DNA from: an uncultured Bifidobacterium sp.
GTDB lineage: Bacteria; Actinomycetota; Acidimicrobiia; Acidimicrobiales; Ilumatobacteraceae
Reading direction: 5' to 3'
DNA length: 45,334 bases
Assembly (NCBI GenBank): GCA_964595105.1
Contig: CAZQPJ010000001.1
Coordinates: 1 to 45,334 of the forward strand
Part shown: positions 1 to 45,334 of the stretch, one piece after another
How the letters are laid out: every line of letters begins with the position of its first letter
Position numbering within the stretch: the stretch's first letter is position 1
Made by a program: the position numbers and the translations under genes
The notes under the pieces: model-generated
Told to the model about the DNA's origin: nothing
The model's database searches: none
The model's input: the letters and a program-made list of their open reading frames with translations, nothing else

Positions 1-2260
1 GCTCGCCGCTGCTCGTCGCCGACAACTGGGCAACGAACTGCGGTCGGGCACCGACCAGGCCCGGGTTGGTGAAGTCGAGGATGGCCCACAGGTCACCGAG
101 GCCGTTCTCGATGGGTGTGCCGGTGAGGGCGATGCGACTGCGCGCCGGCAGGCGACGCAACTGCTGCGACGTGTCACTGGTGGGGTTCTTGATGGCCTGG
201 GCTTCGTCGAGCACCAGACGCCCCCACTCGACCGACGCGAGCACCTCCATGTCGCGCACTGCAGTGGCGTAGGTGGTGATCACCAGGTCGTGCCGGGCGA
301 TGCGGTCGGCAAGCACGCGGTCGGAATAGCGGTCGGCGCCGTGGTGCACCAGCACTCGCAGCACCGGCGCGAATCGACCGGCCTCGCGCGCCCAGTTGCC
401 CACCACGGCCGCCGGCGCCACCACCAACGCCGGCCCGTTGCCGCGGCATCGGGCCAGATGGGCGAGCATCGTGGGCGTCTTGCCGAGGCCCATGTCGAGG
501 GCGAGACACCCACCGAGTTCAGCGGCGTCGAGGAAGCCGAGCCAGCCGAGCGCCTCGGCTTGGTAGGTGCGGAGTTCGCCGACGAAGCCATCGGGTTGCG
601 CCACTGCGGCGGCGGATGCAGTGCCCGCCTTGGCGAGGATGTCGGCCGCCCAACTGTTGCCGTGCACCACCGTGCCACCGGCCAGGCCGGATCCATCGAG
701 CCCGATGCTGGCGCGAAGGATTTCGGCGCCGGTCATGGTGGTCACGTCGGCGCGTTCGGCCAGTGCTGCCGCCGCCTTCTCGAGGTCGAGTCGGTCGACC
801 TCCACCCATTTCCCGTTCGCCTGCACGAGTGGCCGGGCCTGGCGTGCGAGGTGCGCCACCTGTGCCGCAGTGAGTTCGAGGTCGTCGAACAGCACGGTCC
901 ATGCGACATTGCTGAGTTGGTGCGCACCCACCACCGACCCGACGGGAGTGTCGGCGAACAGTCGCAGCGACGGCCGTGCCTTCCTGCGCGACATCGGCGG
1001 TACCCGCACGTCGAACCCGGCCGCTGCCAGCGTGGGTCCGAGGGTGGTCATGAAGTCCCACGCCTCGTCCTGACTGAGGCCCACCTGACCACGGCGCCGG
1101 GTGCTCGAGCGGTCGATGGCAGGCATCAGGCGGGTGAAGCGGTTCCACTCGGCGTGCAGGAGGCCTGCGCTGCTCTCGGTCCGCAGCGCCACGTCGATGG
1201 GCACCAGCCTGCCCTTCGCAACCGGCGTCTTCACCGACACCACCCACACACCTCCCTCCACCGGCGGGTCGAGTTCCACCACCAGGGTGCGACGGTTGCT
1301 GGCGGTGACGCTGCGGCTCCACTGCTCCATTCGCCGGGCGAGGTCGGCCACTTGGTTGCCGTGGGCCTTGAACACCTGGCCGTCCATACGGGCGATGATC
1401 GTGTCGTTGAGGTCGATGGGCGTCGTGGCGTTCGGCGGCTGGGCCGGCAGTTCCATGCGCTCGATGCTCTCGAGCATGATGGTCTCCACCACTGCAGCCA
1501 TCACCGCCGAGGTCAGCCACCGTGCGTCGCCACCACCGAGCGCCGCGACGGTGGGAGGCATCGCCGCCACCAGCGCATCGACCTCGGCACTGGTGCCGAG
1601 GGCCGGCAGCCAACGCACGGCCGCCTCGGCAGGGCCACTGTCGGGCCGCTTCAGCACCTTCACGCCCGGCACCACGGCGCCGCTGGCCACCAGTCGGGCG
1701 CCCTCCAGCGCGACGCGGCCCATCCACACCACGCTGGCGCCCACGCCTTCGCCGGCCTCGCCACCGCCGACGGCAACCAACCATCCGAGCGCGTCCTTCA
1801 TGGTGATGGCCAGCGAGTCGGCGCGCGTGCCACCGGGCAGGAGCACACCCTTGTGAACCTGCCAACCGTGCGGCGGGCCGCCCACCTTCTCGAGCCGGGT
1901 CGAGAGGTCGTCGTGGTTGGCGGGCTCGACACCTCGGCCTCCCGCCCACACCACGATCTGCCCCTGGAACCAGGTGGCCTGCAACTCCACTTCACCGGGC
2001 TCCACCTCGTGGAAGGCGAGGTCGTCGAACTCGGCGGCGGTGGCCGCGGCCGGTTCCGGCGCGAGGAACTTCGAGGTGGGTGCTTCGGGCAGCAGCAACG
2101 CTGCGGTGTCGAGCAACGACTGCAGGGTGGAGGCGAAGTCGGCCAGTACCTGTTCTCGCTCGTCGCCACGCAGCCCGCGCACCGACACGATGTCGTCCTC
2201 GGTGTCGGCAATGAGTCGTTCGAGCAGCAGCAGCGAGGCGCGCTCGTCGGCGCGCAACAT
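1..2260 (-). CDS. SNF2/HelZ-type DEAD/DEAH-box helicase, N-terminal ~750 codons (3' end beyond the left edge)
   Basis: The minus-strand frame is open from nt 2494 to the window edge. It is missing from the ORF track only because it has no stop inside the window. My translation gives ALDMGLGKTPTMLAHL (Walker A, nt 476-490), RLVLDEAQAIKNPTS (DEAQ box, nt 197-208) and LTGTPIENGLGDLW (SNF2 motif III), preceded by a long non-helicase N-terminal region. Start set at the first in-frame ATG (2260), where GC3 rises. There is no convincing SD, so the start is uncertain (GTG 2332 possible). Confidence 0.85.
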   Translation of the reverse strand, partial: MLRADERASLLLLERLIADTEDDIVSVRGLRGDEREQVLADFASTLQSLLDTAALLLPEAPTSKFLAPEPAAATAAEFDDLAFHEVEPGEVELQATWFQGQIVVWAGGRGVEPANHDDLSTRLEKVGGPPHGWQVHKGVLLPGGTRADSLAITMKDALGWLVAVGGGEAGEGVGASVVWMGRVALEGARLVASGAVVPGVKVLKRPDSGPAEAAVRWLPALGTSAEVDALVAAMPPTVAALGGGDARWLTSAVMAAVVETIMLESIERMELPAQPPNATTPIDLNDTIIARMDGQVFKAHGNQVADLARRMEQWSRSVTASNRRTLVVELDPPVEGGVWVVSVKTPVAKGRLVPIDVALRTESSAGLLHAEWNRFTRLMPAIDRSSTRRRGQVGLSQDEAWDFMTTLGPTLAAAGFDVRVPPMSRRKARPSLRLFADTPVGSVVGAHQLSNVAWTVLFDDLELTAAQVAHLARQARPLVQANGKWVEVDRLDLEKAAAALAERADVTTMTGAEILRASIGLDGSGLAGGTVVHGNSWAADILAKAGTASAAAVAQPDGFVGELRTYQAEALGWLGFLDAAELGGCLALDMGLGKTPTMLAHLARCRGNGPALVVAPAAVVGNWAREAGRFAPVLRVLVHHGADRYSDRVLADRIARHDLVITTYATAVRDMEVLASVEWGRLVLDEAQAIKNPTSDTSQQLRRLPARSRIALTGTPIENGLGDLWAILDFTNPGLVGARPQFVAQLSATSSGE

Positions 2261-2527
2261 CTCGAGGTCGGCGTCAGAGCCATGACCTCCTGCAATCGAC
2301 CAGACTGCCGATTCGAGTTGTCGTGTGGGCACCTTGTAGTCCGTCCTGGGCCGTGTGCCACGGCACCGTCGACGCGGGTTCGGGGACGACGAGCGCTGCG
2401 TCACCGTGTGTCGCCGCTCGGCCCCCTGTGGCCTCGCGCGGCATGGTGGCACGGAAACCCGTGCGGGCCCAGCGCCGTCCCGCTGGATGGCACCCTACCG
2501 GATGCGTCGGGCCGCCGTCACCTCGGG

Positions 2528-3559
2528 TCAGAGGGAGGTGACCACCGAGACACCCGGCCGGGCGAACCTGCCCATTGCCGGCAGTGCCTCGGGAACGTCG
2601 TCGAGGGTCAGTCGCTCGGTGATCATGGCGGTCGGGTCGAGCCTTCCCTCACCCATCAACGCCAGCACACGATCGAACCGTGATGACGACAGCCCGTGCA
2701 CGCCGAGTACCTCGAGTTCGTCGCGGATCACCCTCGACACCGGGAAGTCGGCGGTGGCTGCGGGGAAGAGCCCGATCTGCACGTGCCTGCCGAGCGCCCG
2801 AAGGCTCATCACCGAGTGACGGGCCGTGAGCGCGTGCCCGAGGCAGTCGACCGACACGTGTGCACCGCCGACGTCGTGCTGCACGGCCATGGCCACGTCG
2901 TCGTGGTCGTTGGCGTTCAACACCACGTCGGCCCCGAGCGACCGTGCGAGTTCGAGCGACGCAGCAGTGATGTCGACCGCCACCACGGTGGCACCGAGCG
3001 CGCGGCCCAGGGCGACAGCGGCGAGGCCGACACCTCCGCACCCGTACACGCACAGCACTTCGCCTTCGGCGAGACGGCCGCGCTCGACCACACCCCGGTA
3101 GGCGGTGGAGACGCGGCACCCCACCAGCGCTGCGCTCTCGTCCGACACCTCGGCTGGCACTTCGACGGCATTGATGTCGGCGAACGGAACCGTGGTGAAC
3201 TGCGCGAAGGCACCCCATCGGGTGAAGCCAGGCTGGTGCTGGTTCCGACACACCTGATGCTGCCCACGCCGGCACGGTTCGCACTGCCCGCAACCGCACA
3301 CGAACGGCGCCACGACACGCTGGCCCACCGCGACGCGATGGACCTCGGAGCCGACTGCCACCACCCTGCCCACGAACTCGTGGCCTCCGACATGCGGGCA
3401 TACGATGTCGGGGTCGGTGCCGTGCCAACCGTGGAAGTCGCTCCGGCACAGTCCGACGGCCAGCACCTCCACCACGGCGTCGAAGGGTCCGGGCGTCGGG
3501 TCATCGACCTCGACCACCGAGATGGCACCACCGAACGTTTCGTAGACCGCTGCCCGCAT
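2528..3559 (-). CDS. zinc-dependent alcohol dehydrogenase (MDR family oxidoreductase)
   Basis: 343-aa ORF with catalytic-Zn motif GHEFVGRVVAVG, structural-Zn Cys cluster CGCGQCEPCRRG and Rossmann segment VYGCGGVGLAAV. Confidence 0.9.
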   Translation of the reverse strand: MRAAVYETFGGAISVVEVDDPTPGPFDAVVEVLAVGLCRSDFHGWHGTDPDIVCPHVGGHEFVGRVVAVGSEVHRVAVGQRVVAPFVCGCGQCEPCRRGQHQVCRNQHQPGFTRWGAFAQFTTVPFADINAVEVPAEVSDESAALVGCRVSTAYRGVVERGRLAEGEVLCVYGCGGVGLAAVALGRALGATVVAVDITAASLELARSLGADVVLNANDHDDVAMAVQHDVGGAHVSVDCLGHALTARHSVMSLRALGRHVQIGLFPAATADFPVSRVIRDELEVLGVHGLSSSRFDRVLALMGEGRLDPTAMITERLTLDDVPEALPAMGRFARPGVSVVTSL

Positions 3560-3610
3560 TCGGGCATCTTCTCATGTTCGGTTCGTCGCGTCATCGGACG
3601 CGCCAGAGGC

Positions 3611-4024
3611 TCAGGTGCGGGGGATGCCGGCCTTCTTCAACACCGACGGCTGCACACCGACGGCACGCCAGGCGGTGTACGAGATCCCCTTGCGCTTGCT
3701 GTACGCCGCTGCGATCTTCACGAAACCGGCTTCGAGAGTGGCGGGATCCACCTTCGCCTGCATCGACTCGAGCTCGACCTGGAGGTCGAGACGCTCCTGC
3801 ACGAGTTCGAGCTCCTGCACCGGCGATGCGTCGACCAGCTCCGCTTCGACGGCCGCAAGGCGCCGCGAGACGGATTCGGCGGTTCGCTTGCGCCCGGGCC
3901 TGCCCTTGCTGTTGCGGAGGGCTTCGAGATAGTCGCGAACGACGCGACCTTCGACTCGTCCTTCTGCCATCGCAGCCTTGTGCTGGTCAGTGATCGACGG
4001 TTTTGCAGCTCGCTTGCTCATCAT
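3611..4024 (-). CDS. hypothetical basic coiled-coil protein (137 aa), possibly DNA-binding
   Basis: Track ORF 3611..4234 trimmed to ATGATG at 4024/4021, preceded by GGGAGA; the longer 5' extension lies in AT-rich, low-GC3 sequence. Lys/Arg-rich N-terminus, heptad-like ELELVQERLDLQVELESMQ, C-terminal GISYTAWRAVGVQPSVLKKAGI. No family recognised. Confidence 0.55.
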   Translation of the reverse strand: MMSKRAAKPSITDQHKAAMAEGRVEGRVVRDYLEALRNSKGRPGRKRTAESVSRRLAAVEAELVDASPVQELELVQERLDLQVELESMQAKVDPATLEAGFVKIAAAYSKRKGISYTAWRAVGVQPSVLKKAGIPRT

Positions 4025-4055
4025 TCTCCCAGCGTACGTTTCTTCGCATCCCAAA

Positions 4056-4075
4056 ACAATGTTCATTGTATACAA
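4056..4075. promoter_or_regulatory. overlapping palindromes (candidate operator) in an AT-rich divergent intergenic region
   Basis: ACAATGttCATTGT (4056-4069) overlaps the perfect palindrome TTGTATACAA (4066-4075). A further TTGTATA half-site lies at 4274-4280. The site sits ~30 bp upstream of the 3611..4024 gene start, inside the 4025-4353 low-GC spacer. Confidence 0.35.
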
Positions 4076-4353
4076 AATGTCAATCCCTGGCTCAACATCG
4101 ACATCTCGGCGGCCAGGTAGGCGGCCGGTGGCAGCGGTCCTCCATTGTTTGCCGTGCGTGCGGGGTTCATCTCGTTCGACACGGCGCTTGCGCCACAGAG
4201 TCGGGTGATCACGGTGTTGGGTCGGTTGCATCAATGAGAAGGAAATCAGTGTAAGAAACAGTATAAAGATGACTTGTATATCCGCTCACGCTTTGTCACT
4301 ATCCTTTCGGTGCAGCTCGGGAACCTGCTTTCACCAATTGCGGTCTGCCGCGC

Positions 4354-4638
4354 ATGACGAGTTCGAAGGATCGGCCACGCACCTCGTTCTGGATTCGCAC
4401 CCTTCAGTACGCCCGCGACCATGGTGATTGGGTGCGTGTGCCCCGGTACTACACGCAGGCAACTGCGGCGCAGCTGGTGTCCGACATCATCAATGCCAGC
4501 CATCGCGACCCCCGGAGCGTGCGGGTGAAGGGAATCCTGCCCGGCGAACAGTGGGAGGCCAGGTGGGGTCATGCACCCGACGGTCCCCACGGTGACCACG
4601 TGGTGTGGGTCCGTCTCGCCGCGCCGGACGGCACATGA
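4354..4638 (+). CDS. hypothetical small protein (94 aa)
   Basis: ORF with GC-rich third codon positions. Its TGA stop overlaps the ATG of the downstream nuclease lipoprotein gene (ATGA at 4635-4638). No family recognised. Confidence 0.5.
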   Translation: MTSSKDRPRTSFWIRTLQYARDHGDWVRVPRYYTQATAAQLVSDIINASHRDPRSVRVKGILPGEQWEARWGHAPDGPHGDHVVWVRLAAPDGT

Positions 4639-5330
4639 CACGGTTCGCGAGCGCCGCCCTCCTTTTGGCGCTCACCGCCTGCCTGCCGGTGGCCCCGGCG
4701 GCGGATGCACGAGCGTCGACACCGACCGACCGCCGCGGAACCACCACGGTGCTGGCCGCCGATCTGCTTGGTTTCGTCACCGTGGAACGCGAACACCGCG
4801 GCGGGTACCGACGTGAACTCTTCGCCTACCCACAGGCAATGGGGCACGGTTGCGACACACGCGATCGCGTGCTCGAACTCGAGTCGAGCATCAAGGTGCG
4901 ATTCACGTCGTCCGGTTGTTCCGTCGCACGAGGTTCATGGGTATCCGTGTACGACGGACTGACCTACACCTCGCCACGCGGTCTGGAGATCGACCACGTC
5001 GTGGCGCTGAAGGAGGCGTGGGACTCCGGGGCTTGGAACTGGAATGCTGCGGCGCGTGAGGCGTTTGCCAACGATCTCACCGACGGCCGCACCCTGCAGG
5101 CCGTGAGTTCGGCATCGAATCGCAAGAAGGGTGACAAGGATCCCTCGAACTGGTTGCCGTCGAATTCGGCTGATGTCTGCTCGTACATCGGCGACTGGGT
5201 GACCATCAAGGTCCGGTGGCACCTGTCGATGGACCAGAGCGAGTACGGGCGTGTACGGAACCTTCTCCGCGGTCAGTGCAACGGCTGGAGAGTGGCGGCC
5301 TTCGCCCGGCCACCGGTGGCAGTGCCGTAG
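4635..5330 (+). CDS. secreted lipoprotein with DUF1524-type His-Me finger (HNH) nuclease domain
   Basis: Start moved to ATG 4635. Signal peptide with lipobox MTRFASAALLLALTAC. C-terminal LEIDHVVALKEAWDSGA ... TLQAVSSASNRKKGDKDPSNWLP resembles the DUF1524/GmrSD C-terminal nuclease motif. Confidence 0.75.
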   Translation: MTRFASAALLLALTACLPVAPAADARASTPTDRRGTTTVLAADLLGFVTVEREHRGGYRRELFAYPQAMGHGCDTRDRVLELESSIKVRFTSSGCSVARGSWVSVYDGLTYTSPRGLEIDHVVALKEAWDSGAWNWNAAAREAFANDLTDGRTLQAVSSASNRKKGDKDPSNWLPSNSADVCSYIGDWVTIKVRWHLSMDQSEYGRVRNLLRGQCNGWRVAAFARPPVAVP

Positions 5331-5335
5331 CCGGA

Positions 5336-6262
5336 TCATGAATTCGGGTGCACGACCTCCCACGGTGCCACCCAATCGCCGTCGACTCTCAGCGCCACGC
5401 CAGCATCATCCTCGATCACCTTGCACACGGTCATCTCGCCGGCGGTGTCGCCGTAGCGCTCCGCTGCCTCGGCGAAACGAGCGTGCGCAGCACGAGTGAG
5501 TTCGCTGCGGGTGCCCACGTCGTCGAGCAGGTCGCCGATGAGCCCGAGGTCCTTGAGGCAGAGGGCCAACCGGAACGACGGGTCGTAATGCCCGGCGAAG
5601 ATCGACGGCACGTCGTGGCGCATCACGAAACTCTCCGCGGCACCGCCTTCCATGGCAGCCCACCAGACGTCGGGTTCGAGCCCCGCCACCTTGGCGGCCA
5701 CCATCGCCTCGCCGATGGCGGCAGCATGGATGAACCACAGTTGGTTGTTCACCAACTTGGCCACGTACCCGTTGCCGTAGCCACCGACGCGACGGGTGAC
5801 ACCGACGGCGTCGAGCACCGACTGCACCTGCGCAATGGCTGCGTCGTTGCCGCCGACGAACAGGATCATGTCACCTCGGATGCACGAGTCGATCGAACCG
5901 GTGACCGGGGCATCCACCGCCGCCCCACCCGAGGCCTCGAACTCGGCGGCCAACGCTCGCATCAGGGCCGGGGTACTTGTGGTGAGGTCGATCCACGTGC
6001 GTCCGTGGCACTCCCCGGCCAGCAGACCCTGCGCACCGCGCACCACCTGCTCGATCTGCGCCGGCCCGAACACCATCGACATCACCACGTCGACCCGGCT
6101 CACCATCTCGGCGGGTGACTCGCACCAGGTGGCTCCCTCCGCCTCCAGAGGGTGACCCGCCTCGCGACGGATGTCGTGCACGAACAACTCGAAGCCCGCA
6201 CGACGGACATTGCGGGCGGCCGCGGCACCCATGTTTCCGAGCCCGATGAATCCGACCTTCAT
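5336..6262 (-). CDS. NAD(P)-dependent oxidoreductase, 3-hydroxyisobutyrate dehydrogenase (HIBADH/GarR) family
   Basis: Track ORF trimmed to ATG 6262, preceded by AGGGGGA. N-terminal Rossmann MKVGFIGLGNMGAAAARN. Length (308 aa) and the central GYGNGYVAKLVNNQL segment are typical of the family. Confidence 0.85.
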   Translation of the reverse strand: MKVGFIGLGNMGAAAARNVRRAGFELFVHDIRREAGHPLEAEGATWCESPAEMVSRVDVVMSMVFGPAQIEQVVRGAQGLLAGECHGRTWIDLTTSTPALMRALAAEFEASGGAAVDAPVTGSIDSCIRGDMILFVGGNDAAIAQVQSVLDAVGVTRRVGGYGNGYVAKLVNNQLWFIHAAAIGEAMVAAKVAGLEPDVWWAAMEGGAAESFVMRHDVPSIFAGHYDPSFRLALCLKDLGLIGDLLDDVGTRSELTRAAHARFAEAAERYGDTAGEMTVCKVIEDDAGVALRVDGDWVAPWEVVHPNS

Positions 6263-6342
6263 GACTGTCCCCCTTGTGAGCGCCGGCCCCACGCTAGCGA
6301 GGCAGGGACCGCGCCGATGCCCATCCGGTACAGTCCCAGCCC

Positions 6343-7497
6343 ATGTCCTTGGTGACTCCCGAACTCGTTGGCAGCGCGGCATCAGCGCCCGCCGCCACAC
6401 CGGCCTCGGCGCGCCGACGCCTCGGTATGCGCTGGAAGCTCCTCATCGCCTTCGGTCTGGGCTTCACCGTCATCTTCCTGGTGCTGGCCTACTGGATCCT
6501 GCAGTTCTCCACCGACACCGCGACCAACAAACTGCGCACCACGCTGCGAGAGCTGAGCGAGGGCGGTGCTGCGGCCATCGACACGCACGCGTTCGAACAA
6601 CTGTTGACCCACGACTCCGCCATCGAGGCGGGCAGCACCTACCCGGCGAACGCTGGCACGCTGGCCGGTACCACGGCCACAGCCGAGAGCGTCTACCCCA
6701 CCTTCCCCGGGTACTGGGCTCACGTCGACGAACTCGCCCGCATCCGACTCACCAACCCCGAGGCCTCGCCCTACACCTATGCGCTCGACGCCGACGGCAC
6801 GGTGAAGTTCATCGGCTCGTGGGGCGCGAAGGGCTATCCGAACATGGGCGTCGACCAACCCAACGGCGGACGCTTCAAGCAGAACGCGCTCGATTGGGTC
6901 GACCAGCCGACCCTCGACTACTTCCGCAAGGGCTTCTCGAGCACCACCGAGCAGCCCTCGTACTGCGACAACCTCGACTGCTGGATCTCCGTCTACACAC
7001 CCATCAAGAACGCCGAGGGCAACACCATCGGTGCCATCGGGGTCGACTACAACCTCGCCTACGTCGACGAGGTTCGCAGCAAGGTGTTGCGAATCCTCTA
7101 CCCGGTGTTCATCGCCGCCTATCTGGTGCTGCTCTTCATGGTGTTCTGGCTGTCCGGTTGGCTCACGCGCCGTCTCGGCCGACTGTCCTCGGCCACGCAG
7201 CGCGTCGCCGAGGGCGACTACGCGGTCGATCTCACCGGGGCCACGAAAGCCACCTTCCCCGACGAGATGTCGGAACTGGCTCGAGCCTTCATCGTGATGG
7301 TCGACAAGGTGGGCGACCGCGAGCGCACCCTGGTGCGTCAGGTGCAGGTGTTGAAGGTCGAGATCGACGAGAAGAAGCGTCAGCAGGCGGTGGTCGAGAT
7401 CGTCGAGTCCGACTTCTTCGCCGACCTCACCGCGAAGGCGGGTGCCATGCGCCGCAAGGTGAAGGCACTCGACGAACCGGACGGCGCCGATGGCTGA
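6343..7497 (+). CDS. membrane sensor: N-terminal TM, Cache-like extracytoplasmic domain, second TM, HAMP, coiled-coil; no enzymatic output domain
   Basis: Two hydrophobic segments (LLIAFGLGFTVIFLVLAYWIL; ILYPVFIAAYLVLLFMVFWLSGWL) flank a ~210-aa soluble domain. A HAMP-like LTRRLGRLSSATQRVAEGDYAVDL...DEMSELARAFIVMVDKV follows, then a charged coiled coil. The start may be the internal ATG at 6427. Confidence 0.7.
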   Translation: MSLVTPELVGSAASAPAATPASARRRLGMRWKLLIAFGLGFTVIFLVLAYWILQFSTDTATNKLRTTLRELSEGGAAAIDTHAFEQLLTHDSAIEAGSTYPANAGTLAGTTATAESVYPTFPGYWAHVDELARIRLTNPEASPYTYALDADGTVKFIGSWGAKGYPNMGVDQPNGGRFKQNALDWVDQPTLDYFRKGFSSTTEQPSYCDNLDCWISVYTPIKNAEGNTIGAIGVDYNLAYVDEVRSKVLRILYPVFIAAYLVLLFMVFWLSGWLTRRLGRLSSATQRVAEGDYAVDLTGATKATFPDEMSELARAFIVMVDKVGDRERTLVRQVQVLKVEIDEKKRQQAVVEIVESDFFADLTAKAGAMRRKVKALDEPDGADG

Positions 7498-8923
7498 CGA
7501 CGACCTCGACATGCTGCTGTCGTCAGCGCGCGCTGCCCGGCCACGCCGACTCGACGGCGCCGACTCCGTCGGTGGTGCGGCCGCTCCGCAACTCACCTCC
7601 GCCGACGACTCGATCGACGCGGTGCTGCCCGGCCCCAACGAGCCACGGCACACGGAGCGACGCAAGCGGTGGATGCTCGGCCTCTCAGTGGTACTCGTCG
7701 CCGTGGCGTTCTCGGGTCTCCTCACTGATGCCGTGGCCGCATCGCAACTGCTGTCGTCATCGGGTCCATGGTCGTTGGCGGTCGTGTGGCCGCTCGGCGG
7801 GCTCAGCCTGCTGGCCACGGCTGCCGTGCAGTCGCGGTTCGTCGACCGCTTCGCCCGCGTGTCCGTGCTGGTGGGCCTGCTGGTGTCGTACGCGGCGGCG
7901 TTCGGCGTGCTGCTCCTCCTTGTCGCCATCGGTGTCACCACCGCAGTGCCTGCCGCCATGGCGTGGCTGTTGGCCGATCAGATGAACTTCCTCCTACCCC
8001 TCGTGGTGTGGTCGTTGGCGAGTGACGTGTTCACCGCTGGCGAAGCACTGAACCTCTACCCGCGCATGTCGCGCTGGCTCTATGCGGGGCAGTTCGTCGG
8101 CCTCGGTGTGGCCACGCTCGGCGGGTGGGTGTGGCGTGACGCCGAACGTGATCTCCTGTGGCTGCTGGCCCTCGCGCCGATGGCCTGTCTCATCGCCGCG
8201 CTGGTTGCACCGCGCCTGTTGCGTGACGCCACCACCGGTGCCGGGCATCAACGCCACCAGAGCAGCGCCGAGGCCACCCGCGACACCATGGCCTTCCTTC
8301 GCGACCTGCCGTCGTTCTGGTGGCTCCTGAAGGGCTCGTTCGCAGTCATGCTGGGCGGCACCATCGTCGAGTTCTCCTACTTCGAGTTGAGCGAGGCGCG
8401 CACCGACGGAGCCGGCCACCTCCAGGCCCTCTACGCAGGCATCACGCTGCTCGGTTTCGTGTTGTGCTGGGTGGTGCAGTCCACCATCGGCCCGAAGGTG
8501 CTGGCACGGATGGGTGCGGCGCGTTCGCTCGCCGTGCTGCCCGCTGCTGTCGTGCTGGCAGCACTCGTGGCGCTCGCAGCCGGACTGAACACCTCGGTGG
8601 CGATGGCGGCCGCGGCCCTGTTGCTGTGGCGGTTGCCGCGCTGGAGCCTCGACGCCAGCGCACGGCAGGCGGCGTTCGCGCTCCTGCCCGACGAACGTCG
8701 CGGCCGCGCCTCGTTCGCCATTGATCTCGTGCCGCTCGCCACGGCACTCGTGGTGTCGGCTGCGCCCATTGCGTTGATGCTGGGCACTCACCAACGCTGG
8801 ACCGAAGCCGTGCTGGGCGTTCTGCTGGGTGTTGCAGGTCTCTGGTGCGCACGCGCGGTGATCGCCGGGTGGGAGACCACACAGCTCAGTTATCGACTGA
8901 AGCGACGCAAGCGGCTCACCTGA
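7490..8923 (+). CDS. 12-TM MFS-like transporter (possibly nucleotide/ATP:ADP-antiporter-like family)
   Basis: 477-aa ORF whose ATG overlaps the upstream stop by 8 nt. About 12 hydrophobic spans after a ~60-aa cytoplasmic N-terminus. The family call is from topology only. Confidence 0.55.
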   Translation: MADDDLDMLLSSARAARPRRLDGADSVGGAAAPQLTSADDSIDAVLPGPNEPRHTERRKRWMLGLSVVLVAVAFSGLLTDAVAASQLLSSSGPWSLAVVWPLGGLSLLATAAVQSRFVDRFARVSVLVGLLVSYAAAFGVLLLLVAIGVTTAVPAAMAWLLADQMNFLLPLVVWSLASDVFTAGEALNLYPRMSRWLYAGQFVGLGVATLGGWVWRDAERDLLWLLALAPMACLIAALVAPRLLRDATTGAGHQRHQSSAEATRDTMAFLRDLPSFWWLLKGSFAVMLGGTIVEFSYFELSEARTDGAGHLQALYAGITLLGFVLCWVVQSTIGPKVLARMGAARSLAVLPAAVVLAALVALAAGLNTSVAMAAAALLLWRLPRWSLDASARQAAFALLPDERRGRASFAIDLVPLATALVVSAAPIALMLGTHQRWTEAVLGVLLGVAGLWCARAVIAGWETTQLSYRLKRRKRLT

Positions 8924-8928
8924 GCCGC
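8911..8928. terminator. 18-bp palindrome containing both stop codons of a convergent, overlapping gene pair
   Basis: GCGGCTCAccTGAGCCGC. TGA (8921-8923) ends the transporter and TCA (8916-8918) is the stop of the minus-strand GNAT-like gene. It could form a short GC-rich hairpin in either transcript. Confidence 0.25.
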
Positions 8929-9623
8929 GGTTGGTCCGTCACCAGTGCGCGCACCCACTCGATGTCGGGGTCGACTCGGTACTTGTCGATGAGGAAGGCG
9001 GCCGCGGCTGCCCGGGCTGCATCGGCCTCGATGCCGAGGTGCGGCCCATCGTCAGGCGGCAGCCAGATGAGCGCCACGTCACGCGTGTCGAGCCCCTCGG
9101 TTTGCCAGCGCCACCCGTGTACCGGCTCGCGGTAGGGCACGTCGAACACGCGCCAGCCGTAGCGATGGAAGATCGGCAGCTTGTACTCCGGCGTCTCCGC
9201 CACGCATCCGAGGCCCGGTTCCCCAGCATCGACCAGATACTGCCGAAGGGCATCGTGGAGGAACCAGCCCCCGATGCCCACGCCCCCCACCACGACGCTC
9301 CGCACGGCGGGCTCGATGGCCAGGAAGTGGATGGGGGCCACTCGTCGCCGGAGGTTGCTGTCGGCCAGCGAATAGCCCACCGGCTCGTCATTGCGAGTGA
9401 GCAGCCACTGGTGCACCACCACCTGGTCGCGGCGCGAAGGCCTCGCTGCATCGGCGATGATCTCGTCGGCTGCGAACAGGTGGTCGGGGAAGGCTCGCCG
9501 ATGCAGCGAGGCCATCACCTCGGCCAGGTGGGGATGTCGCCCGTCGACCACGTCGTACGCCACCAGCCGCGACCCATCGTCGGCCGTCACTTCAAGTGGG
9601 GAGTGGGCCGACGACACGGTCAC
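8916..9623 (-). CDS. GNAT-like acetyltransferase-fold protein (235 aa)
   Basis: Start set at GTG 9623, which forms a GTGA overlap with the upstream stop (9620-9622). The FLAIEPAVRSVVVGGVGIGGWFLHDAL segment resembles GNAT motif A. Weak family call. Confidence 0.45.
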   Translation of the reverse strand: MTVSSAHSPLEVTADDGSRLVAYDVVDGRHPHLAEVMASLHRRAFPDHLFAADEIIADAARPSRRDQVVVHQWLLTRNDEPVGYSLADSNLRRRVAPIHFLAIEPAVRSVVVGGVGIGGWFLHDALRQYLVDAGEPGLGCVAETPEYKLPIFHRYGWRVFDVPYREPVHGWRWQTEGLDTRDVALIWLPPDDGPHLGIEADAARAAAAAFLIDKYRVDPDIEWVRALVTDQPRLR

Positions 9624-10609
9624 AGGTCGCCCAGCACGCGGTCGACCCGGCTCGGCAACTTGCGCGCCGCGCCGCGCATGGCGATGCGCCACCTCGGCTC
9701 ACCGCCCAGGTCGGCGAGGCCAGCACTCCACTCGTTCACGTAGCCCCGATCGGCGAGCCAGGTGAGCCGCTCCACCGCTTCATCGAGCGCGATACCGAGC
9801 GCCGCCGCCACACCCTGCGACGTGAGCGGCCCGCGACGCAACAGCACGCGTTGCACAGCGCGCAACGGGTCGGGCATCGAGAGGAGCTCCACCATCGAGT
9901 GGTCGGGAAGCGCAACGGCGACGTTGCGAGTGGTGCTGACCGACACTTCTGCGTCGATGACCGTGAGTTGGTAGTTGTGGCCGCCGGTGGTTCGGCCCGT
10001 GTCGAGCCCGTGCAGATGCAGGCCCGGAATCACCGTGCCGCCGCCGATGTCGGGAAACTGGAAGCCCACGAACACCCCGTCGAAGGTGTCATGCTCGAAC
10101 CGCACCTCGTCGGTGGCGAGCACCTCGGCGATGGGCCGATACGGTGGTTCCTGCCCGGCCACGCTGCGAACCACGACATTCTCGAACGATCCCTCAAGCC
10201 GCACCGCGATGACGGCATCGGTAGTACCGGCGAGGTCGGCGATGGTGCGGTTCACTTCAGCGAGATCGACGTTCCGGAGCCGTCTGCGTGCCGGCGAGTC
10301 GAGCGTGGTGACCACCACGAACGGAAGCCGCGCCTCGGGTGGCAGCACCGTGGCGCGACCCGACGAGTCGACCCTCCAGGCGACTCCGTCGACCACCACC
10401 ACCTCACCGTCGAGTCGATCCGCCGCACCGAGTCCTTGGTCACCTCGGGGCAGCACGTCACCGACGGTCACGACGCCGTCGTAGCCCCCATCGAGCAGCA
10501 CGTGGGCCAGCGTGAACTGGGTGACCCGGTCGGCAACGGGGCACGACGGGTCGAGGTCGTGCTGGTGCTGCAGCGTGACCGCTGCGGCAAGTCCGGCATC
10601 GAGCCCCAC
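9620..10609 (-). CDS. alpha-acetolactate decarboxylase (AlsD/BudA) family domain fused to a C-terminal winged-helix domain
   Basis: The N-terminal ~240 aa follow the AlsD pattern: LQHQ..FTLAHVLLDGGYDGVVTVGDVLPRGDQGLGAADRLDGEVVVVDGVAWRV, later IPGLHLHGLDTGRTTGGH. The C-terminal ~85 aa (LRRGPLTSQGVAAALGIALDEAVERLTWLADRGYV) look like a wHTH. Confidence 0.65.
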   Translation of the reverse strand: MGLDAGLAAAVTLQHQHDLDPSCPVADRVTQFTLAHVLLDGGYDGVVTVGDVLPRGDQGLGAADRLDGEVVVVDGVAWRVDSSGRATVLPPEARLPFVVVTTLDSPARRRLRNVDLAEVNRTIADLAGTTDAVIAVRLEGSFENVVVRSVAGQEPPYRPIAEVLATDEVRFEHDTFDGVFVGFQFPDIGGGTVIPGLHLHGLDTGRTTGGHNYQLTVIDAEVSVSTTRNVAVALPDHSMVELLSMPDPLRAVQRVLLRRGPLTSQGVAAALGIALDEAVERLTWLADRGYVNEWSAGLADLGGEPRWRIAMRGAARKLPSRVDRVLGDL

Positions 10610-10616
10610 GCGGAGC

Positions 10617-11159
10617 TCAGCCCTTCTTCCGGCGGGCGCTCCACCATGCGAACCAGCTCACCGGCGCGGAGAAGGCACTGGCGACCGGCTGCCCGGCCAC
10701 CTTCTGGTACTCGGCATCGAACTCCGCGGTGCCGACACCGAAGGCCTCCGCCAACTGTGACACCCTGTTGCTGGGCATGGCGTAGCGGCTCGCCATCTGA
10801 TGCAGGACCTCGGCCCGCAGCGACAGGTCGGCCGGCAGGAGCACCTTCCAGTTGTCGACCGTGCCGGCCAACGCCCGAACCTCCGGCCCAGTGGCCGCGC
10901 GGCGAGCATTGCGGAACGATTCGATGAAGGCATCGTCGGCCTCACCGGGCAGCGAACGACGCATGGTTTCCGGGTCGGCGGAGTGAAGCGCCGACAGGAG
11001 CAGGCCTGCCTCGGGCGCCGACGTGGCCAGCACGGCGCGCTGGTCGCGAATGCGGCGCGCTTCCTGCTCGATGAGGTACAGCAGCGCCCGCGCCCGACGC
11101 ACGCGCGACAGACCTCCCTGCTGAATCTCTTCCCGGCTGAACAGCCCGTCGTCACTCAT
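10617..11159 (-). CDS. hypothetical protein (180 aa) with Trp-rich basic C-terminal tail
   Basis: Coding-like composition. First gene of the 11159->8916 operon and divergent from the MinD-like gene. The C-terminus PVSWFAWWSARRKKG looks like an amphipathic membrane-targeting tail. No family recognised. Confidence 0.55.
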   Translation of the reverse strand: MSDDGLFSREEIQQGGLSRVRRARALLYLIEQEARRIRDQRAVLATSAPEAGLLLSALHSADPETMRRSLPGEADDAFIESFRNARRAATGPEVRALAGTVDNWKVLLPADLSLRAEVLHQMASRYAMPSNRVSQLAEAFGVGTAEFDAEYQKVAGQPVASAFSAPVSWFAWWSARRKKG

Positions 11160-11284
11160 TGTCGTCGCCCCTTCGGCTGTGTGGTTGCTACGACGGCGGC
11201 GGGCCGCACTCGCTGCATCGGGTACTGTACTGAACCTGCTTCAAGATAGTGTCTGACGAGACACCACCGCCGCAGGAGGCACAC

Positions 11285-12043
11285 GTGACCAAGATCATCT
11301 CCGTCCACTCGTTCCGTGGTGGCACCGGCAAGAGCAACACGAGCGCGAACATCGCCGCCCAGCTCGCTGCGTCCGGAAAGCGGGTCGCCGTGGTCGACAC
11401 CGACGTCCAGTCGCCCGGTATCCACGTGCTCTTCGGGTTCGATGAGCAGATGTCGGGCAAGGTCCTGAACGACTACCTCTACGGTGGGTGCCCCATCGTC
11501 GACGCCGCCCACGATGTGACGGCCCGCCTCGGTTCGGTGGCCCCCGGTGGCGCGCTCTATCTCGTGCCCTCCAGCATCAAGGCGGCCGACATCGCCAAGG
11601 TGCTGCGTCAGGGCTACGACGTCGAGATGCTCAACGAGGGCTTCCGGGCGCTCGTGAAGGGCCTCAACCTCGACGTCCTGGTCATCGACACCCACCCGGG
11701 TCTCAACGAGGAGACCCTGCTCTCGATCACCATCAGCGACACGCTGTTGCTCATTCTCCGTCCCGACAAGCAGGACTATCAGGGCACGGCGGTCACCGTC
11801 GACATCGCTCGTCGTCTCGAGGTGCCGGAACTGCTGCTGCTCGTCAACAAGGTCCCCTCGAGCGCCGATCTCGCCGCAGTCGCCGCCGACGTGTCGAGCG
11901 CCTACGGCACCGAGGTGGCCGGCGTGCTGCCGCTCAGCGAAGACATCGTCACGAATGCATCCGGTGGCCTCTTCAGCGTCACCAACCCCAACCACCCGTG
12001 GTCGCGTACGGTCGCTTCGGTGGCCGAGCGCCTGGGTCGCTGA
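11285..12043 (+). CDS. MinD/ParA-family P-loop ATPase (deviant Walker A with Arg in the signature-Lys position)
   Basis: VTKIISVHSFRGGTGKSNTSANIAAQLAASGKRVAVVDTDVQSPGIH. Start placed at GTG 11285, 5 nt after AGGAGG (11274-11279). The track ORF begins at ATG 11249 in the same frame. Confidence 0.85.
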   Translation: MTKIISVHSFRGGTGKSNTSANIAAQLAASGKRVAVVDTDVQSPGIHVLFGFDEQMSGKVLNDYLYGGCPIVDAAHDVTARLGSVAPGGALYLVPSSIKAADIAKVLRQGYDVEMLNEGFRALVKGLNLDVLVIDTHPGLNEETLLSITISDTLLLILRPDKQDYQGTAVTVDIARRLEVPELLLLVNKVPSSADLAAVAADVSSAYGTEVAGVLPLSEDIVTNASGGLFSVTNPNHPWSRTVASVAERLGR

Positions 12044-12079
12044 CGCAGCAGCACTGTTCGCTACCCTCGTCATCGACCG

Positions 12080-12097
12080 CTGAGCCTTGGGGCTCAG
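12080..12097. terminator. GC-rich hairpin between convergent genes (candidate bidirectional terminator)
   Basis: CTGAGCC-ttgg-GGCTCAG: perfect 7-bp stem, 4-nt loop. It lies 37 nt after the MinD-like stop and overlaps the TetR stop codon (12094-12096). No U-tract. Confidence 0.35.
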
Positions 12098-12735
12098 GGT
12101 CGCGCCAGGATGTCGAGCAGCACCGTGCGCACGTGAGCGCGCGCCATCGGAAGAAACTGACGGACGTTGGCCTCGCGCGTCGGCAGGTGATCACCACCGA
12201 CCCACACCGACATTCCGAGCGCCAGCCACCCGACCACCGCTGCGGCGAACCCGACGTCACCTGCCTCGAGCTCGGCAGGATCGCCGATGCCGCGCAGCTG
12301 GGCTCTCGCCTCGCGCACCAACTGCTGCAGATTGCCGAAGTTCCGGGTGCCGGCCGCCGCGAGTCGTTGTTGCGCAGGGTCGGCAGGATTCGGGGTTCCA
12401 ATCGCAACTGCCGGGAAGTCGAGCGCTGCAGCGAGGCCGGGATGGTCTGCGGTCCAGTCGACCTGTCGATCGATCCACGCCAGCAGGCGGCCCACCGGGT
12501 CGTTACCGCTGGCGTCGGCGGCCGCCATCAGTTCATCGACGTATGCCTCGTACGCGGTGGCCATCGCTTCGAGAATCAACCCGTCTCGGCTGCCGAAGTG
12601 ATAGTTCACGAGCGGTTTCGACAGACCGAGTTCCTCGCAGATGTCCTGCGGACGCACCGACGCCGGGCCCTGAGCCGAGAGGTGGCGGATGGTGGCGTCG
12701 ATGAGTTGCCGACGTGCACTCGGAACATCGCTCAT
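12094..12735 (-). CDS. TetR/AcrR family transcriptional regulator
   Basis: Track ORF trimmed to ATG 12735. The N-terminal HTH (RRQLIDATIRHLSAQGPASVRPQDICEELGLSKPLVNYHFGSRDGL) is a classic TetR signature. Confidence 0.9.
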   Translation of the reverse strand: MSDVPSARRQLIDATIRHLSAQGPASVRPQDICEELGLSKPLVNYHFGSRDGLILEAMATAYEAYVDELMAAADASGNDPVGRLLAWIDRQVDWTADHPGLAAALDFPAVAIGTPNPADPAQQRLAAAGTRNFGNLQQLVREARAQLRGIGDPAELEAGDVGFAAAVVGWLALGMSVWVGGDHLPTREANVRQFLPMARAHVRTVLLDILARP

Positions 12736-12823
12736 CGCTGTCGCCACGATGCTCACCGTACTTCGCTGCGTGAGTACCGTTGAGGCGAACCGGTGCCGGT
12801 TCCGGAACAGGAGGATTCCACTC

Positions 12824-13132
12824 GTGTACGTCGATCTCACCCTCGGCCGCGCCGCAGTGCGGCAGGCCGACGACCTGAAGTCGTTGTCGGTGAAGGCGGC
12901 CGGCGGGCATGCCGATGCCGCGGTGCTGGGTGGCCTCGGTGAGCCATCCGCCGACGGGGCACACGTGTGGCTCGACGTACCGGCGCTGCGCGAGGCAGCC
13001 GCAGCCACCATCGACCCTGCCGGGCGCGCCGACTGGCTGGTGGGCTTCGACGGCATGATCGCCTACGCCACCTCGAAGGGATGGACCGACGACCAAGGCC
13101 GCGTGCGCGCCCATGTGGAGGCCGCGCCGTGA
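12824..13132 (+). CDS. hypothetical small protein (102 aa)
   Basis: GTG 12824 lies 9 nt after AGGAGG (12809-12814). The stop overlaps the GTG of the AKR gene (GTGA 13129-13132). Divergent from TetR. No family recognised. Confidence 0.45.
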   Translation: MYVDLTLGRAAVRQADDLKSLSVKAAGGHADAAVLGGLGEPSADGAHVWLDVPALREAAAATIDPAGRADWLVGFDGMIAYATSKGWTDDQGRVRAHVEAAP

Positions 13133-14097
13133 AGTACACGCGCCTCGGCAGCAGTGGCCTCCAGGTGTCGCGGATCTGTCTCGGCTGCATGAGCTTCGGC
13201 GTACCCGACCGCGGCACGCACGCGTGGACGATGCCCGAGGACGAGAGCCGGCCCTACATCCGCCGCGCCCTCGAGGCCGGCATCAATTTCTTCGACACCG
13301 CCAACATGTACTCCGACGGAACGAGTGAGGAGATCGTCGGCCGCGCCATCGCCGATTTCGCCCGACGCGAGGAAGTGGTGATCGCCACCAAGGTCTTCTA
13401 CCCGATGCGCCCCGGACCCAACGGTGGCGGGCTGTCGCGTCGGTCGATCATGCACGAGATCGACGCCAGCCTCCGTCGACTCGGCACCGACTACGTCGAC
13501 CTGTACCAGATCCACCGCTGGGACCCTCGCACTCCGATCGAGGAGACGATGGAGGCCCTCCACGACGTGGTGAAGGCCGGCAAGGCCCGATACATCGGGG
13601 CGTCGTCGATGTGGGCGTGGCAGTTCGCCAAGGCGCAACAGGTGGCGGAACGTCACGGCCTCACCAAGTTCATCAGCATGCAGAACCACTACAACCTCGT
13701 GTACCGAGAGGAAGAGCGCGAGATGCTGCCGCTGTGCCTCGACCAGGGCGTGGGTGCCATCCCCTGGAGTCCGCTCGCGCGAGGACTGCTGACACGTGAG
13801 GCCGGCACCAGCACCATCCGGTTGGAGACCGACGAGTTCGGCAAGACCATCTACGGCACTGCCGATCAGGGGGTCATCGACGCGCTTGCGACCATTGCGA
13901 GCGAGCATGGGGCCAGCAAGGCCGCTGTCGGCCTTGCGTGGGTGGCGCGCCACCCCGCGGTGAGCGCACCCATCGTGGGCACCACGAAGCCGCACCATCT
14001 CGACGACGCGCTCGCGTCGCTCGACGTGGTGCTCACCGACGACGAGGTTCGCCGCCTCGAGGAGCCGTACACGCCCCAACCGGTGTATGGCCACTGA
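13129..14097 (+). CDS. aldo/keto reductase
   Basis: VKYTRLGSSGLQVSRICLGCMSFG N-terminus, DTANMYSDGTSEEIVG (catalytic Asp/Tyr region) and IHRWD motif. 322 aa. Confidence 0.9.
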   Translation: MKYTRLGSSGLQVSRICLGCMSFGVPDRGTHAWTMPEDESRPYIRRALEAGINFFDTANMYSDGTSEEIVGRAIADFARREEVVIATKVFYPMRPGPNGGGLSRRSIMHEIDASLRRLGTDYVDLYQIHRWDPRTPIEETMEALHDVVKAGKARYIGASSMWAWQFAKAQQVAERHGLTKFISMQNHYNLVYREEEREMLPLCLDQGVGAIPWSPLARGLLTREAGTSTIRLETDEFGKTIYGTADQGVIDALATIASEHGASKAAVGLAWVARHPAVSAPIVGTTKPHHLDDALASLDVVLTDDEVRRLEEPYTPQPVYGH

Positions 14098-15448
14098 CCG
14101 CGTCCATGCACCGAACAGGCTGCGAGTGGCACTCACGGCCACTGCCTTTCTCGGCGGGCTGTGGTGGGTGTGGCACTCGGGAGGGTTCGGTGGCGTGCTC
14201 GCCGCGGCAGCAGCGGCGCTCGCCTCACTCGGCCTGCGTCGACGGTCGCCGGCGGTGTTCGGTGGGCCGACCACCGCCGTGCTGGTCACCGCGGTCGTGT
14301 GGAATGCAGCGAGCCTGCTCGTGTACGCCGTGCCCGACAATGGCGATCGGTTCAGTTCACGAGTGGCCACCTGGGGCCGCGACCACGGTTACGGCGCGGT
14401 GATCGACTGGCTCGAAGCTCGGGCCTACAGCACGCCGCCCTCGAAGGAACCGGCCACCGACCTCGGCCTCGCCACGGTGCCCACGCTCGCGTCGACCACC
14501 GTGCCCGGCGCCACGTCGACGAGCCCTCAGAACACGGTGGCCGCAACGAACTCGCCCGTCACAGCGGTACCCAGCACCATGGTGCCGCCTGCTCCTGCTC
14601 CCCCACCCGCACTCGCACCCATCTTCGATCCCCCGTTGAAGGGCGAGGGCCAGTGGGTGCCCGTCGCCCAGGCCGGTGGTGCCGACGCGATGTGGGCGAC
14701 CAGCATGCGGTCGCTGGCCGCCGCAGGGGGCGTGGTGGCCACCATGGTGGTGATCGACCAGACCCATCTTCGGGCCGGACTGTTCAACGGAAGCGAGCTG
14801 CCGGGCGGAACCTGGAAGCGAGGCAACCGCGTGCCCAACGACCTTCAGCCGGCAGTGGTCGCAGCCATGAACGGCGGTTTCCGTTTCGACCACATGAAGG
14901 GCGGGTACCTCACCGAGGGCGTGGTGGTGAAGCCGTTGCGCACGGGCGATGCCACGCTCGCCATCGACCGCTCGGGACGGGTGGCGTTGGGCGTGCTCGG
15001 CCGCGATCTCTTCGACGACGGCTCGTGGGCGTCGATGCGGCAGAACCTCGAGTTGATGGTCGACGATGGGCGCTCGAACGTACGCACGGCGATCTCGCAC
15101 GGCGTGTGGTGGGGTGCCGACAACGGTCAGGCGGTGTACGTGAAGCGGTCGGCGGTGTGCACGGTGGCCGACGGGCGGCTCGCCTACGTGATGGCCGATC
15201 CGGTCGATGCCGAACAGTTCGCGCAGTCGCTCATCACCATGGGCTGCGTCGATGCGATGCAGATGGACATCAACGTCGACTGGCCGTTGTTCACCACCTT
15301 CAGTCACGACACTGGGAAGGCGGTGCCGCACCTCGTCGACCGGCGGATGACCGGCAACGCTCGGCGCGCACTCGACGGCAGCACGAAGGACTTCGTCGCC
15401 TTCTTCGATGCCACGCTGGTGCCGGCCGGGTCGGCACTCGACCCATGA
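14087..15448 (+). CDS. membrane-anchored phosphodiester glycosidase family protein (DUF2233/NAGPA-like)
   Basis: N-terminal TM segments and a Pro/Thr/Ser-rich linker. The C-terminal domain with NGGF..GGYL..G, RSAVCTVADGRLAYVM and AMQMDIN resembles DUF2233. The ATG overlaps the AKR 3' end by 11 nt. Confidence 0.7.
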   Translation: MATDRVHAPNRLRVALTATAFLGGLWWVWHSGGFGGVLAAAAAALASLGLRRRSPAVFGGPTTAVLVTAVVWNAASLLVYAVPDNGDRFSSRVATWGRDHGYGAVIDWLEARAYSTPPSKEPATDLGLATVPTLASTTVPGATSTSPQNTVAATNSPVTAVPSTMVPPAPAPPPALAPIFDPPLKGEGQWVPVAQAGGADAMWATSMRSLAAAGGVVATMVVIDQTHLRAGLFNGSELPGGTWKRGNRVPNDLQPAVVAAMNGGFRFDHMKGGYLTEGVVVKPLRTGDATLAIDRSGRVALGVLGRDLFDDGSWASMRQNLELMVDDGRSNVRTAISHGVWWGADNGQAVYVKRSAVCTVADGRLAYVMADPVDAEQFAQSLITMGCVDAMQMDINVDWPLFTTFSHDTGKAVPHLVDRRMTGNARRALDGSTKDFVAFFDATLVPAGSALDP

Positions 15449-15465
15449 GACTCAGAGATGAGTCT
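15448..15465. terminator. short hairpin spanning the two convergent stop codons
   Basis: AGACTCA-gaga-TGAGTCT: 7-bp stem, 4-nt loop. It overlaps the TGA of the DUF2233 gene (15446-15448) and the stop/last codons of the minus-strand Tat-signal gene (15452-). Confidence 0.3.
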
Positions 15466-16069
15466 TGCTCCAGGTGCTGTTGGCGCCAGCGGCCTTCGTG
15501 AACTGGAAGTCCTGCGTGTCGGCCGCCGAACCTACGGTGCTGTCGCCGTAGGTGCAGTTGTACTCGACGTAGCCCGTGATCTGGATGGAGTCACCGCCGG
15601 CGGCGTCGATGACCGATCCGCCACTTGCATTGAGGTGCCGGAACTGGAACGACGACGTTCCCCACCCGTTCACAGTCGGGTCGGTGTACGGACTGGGAAT
15701 GCTCACCGACACCGTCGCGCCCGCCCCAGACAGAGAGGTGAACACGTTGGAGAGGGGCGGAGCGATACCCCACGCATAACTGGTGGTGTTGTCGGCGAGC
15801 GATATGACGTACGCGGTCATCTGGATCGCGACGACCTCGGCGACCGTGTTCAAACAGGTCCCGCATGGTGCAAGCGCTGAGCCTGTGCACGAGGCATCGC
15901 CGATGGAGATGGACGCACTCGGGGCCGCCCTACCGGTCACGGTCACGTCGAGGATCCCCCCCACGACCGGGTTTGCGAACGCGAAGGCTGGAAGCGACTT
16001 CACTGCAGTCGCGCCAACGACCACAGCGCCACCGACTCCCAGTTTCTTCAACGCCTCGCGTCGGTTCAT
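15452..16069 (-). CDS. Tat-signal secreted protein of unknown function (205 aa)
   Basis: Track ORF trimmed to ATG 16069, preceded by GGAG. Twin-arginine signal MNRREALKKLGVGGAVVVGATAVKSLPAFA. The mature part is Ser/Thr/Gly/Ala-rich with 4 Cys. No family recognised. Confidence 0.6.
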   Translation of the reverse strand: MNRREALKKLGVGGAVVVGATAVKSLPAFAFANPVVGGILDVTVTGRAAPSASISIGDASCTGSALAPCGTCLNTVAEVVAIQMTAYVISLADNTTSYAWGIAPPLSNVFTSLSGAGATVSVSIPSPYTDPTVNGWGTSSFQFRHLNASGGSVIDAAGGDSIQITGYVEYNCTYGDSTVGSAADTQDFQFTKAAGANSTWSKTHL

Positions 16070-16094
16070 CACGTCTCCGTGTCTGGAGTTCCGA

Positions 16095-16140
16095 TATCCC
16101 GCCAGCCTATCCGTGTATCCCACCGAATCGGGGGATACAC
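16095..16140. promoter_or_regulatory. TATCC(C) repeat cluster / 28-bp near-palindrome (candidate operator of the glycan locus)
   Basis: TATCCC (16095-16100), TATCC (16108-16112), TATCCC (16116-16121) and the inverted GGGATA (16132-16137). GTGTATCCC (16113-16121) and GGGATACAC (16132-16140) are a perfect 9-bp inverted repeat, with an inner CCGAaTCGG palindrome. The cluster lies in the 111-bp divergent spacer between the Tat-protein gene and the priming transferase gene. Confidence 0.4.
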
Positions 16141-16180
16141 AGGAAGGAGCCCCGTCATCGGTGAACGCTAGCCTCGGCGC

Positions 16181-16807
16181 GTGATCATACGAACGCCAAC
16201 CGACACTTTTCGGCGAACACTCGATGTCGCCGTGGCGGTCGGCGCGCTGGTCATCGGTTCGCCGATCATCGCCGGGGTCGCGTTACTGGTTCGGCTGCGA
16301 ATGGGCAGCCCCGTACTGTTCCGTCAGGAGCGGCTCGGGCTCGGTGGCCGCCCCTTCCGCCTCGTGAAGTTCCGAACGATGCTCCAGCCTGCGCCAGGCC
16401 GCGAGAGTCCGGAGTTCGACGCAGAGCGACTCACTGCCTTCGGACGCTTCCTGCGCTCCACCAGTCTCGACGAACTGCCGGAGTTGGTGAACCTGCTCCG
16501 TGGCGACATCACCCTCGTGGGACCACGGCCATTACCCGTCGCCTACTTCCACCGCTATCGCGGCGACGAGTTCGAGCGTTTCGAGGTGAAACCGGGCATC
16601 ACCGGCCTCGCCCAAGTGAGCGGTCGCAACACTCTCGACTGGGACGAGCGACTTGCACTCGACGTGCAGTACGTGCGCAATCGGACCATTCGGGGCGACC
16701 TAGTCATTCTCGCCCGCACCGTCGCAGTGGTGCTACGACGCGACGGTATCGACCAGACTGGAGGGGTCACCATGCACCCCCTTCCCGCCGATCGTCCCCA
16801 TGCCTGA
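16181..16807 (+). CDS. small monotopic phosphoglycosyl transferase (bacterial sugar transferase, PglC/WbaP-C-terminal type)
   Basis: 208 aa, GTG start. Re-entrant helix LDVAVAVGALVIGSPIIAGVALLV. PVLFRQERLGLGGRPFRLVKFRTM, SLDELPELVNLLRGDITLVGPRP and KPGITGLAQVSGRN closely follow the PglC-type pattern. Confidence 0.9.
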   Translation: MIIRTPTDTFRRTLDVAVAVGALVIGSPIIAGVALLVRLRMGSPVLFRQERLGLGGRPFRLVKFRTMLQPAPGRESPEFDAERLTAFGRFLRSTSLDELPELVNLLRGDITLVGPRPLPVAYFHRYRGDEFERFEVKPGITGLAQVSGRNTLDWDERLALDVQYVRNRTIRGDLVILARTVAVVLRRDGIDQTGGVTMHPLPADRPHA

Positions 16808-17171
16808 CGCGCCTCGCATCATCAGCATTCGCGAACCCCTGCCCGCCACCTTGCCCGTGCGGCGCAGCGACCTCGAGGTCGCAGAGTTCGACACCGAACT
16901 CGTCGTGTGGGATCCGGTCGCACGGATGGTGCATCACCTCCACGGCGTTGCGGCCATCCTGTTCGATGCGTGCGACGGCCTCACACCATCGAGCCAGCTC
17001 ATCGGTGAGATCCAGGAGGCAACCGGGCTGAGCCGCGCCGTCGTCGATGAGGAACTGACCACGGTGTGGCAGATGTTCAACCGTCGCTCGTTGTTCGCGC
17101 TGCCACCCGGCGTCACCGAGGAGGCGAAGCCAGCACCGCAGGCCCGTCAGCGACGCCGCAGGAGGGCATAA
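16800..17171 (+). CDS. PqqD-family (RRE-like) small protein
   Basis: 123 aa. The ATG overlaps the transferase stop by 8 nt. LEVAEFDTELVVWDPVARMVHHLHGVAAILFDACDGLTPSSQLIGEIQEATGLSRAVVDEELTTVWQMF matches the PqqD beta-strand + winged-helix pattern (E.DGE.vv.d...g..h.LN..a..iw..cDG..t..ei). Arg-rich tail. Confidence 0.65.
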   Translation: MPDAPRIISIREPLPATLPVRRSDLEVAEFDTELVVWDPVARMVHHLHGVAAILFDACDGLTPSSQLIGEIQEATGLSRAVVDEELTTVWQMFNRRSLFALPPGVTEEAKPAPQARQRRRRRA

Positions 17172-18328
17172 GCGGCCATCGTGCGGTCGATGATGGCGCG
17201 GTCGCCGAACTCGGCGGCAGCTCGTGCGGCGGCCGCAGCACCCATCGACGCGCGTAGGCCGACGTCGCCCACCAGTTGCCCGCACGCCTCGGCCAACGCC
17301 GACGCATTGCGAACCGGCACGGCAAGGCCAGTGGTGCCGGGCACCACCACCTGTCGGTTGCCACGAATGTCGGTGGCCACTGCGGGCAGCCCCATGGCCG
17401 CAGCCTCCATCGCCGCCCGCGGAAATCCTTCGCGCCAACTCGCGGTGACGAACAGGTCGAACGCCGCATAACACTCAGGCATGTCGTCGCGCCGTCCGGT
17501 GAACACCACGCCGCTGGCGGCCGCGTTCGACATCAGGTCGGGGGGCAGCGCATCGGCCTTGTCGGTGTCGGTGGGGCCCACCACCACGAGCCGGGCAGGT
17601 ACTCCCCGCGTGTGCAGCAGCGCTGCAGCATCGACGAGCTCGACGATGCCCTTCTCCACCACGAGGCGGCCAACGGTGCCGCACACCACCTCGCCGTCGG
17701 CGATGCCCCATTCGCCACGCAGTCGGGCGCGGGCACCTGGGTCAATTGCGGCCCGATCGAAGCGATGGAGGTCGATGCCGTTTCCCAATAGGCGCACCTT
17801 CCGCGCCGGAACTCTCAGCGTGCGGACCAATGTCTGCACGTCCTCCTCGTTCTGCACCAACTCCACATGACCGAACGCCGCCGCAACACGCTCGACCGCG
17901 TACACCGGCCAGCGGCGCTGCCACCGGTCGCCGGGTTGGGCATAGAGACCATGCTGGGTGTTCACCACCAACGGCACTCGAGCGAGACGCCCGGCGATGC
18001 GGCCGAGCACACCGGGTTTGGGATTGTGCGTGTGGAGGATGTGCGGACGCACCTGCCGTAGCAGGCGCACCAACTGAACGAAGGCGCGGAGGTCGTCGAG
18101 CGGCTTCGTGGAGCGCGTGAACGCCGGCACCGGCACGTGCCGCACACCCATCGCCTCGAGGGTCGCGACGTGAGGCCCGGGCGCCGACATTCCGATCACC
18201 TCGTAGCCCGCTTCGGCGTACGCCCGCAGTTGCGGCCCCAGCAACCAGTCGAGGCTCATGTCGGTGGTGGTGAGGTGCACCAGGCGGATCCGGTCGCCCT
18301 GCGGTGGTGGAAGACCCGGGGCCTTCAT
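17147..18328 (-). CDS. GT4-family glycosyltransferase
   Basis: Track ORF trimmed to ATG 18328 (ATGA overlap with upstream stop). GT-B pattern with the C-terminal EGFPRAAMEAAAMGLPAVATDIRGNRQVVVPGTTG (E-x7-E region). Confidence 0.9.
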   Translation of the reverse strand: MKAPGLPPPQGDRIRLVHLTTTDMSLDWLLGPQLRAYAEAGYEVIGMSAPGPHVATLEAMGVRHVPVPAFTRSTKPLDDLRAFVQLVRLLRQVRPHILHTHNPKPGVLGRIAGRLARVPLVVNTQHGLYAQPGDRWQRRWPVYAVERVAAAFGHVELVQNEEDVQTLVRTLRVPARKVRLLGNGIDLHRFDRAAIDPGARARLRGEWGIADGEVVCGTVGRLVVEKGIVELVDAAALLHTRGVPARLVVVGPTDTDKADALPPDLMSNAAASGVVFTGRRDDMPECYAAFDLFVTASWREGFPRAAMEAAAMGLPAVATDIRGNRQVVVPGTTGLAVPVRNASALAEACGQLVGDVGLRASMGAAAAARAAAEFGDRAIIDRTMAAYALLRRR

Positions 18329-19125
18329 CGGGTGGAACCGCGGTACTTGACGATGCCTGCCGCGCTCCGCAGCCGACCTTCGAGACGGAGCCCACCGGCC
18401 GCCTTCGCGGCGAAATGAGTGAAGCCGTCGCTGCGCTGCACTGGCGTTCGCCACAGGCGGTGGACGTCGGTGCGACCCGGACGGTTGACGCGATTACCAG
18501 CGAGCGCTGCCGACACGAAGCGCCGGCGAACCGCCACCTCGGCGGCGGGAGAACCGGGCAGTGCCTTCGGGTAGGCGAAGTGAGCGGGCATGGCGCCGGT
18601 GTGTTCGGCGAGCAACTCGATCGAGCGGTCGAGGTCGTCGGCGATCGTGTCGGCATCGGCCCGGTCGAGCAGCCAGTGGCCGTGTGTGTGCGACCCGAGC
18701 GTGACGAGGCCGGTCGACACCGCATCGCGCAAGCCCGACCACGACGCTGGTGGGGCTCCCCACGGGAACTCCACCTGTTCATCGATGAATCGCGTGGCGA
18801 CGTAGAGCGTGGCCGGCAGGTGATGCCGTTCGAGCAGTGGCACCACCACGTCGGGGAAGTCGGCCGTGCCGTCATCGAAGGTCAGCACGATGGCGGGTGT
18901 GGGGTCACCGGACGAGAGTTGTGTGAGAGCGTCGGCCAACGACGTCACCCTGTGATGTTCTGCGAGATGTCCGAGTTGCCGGTCGAACTCCGCAGCGTCG
19001 AGATCGACTTCGGATCCCGAGCCGCCTCCAACGCGGTGGTAGATGAGCACGGTCACACCGGCCGGCGGCGGTATCACCCGATCAACGGCGGCGGCAACGC
19101 GTTTCACGAACCCCTTCGCATTCAT
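18325..19125 (-). CDS. polysaccharide deacetylase (NodB homology domain)
   Basis: VLIYHRV, LTFDDGTADF and LGSHTHGH motifs. ATGA overlaps at both ends (19122-19125, 18325-18328). Confidence 0.85.
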   Translation of the reverse strand: MNAKGFVKRVAAAVDRVIPPPAGVTVLIYHRVGGGSGSEVDLDAAEFDRQLGHLAEHHRVTSLADALTQLSSGDPTPAIVLTFDDGTADFPDVVVPLLERHHLPATLYVATRFIDEQVEFPWGAPPASWSGLRDAVSTGLVTLGSHTHGHWLLDRADADTIADDLDRSIELLAEHTGAMPAHFAYPKALPGSPAAEVAVRRRFVSAALAGNRVNRPGRTDVHRLWRTPVQRSDGFTHFAAKAAGGLRLEGRLRSAAGIVKYRGSTR

Positions 19126-20195
19126 CGTCCGACAACCCGGCGATAGAGCTGAACGTGATCGGCCACCACATCGGCGATGGTACGGCCCGGGCCACGCCCG
19201 AGCGCTGCAGCGCGCATCGAGCGCCGCAATACGGGGTCGAGCGCGAGTTCGGCGATTGCCTCTCCGAGCGCCGACGGGTCGGAGGGCGGCACCACCCTTC
19301 CCACATCACGCCCGACCAACTCGGGCACCCGACCCACGGCCGTGGCCACCACCGGCACCCCCAGCGCCAGCGCCTCACCGACCACCAACGGCTGGCCCTC
19401 GTAGTCGCTCGACACCACGAGAAAATCGGCTTCGGCGATGAGCGGCAGGACATCACGCTCGGGTGGACGCCACTCGGTGACCGCACCAAGACCGAGCCCA
19501 TCGGCCATGCGGCGATGTGTGGCCAACAGCGGACCCTCTCCCACTGCCAGCAGTGAGACACCAGCCCCCCGGCCACGTGCATACGACACGGCTCTCAGCA
19601 GGTTCGGGTAGTTCTTCGCATCGCGATGACTGGCCACCACGATGGCCCGCACGCCGACTCGTTCATCCGACGACTCGGCACGACGAGCGGCCGCCACAGC
19701 GACCGCATCGATGCCGTGCGGCACCACGATGACACGACGAGCGAACTGCCGCGGCAACGAGGCCTGCACAGCGGCCGAGACGGCCACGCTGGCGACCTCG
19801 CGACGAGACGTGGCGCGCAGCAGCAGTCGCGTGCCGGCGCGCAACGCGGACCACGGCGTGTGCGATGTGCCGATGGAGCGCCGCGACCGCGCCAGGCGCA
19901 CCATCACGCTCGGCAACGGTCCATGGGCGTGCACCACGTCGAACCTCGGTTGTCGAGCCAGCAGAGCGAGTCGGCGCGCCGCTGCCCAGCCCACACGGTC
20001 GGTGCCGCCCAGTCGGTGCACCACCACGCCGACATCCTCGAGAAACTGCATCATGGCGTCGCGGCGATCGTTCACCACCGCCACCTCGACAGGCACCCCG
20101 GCAGCGGCGAGGCCCACGGCGAGGTCGACCACGATGCGTTCGATACCACCCACGTCGAGCCCTTTGGCCACCAGCAGTACGCGGGGTTCGCTCAT
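19122..20195 (-). CDS. GT4-family glycosyltransferase
   Basis: Track ORF trimmed to ATG 20195 (ATGA overlap). VLLVAKGLDVGGIERIVVDLA N-terminus. YEGQPLVVGEALALGVPVVATAVGRVPELV E-x7-E region. Confidence 0.85.
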   Translation of the reverse strand: MSEPRVLLVAKGLDVGGIERIVVDLAVGLAAAGVPVEVAVVNDRRDAMMQFLEDVGVVVHRLGGTDRVGWAAARRLALLARQPRFDVVHAHGPLPSVMVRLARSRRSIGTSHTPWSALRAGTRLLLRATSRREVASVAVSAAVQASLPRQFARRVIVVPHGIDAVAVAAARRAESSDERVGVRAIVVASHRDAKNYPNLLRAVSYARGRGAGVSLLAVGEGPLLATHRRMADGLGLGAVTEWRPPERDVLPLIAEADFLVVSSDYEGQPLVVGEALALGVPVVATAVGRVPELVGRDVGRVVPPSDPSALGEAIAELALDPVLRRSMRAAALGRGPGRTIADVVADHVQLYRRVVGR

Positions 20196-21313
20196 CGCCG
20201 CAGTCTCGCGAATCGAAGGCCACGCCGGAGTTGCCGGCCGATGGTGAGTCCGCGGCCCTGTCGCACCCCTCGTGGTGGAAGGGCGACTCCCCCGACGAAG
20301 CGAATGCCGTCGAGGAACGACAACGCCATCAGTTGACTGCGCGCGTCGGCAATCCATCCGACACCCTTGCCGCTGTCGGCGTACCGAAGTGCGAGGAGGG
20401 CGCGCCCGGACGGCGACACCGTCGCGGCCCAGATCGCCATCGGGTGTTCCCGCGGCACCACACCTGCACCAACCGCTTCCGTGACCGCCAGGGCGAGCAC
20501 CGACTCTCCATCGCCAGAACGGGCGAGTTCGAGCGATCGCCGCCAGTCGATTCCGGTGACGAGCAGTTGCTGGGCGAGGTCGCGCAGGTAGCGGTGCGTG
20601 GAACCTCGGCTGAGGACAGCCGCGTAGCAGGACAACAGGAGGCGGGCAGGCCCCCCGAGTGAGGCACACACGACACCGCCAAGAGTGAACCGGTCGGCGT
20701 CGCGCACCAGCATCTCGTGGTCGAGTGCCGCCCCGAAGTAACCCGGGGCGATCGACACATGGAGGTCGACTTCAACGTCGTGCTGCGAGCGCAGCATCAC
20801 GGCCCGGGCGAAGCGACCTTCCCATCCTCGGCGCGGCGGTGGCTCGGTCCGACGGAAACCAGCCGCGCCAAGCGCCTCGACCGCGGCATGCAACTGCGGC
20901 CGGGCCACCAACACGTCGACGTCCCCGGTCGAACGCCACGCAGGGTCGGGATAGTCGATCTGGGCCACTGGCACACCCTTGATGAGCCACGCATCCACAC
21001 CTGCGGCGCTCAACACCTCGATCACGCGAACCGCCGTGGCCTCGCACACGAGCGAGGTCCGCATCTGCCCGATGAGCAGACCCACGCCTCGAGCATCGAA
21101 CCGGCGGTCGACATCGATGGATTGCAGGAGATCGACGAACACACCCGCGAGTTGCTGGCCAGCTGCCCACTGGGCCACGTGCTGCACCGTCGGAACGGTG
21201 AGCTCATCGAGTGCGAGCGTCGCCGTGGGGCCCACATCGGGAAGGCCGTGCACGAGTACCGCATGCTGCAGCCGGTTGAGCGCCGACTCGTCGGCGGGTG
21301 CGGCATCGCTCAT
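20192..21313 (-). CDS. PF14907-type (NTP_transf_5) uncharacterised nucleotidyltransferase family protein
   Basis: 373 aa. WLIKGVPVAQIDYPDPAWRSTGDVDVLV followed by HDVEVDLHVSI matches the family pattern (KG...y......R...DiDlLv ... vElH). ATGA overlaps at both ends. Confidence 0.7.
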   Translation of the reverse strand: MSDAAPADESALNRLQHAVLVHGLPDVGPTATLALDELTVPTVQHVAQWAAGQQLAGVFVDLLQSIDVDRRFDARGVGLLIGQMRTSLVCEATAVRVIEVLSAAGVDAWLIKGVPVAQIDYPDPAWRSTGDVDVLVARPQLHAAVEALGAAGFRRTEPPPRRGWEGRFARAVMLRSQHDVEVDLHVSIAPGYFGAALDHEMLVRDADRFTLGGVVCASLGGPARLLLSCYAAVLSRGSTHRYLRDLAQQLLVTGIDWRRSLELARSGDGESVLALAVTEAVGAGVVPREHPMAIWAATVSPSGRALLALRYADSGKGVGWIADARSQLMALSFLDGIRFVGGVALPPRGVRQGRGLTIGRQLRRGLRFARLRR

Positions 21314-22146
21314 TGATCAGGCACCACCGCCGAGGGCACGGCGGCGCTGACCAAACGATCGAGTGAGGCCACCATCAGACCGAGATCCGTCCGCGGCATC
21401 TGCACGGCGGGCACGGCACGCACCAGTCGCTCGAGCCTCCGGAACACCTCCCGCTCGACGCCGGCGGCGCCATGCACATTGCTGAGCAGTGTGGTGAGGG
21501 CAGCAGCCGGTGACATCGCCTCGACGACACCATCCGCTGTGGGCGGCGTGAGGAAGACGAGCACCGTCACACGTGTGCGATCAGCCAACCGACCGAGCGC
21601 GCTGCCCCGCCATGGCTCCACCACATCGAACAGCTCGTCGTCTCGCCGAGCGAGACGGAGGTGAAGGAGCCCACCACGCCGCAGCCCGAGTGGCCGATGG
21701 AATGCGTGGGCAACGTGGTGATCGTCCACGAGTCCGAGTTCGTCGGAGACATACCCCCACCCGGAACGCACAGCACCAGCCGCCAATGTCGTCTTGCCGA
21801 AGCCGCTGTAGCCGATGATGGCGCACCCGACGCCGTCACGATCGACGACAGCGGCGTGGATGGCGGCATGTTGCCGCGACCAGTGCTCAGCCACCGTCTC
21901 GTTCACCATTGCGAGCGCCGCGTGGAGCGCCTTCGAGGAGTCGAGGGCGGTTCCCGCTGGTATCCCACCCCGGTGGAGGTCGAAGGTGCCATCGACGGCG
22001 GTCGTGATGGTGAGGGCCGGAGCAGTCGACGACACGGCTGGCACACGAAGGTCGGCGAGTGCCTCGATGAGCACTGAAGCGAGCGGCTCCGCTGCCGAGA
22101 GAGTGAAGCCGCACTCGCCTGCGGCGAACGCTGCCGTTGCGGTCAC
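21310..22146 (-). CDS. HPr-kinase-related P-loop kinase (HprK C-terminal-domain homologue)
   Basis: Start set at GTG 22146 (GTGA overlap with the Wzy-like stop), giving 278 aa. P-loop AIIGYSGFGKTTLAAGAVRSGWGYVSDELGLVD (nt 21787-21813 encode GYSGFGKTT) parallels HprK G.SG.GKS..AL.L...GH.L.aDD. Confidence 0.75.
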   Translation of the reverse strand: MTATAAFAAGECGFTLSAAEPLASVLIEALADLRVPAVSSTAPALTITTAVDGTFDLHRGGIPAGTALDSSKALHAALAMVNETVAEHWSRQHAAIHAAVVDRDGVGCAIIGYSGFGKTTLAAGAVRSGWGYVSDELGLVDDHHVAHAFHRPLGLRRGGLLHLRLARRDDELFDVVEPWRGSALGRLADRTRVTVLVFLTPPTADGVVEAMSPAAALTTLLSNVHGAAGVEREVFRRLERLVRAVPAVQMPRTDLGLMVASLDRLVSAAVPSAVVPDQ

Positions 22147-23513
22147 ACTGTCACCTTGGGTCGGGCGCGGCCCTGCGGCAACGGGGGCCGGTAGGGCGCC
22201 GTCGGCTTCCACGGCGGCACCGACACCAGCAACACCATGAACGGCATGGCGAGCGACCGCTGCCGGGTGAGCAGCCCGAGATTGCGGAACGTGCTGAAGG
22301 CGAGTCCGAACATCACCAGCACCGACAACGCGAACCAGAGATAGGGACTCCTGCGCATCATCACCACCACGTTCACCACGCGCCGCCACCCGATCGCTGC
22401 CAGCACGGCGAGGGCGAACATCTCGAGGCCGGGAAGGAGTTCGGTGAACGTGGCGACCTCGGTGATGAAGGGCCGTGTGAGCGTTCGCAGCACAGCGCCG
22501 GGCCAATCGAGCGGACCACTGATCACCACCGGCGAGAAGGTAGAGCCTCCCGTGTCGGTTCGGTTCTCCGTCGACTGGAAGATGGCGTCGATCCGATCGA
22601 CGAGTGGGGCAGCGTCGGCAGCGTCGCCGCGAGGGCTCAGGAATCGGAGTGCGGAACTGGCTGCCAGCCCGAACGTGATGGCGACGACGGCCACCAACAC
22701 GAAACTGCCGAGGCGGCTCTCATTCGCGCCGGGTGAACGCCGCACCAGCACCGATGCAACTAGGCCGATCACGAGGCCACCAGTCCACATGGCCGACAGG
22801 TGTGGCCGGACAAGCGCGGCCAAGAAGACCCCGATGACGGTGATCGGGATGGTCCACCCACGCCACCTTCCGTGCAGCAGGCCTGCGCCGCCGTAGGTGA
22901 GGAGCCCGAGGAACAGCATCATCAACGCTTCCTTGCCAATGCTCGACGGCCAGAACATCAGCGAGGGAGCGAAGAAGACGAGCAGCGCGTACCGACGCCT
23001 GCTGAGGCCGGGCACCGCGCGTATGCCGGCCAACACGAACAGCGTCGCGCCGATGAATCCAAGCCACGAGTAGACGAAGAACCCACCGAGGCGGCTGCTG
23101 CCGAAGATGGTGTACACGCTCGCGGTGAAGCGTTCGACGAAGTGGGTGCTGTTGCCCGACGGGATGATGTTCGACAGCGAGGCTGCCCCACTGCGGATGT
23201 CGCCCGCCAACTGGCGACCGAAGGCGTCGTAGCGGGCCGCATCGGCACTGCCGGCGTATGCATCGAAGGCCACCCAGTAGCGGAAGATCGATCCGCCGAA
23301 CTTGGCGAACAGTCCCGCCACCGCAATCGGGAAGAGCCGACTCAGGTCACCTCTGAACACGCGGCGCAGGATCGGCACCGTGACGGCCACGAGGATCGGA
23401 GCGATCACGAAACCTCCCCACACCTCGTAGGAGAGACTCGACATCGCCCATCCGGTGACCACCACGTACAACAGTGCGCCGAGCACCGCGACGCCTTCGT
23501 ACCTCGGACGCAT
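22143..23513 (-). CDS. polytopic membrane protein, Wzy-like polymerase / O-antigen-ligase-like (family not resolved)
   Basis: 456 aa, roughly 10 or more hydrophobic spans with one large soluble loop (SPRGDAADAAPLVDRIDAIFQSTENRTDTGGSTFSP...). It lies directly after the Wzz/BY-kinase gene (3-nt gap). Call rests on topology and context only. Confidence 0.5.
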   Translation of the reverse strand: MRPRYEGVAVLGALLYVVVTGWAMSSLSYEVWGGFVIAPILVAVTVPILRRVFRGDLSRLFPIAVAGLFAKFGGSIFRYWVAFDAYAGSADAARYDAFGRQLAGDIRSGAASLSNIIPSGNSTHFVERFTASVYTIFGSSRLGGFFVYSWLGFIGATLFVLAGIRAVPGLSRRRYALLVFFAPSLMFWPSSIGKEALMMLFLGLLTYGGAGLLHGRWRGWTIPITVIGVFLAALVRPHLSAMWTGGLVIGLVASVLVRRSPGANESRLGSFVLVAVVAITFGLAASSALRFLSPRGDAADAAPLVDRIDAIFQSTENRTDTGGSTFSPVVISGPLDWPGAVLRTLTRPFITEVATFTELLPGLEMFALAVLAAIGWRRVVNVVVMMRRSPYLWFALSVLVMFGLAFSTFRNLGLLTRQRSLAMPFMVLLVSVPPWKPTAPYRPPLPQGRARPKVTV

Positions 23514-23516
23514 GGG

Positions 23517-25436
23517 TCAGTCCGTTCGGTCGTCGATGTCGTCGATGTCGTCGATGCCGTGATCGTCCCGCAGCGGGTCGTCGACCAACACCGCAGCGGT
23601 CGGTTCGTCCGGCTCGGCCTCGACGAATTCATCGATGGTGTGCGAACCGCTGATGGCGGCGTCATCGGCCCGCTGCGAACGCCGTCGACGACCGTTGGAG
23701 CCGGTGGCAGAACTGTCCGACGAGCGGTCGTTGCGCAACGCCTCGAGCCACTTCTTCGTCTTCGGCGTGCGACGGGTGCGGTTGTAGTCGGCGCCATAAC
23801 TGCCGTACTCGTAGTAGTAGTAGTAGTTGCCCTTGTCGGACGCATCACCCACCACGGCCAGCAACAGGTCGGCGGTGGTGAGCGACCTCAGCACCTCGAT
23901 GGTGCGCTGGGCGGTGGCGATGGAGGTGTTGCCGAGGCGGGTCACCACCACGATCACGTCGGCCAACGGCACGAGTTCGAGCACCTCGGCCGTGGCACCG
24001 ATGGGTGACGAGTCGACGACGATGGCATCGGCCAACTTCGCGAGGCGGGGCAGGAACTGCGCGGTGGTGCGAGCCAGGCCGCCGTGGGTGCCGCCGGGTA
24101 CACCCGCGAGGTCCATCAGCGCGAGACCGGGCACCGGAGTGCGGCTCAGCAGGAACCGCGGCGGCAACGAGGCGAGTTCGGCTGCGGTGAACCCCATCGG
24201 CTGCGGCTTGCTGCCGAGGATGCGGGTGCTCAGGGTGGGTCGGCGGAAGTCGGTGTTCACCGCAATGGTGCGCGAACCGGTTTCCACGAAGGCGGCCGCG
24301 AGGTTGGCGGTGACCGAGGTCTTGCCGTCGCCGGGGCTGGCCGACACCACGAGCACGATCGGGGCTCGACCCTCGTCCTTGGCCGAGCCGCCCTCCACGA
24401 AGCCGAGCACACTGCGCAGTGTTCGGTACGAGTCGGACAGTCCGTCGTGCCGAGTGGGGCTGACGACGATGCCGCGGGCCTGTTCCGCGGGAGCCACGGG
24501 GATGGTGACGTTCGCACGGATGCCGAAGATCTGTTCGGCCTGGGAACGGGTGCGGATTCGCCGGTCGGCTCGAGCCAGCAGCAGGGCGATGCCAGCGCCG
24601 ACGAGACCGCCGAGGAAACCGCCGAGCACACCGCGGCTGAGGCGCGAGCGGGGCGCAGCCAGGCCTCGACCGGCATTGCTGAGCACCTTCACCGGCTGCG
24701 CCGATTCGAGCGTGGTGAGGACGATCTGCGATTGCGTGTCGCCGAGCGACGACTGCTGTTCGTAGGCGGCGCTGTATCGGCGGCTGATGGCGTCGAGTTG
24801 CGAACGGACGACCTCGTCGTTCTGGTTCAGCGCCAGCTTGTTCTGGAGCGTGCGCATCTGTGACTGCAGGTCTTCGAGGCGCTTCTGCACTGCGGCCGAG
24901 CGCTGCTCGACGAGCACGTCCTGACGCTCGGCGAGGTAGGCGGTGAGTTCCTCGGCGAACGCGTCGGCGATGTCGACGGCTCGTTGCGCCGACGCCTGCT
25001 CGGTGCCGATGCGGATCGCGCCGGTCTGTGCGTTGAGCTCGACCGTGAGTTCACTGGCCAACTGGGCGGGCTCGCCGTCGTAGCCGAGGCGCTTCGCTGC
25101 TCGGGCGGGAACCTCGCCCACCGTGGCGAACAGTTCCAACTGGTTGAAGGTGGTCTGGTTCTGGAAGATGTCGTTGCCGGTGGGGTCGGACACCAACAGC
25201 GTGTGGTTGGCCTTGTAGGTGACGTTCTGGTCGGGCGAATCGGCGGTGGTGGTGGGATTGGGCAACGCCCCGAGGAGCATGCCCACTGCGGCCAGCAGGA
25301 CGACGATCCACCACCGGCGGCGAAGAGCGAGGAGAAGCGACTCTCTATCCACTTGTGCGGTGACCTCATCCGGGGGGCGGCGCGACCCGACCGATCGCGA
25401 TTCACCACACATTAGGCGCTGGAGTGGCACACTCAT
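23517..25436 (-). CDS. polysaccharide co-polymerase (Wzz domain) fused to BY-type tyrosine autokinase
   Basis: N-terminal TM, long coiled-coil Wzz-like periplasmic region and a second TM. Then P-loop VVSASPGDGKTSVTANLA with VNTDFRRP and IVVDSSP motifs, and the C-terminal Tyr cluster GNYYYYYEYGSYGADYN. The start may lie downstream (e.g. GTG 25352). Confidence 0.9.
   Translation of the reverse strand: MSVPLQRLMCGESRSVGSRRPPDEVTAQVDRESLLLALRRRWWIVVLLAAVGMLLGALPNPTTTADSPDQNVTYKANHTLLVSDPTGNDIFQNQTTFNQLELFATVGEVPARAAKRLGYDGEPAQLASELTVELNAQTGAIRIGTEQASAQRAVDIADAFAEELTAYLAERQDVLVEQRSAAVQKRLEDLQSQMRTLQNKLALNQNDEVVRSQLDAISRRYSAAYEQQSSLGDTQSQIVLTTLESAQPVKVLSNAGRGLAAPRSRLSRGVLGGFLGGLVGAGIALLLARADRRIRTRSQAEQIFGIRANVTIPVAPAEQARGIVVSPTRHDGLSDSYRTLRSVLGFVEGGSAKDEGRAPIVLVVSASPGDGKTSVTANLAAAFVETGSRTIAVNTDFRRPTLSTRILGSKPQPMGFTAAELASLPPRFLLSRTPVPGLALMDLAGVPGGTHGGLARTTAQFLPRLAKLADAIVVDSSPIGATAEVLELVPLADVIVVVTRLGNTSIATAQRTIEVLRSLTTADLLLAVVGDASDKGNYYYYYEYGSYGADYNRTRRTPKTKKWLEALRNDRSSDSSATGSNGRRRRSQRADDAAISGSHTIDEFVEAEPDEPTAAVLVDDPLRDDHGIDDIDDIDDRTD
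23529..23555. repeat. three perfect tandem copies of GTCGTCGAT (encode IDDIDDIDD at the kinase C-terminus)
   Basis: Read directly: GTCGTCGAT at 23529-23537, 23538-23546 and 23547-23555, followed by the degenerate copy GCCGTGATC. Confidence 0.9.
23811..23825. repeat. (GTA)5 trinucleotide run = (TAC)5 encoding the YYYYY core of the BY-kinase tyrosine cluster
   Basis: Read directly: gtagtagtagtagta at 23811-23825. Confidence 0.9.
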
Positions 25437-25441
25437 GGCTC

Positions 25442-26572
25442 ATGACGGCGTTCCGGGTGCTGCTGTCGCCACCAGAGGTGAGTGACGTCGAACGGCGGAT
25501 GCTCATCGACGCATTCGACTCGGGCTGGATCGCACCCGCAGGGCCCGACCTCGATGCCTTCGAACGTGAACTTGCCGAGTTCACGGGCGCCAACGCCGTG
25601 GCCGGACTCTCGAGCGGCACCGCCGGGCTGCACCTCGCCCTCATGGCCGTCGGCGTGGAACCCGGTGACGACGTGATGGTGAGTTCACTCACCTTCGGCG
25701 CCTCCGCGTTCGCCGTCACGTACCTCGGCGCACGGCCATGCTTCATCGACTGCGAACCGCACACCTGGCACCTCGACCCCGACCTGCTCGAGGAGGAGCT
25801 GCAGCGACGTGCTGGTGACGGCACCCTGCCGGCGGCGGTGGTGGCGGTGCATCTCTACGGCTCGATGGCCGACACCAGCCGTATCGCAGCGGTGTGCTCA
25901 CAGTTCGAGGTCCCTCTGGTGGAGGACGCGGCAGAGGCGATCGGTGCCACGCGGCACGGCGTGGCAGCCGGCAACGACGGCGTCGTGTCGGTGCTCTCGT
26001 TCAACGGCAACAAGATCGTCACCACCGGTGGCGGCGGCGCCGTGATGTCGGCCGACGAGACCGTGGTGCAACGGGTGCGGCATCGCGCCACGCAGGCGCG
26101 ACGACCCGTGCCGTGGTACGAGCACGACGAGATCGGTTTCAACTATCGAATGGGCAACCTCAACGCGGCAGTGGGCCGTGGACAGTTGCGAACGCTGCCG
26201 GCTCGCATCGCCGAACGTCGCCGAGTTCGCTTGGGCTACGAGCGCCATCTGTCGGGCCTGCCCGGTGTGTCGTTCCAAGGGGCACCGGAGGGTGTCGAAC
26301 CGAACCATTGGCTCACCACGGTGCGGTTCGACACGGCTGCATTCGGTGCCACTCCGGCCGAAGTGGTGGGCGCTCTGCGCGATGCCGGCATCGAGGCACG
26401 GCACGGATTCAAGCCCATGCACCAGCAGCCGGTGTTCCACGGAGCGCCGATGGTGGGAGGCGCCGTGGCCGACGACCTCTTCGCCACCACCGTCAGCCTT
26501 CCGTCGGGCTCGCGGCTCGCCGATGAGCAGGTCGAGTGGATCAGTGGAGTGGTCGCATCGGTGTCGCGCTGA
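25442..26572 (+). CDS. DegT/DnrJ/EryC1/StrS-family PLP-dependent sugar aminotransferase (PglE-like)
   Basis: N-terminus VLLSPPEVSDVERRMLIDAFDSGWIAPAGPDLDAFERELAEF...LSSGTAGLHLAL parallels the PglE-type LSPPhm.g.E..yi.eaf..nwIAPlG..v..FE. SFNGNKIVTTGGGGAV carries the PLP-lysine region. ATG 25442 preferred over the upstream GTG 25424. Confidence 0.9.
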   Translation: MTAFRVLLSPPEVSDVERRMLIDAFDSGWIAPAGPDLDAFERELAEFTGANAVAGLSSGTAGLHLALMAVGVEPGDDVMVSSLTFGASAFAVTYLGARPCFIDCEPHTWHLDPDLLEEELQRRAGDGTLPAAVVAVHLYGSMADTSRIAAVCSQFEVPLVEDAAEAIGATRHGVAAGNDGVVSVLSFNGNKIVTTGGGGAVMSADETVVQRVRHRATQARRPVPWYEHDEIGFNYRMGNLNAAVGRGQLRTLPARIAERRRVRLGYERHLSGLPGVSFQGAPEGVEPNHWLTTVRFDTAAFGATPAEVVGALRDAGIEARHGFKPMHQQPVFHGAPMVGGAVADDLFATTVSLPSGSRLADEQVEWISGVVASVSR

Positions 26573-27111
26573 TCGCTCTCGTCACCGCAGCCGTGTGGTG
26601 GTGGGCCCTCACCGCGTGTCGTGCCGTGTTCACCCGGCCCGGAGCACTGCCGAGCCTCATCCTGCTGGTGACGGCGGCTGCATACCTGTGTGTTCCCGAG
26701 ACCGACCAGTTCAAGGGGGTGGCGCTCCTCGTCGTCGGAATCGGCCTGCTGGAGGTGACGAGCCGTGAGGTGCTTCCCGCCATGTGGCACGGGGCACTCC
26801 TGGCGGTGGTGTTGTGGGCCGGCCTCTTCGGCGCCACCGGTCGCGGGTCGGCGGTGGTGGGGGCGGTGTTCGCCGGTTGGGTCATCGTGCTGCCGGCGCT
26901 CGGGATGGCGGTGACCTCCGGTTCGAGCCTGCGAACTCACATCGTCGTGGCGTGTGGCGCGGCGGCAGCATCGGTCACCGTGGCCCGTACCGGCGCCCTG
27001 GCCACCACGGTGCGACCGGCGCTCGCATGGTCGGTGGCAGCGGCCAGTGGCTCCGCCCTCATGGCACTGCTGTTGCTGCGGCGCGGTAGGCCTCCACACC
27101 ATTCGCGCTGA
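26536..27111 (+). CDS. hypothetical integral membrane protein (~5-6 TM, 191 aa)
   Basis: Strongly hydrophobic ORF with a GTG start overlapping the aminotransferase 3' end by 37 nt. Its 3' end overlaps the convergent DUF4012 gene by 53 nt. No family recognised. Confidence 0.5.
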   Translation: MDQWSGRIGVALIALVTAAVWWWALTACRAVFTRPGALPSLILLVTAAAYLCVPETDQFKGVALLVVGIGLLEVTSREVLPAMWHGALLAVVLWAGLFGATGRGSAVVGAVFAGWVIVLPALGMAVTSGSSLRTHIVVACGAAAASVTVARTGALATTVRPALAWSVAAASGSALMALLLLRRGRPPHHSR

Positions 27112-29386
27112 TCACGGCCCGTCGATCGAGCGTTCCCTTGAACCGCATCCCACTGCCGTCGAGCACGTCGGCGGCGATGTCCCACACGGCTGCGTCGGCC
27201 AGCGGCTGCGGTCTCACCAGCATCCGGTACGGCCCTGCGGCGACGGTACCGCGGAGGTGCACCACAAGGGTGACGGACGTTCCGGCAGCCACATCGACCG
27301 ACCGGGTGTACACCGACCACTGCTGTTCTTCGCCGATGCTGAGCCCCACGGGCAGGTCATCGAGCGTCGCGGAACGGAAGTCGAGGGGGGTGTAGAGGCT
27401 CACCAGGGTTCGGCTCGTGCCCTTCGGGGCCCCGACGAGGTTCGAGATGACGTAGTCGGGCAACCCGTTCGCGGGTGCGGTGTTGCGCAGTTCGATCGTC
27501 ACTGTCGCATCCACGGCACCGGTGCCCTGCTGCACTGTCGCCCGATAGCCCACCTCCAGACGGAGGAAGGAGTCGATCTTGTTGCCGGCGGCGTTGTCGA
27601 GCACCACGGCGAGACCGTCGGCGCCGTGAAGTTCGGGCAACGACGCGTCCATGCCCACCAACTGGAGCAGTCCCTCCTCGCGGCTCCGCCTCGCCCACGC
27701 CGACAGGTGCCCGCCCTGTGCCGAGGGGCCCAGGGCGGCAGCGATCACCTGCGGGCCCGGAAGTTCCGAGTGGAGCAGCCGATCGATGGTGGTGGTGATC
27801 GCTTCGTCGAGGAGCAACTCGCGGTCGCTCTCGGGCCGGTCGTACTGGCCGCGCAGGAGGAGGTTCTCGGTGGTCTCGCCGGTGAGGGTGACGCCGGCGT
27901 CGGCGAGGTCGACGGGGCCGGTGAGACCCACGAGGGCGGCGAGTGCATGCGGATCGAGCACGAACACCCCGTCGACCGCTCGGCCCGTGGCCCGTTCGAA
28001 CATCTGGGCCATCTGCGAGCCGACGGAAGGCATGTCGGGCGACATCGTGACGTTGCTCCAGTACTTCGGCGCCACGGGCGTGGTGGCACCTCCGGCACCG
28101 AAGTGCCCGTACCGTTCGAGAAAGGAGGGCGGCAGTTCCGCCAGGTAGAGCGGTGGCCGCTCGGCCAACCCGACCACGAGTTGGTTCGTGCGGCCGTGCT
28201 CCACGAGTTGGAGGCGTCCCTTGCGCACGGTCACCTCGGCCCAGTTGCCCATCAGCCCCGACTGGCCGCGCAGTTCGGCGGGCGAGGTGAACGCCAACAA
28301 GTACCGGCGGTCACCCGTGGCGCCCAACAATTCCGGGGCGAGACGCGCTGCAGCGGCGCTGCCATGGGCCTGCACGGCAACCTTGTCGACACGCCGTCGA
28401 GCAGTACCGAGCCGCGACTCGATGGGCGAGAACAACCACACCGAGTCGGCCCGACCGATGTCGCCCTGCAGTTCCGTGACGGCTGCCTCGAGCCTCCCGA
28501 GCGGCTGCGCGAGCACCGCCACGGCGTTCACGTCGATCGTTCCGTTCACCACTCTCAACTGGTCGAGGTCGACTGCCGCCAGGGCATTCGACGCGGCAGT
28601 CGATGCAGTCGATGCACCGTCCAATAGCACATCGCCTGCCCGCCAGTTCTGCGCCAGCACCGGTGCCACACGCGCCGGGAGTGTCCACGCCGACTGCATG
28701 CTGCGGTGTGCATCGGACAGGTCGGCCGCGGCGCGCTCGAACGCATCGGCCGCTGCGGCGGTGTCACCCGACCCTGCGCGATCGAGTGCCTCCAGCAGCG
28801 ACCGGTACCCCCTCGCGGTGGCGGAGCGGGCGCTCAGGGCGGCCACGCCGAGACCCGCCCCGGCAACGAGCCACAGTGCTGCGAGGACTGCCGCACCCCA
28901 TACGACCCGACGACGCACGTCTCGCCGCCGACGGGACACACCCGCCACCACGAGCGTCGACATCACCAATGCGGCCACCAGCGCCGACAGAAGGAAGTAG
29001 CCGTGCAGTGGCAGCCGGAGTGCCACCTGAGCGACGGCGGCACCGATGGCCGCGCGCCGCAGTGGGGCACTGGTTCGGTGCGTCGCCAGCCACGCCGATG
29101 CACCGACGGCCGGCACGGCGAGGAGCAAGAGCAACGGCGATGTCACCGACGCCACCACCACTGCGGCGGAGGCACCCAGCAAGGCGCGCCAGCCTGCGGT
29201 GGCCGACGCCCACGCCACCAATGCGCCGACGGCGAACCGCAGGGCCGCGTCGAGGAACCCCACGCCGGTGGGCGCCCCGTTCGCGAGCATTGCCATCAGT
29301 CCTGAAGCGGCGGCCACGGCACCCACCTGTTGGGCGGCCGAACGACTGAGGGTGTTTCGTCGCCGGTTCGACACCGTCAGCAACAA
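27059..29386 (-). CDS. DUF4012 domain membrane protein
   Basis: 775 aa with N-terminal multi-TM region. The large extracytoplasmic domain with RRYLLAFTSPAELRGQSGLMGNWAEV and VDGVFVLDPHALAALVGLTGPV is typical of DUF4012 proteins. Confidence 0.8.
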   Translation of the reverse strand: MLLTVSNRRRNTLSRSAAQQVGAVAAASGLMAMLANGAPTGVGFLDAALRFAVGALVAWASATAGWRALLGASAAVVVASVTSPLLLLLAVPAVGASAWLATHRTSAPLRRAAIGAAVAQVALRLPLHGYFLLSALVAALVMSTLVVAGVSRRRRDVRRRVVWGAAVLAALWLVAGAGLGVAALSARSATARGYRSLLEALDRAGSGDTAAAADAFERAAADLSDAHRSMQSAWTLPARVAPVLAQNWRAGDVLLDGASTASTAASNALAAVDLDQLRVVNGTIDVNAVAVLAQPLGRLEAAVTELQGDIGRADSVWLFSPIESRLGTARRRVDKVAVQAHGSAAAARLAPELLGATGDRRYLLAFTSPAELRGQSGLMGNWAEVTVRKGRLQLVEHGRTNQLVVGLAERPPLYLAELPPSFLERYGHFGAGGATTPVAPKYWSNVTMSPDMPSVGSQMAQMFERATGRAVDGVFVLDPHALAALVGLTGPVDLADAGVTLTGETTENLLLRGQYDRPESDRELLLDEAITTTIDRLLHSELPGPQVIAAALGPSAQGGHLSAWARRSREEGLLQLVGMDASLPELHGADGLAVVLDNAAGNKIDSFLRLEVGYRATVQQGTGAVDATVTIELRNTAPANGLPDYVISNLVGAPKGTSRTLVSLYTPLDFRSATLDDLPVGLSIGEEQQWSVYTRSVDVAAGTSVTLVVHLRGTVAAGPYRMLVRPQPLADAAVWDIAADVLDGSGMRFKGTLDRRAVISANGVEAYRAAATAVP

Positions 29387-29398
29387 CCGTTCGTCACG

Positions 29399-30334
29399 TC
29401 AGCCCACCACCGACGCCATCCACTCCACCGTTGCCGCAAGACCATCGTTGAACGGAGTCGGTACGACGTCGCCGAACAGGGCATGGAGGCGGCTGGAATC
29501 GGCTTGGCTGTGGGGCACGTCGCCCACCCGACTCGGCGTGTGATGTCGTTCGAGGGTGCGGTCCAGCAACCGTTCGAGCTGCGCGATGACGTCGAGCAGG
29601 CTGATGCGGGTGCCGTAGGCCAGGTTCACGGGCTCGGGGTCGGTGACTCGGCGCAGCACGGCATCGGTGATGACGCTCGTCACCGTGTCGACGAACGTGA
29701 AGTCGCGGCTCTGTGTGCCGTCTCCGTGCACGGTCAGTGGCTCTCTCCGCAGCGCGGCGTCGACGAATGCGGGTATCACCGCCGCGTAGGCGTGGCCGGC
29801 TGGCTGGAGCGGCCCGAACACGTTGAAGAACCGGAAGGCGAGGGCCGGGAGGCCGTACGCGGCCTGCCATGCGAGCGTGTACGACTCCGTTGCGAGCTTC
29901 GTGGCCGCGTAGGGCGACATCGGCCGCGTCGCGAGGCTCTCGTGTTTGGGCAGCGTCGGGTTGGCGCCGTACACACTGCTCGAGGAGGCAACCACTGTGT
30001 GGAGGTTGCCGTGCCGACGTGCCCCTTCGAGCACCATGAGCGTGCCGTGGGTGTTCGCGAGGTGCGACGCCACCGGGTCGGCGACGCTGCGCGGCACGCT
30101 GCCGAGCGCCGCGAGGTGCACCACCGCGTCGGCGTCGGCGAAGGAGTCGTCGATGCGGTCAGGGTCGGTGATCGAACCGTGCACGAACCGCACGTCGAGC
30201 CCGTCGAGGTTCGCTGGGGATCCGGTCGACAGGTCATCGAGAACGGTGACTCGATCGATGCCGGCCGTCGCCACGAGCCGGCGGCAGAGGTTGCCACCTA
30301 TGAACCCCGCGCCGCCGGTCACCACCACTCGCAC
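29399..30334 (-). CDS. NAD-dependent nucleotide-sugar epimerase/dehydratase (extended SDR)
   Basis: GTG start. VVVTGGAGFIGGNL Rossmann, SSSSVYG and catalytic YAATK. 311 aa. Confidence 0.85.
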   Translation of the reverse strand: MRVVVTGGAGFIGGNLCRRLVATAGIDRVTVLDDLSTGSPANLDGLDVRFVHGSITDPDRIDDSFADADAVVHLAALGSVPRSVADPVASHLANTHGTLMVLEGARRHGNLHTVVASSSSVYGANPTLPKHESLATRPMSPYAATKLATESYTLAWQAAYGLPALAFRFFNVFGPLQPAGHAYAAVIPAFVDAALRREPLTVHGDGTQSRDFTFVDTVTSVITDAVLRRVTDPEPVNLAYGTRISLLDVIAQLERLLDRTLERHHTPSRVGDVPHSQADSSRLHALFGDVVPTPFNDGLAATVEWMASVVG

Positions 30335-30342
30335 GTGCGAAC

Positions 30343-30388
30343 GCTACCCCTCGGGCGCTACCCGCCGTGGGAGTGACCGCGGGGTAGC
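30343..30388. promoter_or_regulatory. heptamer repeats GCTACCC x2 plus inverted GGGTAGC in a divergent 62-bp spacer
   Basis: GCTACCC at 30343-30349 and 30357-30363; GGGTAGC at 30382-30388. They lie between the epimerase GTG (30334) and the GT4-GNAT start (30397). Confidence 0.3.
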
Positions 30389-30396
30389 CTGCCCCC

Positions 30397-32523
30397 GTGC
30401 CGATGAGTGTGCTCTGGGTCATCAAGGGCCTGGGGCCCGGCGGTGCCGAGCGCCTGCTGGTGGCCGCCGCGGGAGTGCATTCGCCGGAGCACGTCGACAT
30501 CACCTGCGCGTACGTGATGCCGTGGAAGGACCACCTCGCCGACGACCTCGCCCGCGCGGGCACTACCGTCACCTGCCTGTCGGCGAAGCGGCGCGACGTC
30601 CGCTGGCCGTTGCGCCTCGCTCGCATGGTGCGGTCGGGAGATTTCGCGGTGGTGCACGTCCACTCTCCGCTGCCGGGCAGCGTCGCACGACTGGCAGCGC
30701 GCACCATGCGTCGCCCTCGGCGGCCGGTGGTGGTGGCGACCGAGCACAACCGCTGGCAGACCCACCGGCTGCCGACGCGCTGGCTGAATCGCTTCACCAG
30801 CAGGTGGAACGACGCCACCTTCGCCGTCACCGATGAAGTGCGTTCCACCATGCCCGCCGGCGCAGCACGGCGCACCACCGTGTTGCAGCACGGCATCGAC
30901 GTGCTCGCCGTGGCCGGCGCACGCGCCAGTCGGGCGGCGGTCCGCGCCGAACTCGGTGTGGGCGACCACGAACTGGTGGTGGCCACGGCAGCGAACTTCA
31001 GGCCACAGAAGGACTACCCGAACCTCCTGGGTGCGGCAGCGCTCCTGCAGGAACGCGGGGTGGCAGTGCGATTCGTGGCGGTGGGCCAGGGCCCACTCGA
31101 GAGCGAGATCCGGGCGTCGGCCACTTCGATGGGCCTCGATGGAACGGTGATGTTCACGGGCTTCCGGGCCGATGCCGTTCGGGTGTTGGCGGCGGCCGAC
31201 GTGTTCACGCTCGCGTCGCAGTGGGAAGGCCTGCCGGTGGCGCTCATGGAGGCGCTCGCCCTCGGTCTTCCGGTCGTGGCCACCGCCGTGGGCGGTGTGG
31301 CCGAGTCGATGCACGACGGTGTCGATTCGCTGCTGGTGCCACCGGGCGAGGCCACTGCGCTCGCAGACGCCCTCCAGAGCGTGCTCACCGATGACGCCCT
31401 GCGGACACGGTTGGCCGCAGCGGCGCAGGATCGCGCTCCCGAGTTCGATGTCCGAACCGCCGTGGCCCACATCGAGGCCACCTATCTCTCGCTCGCCGGC
31501 GCTCCCGACGCGAGTGCCATCCGCGCCGAACCGAGCCCGAGCACCGTCGCGCCGACCCGGCGATCGCTTCCATCCGGACTCGACATGCGCGAGGCCACCG
31601 ACGCCGATCGACCGGCAATCCTCGACCTCTGCAGGGCGGCACTCGGCTGGGGTGACGATCCGCGGTTCGAGGAACTCTTCCGTTGGAAGCACGAACAGAA
31701 CGCCTTCGGGCCCTCCTACGCCTGGGTCGCCACGGACGGGACCCGCATCGTGGGGTTGCGAATGCTGATGCGCTGGGAGTTCGTGCGGAACGGCCGAGTG
31801 ATCCGGGCTGTGCGCGCGGTCGACACAGCGACGCACCCCGACCTGCAGGGCAAGGGTCTCTTCACGGCGATGACGCTCGCCGCGCTCGAGCGGTGCGAGG
31901 CCGATGGCATCGACTTCGTCTTCAACACCCCCAACGACAAGAGCCGTCCCGGTTACCTGAAGATGGGGTGGCAGGTGGTCGGTCGGCTTCCTGCGGCGGT
32001 TCGACCTCGTACTCCGCTGAGCGCCGCTCGAATGGCGAGCGCTCGGGTGCCAGCGGGGCACTGGGCGTCGGGCCCACTCGTCGGTGAGCCGATCGAGGTG
32101 TGGCTCGACCGAGTGGGCACGCTTCCGGCGCCGTCGTCTGCTGGGCCCGAGGTGATCGCCACCCATCTCTCCCCCGAGTTCGTACGGTGGCGGTACGGGC
32201 TGCCCGCACTGGGGTACGGGGTGCTCCCCGGCCCCGATGGGTCCGGCGTGGTGGTGCGCTGCCGCGACCGAGGCCCGGTGCGGGAGTTGGTGATGAGTGG
32301 TCTGCTGGGTGTCGGCGCAGAGGCCGCCGACTCCATTGCCGGCGAGGGCCTGCACACCTCGGGGGCCAACCATGCGCTCCGCATCGGCGGAGCCGATCTG
32401 CGGCGCGGCTTCGTGCCGCTTCCCGGCGGTGGACCGGTGATGACCTGGCGGGCGCTCGCCATGCGCGCCGCCCCGCCGCTGCCCAACTGGCGTCTCACGA
32501 TGGGCGACGTCGAGCTGTTCTGA
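30397..32523 (+). CDS. bifunctional fusion: GT4 glycosyltransferase (N-terminal ~375 aa) + GNAT-type acetyltransferase domain with C-terminal extension
   Basis: N-terminal half: VLWVIKGLGPGGAERLL and WEGLPVALMEALALGLPVVATAVGGVAESM (E-x7-E). After a Pro/Ser linker (~nt 31500-31580): MREATDADRPAILDLC and AVDTATHPDLQGKGLFTAMTLAALE (GNAT motif A Q/R-x-x-G-x-G/A). 708 aa, one uninterrupted frame. Confidence 0.8.
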   Translation: MPMSVLWVIKGLGPGGAERLLVAAAGVHSPEHVDITCAYVMPWKDHLADDLARAGTTVTCLSAKRRDVRWPLRLARMVRSGDFAVVHVHSPLPGSVARLAARTMRRPRRPVVVATEHNRWQTHRLPTRWLNRFTSRWNDATFAVTDEVRSTMPAGAARRTTVLQHGIDVLAVAGARASRAAVRAELGVGDHELVVATAANFRPQKDYPNLLGAAALLQERGVAVRFVAVGQGPLESEIRASATSMGLDGTVMFTGFRADAVRVLAAADVFTLASQWEGLPVALMEALALGLPVVATAVGGVAESMHDGVDSLLVPPGEATALADALQSVLTDDALRTRLAAAAQDRAPEFDVRTAVAHIEATYLSLAGAPDASAIRAEPSPSTVAPTRRSLPSGLDMREATDADRPAILDLCRAALGWGDDPRFEELFRWKHEQNAFGPSYAWVATDGTRIVGLRMLMRWEFVRNGRVIRAVRAVDTATHPDLQGKGLFTAMTLAALERCEADGIDFVFNTPNDKSRPGYLKMGWQVVGRLPAAVRPRTPLSAARMASARVPAGHWASGPLVGEPIEVWLDRVGTLPAPSSAGPEVIATHLSPEFVRWRYGLPALGYGVLPGPDGSGVVVRCRDRGPVRELVMSGLLGVGAEAADSIAGEGLHTSGANHALRIGGADLRRGFVPLPGGGPVMTWRALAMRAAPPLPNWRLTMGDVELF

Positions 32524-32524
32524 G

Positions 32525-33682
32525 TCAGCCTCGCACGGCCCGCGCGGTGGACCGGTAGAGCTGCTCCATCGCAGCGACGGCACGGTCGAGCCGGAAGCGC
32601 TCGTCGAAGTCGGCCTTCGCTCGCTCGGCGAGCCGCGCTGCACGCTCGCGGTCGGTCGCCAACGACACGATCGCATCGGCGAGCGCCTGACGATCGCCCA
32701 CGGGGACGAGCACCGCATTCACGTCATCCACGAGGACGCCACGCAATCCGTCGACAGCGGTGGCAACGATCGGCACGCTCATTGCCATCGCCTCGAGCGC
32801 TGCGCCCGCCGTGCCTTCGTAGCGTGACGGCATGGCGAACACGTCGGCCGCTGCCAGAAGGTCGCCGATGTCATCTCGGTGGCCGAGTAGGTGCACGCTC
32901 GATGCCGTTCCGGGCGCTGCCGCCAGAGCCGCCTCGATCTCAGGCGTTGCGTTCCCGGCGCGACCGGCCACGAGGAGAACCGCCTCGGCGAGCCGCGGCT
33001 GCGCGAGATGCATCGCCGCGATGAGGTCGGCGTGCGCTTTCTGGAACTCCTGTCGACCCACCGCCAACACCACCACCGTGTGGTCGTTCACTCCCAGACG
33101 GCCGCGCACCGCTGCCCTTCGCTCGGCTCCGGGTTCTCCGAGCTGTTCGGTCGGTCGGCCCCGGTCGATCACCGTCACGCGATCCGGCCTCAGCCGGAGC
33201 GCTGCGATGTTCGCCGTGGCAACCCCCTCCGAGACGGAGTGGAACCGATCGACCATCCATCGTCCGGTCACGCCGTCGACTGCTTTCAGCACCCGCAGCC
33301 GCCACTTCCGCACCTTCGGGTCGGTGAAGCGAACCGGGTCGTAGGGAGTGTTCACGAGACTGGAGATGACCGGCACCCGGGTACCGAATGCGGCGACACG
33401 TCCCACCACGTCGGCATCGAAGATGGCGGTGTGCACCACGTCGGGTCGTTCGGCTCTCAGCAGTCGGCGCAATTCACGAACGCGGCCGAACCAGGACGTT
33501 GCCGCCAACACCGTGACGGGAATGCCGAGGTCGCGAATCCGGTCCTCGTCGCCGACGGGCTCGCGCTTCAGGGTGAACACGACCGGGTCCACTCCGCGAT
33601 CGCGCAGCACGGGCAGCATCAGTGCGGTGGACCGCTCGCTGCCACCGGCTCCGAGGCTGTTGATGACGAAGGCGACCTTCAC
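32525..33682 (-). CDS. GT4-family glycosyltransferase
   Basis: Track ORF trimmed to GTG 33682, preceded by GGAGGAAGAGG. VAFVINSLGAGGSERS N-terminus. YEGTAGAALEAMAMSVPIVATAVDGLRGVLV E-x7-E region. Confidence 0.85.
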   Translation of the reverse strand: MKVAFVINSLGAGGSERSTALMLPVLRDRGVDPVVFTLKREPVGDEDRIRDLGIPVTVLAATSWFGRVRELRRLLRAERPDVVHTAIFDADVVGRVAAFGTRVPVISSLVNTPYDPVRFTDPKVRKWRLRVLKAVDGVTGRWMVDRFHSVSEGVATANIAALRLRPDRVTVIDRGRPTEQLGEPGAERRAAVRGRLGVNDHTVVVLAVGRQEFQKAHADLIAAMHLAQPRLAEAVLLVAGRAGNATPEIEAALAAAPGTASSVHLLGHRDDIGDLLAAADVFAMPSRYEGTAGAALEAMAMSVPIVATAVDGLRGVLVDDVNAVLVPVGDRQALADAIVSLATDRERAARLAERAKADFDERFRLDRAVAAMEQLYRSTARAVRG

Positions 33683-33707
33683 GGCACCTCTTCCTCCAGG
33701 CACAGCA

Positions 33708-34676
33708 TCAGCGATGGTGAGCGCGATGCCACGCCACCTGTTGCCGCACGCCCTCGGCGAGTGACACTTTCGGGGACCAACCGAGCAACGCTCCCGCACG
33801 CTCGATGGAGCCTCCCGTCCGGAACACGTCACCGGCCTCCGCCGGCCGCCAGTCGATTCGCACCGCCTCGCCGAGCGCGTCGCCCACCAACTCCACGAGA
33901 TCGATGAGGCGCGTCGACGAACCGCCCGCCACGTTCAACACCGTTCCGGGGGCGAGGTCGGCGACGGCACTGAGGTACGTCGCCTCCACCACGTCACCGA
34001 CGAACGTGAAGTCACGAATCTGCTCGCCGGTGCCGAACAGCGGGAAGGCGTCACCGCGAAGGGCGCCGCCGATCATCCGGTTGAGCGCCATGTCGGGGCG
34101 TTGACGAGGGCCGTACACCGTGAAGTAGCGAGGGCAGGCCGTGGGCACGCCGAAGTTCGCCGCATACGCCGTGCAGAGCAGTTCACCGGCGAGCTTCGTG
34201 ACTCCGTAGGGGCTGAAGGGGCGCGTGGAGTGATCCTCGGGTGTGGGCGCCACTGTCGCCTGTCCGTAGATCGATGAACTCGAGGCGTACACGAAGCGAT
34301 GCAGCGGTGTGTCGCGAACGGCTTCCAACAGCCGCTGGGTCACGTTCACGTTGAGTTCGTTGTAGGTGCGGAAGCCCTGCGCCCACGAGAGCCGGACGCC
34401 CGGTTGGCCCGCTAGGTGGAACACCACTTCGACGCCATCGAGCAATGGTTCGAGGTCGGCGGTCAGAAGGTCGGCTTCCACCAAGGTGAACTCCGAACGC
34501 TGCATGACTGCCGAGATGTTGCTCTGCTTCAACGCCGGGTCGTAGTAGTCGGTGAAGCAGTCGACGCCCCGAACCGACCATCCGGCCTCGACAAGCCGCT
34601 CGGCGAGGTGGCTTCCCACGAATCCTGCTGCGCCGGTGACGAGTGCTCGCACAATCGGAGTGTAACGATCCACCAC
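33708..34676 (-). CDS. NAD-dependent nucleotide-sugar epimerase/dehydratase (extended SDR)
   Basis: ALVTGAAGFVGSHL Rossmann, SSSSIYG and catalytic YGVTK. The start is GTG 34676 or GTG 34652. Confidence 0.85.
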   Translation of the reverse strand: MVDRYTPIVRALVTGAAGFVGSHLAERLVEAGWSVRGVDCFTDYYDPALKQSNISAVMQRSEFTLVEADLLTADLEPLLDGVEVVFHLAGQPGVRLSWAQGFRTYNELNVNVTQRLLEAVRDTPLHRFVYASSSSIYGQATVAPTPEDHSTRPFSPYGVTKLAGELLCTAYAANFGVPTACPRYFTVYGPRQRPDMALNRMIGGALRGDAFPLFGTGEQIRDFTFVGDVVEATYLSAVADLAPGTVLNVAGGSSTRLIDLVELVGDALGEAVRIDWRPAEAGDVFRTGGSIERAGALLGWSPKVSLAEGVRQQVAWHRAHHR

Positions 34677-34688
34677 CGACTGCCGAGG

Positions 34689-36437
34689 TCAGTGGAGGCC
34701 CGACAACTTCAGCGCCCGTTGGTAGAACTCGTTGTCTCGGGCGAGTGCCGCTGGCGAATCGAACGCCTTCAGCTCGCCGTCCTGCACCACCATGATCCGG
34801 TCGCAGATGTCGAGGGTCGACAGGCGGTGGGCGATGATCACCACCGACACTCGTCCGCGAAGACGTTCGAGCGTCTCGCGGATGAGGTGTTCCGACTCGA
34901 CGTCGAGCGCGCTCGTCGGTTCGTCGAGCACCAACAGTTCGGGCTTCTCCACCAGCGCCCTGGCGATCACGAGGCGCTGCTGCTGTCCGCCGCTGAGGTG
35001 GCTCCCCAGTTCGCCGACGAAACGTTCGTACGCTTCGGGCCACGCCACAACGTCACCATGGAGGTTCGAGAGCCGTGCCGCCTCCTCGATGTCGGCCTGG
35101 GTGACACCGTCGCGCATGAAGCGGATGTTGTGTGCCACCGTTCCGGCCACGAGGTGCGGTTGCTGCGGGACGAAGGTGACCTTGCGCGCCCATTCGGCAC
35201 GCGAGAGCGTGGCGACGTCGCGGCCACCGGCGGTGACTCGGCCACTGTCGGGATCTCGCAACGCCAGCATCAACTGCACCAATGTCGACTTGCCGCTACC
35301 CGAAGGCCCCACCACTCCCACGATTTCGCCGGGCTCGATGGTGAAACTGAGATCGGTCAGCACCGGTCGGCCGTCCTGGTAACCGAACGACACCTGATCG
35401 AACGACAGCGACCCGAGTGCGCCGATGGGAGCGCCTCCATCGATGATCTGGTTGGCCTGAAGCCGTTCGAGTTCGGCGTCGAGTGCCTCGAGGAAGGGAA
35501 AGGTCGACAGGATGCCGCCCGATGCCCCCTGCAACGCTTGGCCATACGTCAGCGAGCGCAGCATCACCAGCATCACCGGGCCCACCGATGCGAGAGCGAC
35601 CGACTCGACCGACGAGGTCGCCCACAGGGCGATCAGCACTGCTGCATAGGCAAGTGCGCTGTACGCGGCAGGGTTGAGCGCACGAAGGAAGTAGAGACGA
35701 CGGTTCTGTGCGGCGTTCACCAACGTCTCCTCCCGAACACTCGCCTCCACTGCGCCCTGTACGTGGAAGACGTGGAGGTCGACTGCGGCTTGGGAGTACT
35801 CGCCGAGGAAGGTCGCGAACTCCATGCCCGAGGCAACCGTGCGTTTCGCCTGCCGGCGCAAAGCACCTCGAATGGGTCGCAGCACCGAACTCAGCACTCC
35901 CACTGCTGCGATGACGGCGATCGACGCCACAGGGTCGACCGCCACGGCAGTTGCAAGCAGTGTGAACAGGCTCAGCAGCGCACCGAGCCATTGGGTGATC
36001 GACTGCGAGAGGTCGGAGACGCGTTGGGTGAACGTGGTGAGCAGTTCCTGCAACCGGCCCACCCGGTCGCCGTGCTGCACCTTCCAGGTCGCCCCGAGGT
36101 ACGCCTTCGCCAACGTGAGGCGGCTCTGCAGGGTGATGTCGTAGGTGAGGTTCGACGACTGGCGCGCGGCCGCAGCGGCGCACCCGAACCGCGCCACCAC
36201 CATCACTGCTGCGATGACCAATGCCCACTTCAGTTCGACACGAACCCCGGCGAGCACACCCACGCGGTCGCGTCCGTCGGTGATAGCGAACGCAAGACGG
36301 GTGATCACCACGAGGAAGCCCGCCTCGAGCAGTCCTCCGGCGAGGTTCGACAGGATGAGGCCCACGAGGCGCGCCCGACGACCGTCGAACAGATGCACCA
36401 TCCTGCGGACGTCACTCGTTCGACGCTGTCGACCCAC
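34689..36437 (-). CDS. ABC exporter, fused permease + ATPase (MsbA/PglK-like half transporter)
   Basis: 582 aa. GTG 36437 lies 7 nt after GAGGAGG. N-terminal 6-TM domain. Walker A GPSGSGKST, signature LSGGQQQRLVIARAL and Walker B LLVLDEPTSALD. Confidence 0.9.
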   Translation of the reverse strand: MGRQRRTSDVRRMVHLFDGRRARLVGLILSNLAGGLLEAGFLVVITRLAFAITDGRDRVGVLAGVRVELKWALVIAAVMVVARFGCAAAAARQSSNLTYDITLQSRLTLAKAYLGATWKVQHGDRVGRLQELLTTFTQRVSDLSQSITQWLGALLSLFTLLATAVAVDPVASIAVIAAVGVLSSVLRPIRGALRRQAKRTVASGMEFATFLGEYSQAAVDLHVFHVQGAVEASVREETLVNAAQNRRLYFLRALNPAAYSALAYAAVLIALWATSSVESVALASVGPVMLVMLRSLTYGQALQGASGGILSTFPFLEALDAELERLQANQIIDGGAPIGALGSLSFDQVSFGYQDGRPVLTDLSFTIEPGEIVGVVGPSGSGKSTLVQLMLALRDPDSGRVTAGGRDVATLSRAEWARKVTFVPQQPHLVAGTVAHNIRFMRDGVTQADIEEAARLSNLHGDVVAWPEAYERFVGELGSHLSGGQQQRLVIARALVEKPELLVLDEPTSALDVESEHLIRETLERLRGRVSVVIIAHRLSTLDICDRIMVVQDGELKAFDSPAALARDNEFYQRALKLSGLH

Positions 36438-36530
36438 CTACTGCCTCCTCGGTGCGAATCGTAGGGGTCGTGACGACAGCACCGAAGTGATGCCGCTGAG
36501 CCGACGGGCCCACCCCATAGGTTGGGGGTC

Positions 36531-37589
36531 GTGAGGATCCTCCAGGTGATCACCGATACCGATCGGCGTGGCGCTCAGGTGTTCGCCACCGACCTGGGTG
36601 AGGCCCTCACCGCCGCTGGTCATGCGGTCACCACGGTGGCGTTGGCGCCCGGTTCGAACCAGCGGCCTCTCGACGTACCGGTGTTGGGCCGTCGTCGACG
36701 CTCATTGTCGACCATCAGGGCTCTTCGCCGCTGCATGGGTGAGACCGACATCACGATCGCGCACGGCTCGGCCACCGGTCTGGCGTGCGCGTTGACGCTC
36801 CGCCCTTTCGTCTACCGCCAGATCAGCGATAGCCGCTTCTGGGCAGCGAGCTGGCCCCGGCGGCTCCGGGTCGCGGTCTACCTTCGACGTGCCCGCCACA
36901 TCGTGGCGCTCTCCAACGACGCCGCCGAGGCGCTCGAATCGCACCTGTGGCTGCCTCGTACTCGAATCACCGTCGTACCCAACGGTGTGCCGGGCGGGTC
37001 CTTCGACGCACCCGACACACCGGAGCGTGCAGCAGCGCGGCGCGCTCTCGGGCTGGCGCCTGATGCCTTCGTTGCTCTCTACATCGGTGCTCTCGTTCCC
37101 GAGAAGGGTGCGGATCATGCAATCCGGGCCGTGGGCGAGTGCGAGGGAACTCAACTTGCCATCGCGGGCGGAGGGCCAGACGAACCGAAGCTGCGCTCTC
37201 TCGCCGCAGAACTCGGAGTGGCTGTTGCGTTCCTCGGAGTCCTCGATGATGCTCGGGCTGCATATGCGGCCGCCGATGTGAACGTGCTGCCAAGCCGCGG
37301 AGGCGACAGCATGCCGGCCACGCTCATCGAAGCAGGCCTGTGCGGGGTGCCATCGATTGCCACACCCGTTGGATCCATCGGTGAGATCGTGCTCGATGGA
37401 ACCACGGGTGTCATGGTGCCGATCGACGACGGTGAGGCGCTCCGCGCTGCGCTCATCAGGCTTCGCGACAACCCCGCAGAACGTCGCCGCATGGGTGAAG
37501 CCGCGCGCCGACATTGCCTCGAAAGGTTCGAGATCGGCGTCGTGGCTGCGCAGTGGATCGACGTCCTGGAGGCGGCGCGCCGCGCGTAG
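36531..37589 (+). CDS. GT4-family glycosyltransferase
   Basis: VRILQVITDTDRRGAQVFA N-terminus. The C-terminal DSMPATLIEAGLCGVPSIATPVGSIGEIV region resembles an E-x7-E-type motif. GTG 36531 preferred over TTG 36522. Confidence 0.85.
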   Translation: MRILQVITDTDRRGAQVFATDLGEALTAAGHAVTTVALAPGSNQRPLDVPVLGRRRRSLSTIRALRRCMGETDITIAHGSATGLACALTLRPFVYRQISDSRFWAASWPRRLRVAVYLRRARHIVALSNDAAEALESHLWLPRTRITVVPNGVPGGSFDAPDTPERAAARRALGLAPDAFVALYIGALVPEKGADHAIRAVGECEGTQLAIAGGGPDEPKLRSLAAELGVAVAFLGVLDDARAAYAAADVNVLPSRGGDSMPATLIEAGLCGVPSIATPVGSIGEIVLDGTTGVMVPIDDGEALRAALIRLRDNPAERRRMGEAARRHCLERFEIGVVAAQWIDVLEAARRA

Positions 37590-37600
37590 ACCGCTGGGGC

Positions 37601-38863
37601 CTACAGCACCTCGACGTTCGGTCCGCTGAGGCGGTGGCGGGCGTCGAACACGTAGCCGGCGTGAGTGCTCACGAGGTCGTAGTCGAGGTCGTCGTGGTCG
37701 GTCACCAGCACCACGGCATCGGCGGCGCGCACCTCGTCGACGGTCAGGTCGACGCGCTTCACCTCGGTGTCGATGGGGTGAGCGCCCACGTGGGCATCGT
37801 GCACGTGCACGTCGGCGCCGAGCTTGTCGAGCGCTGCCACCACGTCGACGGCCGGAGTCTCGCGGGCATCGTTGGAGTTCTTCTTGTAGGCGAGGCCCAG
37901 CACCAGCACGCGCGAGCCCTTCATCGGCTTGCCACGCTCGTTCAGGCCCAGCATCACGCGGTGCGCCACGTAACCGGGCATGTGGTCGTTGATGTCGTTG
38001 GCGATGTCGACGAAACGCGACGTGCCGTCGATCTGCTGCTTGATCTTCCAGCTGAGGTACGACGGGTCGATGGGAAGACAGTGCCCACCCACGCCCGGTC
38101 CCGGGTAGAACGGCATGAACCCGAACGGCTTCGTGGAGGCAGCGCGCACCACTTCCCAGATGTCGATGCCGAGCGAGTTCGAGTGGATGGCGAGTTCGTT
38201 CACGAGGGCGATGTTCACGTGGCGGAACGTGTTCTCGAGCAACTTGGTGAGCTCGGCCTCCCGCGTGCCACTGACCGGCACCGTGCGGTCGACGAGGTCG
38301 TCGTAGAAGCCCTTCACCGCGGCAAGCGACTCGGCGTCGATGCCCGACACCACCTTCGGTGTCACCTCGAAGGTCCAGGTGGCGTTGCCGGGGTCGATCC
38401 GTTCGGGTGAGAAGCCGAGATGGAAATCGGCACCGGCCCGCAAGCCCGAGCCCGCTTCCAGAATGGGGGCGAGTATCTCGTCGGTGGTGCCGGGGTAGGT
38501 GGTGCTCTCGAGCACCACCGTGCAGCCGGGCCGAACGTGAGGCGCCAACATCGCCCCTGCCGACTCGATGAACGAGAGGTCGGGCACGCCCTCGCGCAGC
38601 GGGGTGGGCACGGTGATGACGGCAACGTCGAATTCCGCAACCAGGGCAGCGTCGGCGGTGGCCCGGTAGCGCCCGGTGGCGAGCGCCGACGACACGTCGT
38701 GGTCGGTGATGTCGTCGATGTGAGTGCGACCAGCGGTCAAGCCGTCGACCTTGCGCTCGTCGAGGTCGAAGCCGATGACGTCGTACCCCACCTCCACGGC
38801 GCGCATGGCCAGCGGTAGCCCCACGTATCCCTGACCCACCACCACCACACGTCGAGGACTCAC
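37601..38863 (-). CDS. UDP-N-acetylhexosamine 6-dehydrogenase family (WbpA/TviB/WecC-like nucleotide-sugar dehydrogenase)
   Basis: VVVVGQGYVGLPLA Rossmann and catalytic Cys in GPGVGGHCLPIDP. Start set at GTG 38863 (GTGA overlap with upstream stop); alternative GTG 38878. Confidence 0.9.
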   Translation of the reverse strand: MSPRRVVVVGQGYVGLPLAMRAVEVGYDVIGFDLDERKVDGLTAGRTHIDDITDHDVSSALATGRYRATADAALVAEFDVAVITVPTPLREGVPDLSFIESAGAMLAPHVRPGCTVVLESTTYPGTTDEILAPILEAGSGLRAGADFHLGFSPERIDPGNATWTFEVTPKVVSGIDAESLAAVKGFYDDLVDRTVPVSGTREAELTKLLENTFRHVNIALVNELAIHSNSLGIDIWEVVRAASTKPFGFMPFYPGPGVGGHCLPIDPSYLSWKIKQQIDGTSRFVDIANDINDHMPGYVAHRVMLGLNERGKPMKGSRVLVLGLAYKKNSNDARETPAVDVVAALDKLGADVHVHDAHVGAHPIDTEVKRVDLTVDEVRAADAVVLVTDHDDLDYDLVSTHAGYVFDARHRLSGPNVEVL

Positions 38864-40692
38864 TGTTGTCTGCTCCACTCGGTAGCCGGATCGTCGACCA
38901 ACCAGTTGAGCCCCCAGGCCGCCAGCATGGCCGGGGCGTCCACCAGTCGCATCGGCGTGACGGGCACATGGCTGATGAGCGGGTGGATCGGCCGATCGTC
39001 GGCCTCGTCGGTGGCCAGCAGTTCCTCGTGCAACTTCTCGCCCGGCCGAAGGCCCGTGAACTGGATGCGCAGCGGTGGCGTGTGCTGCTCGGCAAAACGC
39101 TTCGCCACGTCAGCGATGCGCACGGGCTCGCCCATGTCGAGCACCAGCACCTCGCCCGACCGGCCGATGGCCCCCGCGAAGATGGTGAGGCGCACCGCTT
39201 CCTCGACCGTCATGAAGTAACGGGTGACCTCCGGATGGGTCACCGACAGCGGCCCGCCGGCAGCTGATTGAGCGGCGAAGGCCGTGAGCACAGAGCCCCG
39301 CGAACCGAGCACGTTGCCGAACCGCACCGACACGTAGGCACCGCCGCTTCGCGTCGCGGCGTGCGACGTGAGCCCTTCGGTGAGGCGCTTCGAGTAACCG
39401 AGCACGCTGGTGGGGTTCGCGGCCTTGTCGGTGCTGATGTTCACCATCCGCTCCACACCGTGGGCCAACGCTGCCTCGAGCACGTTGTTGGTGCCGAGCA
39501 CGTTCGTCTTCCATGCCTCCTCGGGCGCAGCCTGCAGCAGCGTGAGGTGCTTCAGCGCTGCGGCGTGGAACACCACGTGGGGCCGCACGTGGGTGAACAC
39601 CTCGTCGAGCCGTTGCGGGTCGCGGATGTCGGCAAGCACGAGACCGTGGTCGTCGAGCATGCCCATGCCGTCGATGCTGAGTTGCACCGAGTGCAGACCG
39701 CTTTCGTCGCGGTCGAGCATGTAGACCTTCTCGGGGTGGTAGCGGTGCAACTGCCGGCAGAGTTCGCTGCCGATGGAGCCTCCGGCGCCCGTCACCAGCA
39801 CGCGCTTGCCGGTGATGTACTGCGCCACGGCACCGGTGTCGATGTCGGCCGTGTCGCGGCCGAGCAGGTCGGTGTCGCGTACCGGATGGATGTCGCGCGA
39901 CGTCGCCTGACCGAACAGTTGCTCGGGCGGCGGCAGCACCAGCAGGGGCACGCCCAGTTCCTGTGCTTCCGCTGCCACCCGACGCTTCAACGACGGCGAC
40001 GCCGACGGTATGGCCAGCAGCACGGCGGTGGCGTTGGTGGTGTTCACCATGTCGGCGAGGTCGGCAAGGGTGCCCATCACTTTCACGCCGTGCAGGGTGA
40101 GATTGCGCCGGTGCGGGTCGTCGTCGAGCAACGCCACCGGCAGATATTGGCTCTGCGGGTCGGTGCGCATGCTGTGCACCACCTGCGCTGCGGCGCTGCC
40201 GGCACCGAGCACCACCAGCGGTTCGGCCAGGCTGGGGCGGCTCTTCCGTTCCTTCCAGAGGCGCCACATGCTGCGCAGCGCCACGGTTCCTGCCAGCGTG
40301 ATGGCCGTGGCCAACGGTGGAACCGACCGCGGCAGGCGAATGCTGTTCGCCAGCCAATAGGTGACAGTCAGCACCACGCCGGTGGCGATCACCGTGAGGG
40401 CAAGCACACGCAGTTCGTCGAAGGTGCCGTACCGGAACCTGCGGCGGTAGAGGCCCGATGCCACCCCGAACAGCACCTGACAGACCACGGCCACCACCAT
40501 GGCCAGTGGGATTCCCTTGCGGACGAGCCTGTCGAGGTCGAAGTCGAAGCGGAGGAGCGTAGTGATGGGCACCGAGACGGCCCAGATGAACGCGTCGACG
40601 GTCATGTGGATCACCGGCAGGTATCGCTGCACCAGTCGCTGCCGTCGGACTCGACGAGCGCTCATCATCAGGGCTTCACCACGCCTCGACAT
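38860..40692 (-). CDS. membrane-bound UDP-GlcNAc 4,6-dehydratase family (CapD/PglF/WbpM-like)
   Basis: Four N-terminal TM segments and a linker Rossmann-like domain. Then KRVLVTGAGGSIGSELCRQL, STDKAANPTSVLGYSKRL (YxxxK) and VRFGNVLGSRGSV. 610 aa; the start may be ATG 40668. Confidence 0.9.
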   Translation of the reverse strand: MSRRGEALMMSARRVRRQRLVQRYLPVIHMTVDAFIWAVSVPITTLLRFDFDLDRLVRKGIPLAMVVAVVCQVLFGVASGLYRRRFRYGTFDELRVLALTVIATGVVLTVTYWLANSIRLPRSVPPLATAITLAGTVALRSMWRLWKERKSRPSLAEPLVVLGAGSAAAQVVHSMRTDPQSQYLPVALLDDDPHRRNLTLHGVKVMGTLADLADMVNTTNATAVLLAIPSASPSLKRRVAAEAQELGVPLLVLPPPEQLFGQATSRDIHPVRDTDLLGRDTADIDTGAVAQYITGKRVLVTGAGGSIGSELCRQLHRYHPEKVYMLDRDESGLHSVQLSIDGMGMLDDHGLVLADIRDPQRLDEVFTHVRPHVVFHAAALKHLTLLQAAPEEAWKTNVLGTNNVLEAALAHGVERMVNISTDKAANPTSVLGYSKRLTEGLTSHAATRSGGAYVSVRFGNVLGSRGSVLTAFAAQSAAGGPLSVTHPEVTRYFMTVEEAVRLTIFAGAIGRSGEVLVLDMGEPVRIADVAKRFAEQHTPPLRIQFTGLRPGEKLHEELLATDEADDRPIHPLISHVPVTPMRLVDAPAMLAAWGLNWLVDDPATEWSRQQ

Positions 40693-40791
40693 TACGACAC
40701 GAACGCCTCTACATCGGGGCTTTCCGGCCGTGTGTCCCTTTCAGTGTGGGCACGTCGTGCTACCGTTCGGCCACTCCGGAGGTAGGTCAAC

Positions 40792-41298
40792 ATGCGGAAA
40801 TCCGTCGTCGCACTACTGGTATCGCTGTTCGCATTCCTCATGGCTGCGCCCATGGCGTCCGCGACTCCCACCACGGTCAGCCCGTATCCTCCCCGGCCGC
40901 CTGCCATCGAGGTCGAGAGTGGCTCGGTTCCGCCCGGCGGCAATCAGACCGTCACGGTGAGCGGCTTCTGCCCCGGCGTCATGGTCACTTTCACGCTCAA
41001 CCCGGGCGGCAGCGTGCTCGGCACTGCCAGCGCCAACAGTTCCGGCGTGGCGTCACTCACGTTCGCCGCACCCAACACCACCGGCACCTACACCGTGGTG
41101 GCCTCCGCCCCGAACACCTGCGGCGGAGGAGGCACCACCACGGTCGACACCGACTTCGAGGTGGCGTCCGAGGCACCGCTGCCCACCAGTGGTGCGGACT
41201 CTGGCTCGCTCGTCCGTACGGCAGCGGCCATCGTCGGTGTGGGCCTCGTGCTGGTCGGCGTGGCAATGGTTCGCCGCCGCCGCACCCGTACCGCCTGA
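40792..41298 (+). CDS. secreted surface protein with LPXTG-like sorting signal (LPTSG + TM + RRRR tail)
   Basis: GGAGG lies 8 nt upstream of the ATG. Signal peptide MRKSVVALLVSLFAFLMAAPMASA and a Pro-rich stalk. Ig-like Ser/Thr/Gly-rich domain. LPTSG (nt 41179-41193) is followed by AAAIVGVGLVLVGVAMV and RRRRTRTA. Confidence 0.7.
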   Translation: MRKSVVALLVSLFAFLMAAPMASATPTTVSPYPPRPPAIEVESGSVPPGGNQTVTVSGFCPGVMVTFTLNPGGSVLGTASANSSGVASLTFAAPNTTGTYTVVASAPNTCGGGGTTTVDTDFEVASEAPLPTSGADSGSLVRTAAAIVGVGLVLVGVAMVRRRRTRTA

Positions 41299-41302
41299 TT
41301 CT

Positions 41303-41989
41303 CTAGAGGTAGCGCTCGCCCTCGTCGCGTTGCCGCGCCACCGTTGCGGGCACGCCGTAGGCCACGACGTGACCGGGAAGGTCGCGCACCACCACTGCGC
41401 CGGCACCCACCACCGTGTGCGCACCGATGGTGCGGCCGTGGATGACGGTCGCCCCGATGCCGACGGCAGTGCAGGTTCCGATCGACGTGTTCCCCCCCAC
41501 CGTTGCGCCCGGGGCAAGGCTGGCGCCGTCATCCAGACTGCTGTCGTGGTCGAGGCTCGCACCACTGTCGACGAGGGCATGTGCACCAACGCGACAGCCG
41601 ACGCTCACCAGGGCACCCGGCATCACCACTGCGCCGTCGGCGAGTTCGGCGCCGGATGCGACGAATGCTGTGGGGTGCACCACGCTGATGAAGCGAAGGC
41701 CCGGTGCCGCCGACGACACACGAGCGGCGACGGCCACTCGTACTGCGTTGTCACCGATGCCCATCACCACGCCATCGAGGGAATGGGCGCCGACGAGCGC
41801 AGACAGCTCGAGTTCGGTACCGAGAACTTCCCACTGGTCGACCGCGGTTCCCGCTGCCTTGTTCGTGTCGATGAACCCCACCACGGTGTGGCCCGACTGC
41901 ACGAGTGCGTCGGCCACTTTCCTGCCGTGGCCGGATGCGCCGACCACCACCACACGAGCCACGTGCCGCACCTCCTCCGCTAGCGCCAC
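41303..41989 (-). CDS. NeuD/PglD-family sugar N-acetyltransferase (left-handed beta-helix)
   Basis: VVVVGASGHGRKVADAL N-terminal domain, MGIGDNAVR, VVHPTAFVASGAEL and hexapeptide repeats ending GVPATV, parallel to PglD (GASGHG ... IAIGNN ... GVPAK). Confidence 0.85.
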   Translation of the reverse strand: MALAEEVRHVARVVVVGASGHGRKVADALVQSGHTVVGFIDTNKAAGTAVDQWEVLGTELELSALVGAHSLDGVVMGIGDNAVRVAVAARVSSAAPGLRFISVVHPTAFVASGAELADGAVVMPGALVSVGCRVGAHALVDSGASLDHDSSLDDGASLAPGATVGGNTSIGTCTAVGIGATVIHGRTIGAHTVVGAGAVVVRDLPGHVVAYGVPATVARQRDEGERYL

Positions 41990-42019
41990 ACTAAACCGGT
42001 CGATCGACGTCGCGACGCG

Positions 42020-42286
42020 TCAACCCAACTGCACGTGGCCGCTCGCCAGCAGCGAGTCGAGCGCAGACACCACATCGGCAGGCACGGCATCCAGCCGGCC
42101 GCACAGGTCGTCGAGCGTCGCCGGTTCGTCGAGCGCCACCCACACCAGTGCAGCCCACCCGGTGAGTTCGGAACTCGCGTCGTCGGGATTCCCATCGATC
42201 GCCTGTGTGAGCACCGAGTGCCCGTAGAGACGCCAGACCATGCGTGGAGTTCGCATGAATGTCGCACCGCGGTCCACACCGTTCAC
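42020..42286 (-). CDS. second PqqD/RRE-like small protein (73-88 aa depending on start)
   Basis: WRLYGHSVLTQAIDGNPDDASSELTGWAALVWVALDEPATLDDLCGRLDAVPADVVSALDSLLASGHV fits the PqqD winged-helix pattern (L...aa.vw..ldep.T..eL...l......v...L..L...g.v) with a shortened beta region. Possible starts are GTG 42286, ATG 42256 and ATG 42241. It lies 30 nt upstream of the PglD-like gene on the same strand. Confidence 0.5.
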   Translation of the reverse strand: MNGVDRGATFMRTPRMVWRLYGHSVLTQAIDGNPDDASSELTGWAALVWVALDEPATLDDLCGRLDAVPADVVSALDSLLASGHVQLG

Positions 42287-42314
42287 GATCCAATCCTGCC
42301 ACTACGCTCGGCCC

Positions 42315-42863
42315 ATGCGACTGCTCACCGTGTGCACCCACAACCGCACGCGGTCGGTGTTGATGGCCGGTCTGCTGTGGCAGCGCTTCCACCACGCCGG
42401 GGTGGAAGCCGAGGTCGAGTCGGCCGGTTTCGGCCCGCCGAACATGCCGCCCACACCCGAGACCGTCGATCTTCTGTTCCGTACCGGTGTCGACAGCCGG
42501 CGGCACAGCAGCCGCCTCGCCACCAAAGCGCTCGTCGCCCCGGCCGACCTGGTGCTCACCGCCGAGCGCCAGCATGTGGTGCGGCTGGTGGCGGAGGAAG
42601 GCGGCAACTTCCAGCGCATCTTCACGCTGCCGGAGTTCTGCCAACGGCTCGGATCTCTGGGTACCGCCCGGTTCGCCAGTCTCGACGCCGCACTTGCAGT
42701 GCTGAACGACGGCCGGCCACGCGGTGGCGCATACCTGCAGGCCGACGTCCCGGAAGTGTTCGACCCCACCGGAGGGCCACCCGATGAGTGGACGACGGCC
42801 TTCGCCACCATCAGTACCGAGTGTGCACGGGCAGCCGACTTCCTCCTCAGCCTGGGCAGCTAA
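42315..42863 (+). CDS. low-molecular-weight protein-tyrosine phosphatase (LMW-PTP/ArsC-fold)
   Basis: Track ORF trimmed to ATG 42315. The N-terminal MRLLTVCTHNRTRSVLMAG carries the C-x5-R-S P-loop (nt 42333-42356). The later DP in VFDPTGG fits the general-acid Asp position. Confidence 0.85.
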   Translation: MRLLTVCTHNRTRSVLMAGLLWQRFHHAGVEAEVESAGFGPPNMPPTPETVDLLFRTGVDSRRHSSRLATKALVAPADLVLTAERQHVVRLVAEEGGNFQRIFTLPEFCQRLGSLGTARFASLDAALAVLNDGRPRGGAYLQADVPEVFDPTGGPPDEWTTAFATISTECARAADFLLSLGS

Positions 42864-42887
42864 ACCCCAGCAAGTAACGTCGAAACC

Positions 42888-44849
42888 GTGACCTCCTACC
42901 GCGCCGATGTCGACGGCTTGCGCGCAGTGGCGATTCTCACCGTGGTGGCCTACCACGTCGGTGTGCCGGGTTTCGCGGGAGGGTTCACGGGCGTCGATGT
43001 CTTCTTCGTGCTCAGCGGATACCTCATCACCTCGATCCTGTGGAGCGAACTCCGAGCCACGGGTCGCATCGACTGGCGGGTGTTCTACGCCCGCCGTGCC
43101 CGTCGGCTGTTGCCGGCCCTTGCCGTCACGGCCCTGCTGGCGTTGGTTGTCGGCATGGTGGTGCTGCCGCCCGACCCGGACCTCCGGTGGCTGTCGCAGA
43201 GCGTCGTCGGTGCTGCCGGCTTCGTCTCGAATGTCTTCTTCTGGCTGAAGACCGGTGGCTACTTCGGCGCCACGGCCGACACCCTGCCGTTGTTGCACAC
43301 CTGGTCGCTGGCCGTGGAGGAGCAGTTCTATCTCGTGTGGCCGGTGGTGTTGCTGGTGGCGTGGCGGTTGGGTCGCCGTGGTGGCGCCTCGAGGCTGTTG
43401 GCGACATGCGGCCTTGCAGCGCTGGCAGTCGGGTCGTTCGGCGCCGCGGTGGCACTGCCCGACCGGTCGGCCGCGTTCTACCTGATGCCGACCCGACTGT
43501 GGGAACTTGCCGCTGGGGCAGCCGTGGCCATCGCCGGTTCTCGGTTGTCGGCGGCAACCCGCGGGGCGAACCGCTCGCTGGGCTTCGCCGGACTGCTGCT
43601 GGTGCTGGCACCCGTGCCATTCGCCTACTCGGCACGCTGGTTCCCCGGGTGGGGAGCGCTTCCCTCGGTGATCGGTACGGTGGCCCTTCTCCTCTCCGGT
43701 CGGGCCCCGAACGTGCACGCCGTGAACGGCGCGATGTCGAGTCGGGCGCTCGTGTTCATCGGCAAGCGGAGCTACTCGTGGTACCTGTTGCATTGGCCGC
43801 TGCTCGTCTTCGTTCGCACGGTCACGTTCAGTCACTCCGTTCCGCGCGACCTGGGAATCGCACTGGCGGCGTTCGTCGCCGCCTGCGGCCTTCACCGCTG
43901 GATCGAGCAGCCGTGGAGGGAGGGCCGAACCCTGTGGACACGCACGACGTCGCGAGCGCTTCTGTCGGGGCTCGCGATCATCGGCGTGCTCGGCGCCACT
44001 GGTGCACTCGTGTTGCGCGACACCGCCGCCGCTTCGATGCTCGATCTCACGCCCTCACAGGCTGCGGCGCTGGCCGAGAACAGGCGTGCGTGGGACACGT
44101 GCCCCAACCGCGGCGCCACGACGGCCGACGGCGTCGGAGTGGTCGACTGCACCTTCGACGCAGAGCGCCCCACTCGCCTCGTACTCATCGGTGACTCACA
44201 CGCCTTCGGGCTGACTCCTGCGATGCAGCTCGCCGCGCGCGAGCTCGGCTGGGGGCTCGACGTCATCTGGACGCCCGGCTGCCCCTTCATCGTCGGCTAC
44301 CAACCGCCCGAGGGTGACCGCCGCCTCGACGCGGCATGCGAACGGGAGAACACCCACGCCGCCGCACTTCTGCACCACCAGGCTGCGCACATCGGCGGCA
44401 TCGTCACCACGAACCGATCATCCGGCATCATCGGGGAGGCGAGCCAACAGGCCCTCGACCGCTGGGCCACCGCGCTGGGTGACACGCTGGCTCGCATCGA
44501 ATCGGATGGCACACCTGTCGTATTGATGCACGACGTGCCTCACTTCTCCCAGCCCGTCGCCCAGTGCGTCATTCGAAAGGGAACGTCCGGGTGCGACATC
44601 GCCACCGACGAGGCCCGACGGGACCGGCAGCCCGTGATGGATGCGGAAACGAAGGCCGTCCTTCAGTCAGGGGTTCCGGTGGCCACGTGGGACCCGTTCG
44701 ACGCATTGTGTGACGACGATGTCTGTCACGCGGTCAGCGAGGGTGAGGTGCTGTTCCGCGACCGAACACACCTGTCGAAAGCGGGTGCAATGCATCTGGC
44801 GACGACCCTCGTGCCGTGGCTGGTGGCAACGCTGCGAGCTGCTGGCTGA
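42888..44849 (+). CDS. acyltransferase-3 (OafA/YrhL-type) membrane O-acetyltransferase with C-terminal SGNH domain
   Basis: GTG start. DGLRAVAILTVVAYHV and FFVLSGYLIT AT3 motifs, about 10 TM segments, then LVLIGDSHA (SGNH block I) in a ~270-aa extracytoplasmic domain. Confidence 0.9.
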   Translation: MTSYRADVDGLRAVAILTVVAYHVGVPGFAGGFTGVDVFFVLSGYLITSILWSELRATGRIDWRVFYARRARRLLPALAVTALLALVVGMVVLPPDPDLRWLSQSVVGAAGFVSNVFFWLKTGGYFGATADTLPLLHTWSLAVEEQFYLVWPVVLLVAWRLGRRGGASRLLATCGLAALAVGSFGAAVALPDRSAAFYLMPTRLWELAAGAAVAIAGSRLSAATRGANRSLGFAGLLLVLAPVPFAYSARWFPGWGALPSVIGTVALLLSGRAPNVHAVNGAMSSRALVFIGKRSYSWYLLHWPLLVFVRTVTFSHSVPRDLGIALAAFVAACGLHRWIEQPWREGRTLWTRTTSRALLSGLAIIGVLGATGALVLRDTAAASMLDLTPSQAAALAENRRAWDTCPNRGATTADGVGVVDCTFDAERPTRLVLIGDSHAFGLTPAMQLAARELGWGLDVIWTPGCPFIVGYQPPEGDRRLDAACERENTHAAALLHHQAAHIGGIVTTNRSSGIIGEASQQALDRWATALGDTLARIESDGTPVVLMHDVPHFSQPVAQCVIRKGTSGCDIATDEARRDRQPVMDAETKAVLQSGVPVATWDPFDALCDDDVCHAVSEGEVLFRDRTHLSKAGAMHLATTLVPWLVATLRAAG

Positions 44850-44872
44850 CGGCCGCTCTCCGACTGCGGCCG
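44850..44872. terminator. GC-rich hairpin between convergent genes (candidate bidirectional terminator)
   Basis: CGGCCGC-tctccgact-GCGGCCG: perfect 7-bp stem, 9-nt loop. It fills the 25-nt gap between the stops at 44849 and 44875. Confidence 0.35.
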
Positions 44873-44874
44873 GA

Positions 44875-45334
44875 TCAGTTGATGCCGCGAAGCCCGGTGC
44901 CGCTGGCCTGTTGCTGCAGGAACCAGTCGTAGGTGGTGCGGATTCCGGTGTCGAGGTCAATGCGTGCCGTCCAGCCGGTGGCGGTGAGGCGGTCGACGTT
45001 CAGCACCTTGCGCGGCGTGCCGTCTGGCTTGCTGGTGTCGAAGCGCAGCTCGGCCTGCGGGTACACGACGTCACGGATCTTCTCCGCCAACTCACGGATC
45101 GGAAGGTCGACCCCGGTGCCCACGTTCACGTGCATGTCACCCTCGTAGTGCTCCATCAGGTGCACGCATGCGTCGGCAAGGTCGTCGACGTGCAGGAATT
45201 CGCGCATCGGGCTACCTGTGCCCCAGATCTCCACCGACGGCGCGCCGGCCAGCTTCGCTTCGTGGAACTTGCGGATCAACGCCGGCAGCACATGGCTGCT
45301 GGTGAGGTCGAAGTTGTCGTTCGGGCCGTAGAGG
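44875..45334 (-). CDS. fcl: GDP-L-fucose synthase (GDP-4-keto-6-deoxymannose 3,5-epimerase/4-reductase), C-terminal part; 5' end beyond the right edge
   Basis: The frame stays open to the window edge ([27 protein letters not shown]...). [43 protein letters not shown] and [16 protein letters not shown] closely parallel E. coli Fcl. Confidence 0.9.

Follow-up and report, generated by a model that had tools for sequence, protein, structure and literature searches.

The HPr-rel-A system, a computationally defined pairing (NCBIfam) of a PqqD-family peptide chaperone (TIGR04353) with an HprK-related kinase A (TIGR04352), has to our knowledge not been the subject of experimental work, and literature searches by name for HPr-rel-A, TIGR04352, HprK-related kinase and PF14907/NTP_transf_5 (in full text for the HPr-rel-A names) found nothing. 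In capsule loci of Bacillota, LPP sets combine an RRE, an HprK-like protein and a nucleotidyltransferase (NTase), and one Ser of their precursor, which bears a leader and is 35–200 aa long, is polyphosphorylated (Popov et al., Nat Commun 2026, PMC13381572). The tailoring set of phosphorylated lasso peptides consists of a B1 RRE, the kinase PadeK/PsmK and the nucleotidyltransferase PsmN, a PF14907 enzyme that is required for the addition of hexose to the phosphate (PMC6993621). The motif read by the known lasso and LPP RREs is [Y/W]xxP (PMC13381572), and the paper describing RRE-Finder makes no mention of kinase or polysaccharide contexts (PMC7470986).

Here we compare with these systems a 123-aa PqqD-like protein (P0002) encoded in a 45,334-nucleotide stretch of DNA, referred to below as the window, whose host is an Acidimicrobiia-like freshwater bacterium and whose locus is of the Wzy/Wzc surface polysaccharide type (Table 1). 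An earlier note on this DNA had tied the protein, as an RRE, to the priming phosphoglycosyltransferase (PGT) that starts glycan assembly, and had found the distance to its presumed enzymatic partners odd. The RRE fold, the recurrence of the PGT-PqqD pair and the likely kinase/NTase partners hold up, whereas the dedicated tie to the PGT and the oddity of the layout do not. We propose, at a probability of roughly 0.6, that the RRE is the adaptor of an HPr-rel-A/LPP-like kinase/NTase tailoring module set inside the polysaccharide locus and likely acting on a Tat-leader protein, and that its coupling to the PGT is an old co-expression arrangement.

Table 1. Features of the window, with coordinates in window positions.
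Feature	Coordinates	Strand	Evidence or remark
Phosphodiester glycosidase, NAGPA domain	14087–15448		Conserved neighbour
Tat-signal secreted protein, 205 aa (start Met, 16069)	15452–16069	-	TIGR01409
PGT, PglC-like, small monotopic, 208 aa	16181–16807	+	PF02397 E 4.8e-56, residues 11–185
PGT/PqqD stop/start overlap, 8 nt, ATGCCTGA	16800–16807	+	
PqqD/RRE-fold protein P0002, 123 aa	16800–17171	+	PF05402, AF2, Foldseek, dN/dS, GC3
PqqD tail/GT4 C-terminus convergent overlap, 25 nt	17147–17171	both	
GT4 glycosyltransferase	17147–18328	-	Last gene of minus-strand operon
Polysaccharide deacetylase (CE4)	18325–19125	-	PF01522 E 1.3e-19
Second GT4 glycosyltransferase	19122–20195	-	
Nucleotidyltransferase PF14907 (NTP_transf_5)	20192–21313	-	E 1.6e-20
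HprK-like kinase, 278 aa	21310–22146	-	TIGR04352 49.4 bits (cut-off 200); Hpr_kinase_C E 6e-4
Polytopic membrane protein, at least 7 hydrophobic segments	22143–23513	-	No Pfam match
Wzz-type chain-length regulator + BY-kinase ATPase fusion	23517–25436	-	First gene of minus-strand operon
ABC exporter	34689–36437		ABC_membrane + ABC_tran; 17 kb away, same polysaccharide locus
LPxTG-like surface protein	40792–41298		
Second small PqqD-like protein, 88 aa	42020–42286	-	PqqD2 profile hmmsearch E 1.3e-17

As in HPr-rel-A, there is a genetic link between a small protein of PqqD fold and a P-loop kinase of the HprK-like kind, and the families agree in part, since the homologue P0042 passes TIGR04353 and the best NCBIfam match of the window kinase is TIGR04352. 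However, the PqqD-fold protein of the window is itself without a TIGR04353 match, the kinase reaches only 49 bits against the cut-off of 200, and the PqqD gene stands apart from the kinase gene (by 4.1 kb), being coupled to the PGT, with the whole set woven into a Wzy/Wzc polysaccharide operon.

With LPP, the window has in common a stand-alone RRE, a kinase of the HprK-like type and a PF14907-type NTP transferase, a capsule/exopolysaccharide locus as the setting, and precursors or candidate precursors that are conserved at the N-terminus and vary in a C-terminal part of up to ~200 aa. A counterpart to the MsbA-like exporter in the LPP core might be the ABC exporter of the window, which may serve glycan export instead. 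By contrast, no SipW-like (archaeal-type) signal peptidase I, the leader peptidase of LPP sets, was found among the ~33 annotated window ORFs scanned against Pfam, in which the first 9 kb are partly covered; the LPP leader YxxPxVLxHQxIxFETxxS is absent, and the window candidates carry twin-arginine leaders, which the housekeeping signal peptidase presumably cleaves off. The phylum also differs, and the window has two separate RRE-like genes, one of them coupled to the PGT.

The phosphorylated lasso set draws on the same three protein families, the window NTase has the PsmN-type DxD motif, and the best structural matches of our model of P0002 are lasso B1 proteins with bound leader. However, a lasso cyclase (Asn-synthase-like) and a transglutaminase-like B2 protease are absent from the annotated ORFs of the window, as is a short precursor. 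In one related locus (L019; L numbers denote related loci) a true lasso set lies beside a related module, which shows the two to be separate systems. Lastly, as in bacillosamine PglF/E/D/C sets, the window PGT is a 208-aa single-domain Bac_transf enzyme accompanied by PglF-, PglE- and PglD-like genes in the same locus, and we know of no described PglC enzyme with a PqqD-fold partner gene.

The Bac_transf domain of the PGT covers 178 of the 179 PF02397 profile positions, its membrane part is a single hydrophobic segment (residues 12–42), an N-terminal re-entrant-type helix with a Ser-Pro pair, and the DE dyad lies in SLDELPE; in NCBIfam the enzyme is of the TIGR03025 type over the C-terminal domain only. 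The kinase and the NTase look intact, with the P-loop GYSGFGKT in the former and the metal-binding DVD motif (GDVDV at residues 129–133) in the latter. The polytopic membrane protein, which we infer to be a Wzy-like polymerase or ligase, is syntenic in L001, L009, L011 and L017. The gene for the 88-aa PqqD-like protein lies upstream of a PglD-like acetyltransferase gene (41303–41989, PglD_N match), and in L009, L017, L018 and L043 its orthologue is a small gene directly upstream of the kinase.

The identification of the 123-aa ORF as a PqqD/RRE-fold protein is borne out by the PqqD matches of its homologues, by an AF2 model and by Foldseek. The HMM checks suggested for it did not succeed with P0002 itself: PF05402 gave 18.1 bits (E 0.0033) against a gathering score of 23.4 bits, TIGR04353 (cut-off 35 bits) gave no match even at E ≤ 1, and the NCBIfam scan of P0002 returned no match. 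At the level of homologues, PqqD was matched by 10 of the 11 close ones (best E 1.2e-8), many carry a precomputed PF05402 match, and several bear the TIGR04353 name in the JGI annotation; P0042, which is PGT-adjacent and 37% identical to P0002, scored 38.6 bits against TIGR04353, and P0028 scored 34.4. A sequence-profile search of the PDB with P0002 gave a marginal match to a lasso PqqD chaperone (E 0.018). The AF2 model, built on a 42-sequence alignment (a single-sequence model with a pLDDT of only 50.7 was discarded), reached a pLDDT of 89.6 and has the order β1-β2-β3-α1-α2-α3 of the winged-helix RRE fold, with a structured core at about residues 17–96 (β1 26–30, β2 33–38, β3 43–48, α1 49–57, α2 64–75, α3 79–95) and a disordered, Pro/Arg-rich tail at residues 100–123. 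The top Foldseek matches were TbiB1 with bound leader (5v1v/5v1u, TM 0.83–0.86, rmsd 1.6–1.7 Å), followed by PqqD (5sxy) and lasso B1 with leader (6jx3). The best reading of this predicted structure is that the protein is a discrete RRE (PqqD-fold) adaptor and a putative leader binder, the leader being expected along β3/α3.

Both gene overlaps described earlier were confirmed in the sequence. The ATG of the PqqD gene overlaps by 8 nt the stop codon of the PGT (TGA at 16805–16807), whose last codons read CAT GCC TGA. In the open PqqD frame no start codon other than this ATG precedes the conserved domain, and the N-terminus that it gives, MPDAPR.., is common to homologues; directly upstream of this start there is no Shine-Dalgarno-like purine run. 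We can only infer from the gene arrangement that the overlap may bring about the stoichiometric co-production of PGT and PqqD that had been suggested. All five downstream junctions in the minus-strand operon are 4-nt ATGA/GTGA overlaps, so that overlapping junctions are usual in the locus and the one between PGT and PqqD is unexceptional here. At its other end, the PqqD frame closes with CGT CAG CGA CGC CGC AGG AGG GCA TAA (17145–17171; R-Q-R-R-R-R-R-A-stop) and meets tail to tail the convergent GT4, which ends in Y-A-L-L-R-R-R-stop with its stop at 17147–17149. This overlap leaves no space for a terminator, and a promoter/terminator scan of 15900–17600 found no site. Convergent overlaps of 22 nt (L001) and 34 nt (L004) occur in related loci. 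The Arg-rich tail is also present in homologues that are not followed by a convergent gene (e.g., P0042 in L017, and P0014); it is therefore a family feature and not a by-product of the 25 nt in common.

Support for a tailoring module comes from what accompanies PqqD in its relatives, in ~25 non-redundant loci that form a biased sample because PqqD was used to collect them. In most of the loci with enough flank, an HprK-like and/or PF14907 gene lies within a few kb, whatever precedes PqqD, and in close relatives PqqD is fused to PF14907 (P0257) and to an HprK-like domain (P0140). Family matches and fusions support the suggestion that the kinase and the NTase are the likely enzymatic partners. 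Their position 3–5 kb away on the opposite strand, which had been considered unusual, is a layout conserved in the family, in which PqqD is the last gene of a transcription unit, and this unit converges on that of the kinase and NTase. Judged by gene neighbourhood, the constant partners of the PqqD family are the HprK-like kinase, the PF14907 NTase and the Tat-signal protein, and not the PGT.

Alternative to such a module, the RRE might dock on, or be delivered to, the monotopic PGT and there regulate initiation or hold a (phospho)peptide acceptor, in which case the first phosphosugar or the finished glycan would be placed on a protein and not only on undecaprenyl phosphate. The pair does recur, in ~9 non-redundant Acidimicrobiia-type loci down to ~37% PqqD identity, with overlaps of 8 nt (L001–L005, L020 and possibly L017) or 4 nt (L009 and L011), and the order PglD-PglC-PqqD is frequent in this lineage. 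The PGT-adjacent state turns up on either side of the PqqD tree; it is thus probably an ancestral state kept over a long time, and a functional link to the PGT may exist. Also in favour are the overlap ATGCCTGA with its MPD(E) N-terminus, kept in four lineages, the grouping of the PGTs that precede PqqD (≥60% identity, against ~49% for PGTs with PqqD elsewhere), the disordered Arg-rich tail, which could seek anionic membrane or pyrophosphate, and the second PqqD-like gene, which also adjoins a bacillosamine-pathway gene (PglD-like). However, coupling to the priming PGT in particular is not what the family conserves. Adjacency has been given up at least three times, with the association with kinase and NTase retained, and sister clades couple PqqD to other genes, the upstream gene in these branches being that of a Wzz/BY-kinase (Wzc-like), of a GT4 or of a PqqD fusion, likewise with 4-/8-nt overlaps. 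Overlapping junctions are the default in the window locus. The fusions known so far join PqqD to the kinase or the NTase, and the ten longer PqqD relatives scanned included no fusion to PGT, GT4 or Wzc. The C-terminal tail of the PGT (GVTMHxLP) has counterparts in PGTs that do not adjoin PqqD, and it was therefore ruled out as a specific RRE ligand. We consider the PGT-centred role unlikely, if still credible, and a dedicated PGT-RRE complex is not indicated by these data.

In the kinase/NTase module that we favour, the adaptor would bind the N-terminal leader of a locus-encoded protein, most likely the Tat-signal protein, and would hand this substrate to the HprK-like kinase for phosphorylation of a Ser, and also to the PF14907 enzyme, which would decorate the phosphate, possibly with a locus-derived sugar; the tailored protein would then be exported. 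As the overlapping last cistron behind the PGT, PqqD would be co-expressed with glycan initiation, and expression of the PGT-PqqD pair would start from a promoter region in common with the divergent substrate gene. The Tat proofreading chaperones (REMPs, among them TorD, DmsD and NapD) act in cofactor insertion, not in covalent tailoring, and their fold is unrelated to that of RREs. Nevertheless, an RRE that reads a twin-arginine leader would, hypothetically, behave by analogy like a REMP, binding a Tat signal peptide and holding its substrate in the cytoplasm until modification is finished.

The Tat-signal protein of the window is Ser/Thr/Gly-rich, contains Cys and is encoded divergently from the PGT gene. 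In 15 loci a member of its family is encoded no more than ~2.5 kb from PqqD, mostly as the next gene (directly after PqqD in L006, L008, L010, L017, L018, L019, L021 and L043), and the median identity of the family drops from 60% in the signal segment to 21% in the mature part. On this pattern it is likely to be the substrate of the RRE, the kinase and the NTase. Two results count against this: the candidate leaders, twin-arginine sequences of the form M[ND]RRxALKKLxxGGA...AFA, are plain-looking Tat signals in which the [Y/W]xxP motif is absent, and L009, L011, L012, L033/34 and L042 have no Tat-family gene in the DNA in view. The set may instead have another substrate, such as an unannotated short peptide, the LPxTG-like protein or the tail of an assembly protein such as the BY-kinase. 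This would fit with the loci in which no Tat-family gene is in view, with the position of PqqD directly behind a Wzz/BY-kinase gene in one clade, and with the size of LPP precursors, which at 35 aa can be hard to call. However, no conserved small ORF is found beside PqqD across the loci, and no non-enzymatic gene other than that of the Tat-leader family recurs there, making a different substrate improbable.

A more elaborate possibility joins the Tat leader to the PGT, with the Tat signal doubling as a RiPP-style leader and the PGT-coupled RRE holding the substrate at the initiation enzyme, so that the product would be a protein phosphodiester-linked to the surface glycan. The HprK-like kinase would phosphorylate a Ser at the membrane-bound PGT, and the PF14907 enzyme would then lengthen the phosphate by a locus-specific phosphosugar or glycan, or even the PglC-like PGT would do so, with phospho-Ser taking the place of undecaprenyl phosphate; outside the cell, the NAGPA-domain glycosidase would trim or 'uncover' the linkage. 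We regard this scheme as distinctly doubtful.

A further reading, also very improbable, takes the protein for a winged-helix regulator that binds DNA in the locus and has only a likeness to an RRE, with its basic, Arg-rich tail on DNA. RREs and wHTH regulators are alike in structure, such regulators are the main false positives of RRE-finding tools (PMC7470986), and two homologues weakly match the KorA repressor family. However, the seven best structural matches were all RRE/PqqD proteins (five TbiB1 chains, PqqD and lasso B1) with no regulator among them, the sequence profile matches at the level of homologues are to PqqD and TIGR04353, relatives are fused to enzymes, and the gene is the last of its operon and is coupled to that of an enzyme. 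There is next to no chance that the ORF is a fortuitous open frame, common as these are at 68% GC and even though P0002 falls below both curated thresholds (PF05402 and TIGR04353), a reading refuted by its 170 homologues and, at E ≤ 1e-10, 290 clusters, by dN/dS of 0.29–0.58 against three orthologues, core residues invariant in the homologue alignment, GC3 of 0.80 with GC2 of 0.49, and confidently predicted fold.

Taken together, sets of RRE, HprK-like kinase and PF14907 enzyme are found in polysaccharide loci of several phyla, with LPP (2026) as the one characterised family. The locus family described here supplies a concrete substrate candidate in the family of Tat-leader proteins, a link to glycan initiation that is genetically clear from its PglD-PglC-PqqD operons, and natural 'experiments' in which a Wzc or GT4 gene has become the new partner of the adaptor gene. 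Should the adaptor not read the Tat signal, the module would still be well delimited and fit for heterologous reconstitution. If it does, RRE biology would widen from short peptides to exported proteins, and RiPP-type tailoring would be joined to the assembly of cell-surface glycans.

We consider it probable, at roughly 60%, that the 123-aa PqqD protein is a RiPP-recognition element (RRE) which, with an HprK-like kinase and a PF14907 nucleotidyltransferase (NTase), would tailor a leader-bearing protein, its position behind the PglC-like phosphoglycosyltransferase (PGT) gene giving co-expression. The window carries a Wzy/Wzc-type polysaccharide locus of ~30 kb, in which the PGT and PqqD genes are transcribed convergently to a single minus-strand operon (25436 to 17147) of seven chained genes; its first junction is a 3-nt gap and the next five are 4-nt overlaps. 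All five of these downstream junctions are ATGA or GTGA overlaps, so coupling of genes by overlap is normal here. The sequence agrees exactly with the overlap of PGT and PqqD described in the earlier note: the PqqD frame opens at ATG 16800, with no other start codon ahead of the conserved domain, and shares 8 nt (ATGCCTGA) with the PGT end, and its N-terminus, MPDAPR, is also found in homologues. The Arg-rich tail likewise shares 25 nt with the 3' end of the convergent GT4, as described there; such tails are also present in PqqD homologues with no convergent gene behind them. The PGT gene is divergent from that of a Tat-signal protein, with a spacer of 111 bp. Farther out lie PglE-, PglF- and PglD-like genes, additional GT4s, and genes for an ABC exporter, a DUF4012 protein, an LMW-PTP and an LPxTG-like surface protein. 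The window's annotated ORFs included neither a signal peptidase nor a lasso cyclase nor a B2 protease.

Features of the polysaccharide locus and its border in the window
Feature	Position	Strand	Remarks
NAGPA-domain protein	14087-15448	+	phosphodiester glycosidase ('uncovering enzyme')
Tat-signal protein	15452-16069	−	
PGT (PglC-type)	16181-16807	+	208 aa; final codons CAT GCC TGA
PqqD	16800-17171	+	123 aa
PqqD tail	17145-17171	+	R-Q-R-R-R-R-R-A-stop
GT4	17147-18328	−	ends Y-A-L-L-R-R-R-stop; stop codon 17147-17149
CE4 deacetylase	18325-19125	−	
GT4	19122-20195	−	
PF14907 NTase	20192-21313	−	DVD motif
HprK-like kinase	21310-22146	−	P-loop GYSGFGKT
Polytopic membrane protein	22143-23513	−	no Pfam match
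Wzz/BY-kinase	23517-25436	−	
PglE-type	25424-26572	+	
PglF-type	38860-40692	−	
Ig-like surface protein	40792-41298	+	168 aa; Sec signal
PglD-like acetyltransferase	41303-41989	−	
Second PqqD-like	42020-42286	−	88 aa

The PglF/PglE/PglD/PglC-type set looks complete, and suggests a diacetamido-trideoxyhexose (bacillosamine-like) as the probable first sugar. The best-known examples of such chemistry are general protein-glycosylation systems. The second PqqD-like gene, 25 kb from the kinase, lies directly upstream of the PglD-like gene, so that both RRE-like genes of the genome adjoin bacillosamine-pathway genes; its orthologue abuts the HprK-like gene on the upstream side in L009, L017, L018 and L043 (L numbers denote related loci). 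The NAGPA-domain protein, syntenic in L001-L002, could act on sugar-1-phosphodiester linkages, of the type that a kinase and PF14907 pair would build. Inside the locus, the Ig-like protein ends in LPTSG, a hydrophobic stretch and RRRRTRTA, a sortase-type sorting signal.

Genomic context was recovered for 44 loci (~25 non-redundant), labelled as Ilumatobacteraceae, Acidimicrobiales and Actinomycetota MAGs. The gene that directly precedes PqqD differs among them. PGT-PqqD pairs, whose recurrence the earlier note had asked about, are found beyond the window in L001-5, L009, L011, L012, L017, L020 and L026; elsewhere this gene encodes a Wzz/BY-kinase (L008, L010, L019, L027-30, L032, L044), a GT4 (L018, L031, L033, L034, L041, L042) or a 408-415-aa protein that itself carries a PqqD domain (L006, L043). 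The overlap of the upstream stop with the PqqD start is 4 or 8 nt in nearly all loci. In a maximum-likelihood tree, a single derived clade unites the Wzc-adjacent loci, and the PGT-adjacent state occurs on both sides of the midpoint, at least three changes being required; from this placement, PGT coupling looks ancestral and long retained, yet several times replaced. What stays constant is the presence nearby of an HprK-like gene, a PF14907 gene or both, in most cases in a unit convergent with PqqD. A Pfam scan of ten longer relatives showed the fusions PF14907-PqqD (P0257, 474 aa), PqqD-HprK-like (P0140, 394 aa) and radical-SAM/SPASM-PqqD (P0225, 529 aa), and no fusion with PGT, GT4 or Wzc. 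Proteins of a further class, 360-420 aa long, have PqqD as their N-terminal domain, with the C-terminal remainder unassigned (L006 1254-2501, L043 6778-8004). That the PGT-PqqD junction looks old and is conserved in sequence, and that the PGTs involved form a distinct subgroup, lends some support to an RRE functionally tied to the priming transferase, as the earlier note had proposed; this idea is weakened by the way PqqD has several times been coupled to other genes anew and by the kinase and NTase fusions, with no PGT fusion in the ten relatives. The observation is confirmed and its interpretation partly supported: a functional PGT tie is possible, if doubtful, and is not the best-supported reading.

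The sole recurrent non-enzymatic family beside PqqD consists of 165-245-aa proteins starting M[ND]RRxALKK[LM]xxGGA...AFA, a twin-arginine signal (the window, L001, L006, L010, L017-L021, L027, L032, L043, L044). Their mature parts are Ser/Thr/Gly-rich with conserved Cys residues, retaining the Cys of 'SCxGS' and, at the C-terminus, '[WY]xC'. In 15 loci no more than ~2.5 kb separates the gene from PqqD, which it directly follows in L006, L008, L010, L017, L018, L019, L021 and L043; in the window lineage it is on the far side of the PGT, divergently transcribed. Some loci (L010, L018) carry two or three paralogues in tandem. Median identity among 14 members is 60% in the signal segment and 21% in the mature part, whereas signal peptides usually show the reverse pattern; a conserved signal with a variable mature part is reminiscent of RiPP precursors, in which the leader is conserved and the core variable, but this is no more than suggestive, shared ancestry and Tat-motif constraints also contributing. 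A substrate other than the Tat-signal protein seems unlikely beside this recurrence.

The HMM check proposed earlier (PF05402, TIGR04353) failed for the window copy, which scores 18.1 bits against the PF05402 threshold of 23.4 and has no match in an NCBIfam scan, TIGR04353 included. Ten of the 11 homologues from a first search match PqqD (best E-value 1.2e-8); a profile search gave 170 homologues, to several of which JGI gives the name 'PqqD family protein of HPr-rel-A system', and a whole-library search gave 290 clusters at E ≤ 1e-10. One homologue (P0042, 37% identical) clears TIGR04353 (38.6 vs 35 bits). PqqD/RRE membership is thus negative by curated thresholds for the window copy and positive at the family level. 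Structure prediction, also proposed earlier, did return the PqqD/RRE fold: pLDDT was 50.7 from the single sequence and 89.6 with 42 aligned sequences, the latter model ordered β1-β2-β3-α1-α2-α3. Its top PDB match is the lasso RRE TbiB1 with bound leader peptides (TM 0.83-0.86, rmsd 1.6-1.7 Å), other best matches being PqqD itself and lasso B1; a DNA-binding wHTH regulator is, next to these matches, a very improbable identity. Family-specific invariant residues in the alignment (P19, A28, F30, V36, H45, C58) fall within LPxR..EVAEFDxExVV..VHxL.G..AVVFDACDG. A subset of the family ends in 'PPPC[VLT]GCG' and an Arg/Trp-rich tail, of which the window protein has only a Pro-rich linker and the Arg run. 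The gene is under purifying selection (dN/dS 0.29-0.58), and a spurious ORF can be dismissed.

The tailoring reading builds on the modelled RRE fold, the intact-looking kinase and NTase motifs, the conserved co-location and the PqqD-kinase and PqqD-NTase fusions. The RRE would bind a leader, for which the Tat-type one is the likeliest candidate, and present the bound protein to the HprK-like kinase for Ser phosphorylation and to the PF14907 enzyme, which would decorate the phosphate; the position behind the PGT may secure co-expression with glycan initiation and the divergent substrate gene. There is precedent for both steps: Ser3 of LppA is polyphosphorylated by LppK (PMC13381572), and hexose addition requires PsmN (PMC6993621).

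Such a module would work like the linear polyphosphorylated peptide (LPP) clusters of Bacillota (PMC13381572), the lasso tailoring trio (B1 RRE, PadeK/PsmK kinase, PsmN NTase) and the uncharacterised NCBIfam 'HPr-rel-A system'. By defining features it belongs to none of them: it lacks the SipW-type peptidase and YxxP leader of LPP clusters and the cyclase of the lasso set, and, although related by sequence to the HPr-rel-A system, its proteins fall under the TIGR04353 and TIGR04352 thresholds. In L019, a genuine lasso-type set (3084-8362: Asn-synthase-like cyclase, PqqD, transglutaminase-like B2, ScmC/HprK-like kinase, ABC exporter) directly adjoins a distinct module of Wzc, PqqD, Tat protein, kinase and NTase (8418-14272), mirroring the lasso/LPP co-location reported for Bacillota. 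What distinguishes the window module from the known sets is its twin-arginine-type candidate leader and its two dispersed RRE-like genes, one coupled to a PglC-type PGT.

Follow-up and report, generated by a model that had tools for sequence, protein, structure and literature searches.

The question raised by this locus is what an HprK-like kinase and a PF14907 nucleotidyltransferase do inside a polysaccharide operon. The original prediction placed this pair within a seven-gene operon in the window (the whole 45,334-nucleotide stretch of DNA analysed), and the coordinates, open reading frames and junctions were all verified. The seven genes lie on the minus strand in a single operon with 4-nt overlaps at junctions, in the order BY-kinase, Wzy-like, kinase, nucleotidyltransferase, GT4, deacetylase, GT4:

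23517..25436, minus strand: BY-kinase / chain-length co-polymerase, 639 aa (TIGR03018 and TIGR01007 matches below cut-off)
22143..23513, minus strand: multi-pass membrane protein, 456 aa, 'Wzy-like' (approx. 8-10 hydrophobic segments)
21310..22146, minus strand: HprK/PEPCK-fold P-loop kinase-like protein, 278 aa (translation contains IIGYSGFGKTTLAAGAVRSGWGYVSDE)
20192..21313, minus strand: PF14907 (NTP_transf_5) Pol-beta-fold nucleotidyltransferase, 373 aa, PsmN/LppN-like (PF14907 above cut-off)
19122..20195, minus strand: GT4 glycosyltransferase (Glyco_trans_1_4, Glycos_transf_1 and Glyco_transf_4 matches)
18325..19125, minus strand: polysaccharide deacetylase, Polysacc_deac_1 (PF01522, 70.8 bits; ATGA overlap at each end)
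17147..18328, minus strand: GT4 glycosyltransferase, final operon gene (Pfam GT4 matches)

The junctions were read from the sequence. A GTGA overlap (22146-22143) joins the Wzy-like stop to the kinase start, with AAGG 8-9 nt 5' of the GTG at 22146, and ATGA overlaps join kinase to transferase (21313-21310), the transferase stop codon to the GT4 start (20195-20192), GT4 to deacetylase (19125-19122) and the deacetylase stop codon to the last GT4, which starts with ATG at 18328 (18328-18325). A 3-nt spacer separates the BY-kinase stop at 23517 from the Wzy-like ATG at 23513. The BY-kinase carries the Walker A motif SASPGDGKTS and a C-terminal Tyr cluster, GNYYYYYEYGSYGADY. The 456-aa membrane protein had no sequence match in Pfam, NCBIfam or PDB, and its 'Wzy-like' label is an inference from gene position only.

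The 278-aa protein appears to be a relative of the serine kinases LppK and PsmK, and its GTG start was backed by nine homologues of 275-278 aa which align from residue 1. Only one of the two domain assignments expected from the original prediction held: the transferase scored 74.2 bits against PF14907 (cut-off 31.2), whereas the kinase scored 20.5 bits against Pfam Hpr_kinase_C (cut-off 33.3) and 51 bits against TIGR04352 (cut-off 200). Because both kinase scores were below cut-off, it is classed by sequence as a superfamily relative outside the Hpr_kinase_C and TIGR04352 families proper. A precomputed PF27840 'ScmC' match is on record, and the kinase family profile matched HprK/P 1ko7 (E 8e-9) over an alignment spanning LHA..G.SG.GKS..ADE. 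The P-loop aligns with that of HprK/P (PF07475), as do the His before it and the acidic pair after it, and the folds are alike, although the window kinase is below the Pfam cut-off, has another N-terminal domain and lies in no PTS context. In four relatives a PqqD domain above the Pfam cut-off is fused to the N terminus of the kinase. Conservation of the P-loop and transferase Asp residues was also confirmed. Among 56 diverse kinase relatives H97, G112, S114, G115, G117, K118, T120, E136, R151, P152, G154 and R156 were invariant or nearly so, and among 33 transferase homologues G113, D131, D133, H185 and D245 were invariant and K112, E181 and D183 near-invariant. The catalytic residues of both enzymes are intact.

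The structural models bear on one alternative, a broadened form of the LicA/LicC-like option of the original prediction, in which the kinase would phosphorylate a sugar, lipid-linked intermediate or polymer, the transferase would carry out nucleotidylylation or, like LicD/FKRP, place a phospho-substituent donated by an NDP-alcohol or NDP-sugar on the glycan, and the PqqD proteins would be scaffolds that do not bind peptide. The placement of the pair between the Wzy-like gene and a GT4 gene through 4-nt overlaps is in keeping with this. The AF2 model of the kinase (pLDDT 96) gave Foldseek matches to PEPCK and HprK/P; it superposes on PEPCK, a small-molecule kinase, over its full length, and the whole-chain resemblance to PEPCK is at least as great as that to HprK/P. 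The transferase, whose translation contains IKGVPVAQIDYPDPAWRSTGDVDVLV ... VEVDLHV, gave a model (pLDDT 93) with Foldseek core matches to ANT(2'')-Ia, LnuA and FKRP, which work on sugar hydroxyls or glycans, but these matches are weak (TM 0.25-0.35 on query, 10-23% identity) and confined to the generic core. The substrates of LicD, fukutin, FKRP and ANT-type enzymes are sugars or glycans, and FKRP and LicD use a CDP donor for phospho-alcohol transfer; all these enzymes share the NTase core fold with its metal-binding DxD, whereas the window transferase has approx. 170 extra helical residues outside this weakly similar core. Sugar-phosphate nucleotidyltransferases of the LicC type fall in another fold family, which argues against a LicC-like role, and nothing positive was found for a LicA/LicC-like activation pair beyond fold-level resemblance. 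Moreover, all characterised HprK-family members cited phosphorylate a protein or peptide Ser (PMC13381572, PMC6993621). We consider such a glycan-directed pair unlikely.

The existence of two PqqD-like proteins was borne out. They and the remaining relevant genes of the locus are:

16800-17171, plus strand: RRE 'A', PqqD-type, 123 aa, Arg-rich C-terminal tail (tblastn, family profile A8)
42020-42256, minus strand: RRE 'B', PqqD-type, approx. 78 aa (tblastn, jackhmmer, profile A7)
16181..16807, plus strand: small PglC-type polyprenyl-phosphate phosphoglycosyl transferase (Bac_transf 189.6 bits; TIGR03025 220 bits)
15452-16069, minus strand: twin-arginine-signal protein, approx. 205 aa, MNRREALKKLGVGGAVVVGATAVKSLPAFA/F..., Cys-containing (TIGR01409)
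34689..36437, minus strand: MsbA/HepA/PglK-like ABC exporter (ABC_membrane and ABC_tran matches)
14087..15448, plus strand: NAGPA-domain phosphodiester glycosidase (PF09992, 38.5 bits), convergent with the twin-arginine-signal protein gene

RRE 'A' scored 18.1 bits against Pfam PqqD, below cut-off; by tblastn it matched Pfam-annotated PqqD genes of related loci (E 1e-12 to 1e-17), and profile A8 matched the lasso RREs TbiB1 5v1u (E 5e-10), TfuB1, PbaB1 and LppB as well as PqqD itself. RRE 'B', with alternative starts at ATG 42256 or GTG 42286, matched by tblastn (approx. E 1e-10) a small ORF that precedes the kinase gene in L004, L005 and L006, was recovered by jackhmmer from a Pfam-verified PqqD seed, and belongs to a family in which 11/16 members have a PF05402 match; profile A7 matched TbiB1 (E 5.5e-8), PbaB1 9x90 and LppB 9x8z. 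These profile matches indicate that both are genuine RREs. In the window RRE 'B' is 20 kb distant from the kinase and transferase; its orthologue in L004, L005 and L006 lies directly upstream of the kinase gene and overlaps its start. Such overlap, together with the PqqD-kinase fusions, speaks against a glycan-directed pair.

RRE 'A' begins within the last 8 nt of the phosphoglycosyl transferase gene, and lies directly 3' of that gene in the window and in L005, L010, L012 and L054. This translational coupling can be read in favour of a glycan-directed pair, and also of a regulatory module in which the BY-kinase, the Wzy-like protein or the phosphoglycosyl transferase would be phosphorylated and nucleotidylylated, tuning polymer synthesis, with the RREs as adaptors to the tail of an assembly component. 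Homologues of RRE 'A' end in conserved CxGC and Arg-rich tails, which would fit regulation, as would the immediately adjacent BY-kinase and a LMW phosphotyrosine phosphatase encoded in the locus. Such use of the family is without precedent, the precedent set by PsmN is glycosylation and not protein nucleotidylylation (PMC6993621), and the module is also found without BY-kinase or Wzy-like genes, all of which make regulation very improbable.

As the original prediction stated, no lasso set is present: cyclase, B2 protease and recognisable lasso precursor are absent from the whole 45-kb contig. Pfam and NCBIfam scans of essentially all its sizeable ORFs found no lasso cyclase or B2, and phmmer with Asn-synthase and B2 seeds gave zero matches in the window. 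That no canonical precursor peptide was found there is a further point for a glycan-directed pair.

Our survey covered 36 non-redundant loci, each 15 kb or longer, of which 22 are cyclase-less and 14 lasso-type. In related loci the pair occurs in two mutually exclusive contexts. The first comprises true lasso clusters of Pseudonocardiaceae with a B2 (NF033537, 59.5 bits), PqqD, ABC transporter and YxxP-leader precursors whose last residue is Ser, a kind of substrate that HprK-like kinases are known to use (PMC13381572, PMC6993621); this nearest other context argues against a glycan-directed function. The second comprises cyclase-less modules interleaved, like that of the window, with BY-kinase, Wzy-like and GT4 genes. 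The kinase was present in 20/22 cyclase-less loci, at least two PqqD genes in 19/22 and at least three glycan gene families in 18/22. Interleaving with glycan genes was seen in more than 20 independent loci, which upholds the view that the module is integral to a glycan locus. The other option first proposed, in which an RRE directs the modification of a peptide or protein, is the better backed of the two, through the PqqD fusions, the PqqD-kinase coupling and the Ser-ended lasso precursors.

TAT-leader proteins were associated exclusively with the cyclase-less context, occurring in 17/22 such loci (1-3 per locus having them) and 0/14 lasso-type loci (Fisher p = 3e-6), a co-occurrence which a regulatory module leaves unexplained. 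Metagenome contigs contained one in 3/5 distinct cyclase-less loci versus 0/3 lasso loci. Out of sample, a TAT-leader protein was found in L054 and L055, a 74-aa RR-leader peptide directly 5' of PqqD-kinase-transferase in L056, and a 91-aa RR-leader ORF upstream in L051, the one canonical HPr-rel-A cassette examined. None was seen in approx. one quarter of cyclase-less loci, and in L053 a C-terminally anchored Sec-signal protein takes its place. Since these proteins are also encoded in module loci that have hardly any glycan genes or none (L018, L022, L044, L056), they track the module and not the polysaccharide machinery. The L056 module adjoins NRPS genes, and L051 sits among PEP-CTERM/exosortase exopolysaccharide-type genes.

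The window protein at 15452-16069 scored 18 bits against TIGR01409 (cut-off 16.7), and no domain was found in it by Pfam scan. It lies 4 kb from the kinase and transferase; homologues adjoin one or the other in L001, L004, L006, L009, L010, L012, L054 and L055. Most TAT leaders of cyclase-less loci contain an RRE-binding-like WxxPx[VIL] motif, which fits the published RRE motif [Y/W]xxPx[LVIAFY] (PMC13381572). The motif is degenerate in the window's own copy, whose clade has (V/K/L)xxPAF without the aromatic residue and, in one paralogue, without the Pro. In these proteins no Ser was found to be conserved close to the predicted cleavage site, and none at the C terminus. We regard the protein at 15452-16069 as the most likely candidate substrate of the module.

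Another alternative is an independent RiPP-like pathway that would share only locus and regulation with the polysaccharide genes and whose peptide product would have its own role and no chemical link to the glycan. The RR-leader modules in loci with few glycan genes, or beside NRPS genes as in L056, are in its favour. LPP and paeninodin clusters in Bacilli may be such pathways; LPP clusters are co-located with capsule loci and synchronously up-regulated, with no chemical link demonstrated (PMC13381572). In the window, however, the genes are inside an operon with start/stop overlaps, beyond mere adjacency, RRE 'A' overlaps the phosphoglycosyl transferase gene, and the module parts are spread over 26 kb of glycan locus; in several relatives the Wzy-like gene lies between transferase and kinase. 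LppN also seems to need a partner or substrate from outside the core cluster (PMC13381572). On balance an independent pathway is improbable.

The original prediction held that either option would be undescribed, which has been overtaken by two reports (Popov et al. 2026, Nat Commun 17:6633, PMC13381572; Zyubko et al. 2019, PMC6993621). The former described cyclase-less clusters (LPP) with an RRE, HprK-like kinase and NTP-transferase in Bacillota capsular polysaccharide loci, with an MsbA-like exporter in the module and a BY-kinase adjoining. LppK polyphosphorylates Ser3 of 35-200-aa precursors, 1-3 per cluster, with conserved N-termini and variable C-termini, and the leader is cut off by a signal-peptidase-type (SipW-like) enzyme (PMC13381572). 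The precedent chemistry is itself incomplete, because no LppN activity was detected in the heterologous host (PMC13381572). The window shares the cyclase-less set, discrete RRE, HprK-like kinase, NTP-transferase, MsbA-like exporter and polysaccharide locus with BY-kinase. Its candidate substrates likewise resemble those of LPP in their conserved N-termini and variable C-termini, and their leader would also be removed by a signal peptidase. It differs in having two RREs and not one, no SipW-like peptidase and no YxxPxVLxHQxIxFETxxS precursor; its candidate substrates have twin-arginine signal peptides (WxxPx[VIL], degenerate in the window), and its genes share overlapping codons with the Wzy-like and GT4 genes among which they lie, whereas LPP is a separate cassette. 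LPPs were stated to be limited to Bacillota (PMC13381572), and the window is from Actinomycetota, probably, judging by its best matches, from an Ilumatobacteraceae-like member of the Acidimicrobiia.

The second precedent is paeninodin/pseudomycoidin tailoring (PadeK/PsmK, PsmN), which likewise combines an HprK-like kinase with a Pol-beta-fold DxD transferase. A paeninodin-type lasso-peptide tailoring kinase was reportedly described by Zhu et al. in 2016. PsmN-type transferase adds hexose onto phosphoserine; PsmN is required for this addition and its DxD mutant is dead (PMC6993621). ANT(2''), the structural relative reported for PsmN (PMC6993621), is among the top Foldseek matches of the window transferase (5cfs, 4xje), and homologues of the window enzymes occur in the Pseudonocardiaceae lasso clusters with Ser-ended precursors; the window itself differs in lacking cyclase, B2 protease and lasso precursor and in its Wzy/BY-kinase operon setting. 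The HPr-rel-A system was correctly named in the original prediction as a functionally unassigned three-part cassette of TIGR04353 PqqD_rel_X, TIGR04352 HprK_rel_A and then a PF14907 gene. The window proteins resemble it in composition, but given the 51-bit kinase score (cut-off 200) and PqqD proteins with no TIGR04353 match, the module is placed in a separate superfamily clade.

The actinobacterial module is thus a variant of an already described kind, marked by two RREs, TAT-type leaders and no dedicated peptidase, and that of the window is a relative of paeninodin/LPP-type tailoring built into a polysaccharide operon. The novelty lies in the actinobacterial form, in the TAT-leader proteins and in the way the module is fused, gene by gene, into a Wzy/BY-kinase operon. 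The reading we favour, with somewhat better than even confidence, is that a ribosomally made substrate, most likely an exported TAT-signal protein, is phosphorylated on Ser under RRE guidance and then receives a sugar in the manner of PsmN. The two discrete RREs would bind the N-terminal leader of the substrate, most likely the locus-encoded protein 15452-16069, and the kinase, by homology to PadeK, PsmK and LppK, would phosphorylate, possibly polyphosphorylate, its Ser in the cytoplasm. The transferase would then place a sugar, probably from a nucleotide sugar of the surrounding locus, on the phosphate to give a phosphodiester-linked glycan. Either Tat or the MsbA-like pump may export the modified protein, whose leader may be cut after AFA by the general signal peptidase in place of LPP's SipW-like peptidase. 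Several observations count against this reading: the degenerate leader motif of the window's clade, the failure to find a conserved or C-terminal Ser in these proteins, the cyclase-less loci lacking a TAT-leader protein, the distances of 4 kb and 20 kb that separate the candidate substrate and RRE 'B' from the enzymes, the PEPCK-like whole-chain fold of the kinase and the incomplete chemistry of the LPP precedent.

The ABC exporter is possibly an LppD counterpart or simply a glycan flippase; its MsbA_rel, HepA_fam and PglK matches were all below cut-off, and it had no conserved adjacency to the module in related loci. The NAGPA-domain glycosidase is possibly an accessory of the module at most. 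No NAGPA gene was seen near the module in the other related loci examined except L054, where a weak NAGPA gene lies 1 kb from the kinase.

The window, 45,334 bp with 68% G+C, is the longest recorded contig bearing both the kinase-like protein and the PF14907 transferase. The features central to the analysis are listed here.

14087-15448, plus strand: NAGPA phosphodiester glycosidase gene
15452-16069, minus strand: twin-arginine (TAT) signal protein, candidate substrate
16800-17171, plus strand: PqqD-type protein, RRE 'A'
20192-21313, minus strand: PF14907 transferase, 373 aa
21310-22146, minus strand: kinase-like protein, 278 aa
34689-36437: MsbA-like exporter
42020-42256, minus strand: PqqD-type protein, RRE 'B'

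Translation confirmed the 278-aa P-loop protein and the 373-aa protein with nucleotidyltransferase motifs described in the original prediction. Direct reading of the sequence revealed overlaps of GTGA at 22146-22143 and of ATGA at 21313-21310, 20195-20192, 19125-19122 and 18328-18325, together with a spacer of 3 nt from the BY-kinase stop (23517) to the ATG that follows it (23513). Since the junctions were read directly as overlaps or this short spacer, the predicted seven-gene, nearly gap-free minus-strand operon is real, in the order BY-kinase, multi-pass membrane protein, kinase-like protein, transferase, GT4, deacetylase and GT4. The BY-kinase was identified by a Walker A motif (SASPGDGKTS) and a C-terminal tyrosine cluster, GNYYYYYEYGSYGADY; its TIGR01007 score of 50 bits was under the cut-off. 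The 456-aa membrane protein had no sequence match in Pfam, NCBIfam or the PDB, including Wzy and Wzy_C, and its Wzy identity, for which only multi-pass topology and position after the BY-kinase speak, was not confirmed by sequence.

The operon lies in a single polysaccharide locus which spans from approximately 14 kb to the right contig end and encodes PglF-, PglE/DegT-, PglD- and PglC-like proteins, a UDP-sugar dehydrogenase and two epimerases, five GT4 proteins (one a GNAT fusion), DUF4012, a LMW phosphotyrosine phosphatase, an AT3-SGNH acyltransferase, an MsbA/PglK-like ABC exporter and the NAGPA phosphodiester glycosidase. The 11 kb at the left end are unrelated, with an SNF2 helicase, dehydrogenases and a HAMP protein. 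The exporter lies 13 kb away from, and in relatives is not kept beside, the module to which the kinase-like and PF14907 proteins belong; it may simply be the glycan flippase.

The PF14907 assignment was upheld, as the transferase scored 74.2 bits against a gathering threshold of 31.2 with its hG[GS]...DxD...D motif intact. Among 33 homologues, residues G113, D131, D133, H185 and D245 were invariant and K112, E181 and D183 near-invariant. AF2 models were made of the transferase and the kinase-like protein, each as a single chain. The transferase model was confident (pLDDT 93) and its core gave weak matches to ANT(2'')-Ia, LnuA and FKRP, while a sequence search of the PDB found no relative. The published work that a literature search returned under PF14907 concerns other systems.

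Nine homologues of 275-278 aa, all aligning from residue 1, support the GTG start of the kinase-like protein. The HPr kinase assignment was only partly sustained: Hpr_kinase_C (PF07475) gave 20.5 bits against 33.3, covering profile positions 6-50 of 171 only, and TIGR04352 gave 51.1 bits against an equivalog cut-off of 200, compared with 388.5 bits for a true TIGR04352 member, the kinase of related locus L051. The sequence LHA..GYSGFGKTT..SDE did align with LHG..GDSGIGKS..ADD of HprK/P 1ko7, and the P-loop, whose conservation had been made a condition of the original prediction, was conserved in 56 relatives, as were the His upstream of it and the acidic pair downstream. A profile of these 56 diverse relatives had 1ko7 as its best solved match (E 8e-9). 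The AF2 model (pLDDT 96) matched PEPCK and HprK/P, with Foldseek TMt values of 0.5-0.65 to 1kkl and 3tqf. The protein is a superfamily relative of HprK/P only, and its whole-chain fold as modelled is PEPCK-like, which is a weak point of the tailoring reading set out below. An exhaustive HMMER search collected 918 cluster representatives of the family at E <= 1e-10, mostly of about 270 aa; some relatives carried N-terminal extensions, four of which were PqqD domains over the Pfam cut-off. A scan of the genome collection with the kinase alignment returned zero true relatives.

The two PqqD-type proteins scored 18.1 and 14.5 bits as single sequences against PF05402 (cut-off 23.4). Both were recovered by jackhmmer from Pfam-verified PqqD, and 11 of the 16 members of the RRE 'B' family, A7, matched PF05402, establishing RRE homology at the level of the family. 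The A7 profile and the RRE 'A' profile, A8, matched TbiB1 5v1u (E 5.5e-8 and 5.1e-10, respectively) and further solved proteins, PbaB1 9x90, LppB 9x8z, TfuB1 6jx3 and PqqD 3g2b. The first 8 nt of the RRE 'A' gene are shared with the end of the PglC-like gene. Genes of the RRE 'B' type lie directly upstream of the kinase gene, and overlap it, in three related loci (L004, L005 and L006). RRE 'A' proteins have a C-terminal extension past the PqqD fold, in several cases PPC(I/V)GC followed by an Arg-rich tail, and examples of the extension are found at the minus-strand genes L001 11082-11471, L005 16894-17292 and L007 12160-12528; the window protein has the Arg-rich tail alone (QRRRRRA).

Related loci were drawn from precomputed gene neighbourhoods and from scans of GTDB species genomes and of metagenome contigs, each with the transferase alignment as query, and annotated by HMM and phmmer. 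The kinase/transferase pair occurred in two mutually exclusive settings. Type II loci, all from Pseudonocardiaceae (Actinophytocola, Amycolatopsis, Prauserella, Haloechinothrix and Pseudonocardia), are true lasso clusters in which PqqD, B2 (NF033537, 59.5 bits) and the kinase form an operon, accompanied by Asn-synthase-domain proteins and an ABC transporter. The precursors, of which MKNEYRTPAVEDLGQLQELTLGGNDGDRLDADFNAGTPRGDITFS is an example, carry a YxxP leader and Thr at position -2 and end in Ser. Lasso precursors of this family were located at L003 11208-11345 (minus strand) and L052 10998-11177 (plus strand). In these and further Pseudonocardiaceae lasso clusters with kinase and PF14907 genes (L025, L028, L030, L033, L084, L096 and L097), the sole cyclase candidates were one or two Asn_synthase-domain proteins of 376-386 aa which lacked an N-terminal GATase-like domain, and AsnB, beta-helix and GT4 genes adjoined.

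Type I loci came from Ilumatobacteraceae and other Acidimicrobiia, Jiangellales and other Actinomycetota, and neither a cyclase nor a B2 protease was found in them. Here the pair is interleaved with a BY-kinase, the same membrane protein, GT4 and deacetylase pairs, PglC/D/F-like genes and DUF4012, and in several loci the transferase and kinase genes flank the membrane-protein gene. Of 36 loci in a non-redundant census (minimum length 15 kb), 22 were of type I and 14 of type II; among the former the kinase was present in 20/22, at least two PqqD genes in 19/22 and at least three glycan gene families in 18/22. This interleaving, with the 18 glycan-rich loci, demonstrates the conserved linkage to glycan genes on which the original prediction depended. 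We give two alternatives a lower probability. The module could make an independent RiPP merely co-localised with polysaccharide genes, a reading which sits poorly with the conserved interleaving, or it could modify the assembly machinery in a regulatory manner. The prediction that the window has no lasso genes also held, as phmmer and HMM searches of scanned ORFs on the whole 45-kb contig found no Asn-synthase-like cyclase, B2 protease or YxxP-leader precursor; a lasso cluster elsewhere on this contig was therefore rejected.

The trio of PqqD protein, kinase and PF14907 transferase in the window is the same as that of the HPr-rel-A system, whose function was left unassigned in TIGRFAMs/NCBIfam, differing in that the window PqqD genes are not adjacent to the pair, whereas in L004, L005 and L006 they are. 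In L051 (7192-8166, minus strand) the canonical HPr-rel-A cassette is a few kb from PEP-CTERM, large TPR and beta-helix proteins and sigma-54 response regulators. The surroundings are those of an exosortase-type exopolysaccharide locus, and so the link of the trio with surface glycans may reach past Gram-positive bacteria.

In pseudomycoidin biosynthesis PsmK phosphorylates the C-terminal Ser of the peptide (Zyubko et al. 2019, PMC6993621), and PsmN, an uncharacterised NTP transferase with an essential DxD and an ANT(2'')-like model, is required if the phosphorylated residue is to receive one or two hexoses (PMC6993621). Cyclase-less modules have been described since, so that the original claim that such a module would be undescribed is outdated: the linear polyphosphorylated peptide (LPP) clusters of Bacillota encode a SipW-like peptidase, a discrete RRE, LppK, LppN and an MsbA-like exporter, have precursors of 35-200 aa with conserved N-termini and sit inside capsular polysaccharide loci beside a BY-kinase (Popov et al. 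2026, PMC13381572). In that study LppK polyphosphorylated core Ser3, LppN was inactive when expressed heterologously and the authors suspected that its partner is encoded beyond the core, among the surrounding polysaccharide genes, the final product was not found, and LPPs and paeninodins were stated to be confined to Bacillota (PMC13381572). The window likewise has discrete RREs, a kinase of the HprK-like type and an NTP-transferase within a capsule/exopolysaccharide locus. Unlike LPP clusters, its scanned ORFs had no match to an S24 or S26 peptidase or SipW-like LppS, and none had the leader YxxPxVLxHQxIxFETxxS, the candidate instead being the TAT protein with KSLPAF.

All-against-all clustering of small ORFs found no conserved small peptide in type I loci; all that emerged were PqqD genes and the antisense shadows that conserved genes cast. 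The method is effective, since it recovered the Pseudonocardiaceae lasso precursors, and a small conserved precursor in the cyclase-less loci was rejected. Most type I loci encode one to three TAT-signal proteins of about 150-350 aa, whose mature parts are Cys-containing, clade-variable, frequently terminated by Cys or Cys-Pro and unmatched to any known domain. In most clades the signal peptide carries WxxPx[VIL] just past the hydrophobic stretch (VWSAPVL, VWAAPVI, GWTVPVI, AWSTPMV), which fits the published RRE-binding motif [Y/W]xxPx[LVIAFY]. The motif is degenerate in the window clade, (V/K/L)xxPAF followed by an AFA cleavage site, and the window protein has the leader MNRREALKKLGVGGAVVVGATAVKSLPAFA|F with KSLPAF.

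A TAT-leader protein was present in 17/22 type I and 0/14 type II loci (Fisher p = 3e-6), and about a quarter of type I loci were without a detectable one. The pattern was then checked on loci outside the set from which it was derived. Both L054 and L055 encoded such a protein, and among metagenome contigs it was found in three of five distinct type I loci and none of three lasso loci. The non-glycan locus L056 has a 74-aa RR-leader peptide directly upstream of PqqD, kinase and transferase, and L051 a 91-aa RR-leader ORF upstream of PqqD_rel_X. In L053 a Sec-signal protein with a C-terminal anchor takes the place of the TAT-leader protein; this protein (9203-9727, plus strand), whose gene immediately precedes those of RRE, kinase and transferase, ends in GWPF, a transmembrane segment and RRR and may represent another class of substrate. 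As TAT-leader proteins are also present in the glycan-poor loci L018, L022 and L044, they track the module, not the polysaccharide machinery.

Many TAT-leader proteins and peptides with unrelated mature parts have Cys or Cys-Pro within the final two to four residues. The ending ...LIYCCPR was seen in L024, L026, L027, L029, L032, L036 and L091, and other Cys or Cys-Pro endings in L004 and L006 (...SACP, ...SSCP), L015, L021, L023 and L051 (989-1264); the window copy does not have it.

The enzymes and RREs identified here, their synteny and the statistical association are best read as showing that the window probably holds an actinobacterial variant of a peptide/protein tailoring module, fused into a polysaccharide operon, and the TAT-signal protein of the locus is most likely the substrate. 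The RREs would recruit this ribosomal substrate to the kinase, which would phosphorylate a serine, and the PF14907 enzyme would then place a sugar on the phosphate; the general signal peptidase would take the place of LppS, and the modified protein may be linked covalently to the polysaccharide. The degenerate leader motif of the window clade is a weak point, as are the type I loci, about a quarter, in which no TAT-leader protein was detected, and the lack of a conserved phosphosite: the TAT proteins share no Ser beside the predicted cleavage site, nor one at the C-terminus, where only Cys/Cys-Pro recurs. Of the two options offered originally, RRE-guided modification of a protein or peptide is favoured over a LicA/LicC-like pair. 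A kinase and phosphotransferase pair directed at the glycan itself would suit the operon context and the PEPCK-like model, and is judged of lower probability.

An extension of the tailoring reading, which we regard as rather unlikely, is that the TAT signal doubles as a RiPP leader. The RREs would grip the substrate by its signal peptide and hold it in the cytoplasm in the manner of Tat proofreading chaperones, while the HprK-like kinase and PsmN-like transferase make a serine-phosphodiester-linked sugar. Extension of this sugar by the operon glycosyltransferases, and perhaps by the Wzy/BY-kinase machinery, would yield a 'proteophosphoglycan', a protein covalently bearing the locus polysaccharide via phosphate, which the neighbouring NAGPA enzyme could trim or release. 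An NAGPA enzyme would fit a serine-phosphate-sugar product because sugar-1-phosphodiesters are its cleavage target. The window NAGPA gene is convergent with that of the TAT-signal protein; the independent locus L054 has a weak NAGPA gene (7913-8890, minus strand) some 1 kb away from its kinase, and the gene is absent from most related loci.

The role of the trio outside lasso peptides is the question left by TIGRFAMs and the 2026 LPP study, and the TAT-leader association gives a concrete, testable lead. The actinobacterial loci are a sharper handle, with the module welded into a glycan operon, no dedicated peptidase, and testable candidate substrates in TAT-signal proteins with an RRE-like leader motif, which the sister lasso clusters do not have. 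Should the link prove real, it would tie cell-surface glycan assembly to RiPP-style leader recognition and Tat export, and a system so far regarded as confined to Bacillota would extend to abundant freshwater and soil Actinomycetota.

Several minor features of the glycan locus were recorded. The largest non-coding gap, about 600 bp without a convincing ORF, separates the PglF-like gene from the PglD-like one at 40692-41303. As annotated, the LMW phosphotyrosine phosphatase (42240-42863, plus strand) and the divergent RRE 'B' (42020-42286, minus strand) overlap at their starts by 17-47 nt, and at least one start codon is probably mis-assigned. Directly 3' of the DegT aminotransferase gene, 26536-27111 (plus strand) encodes a 191-aa small multi-pass membrane protein of no assigned family, which ruled out a SipW-like peptidase in this ORF; it has the same position in L005 and is also present in L013. 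The GT4-GNAT fusion (30397-32523, plus strand) is a 708-aa glycosyltransferase with a C-terminal acetyltransferase domain, and its homologues recur in L007, L013, L020, L023 and L041.
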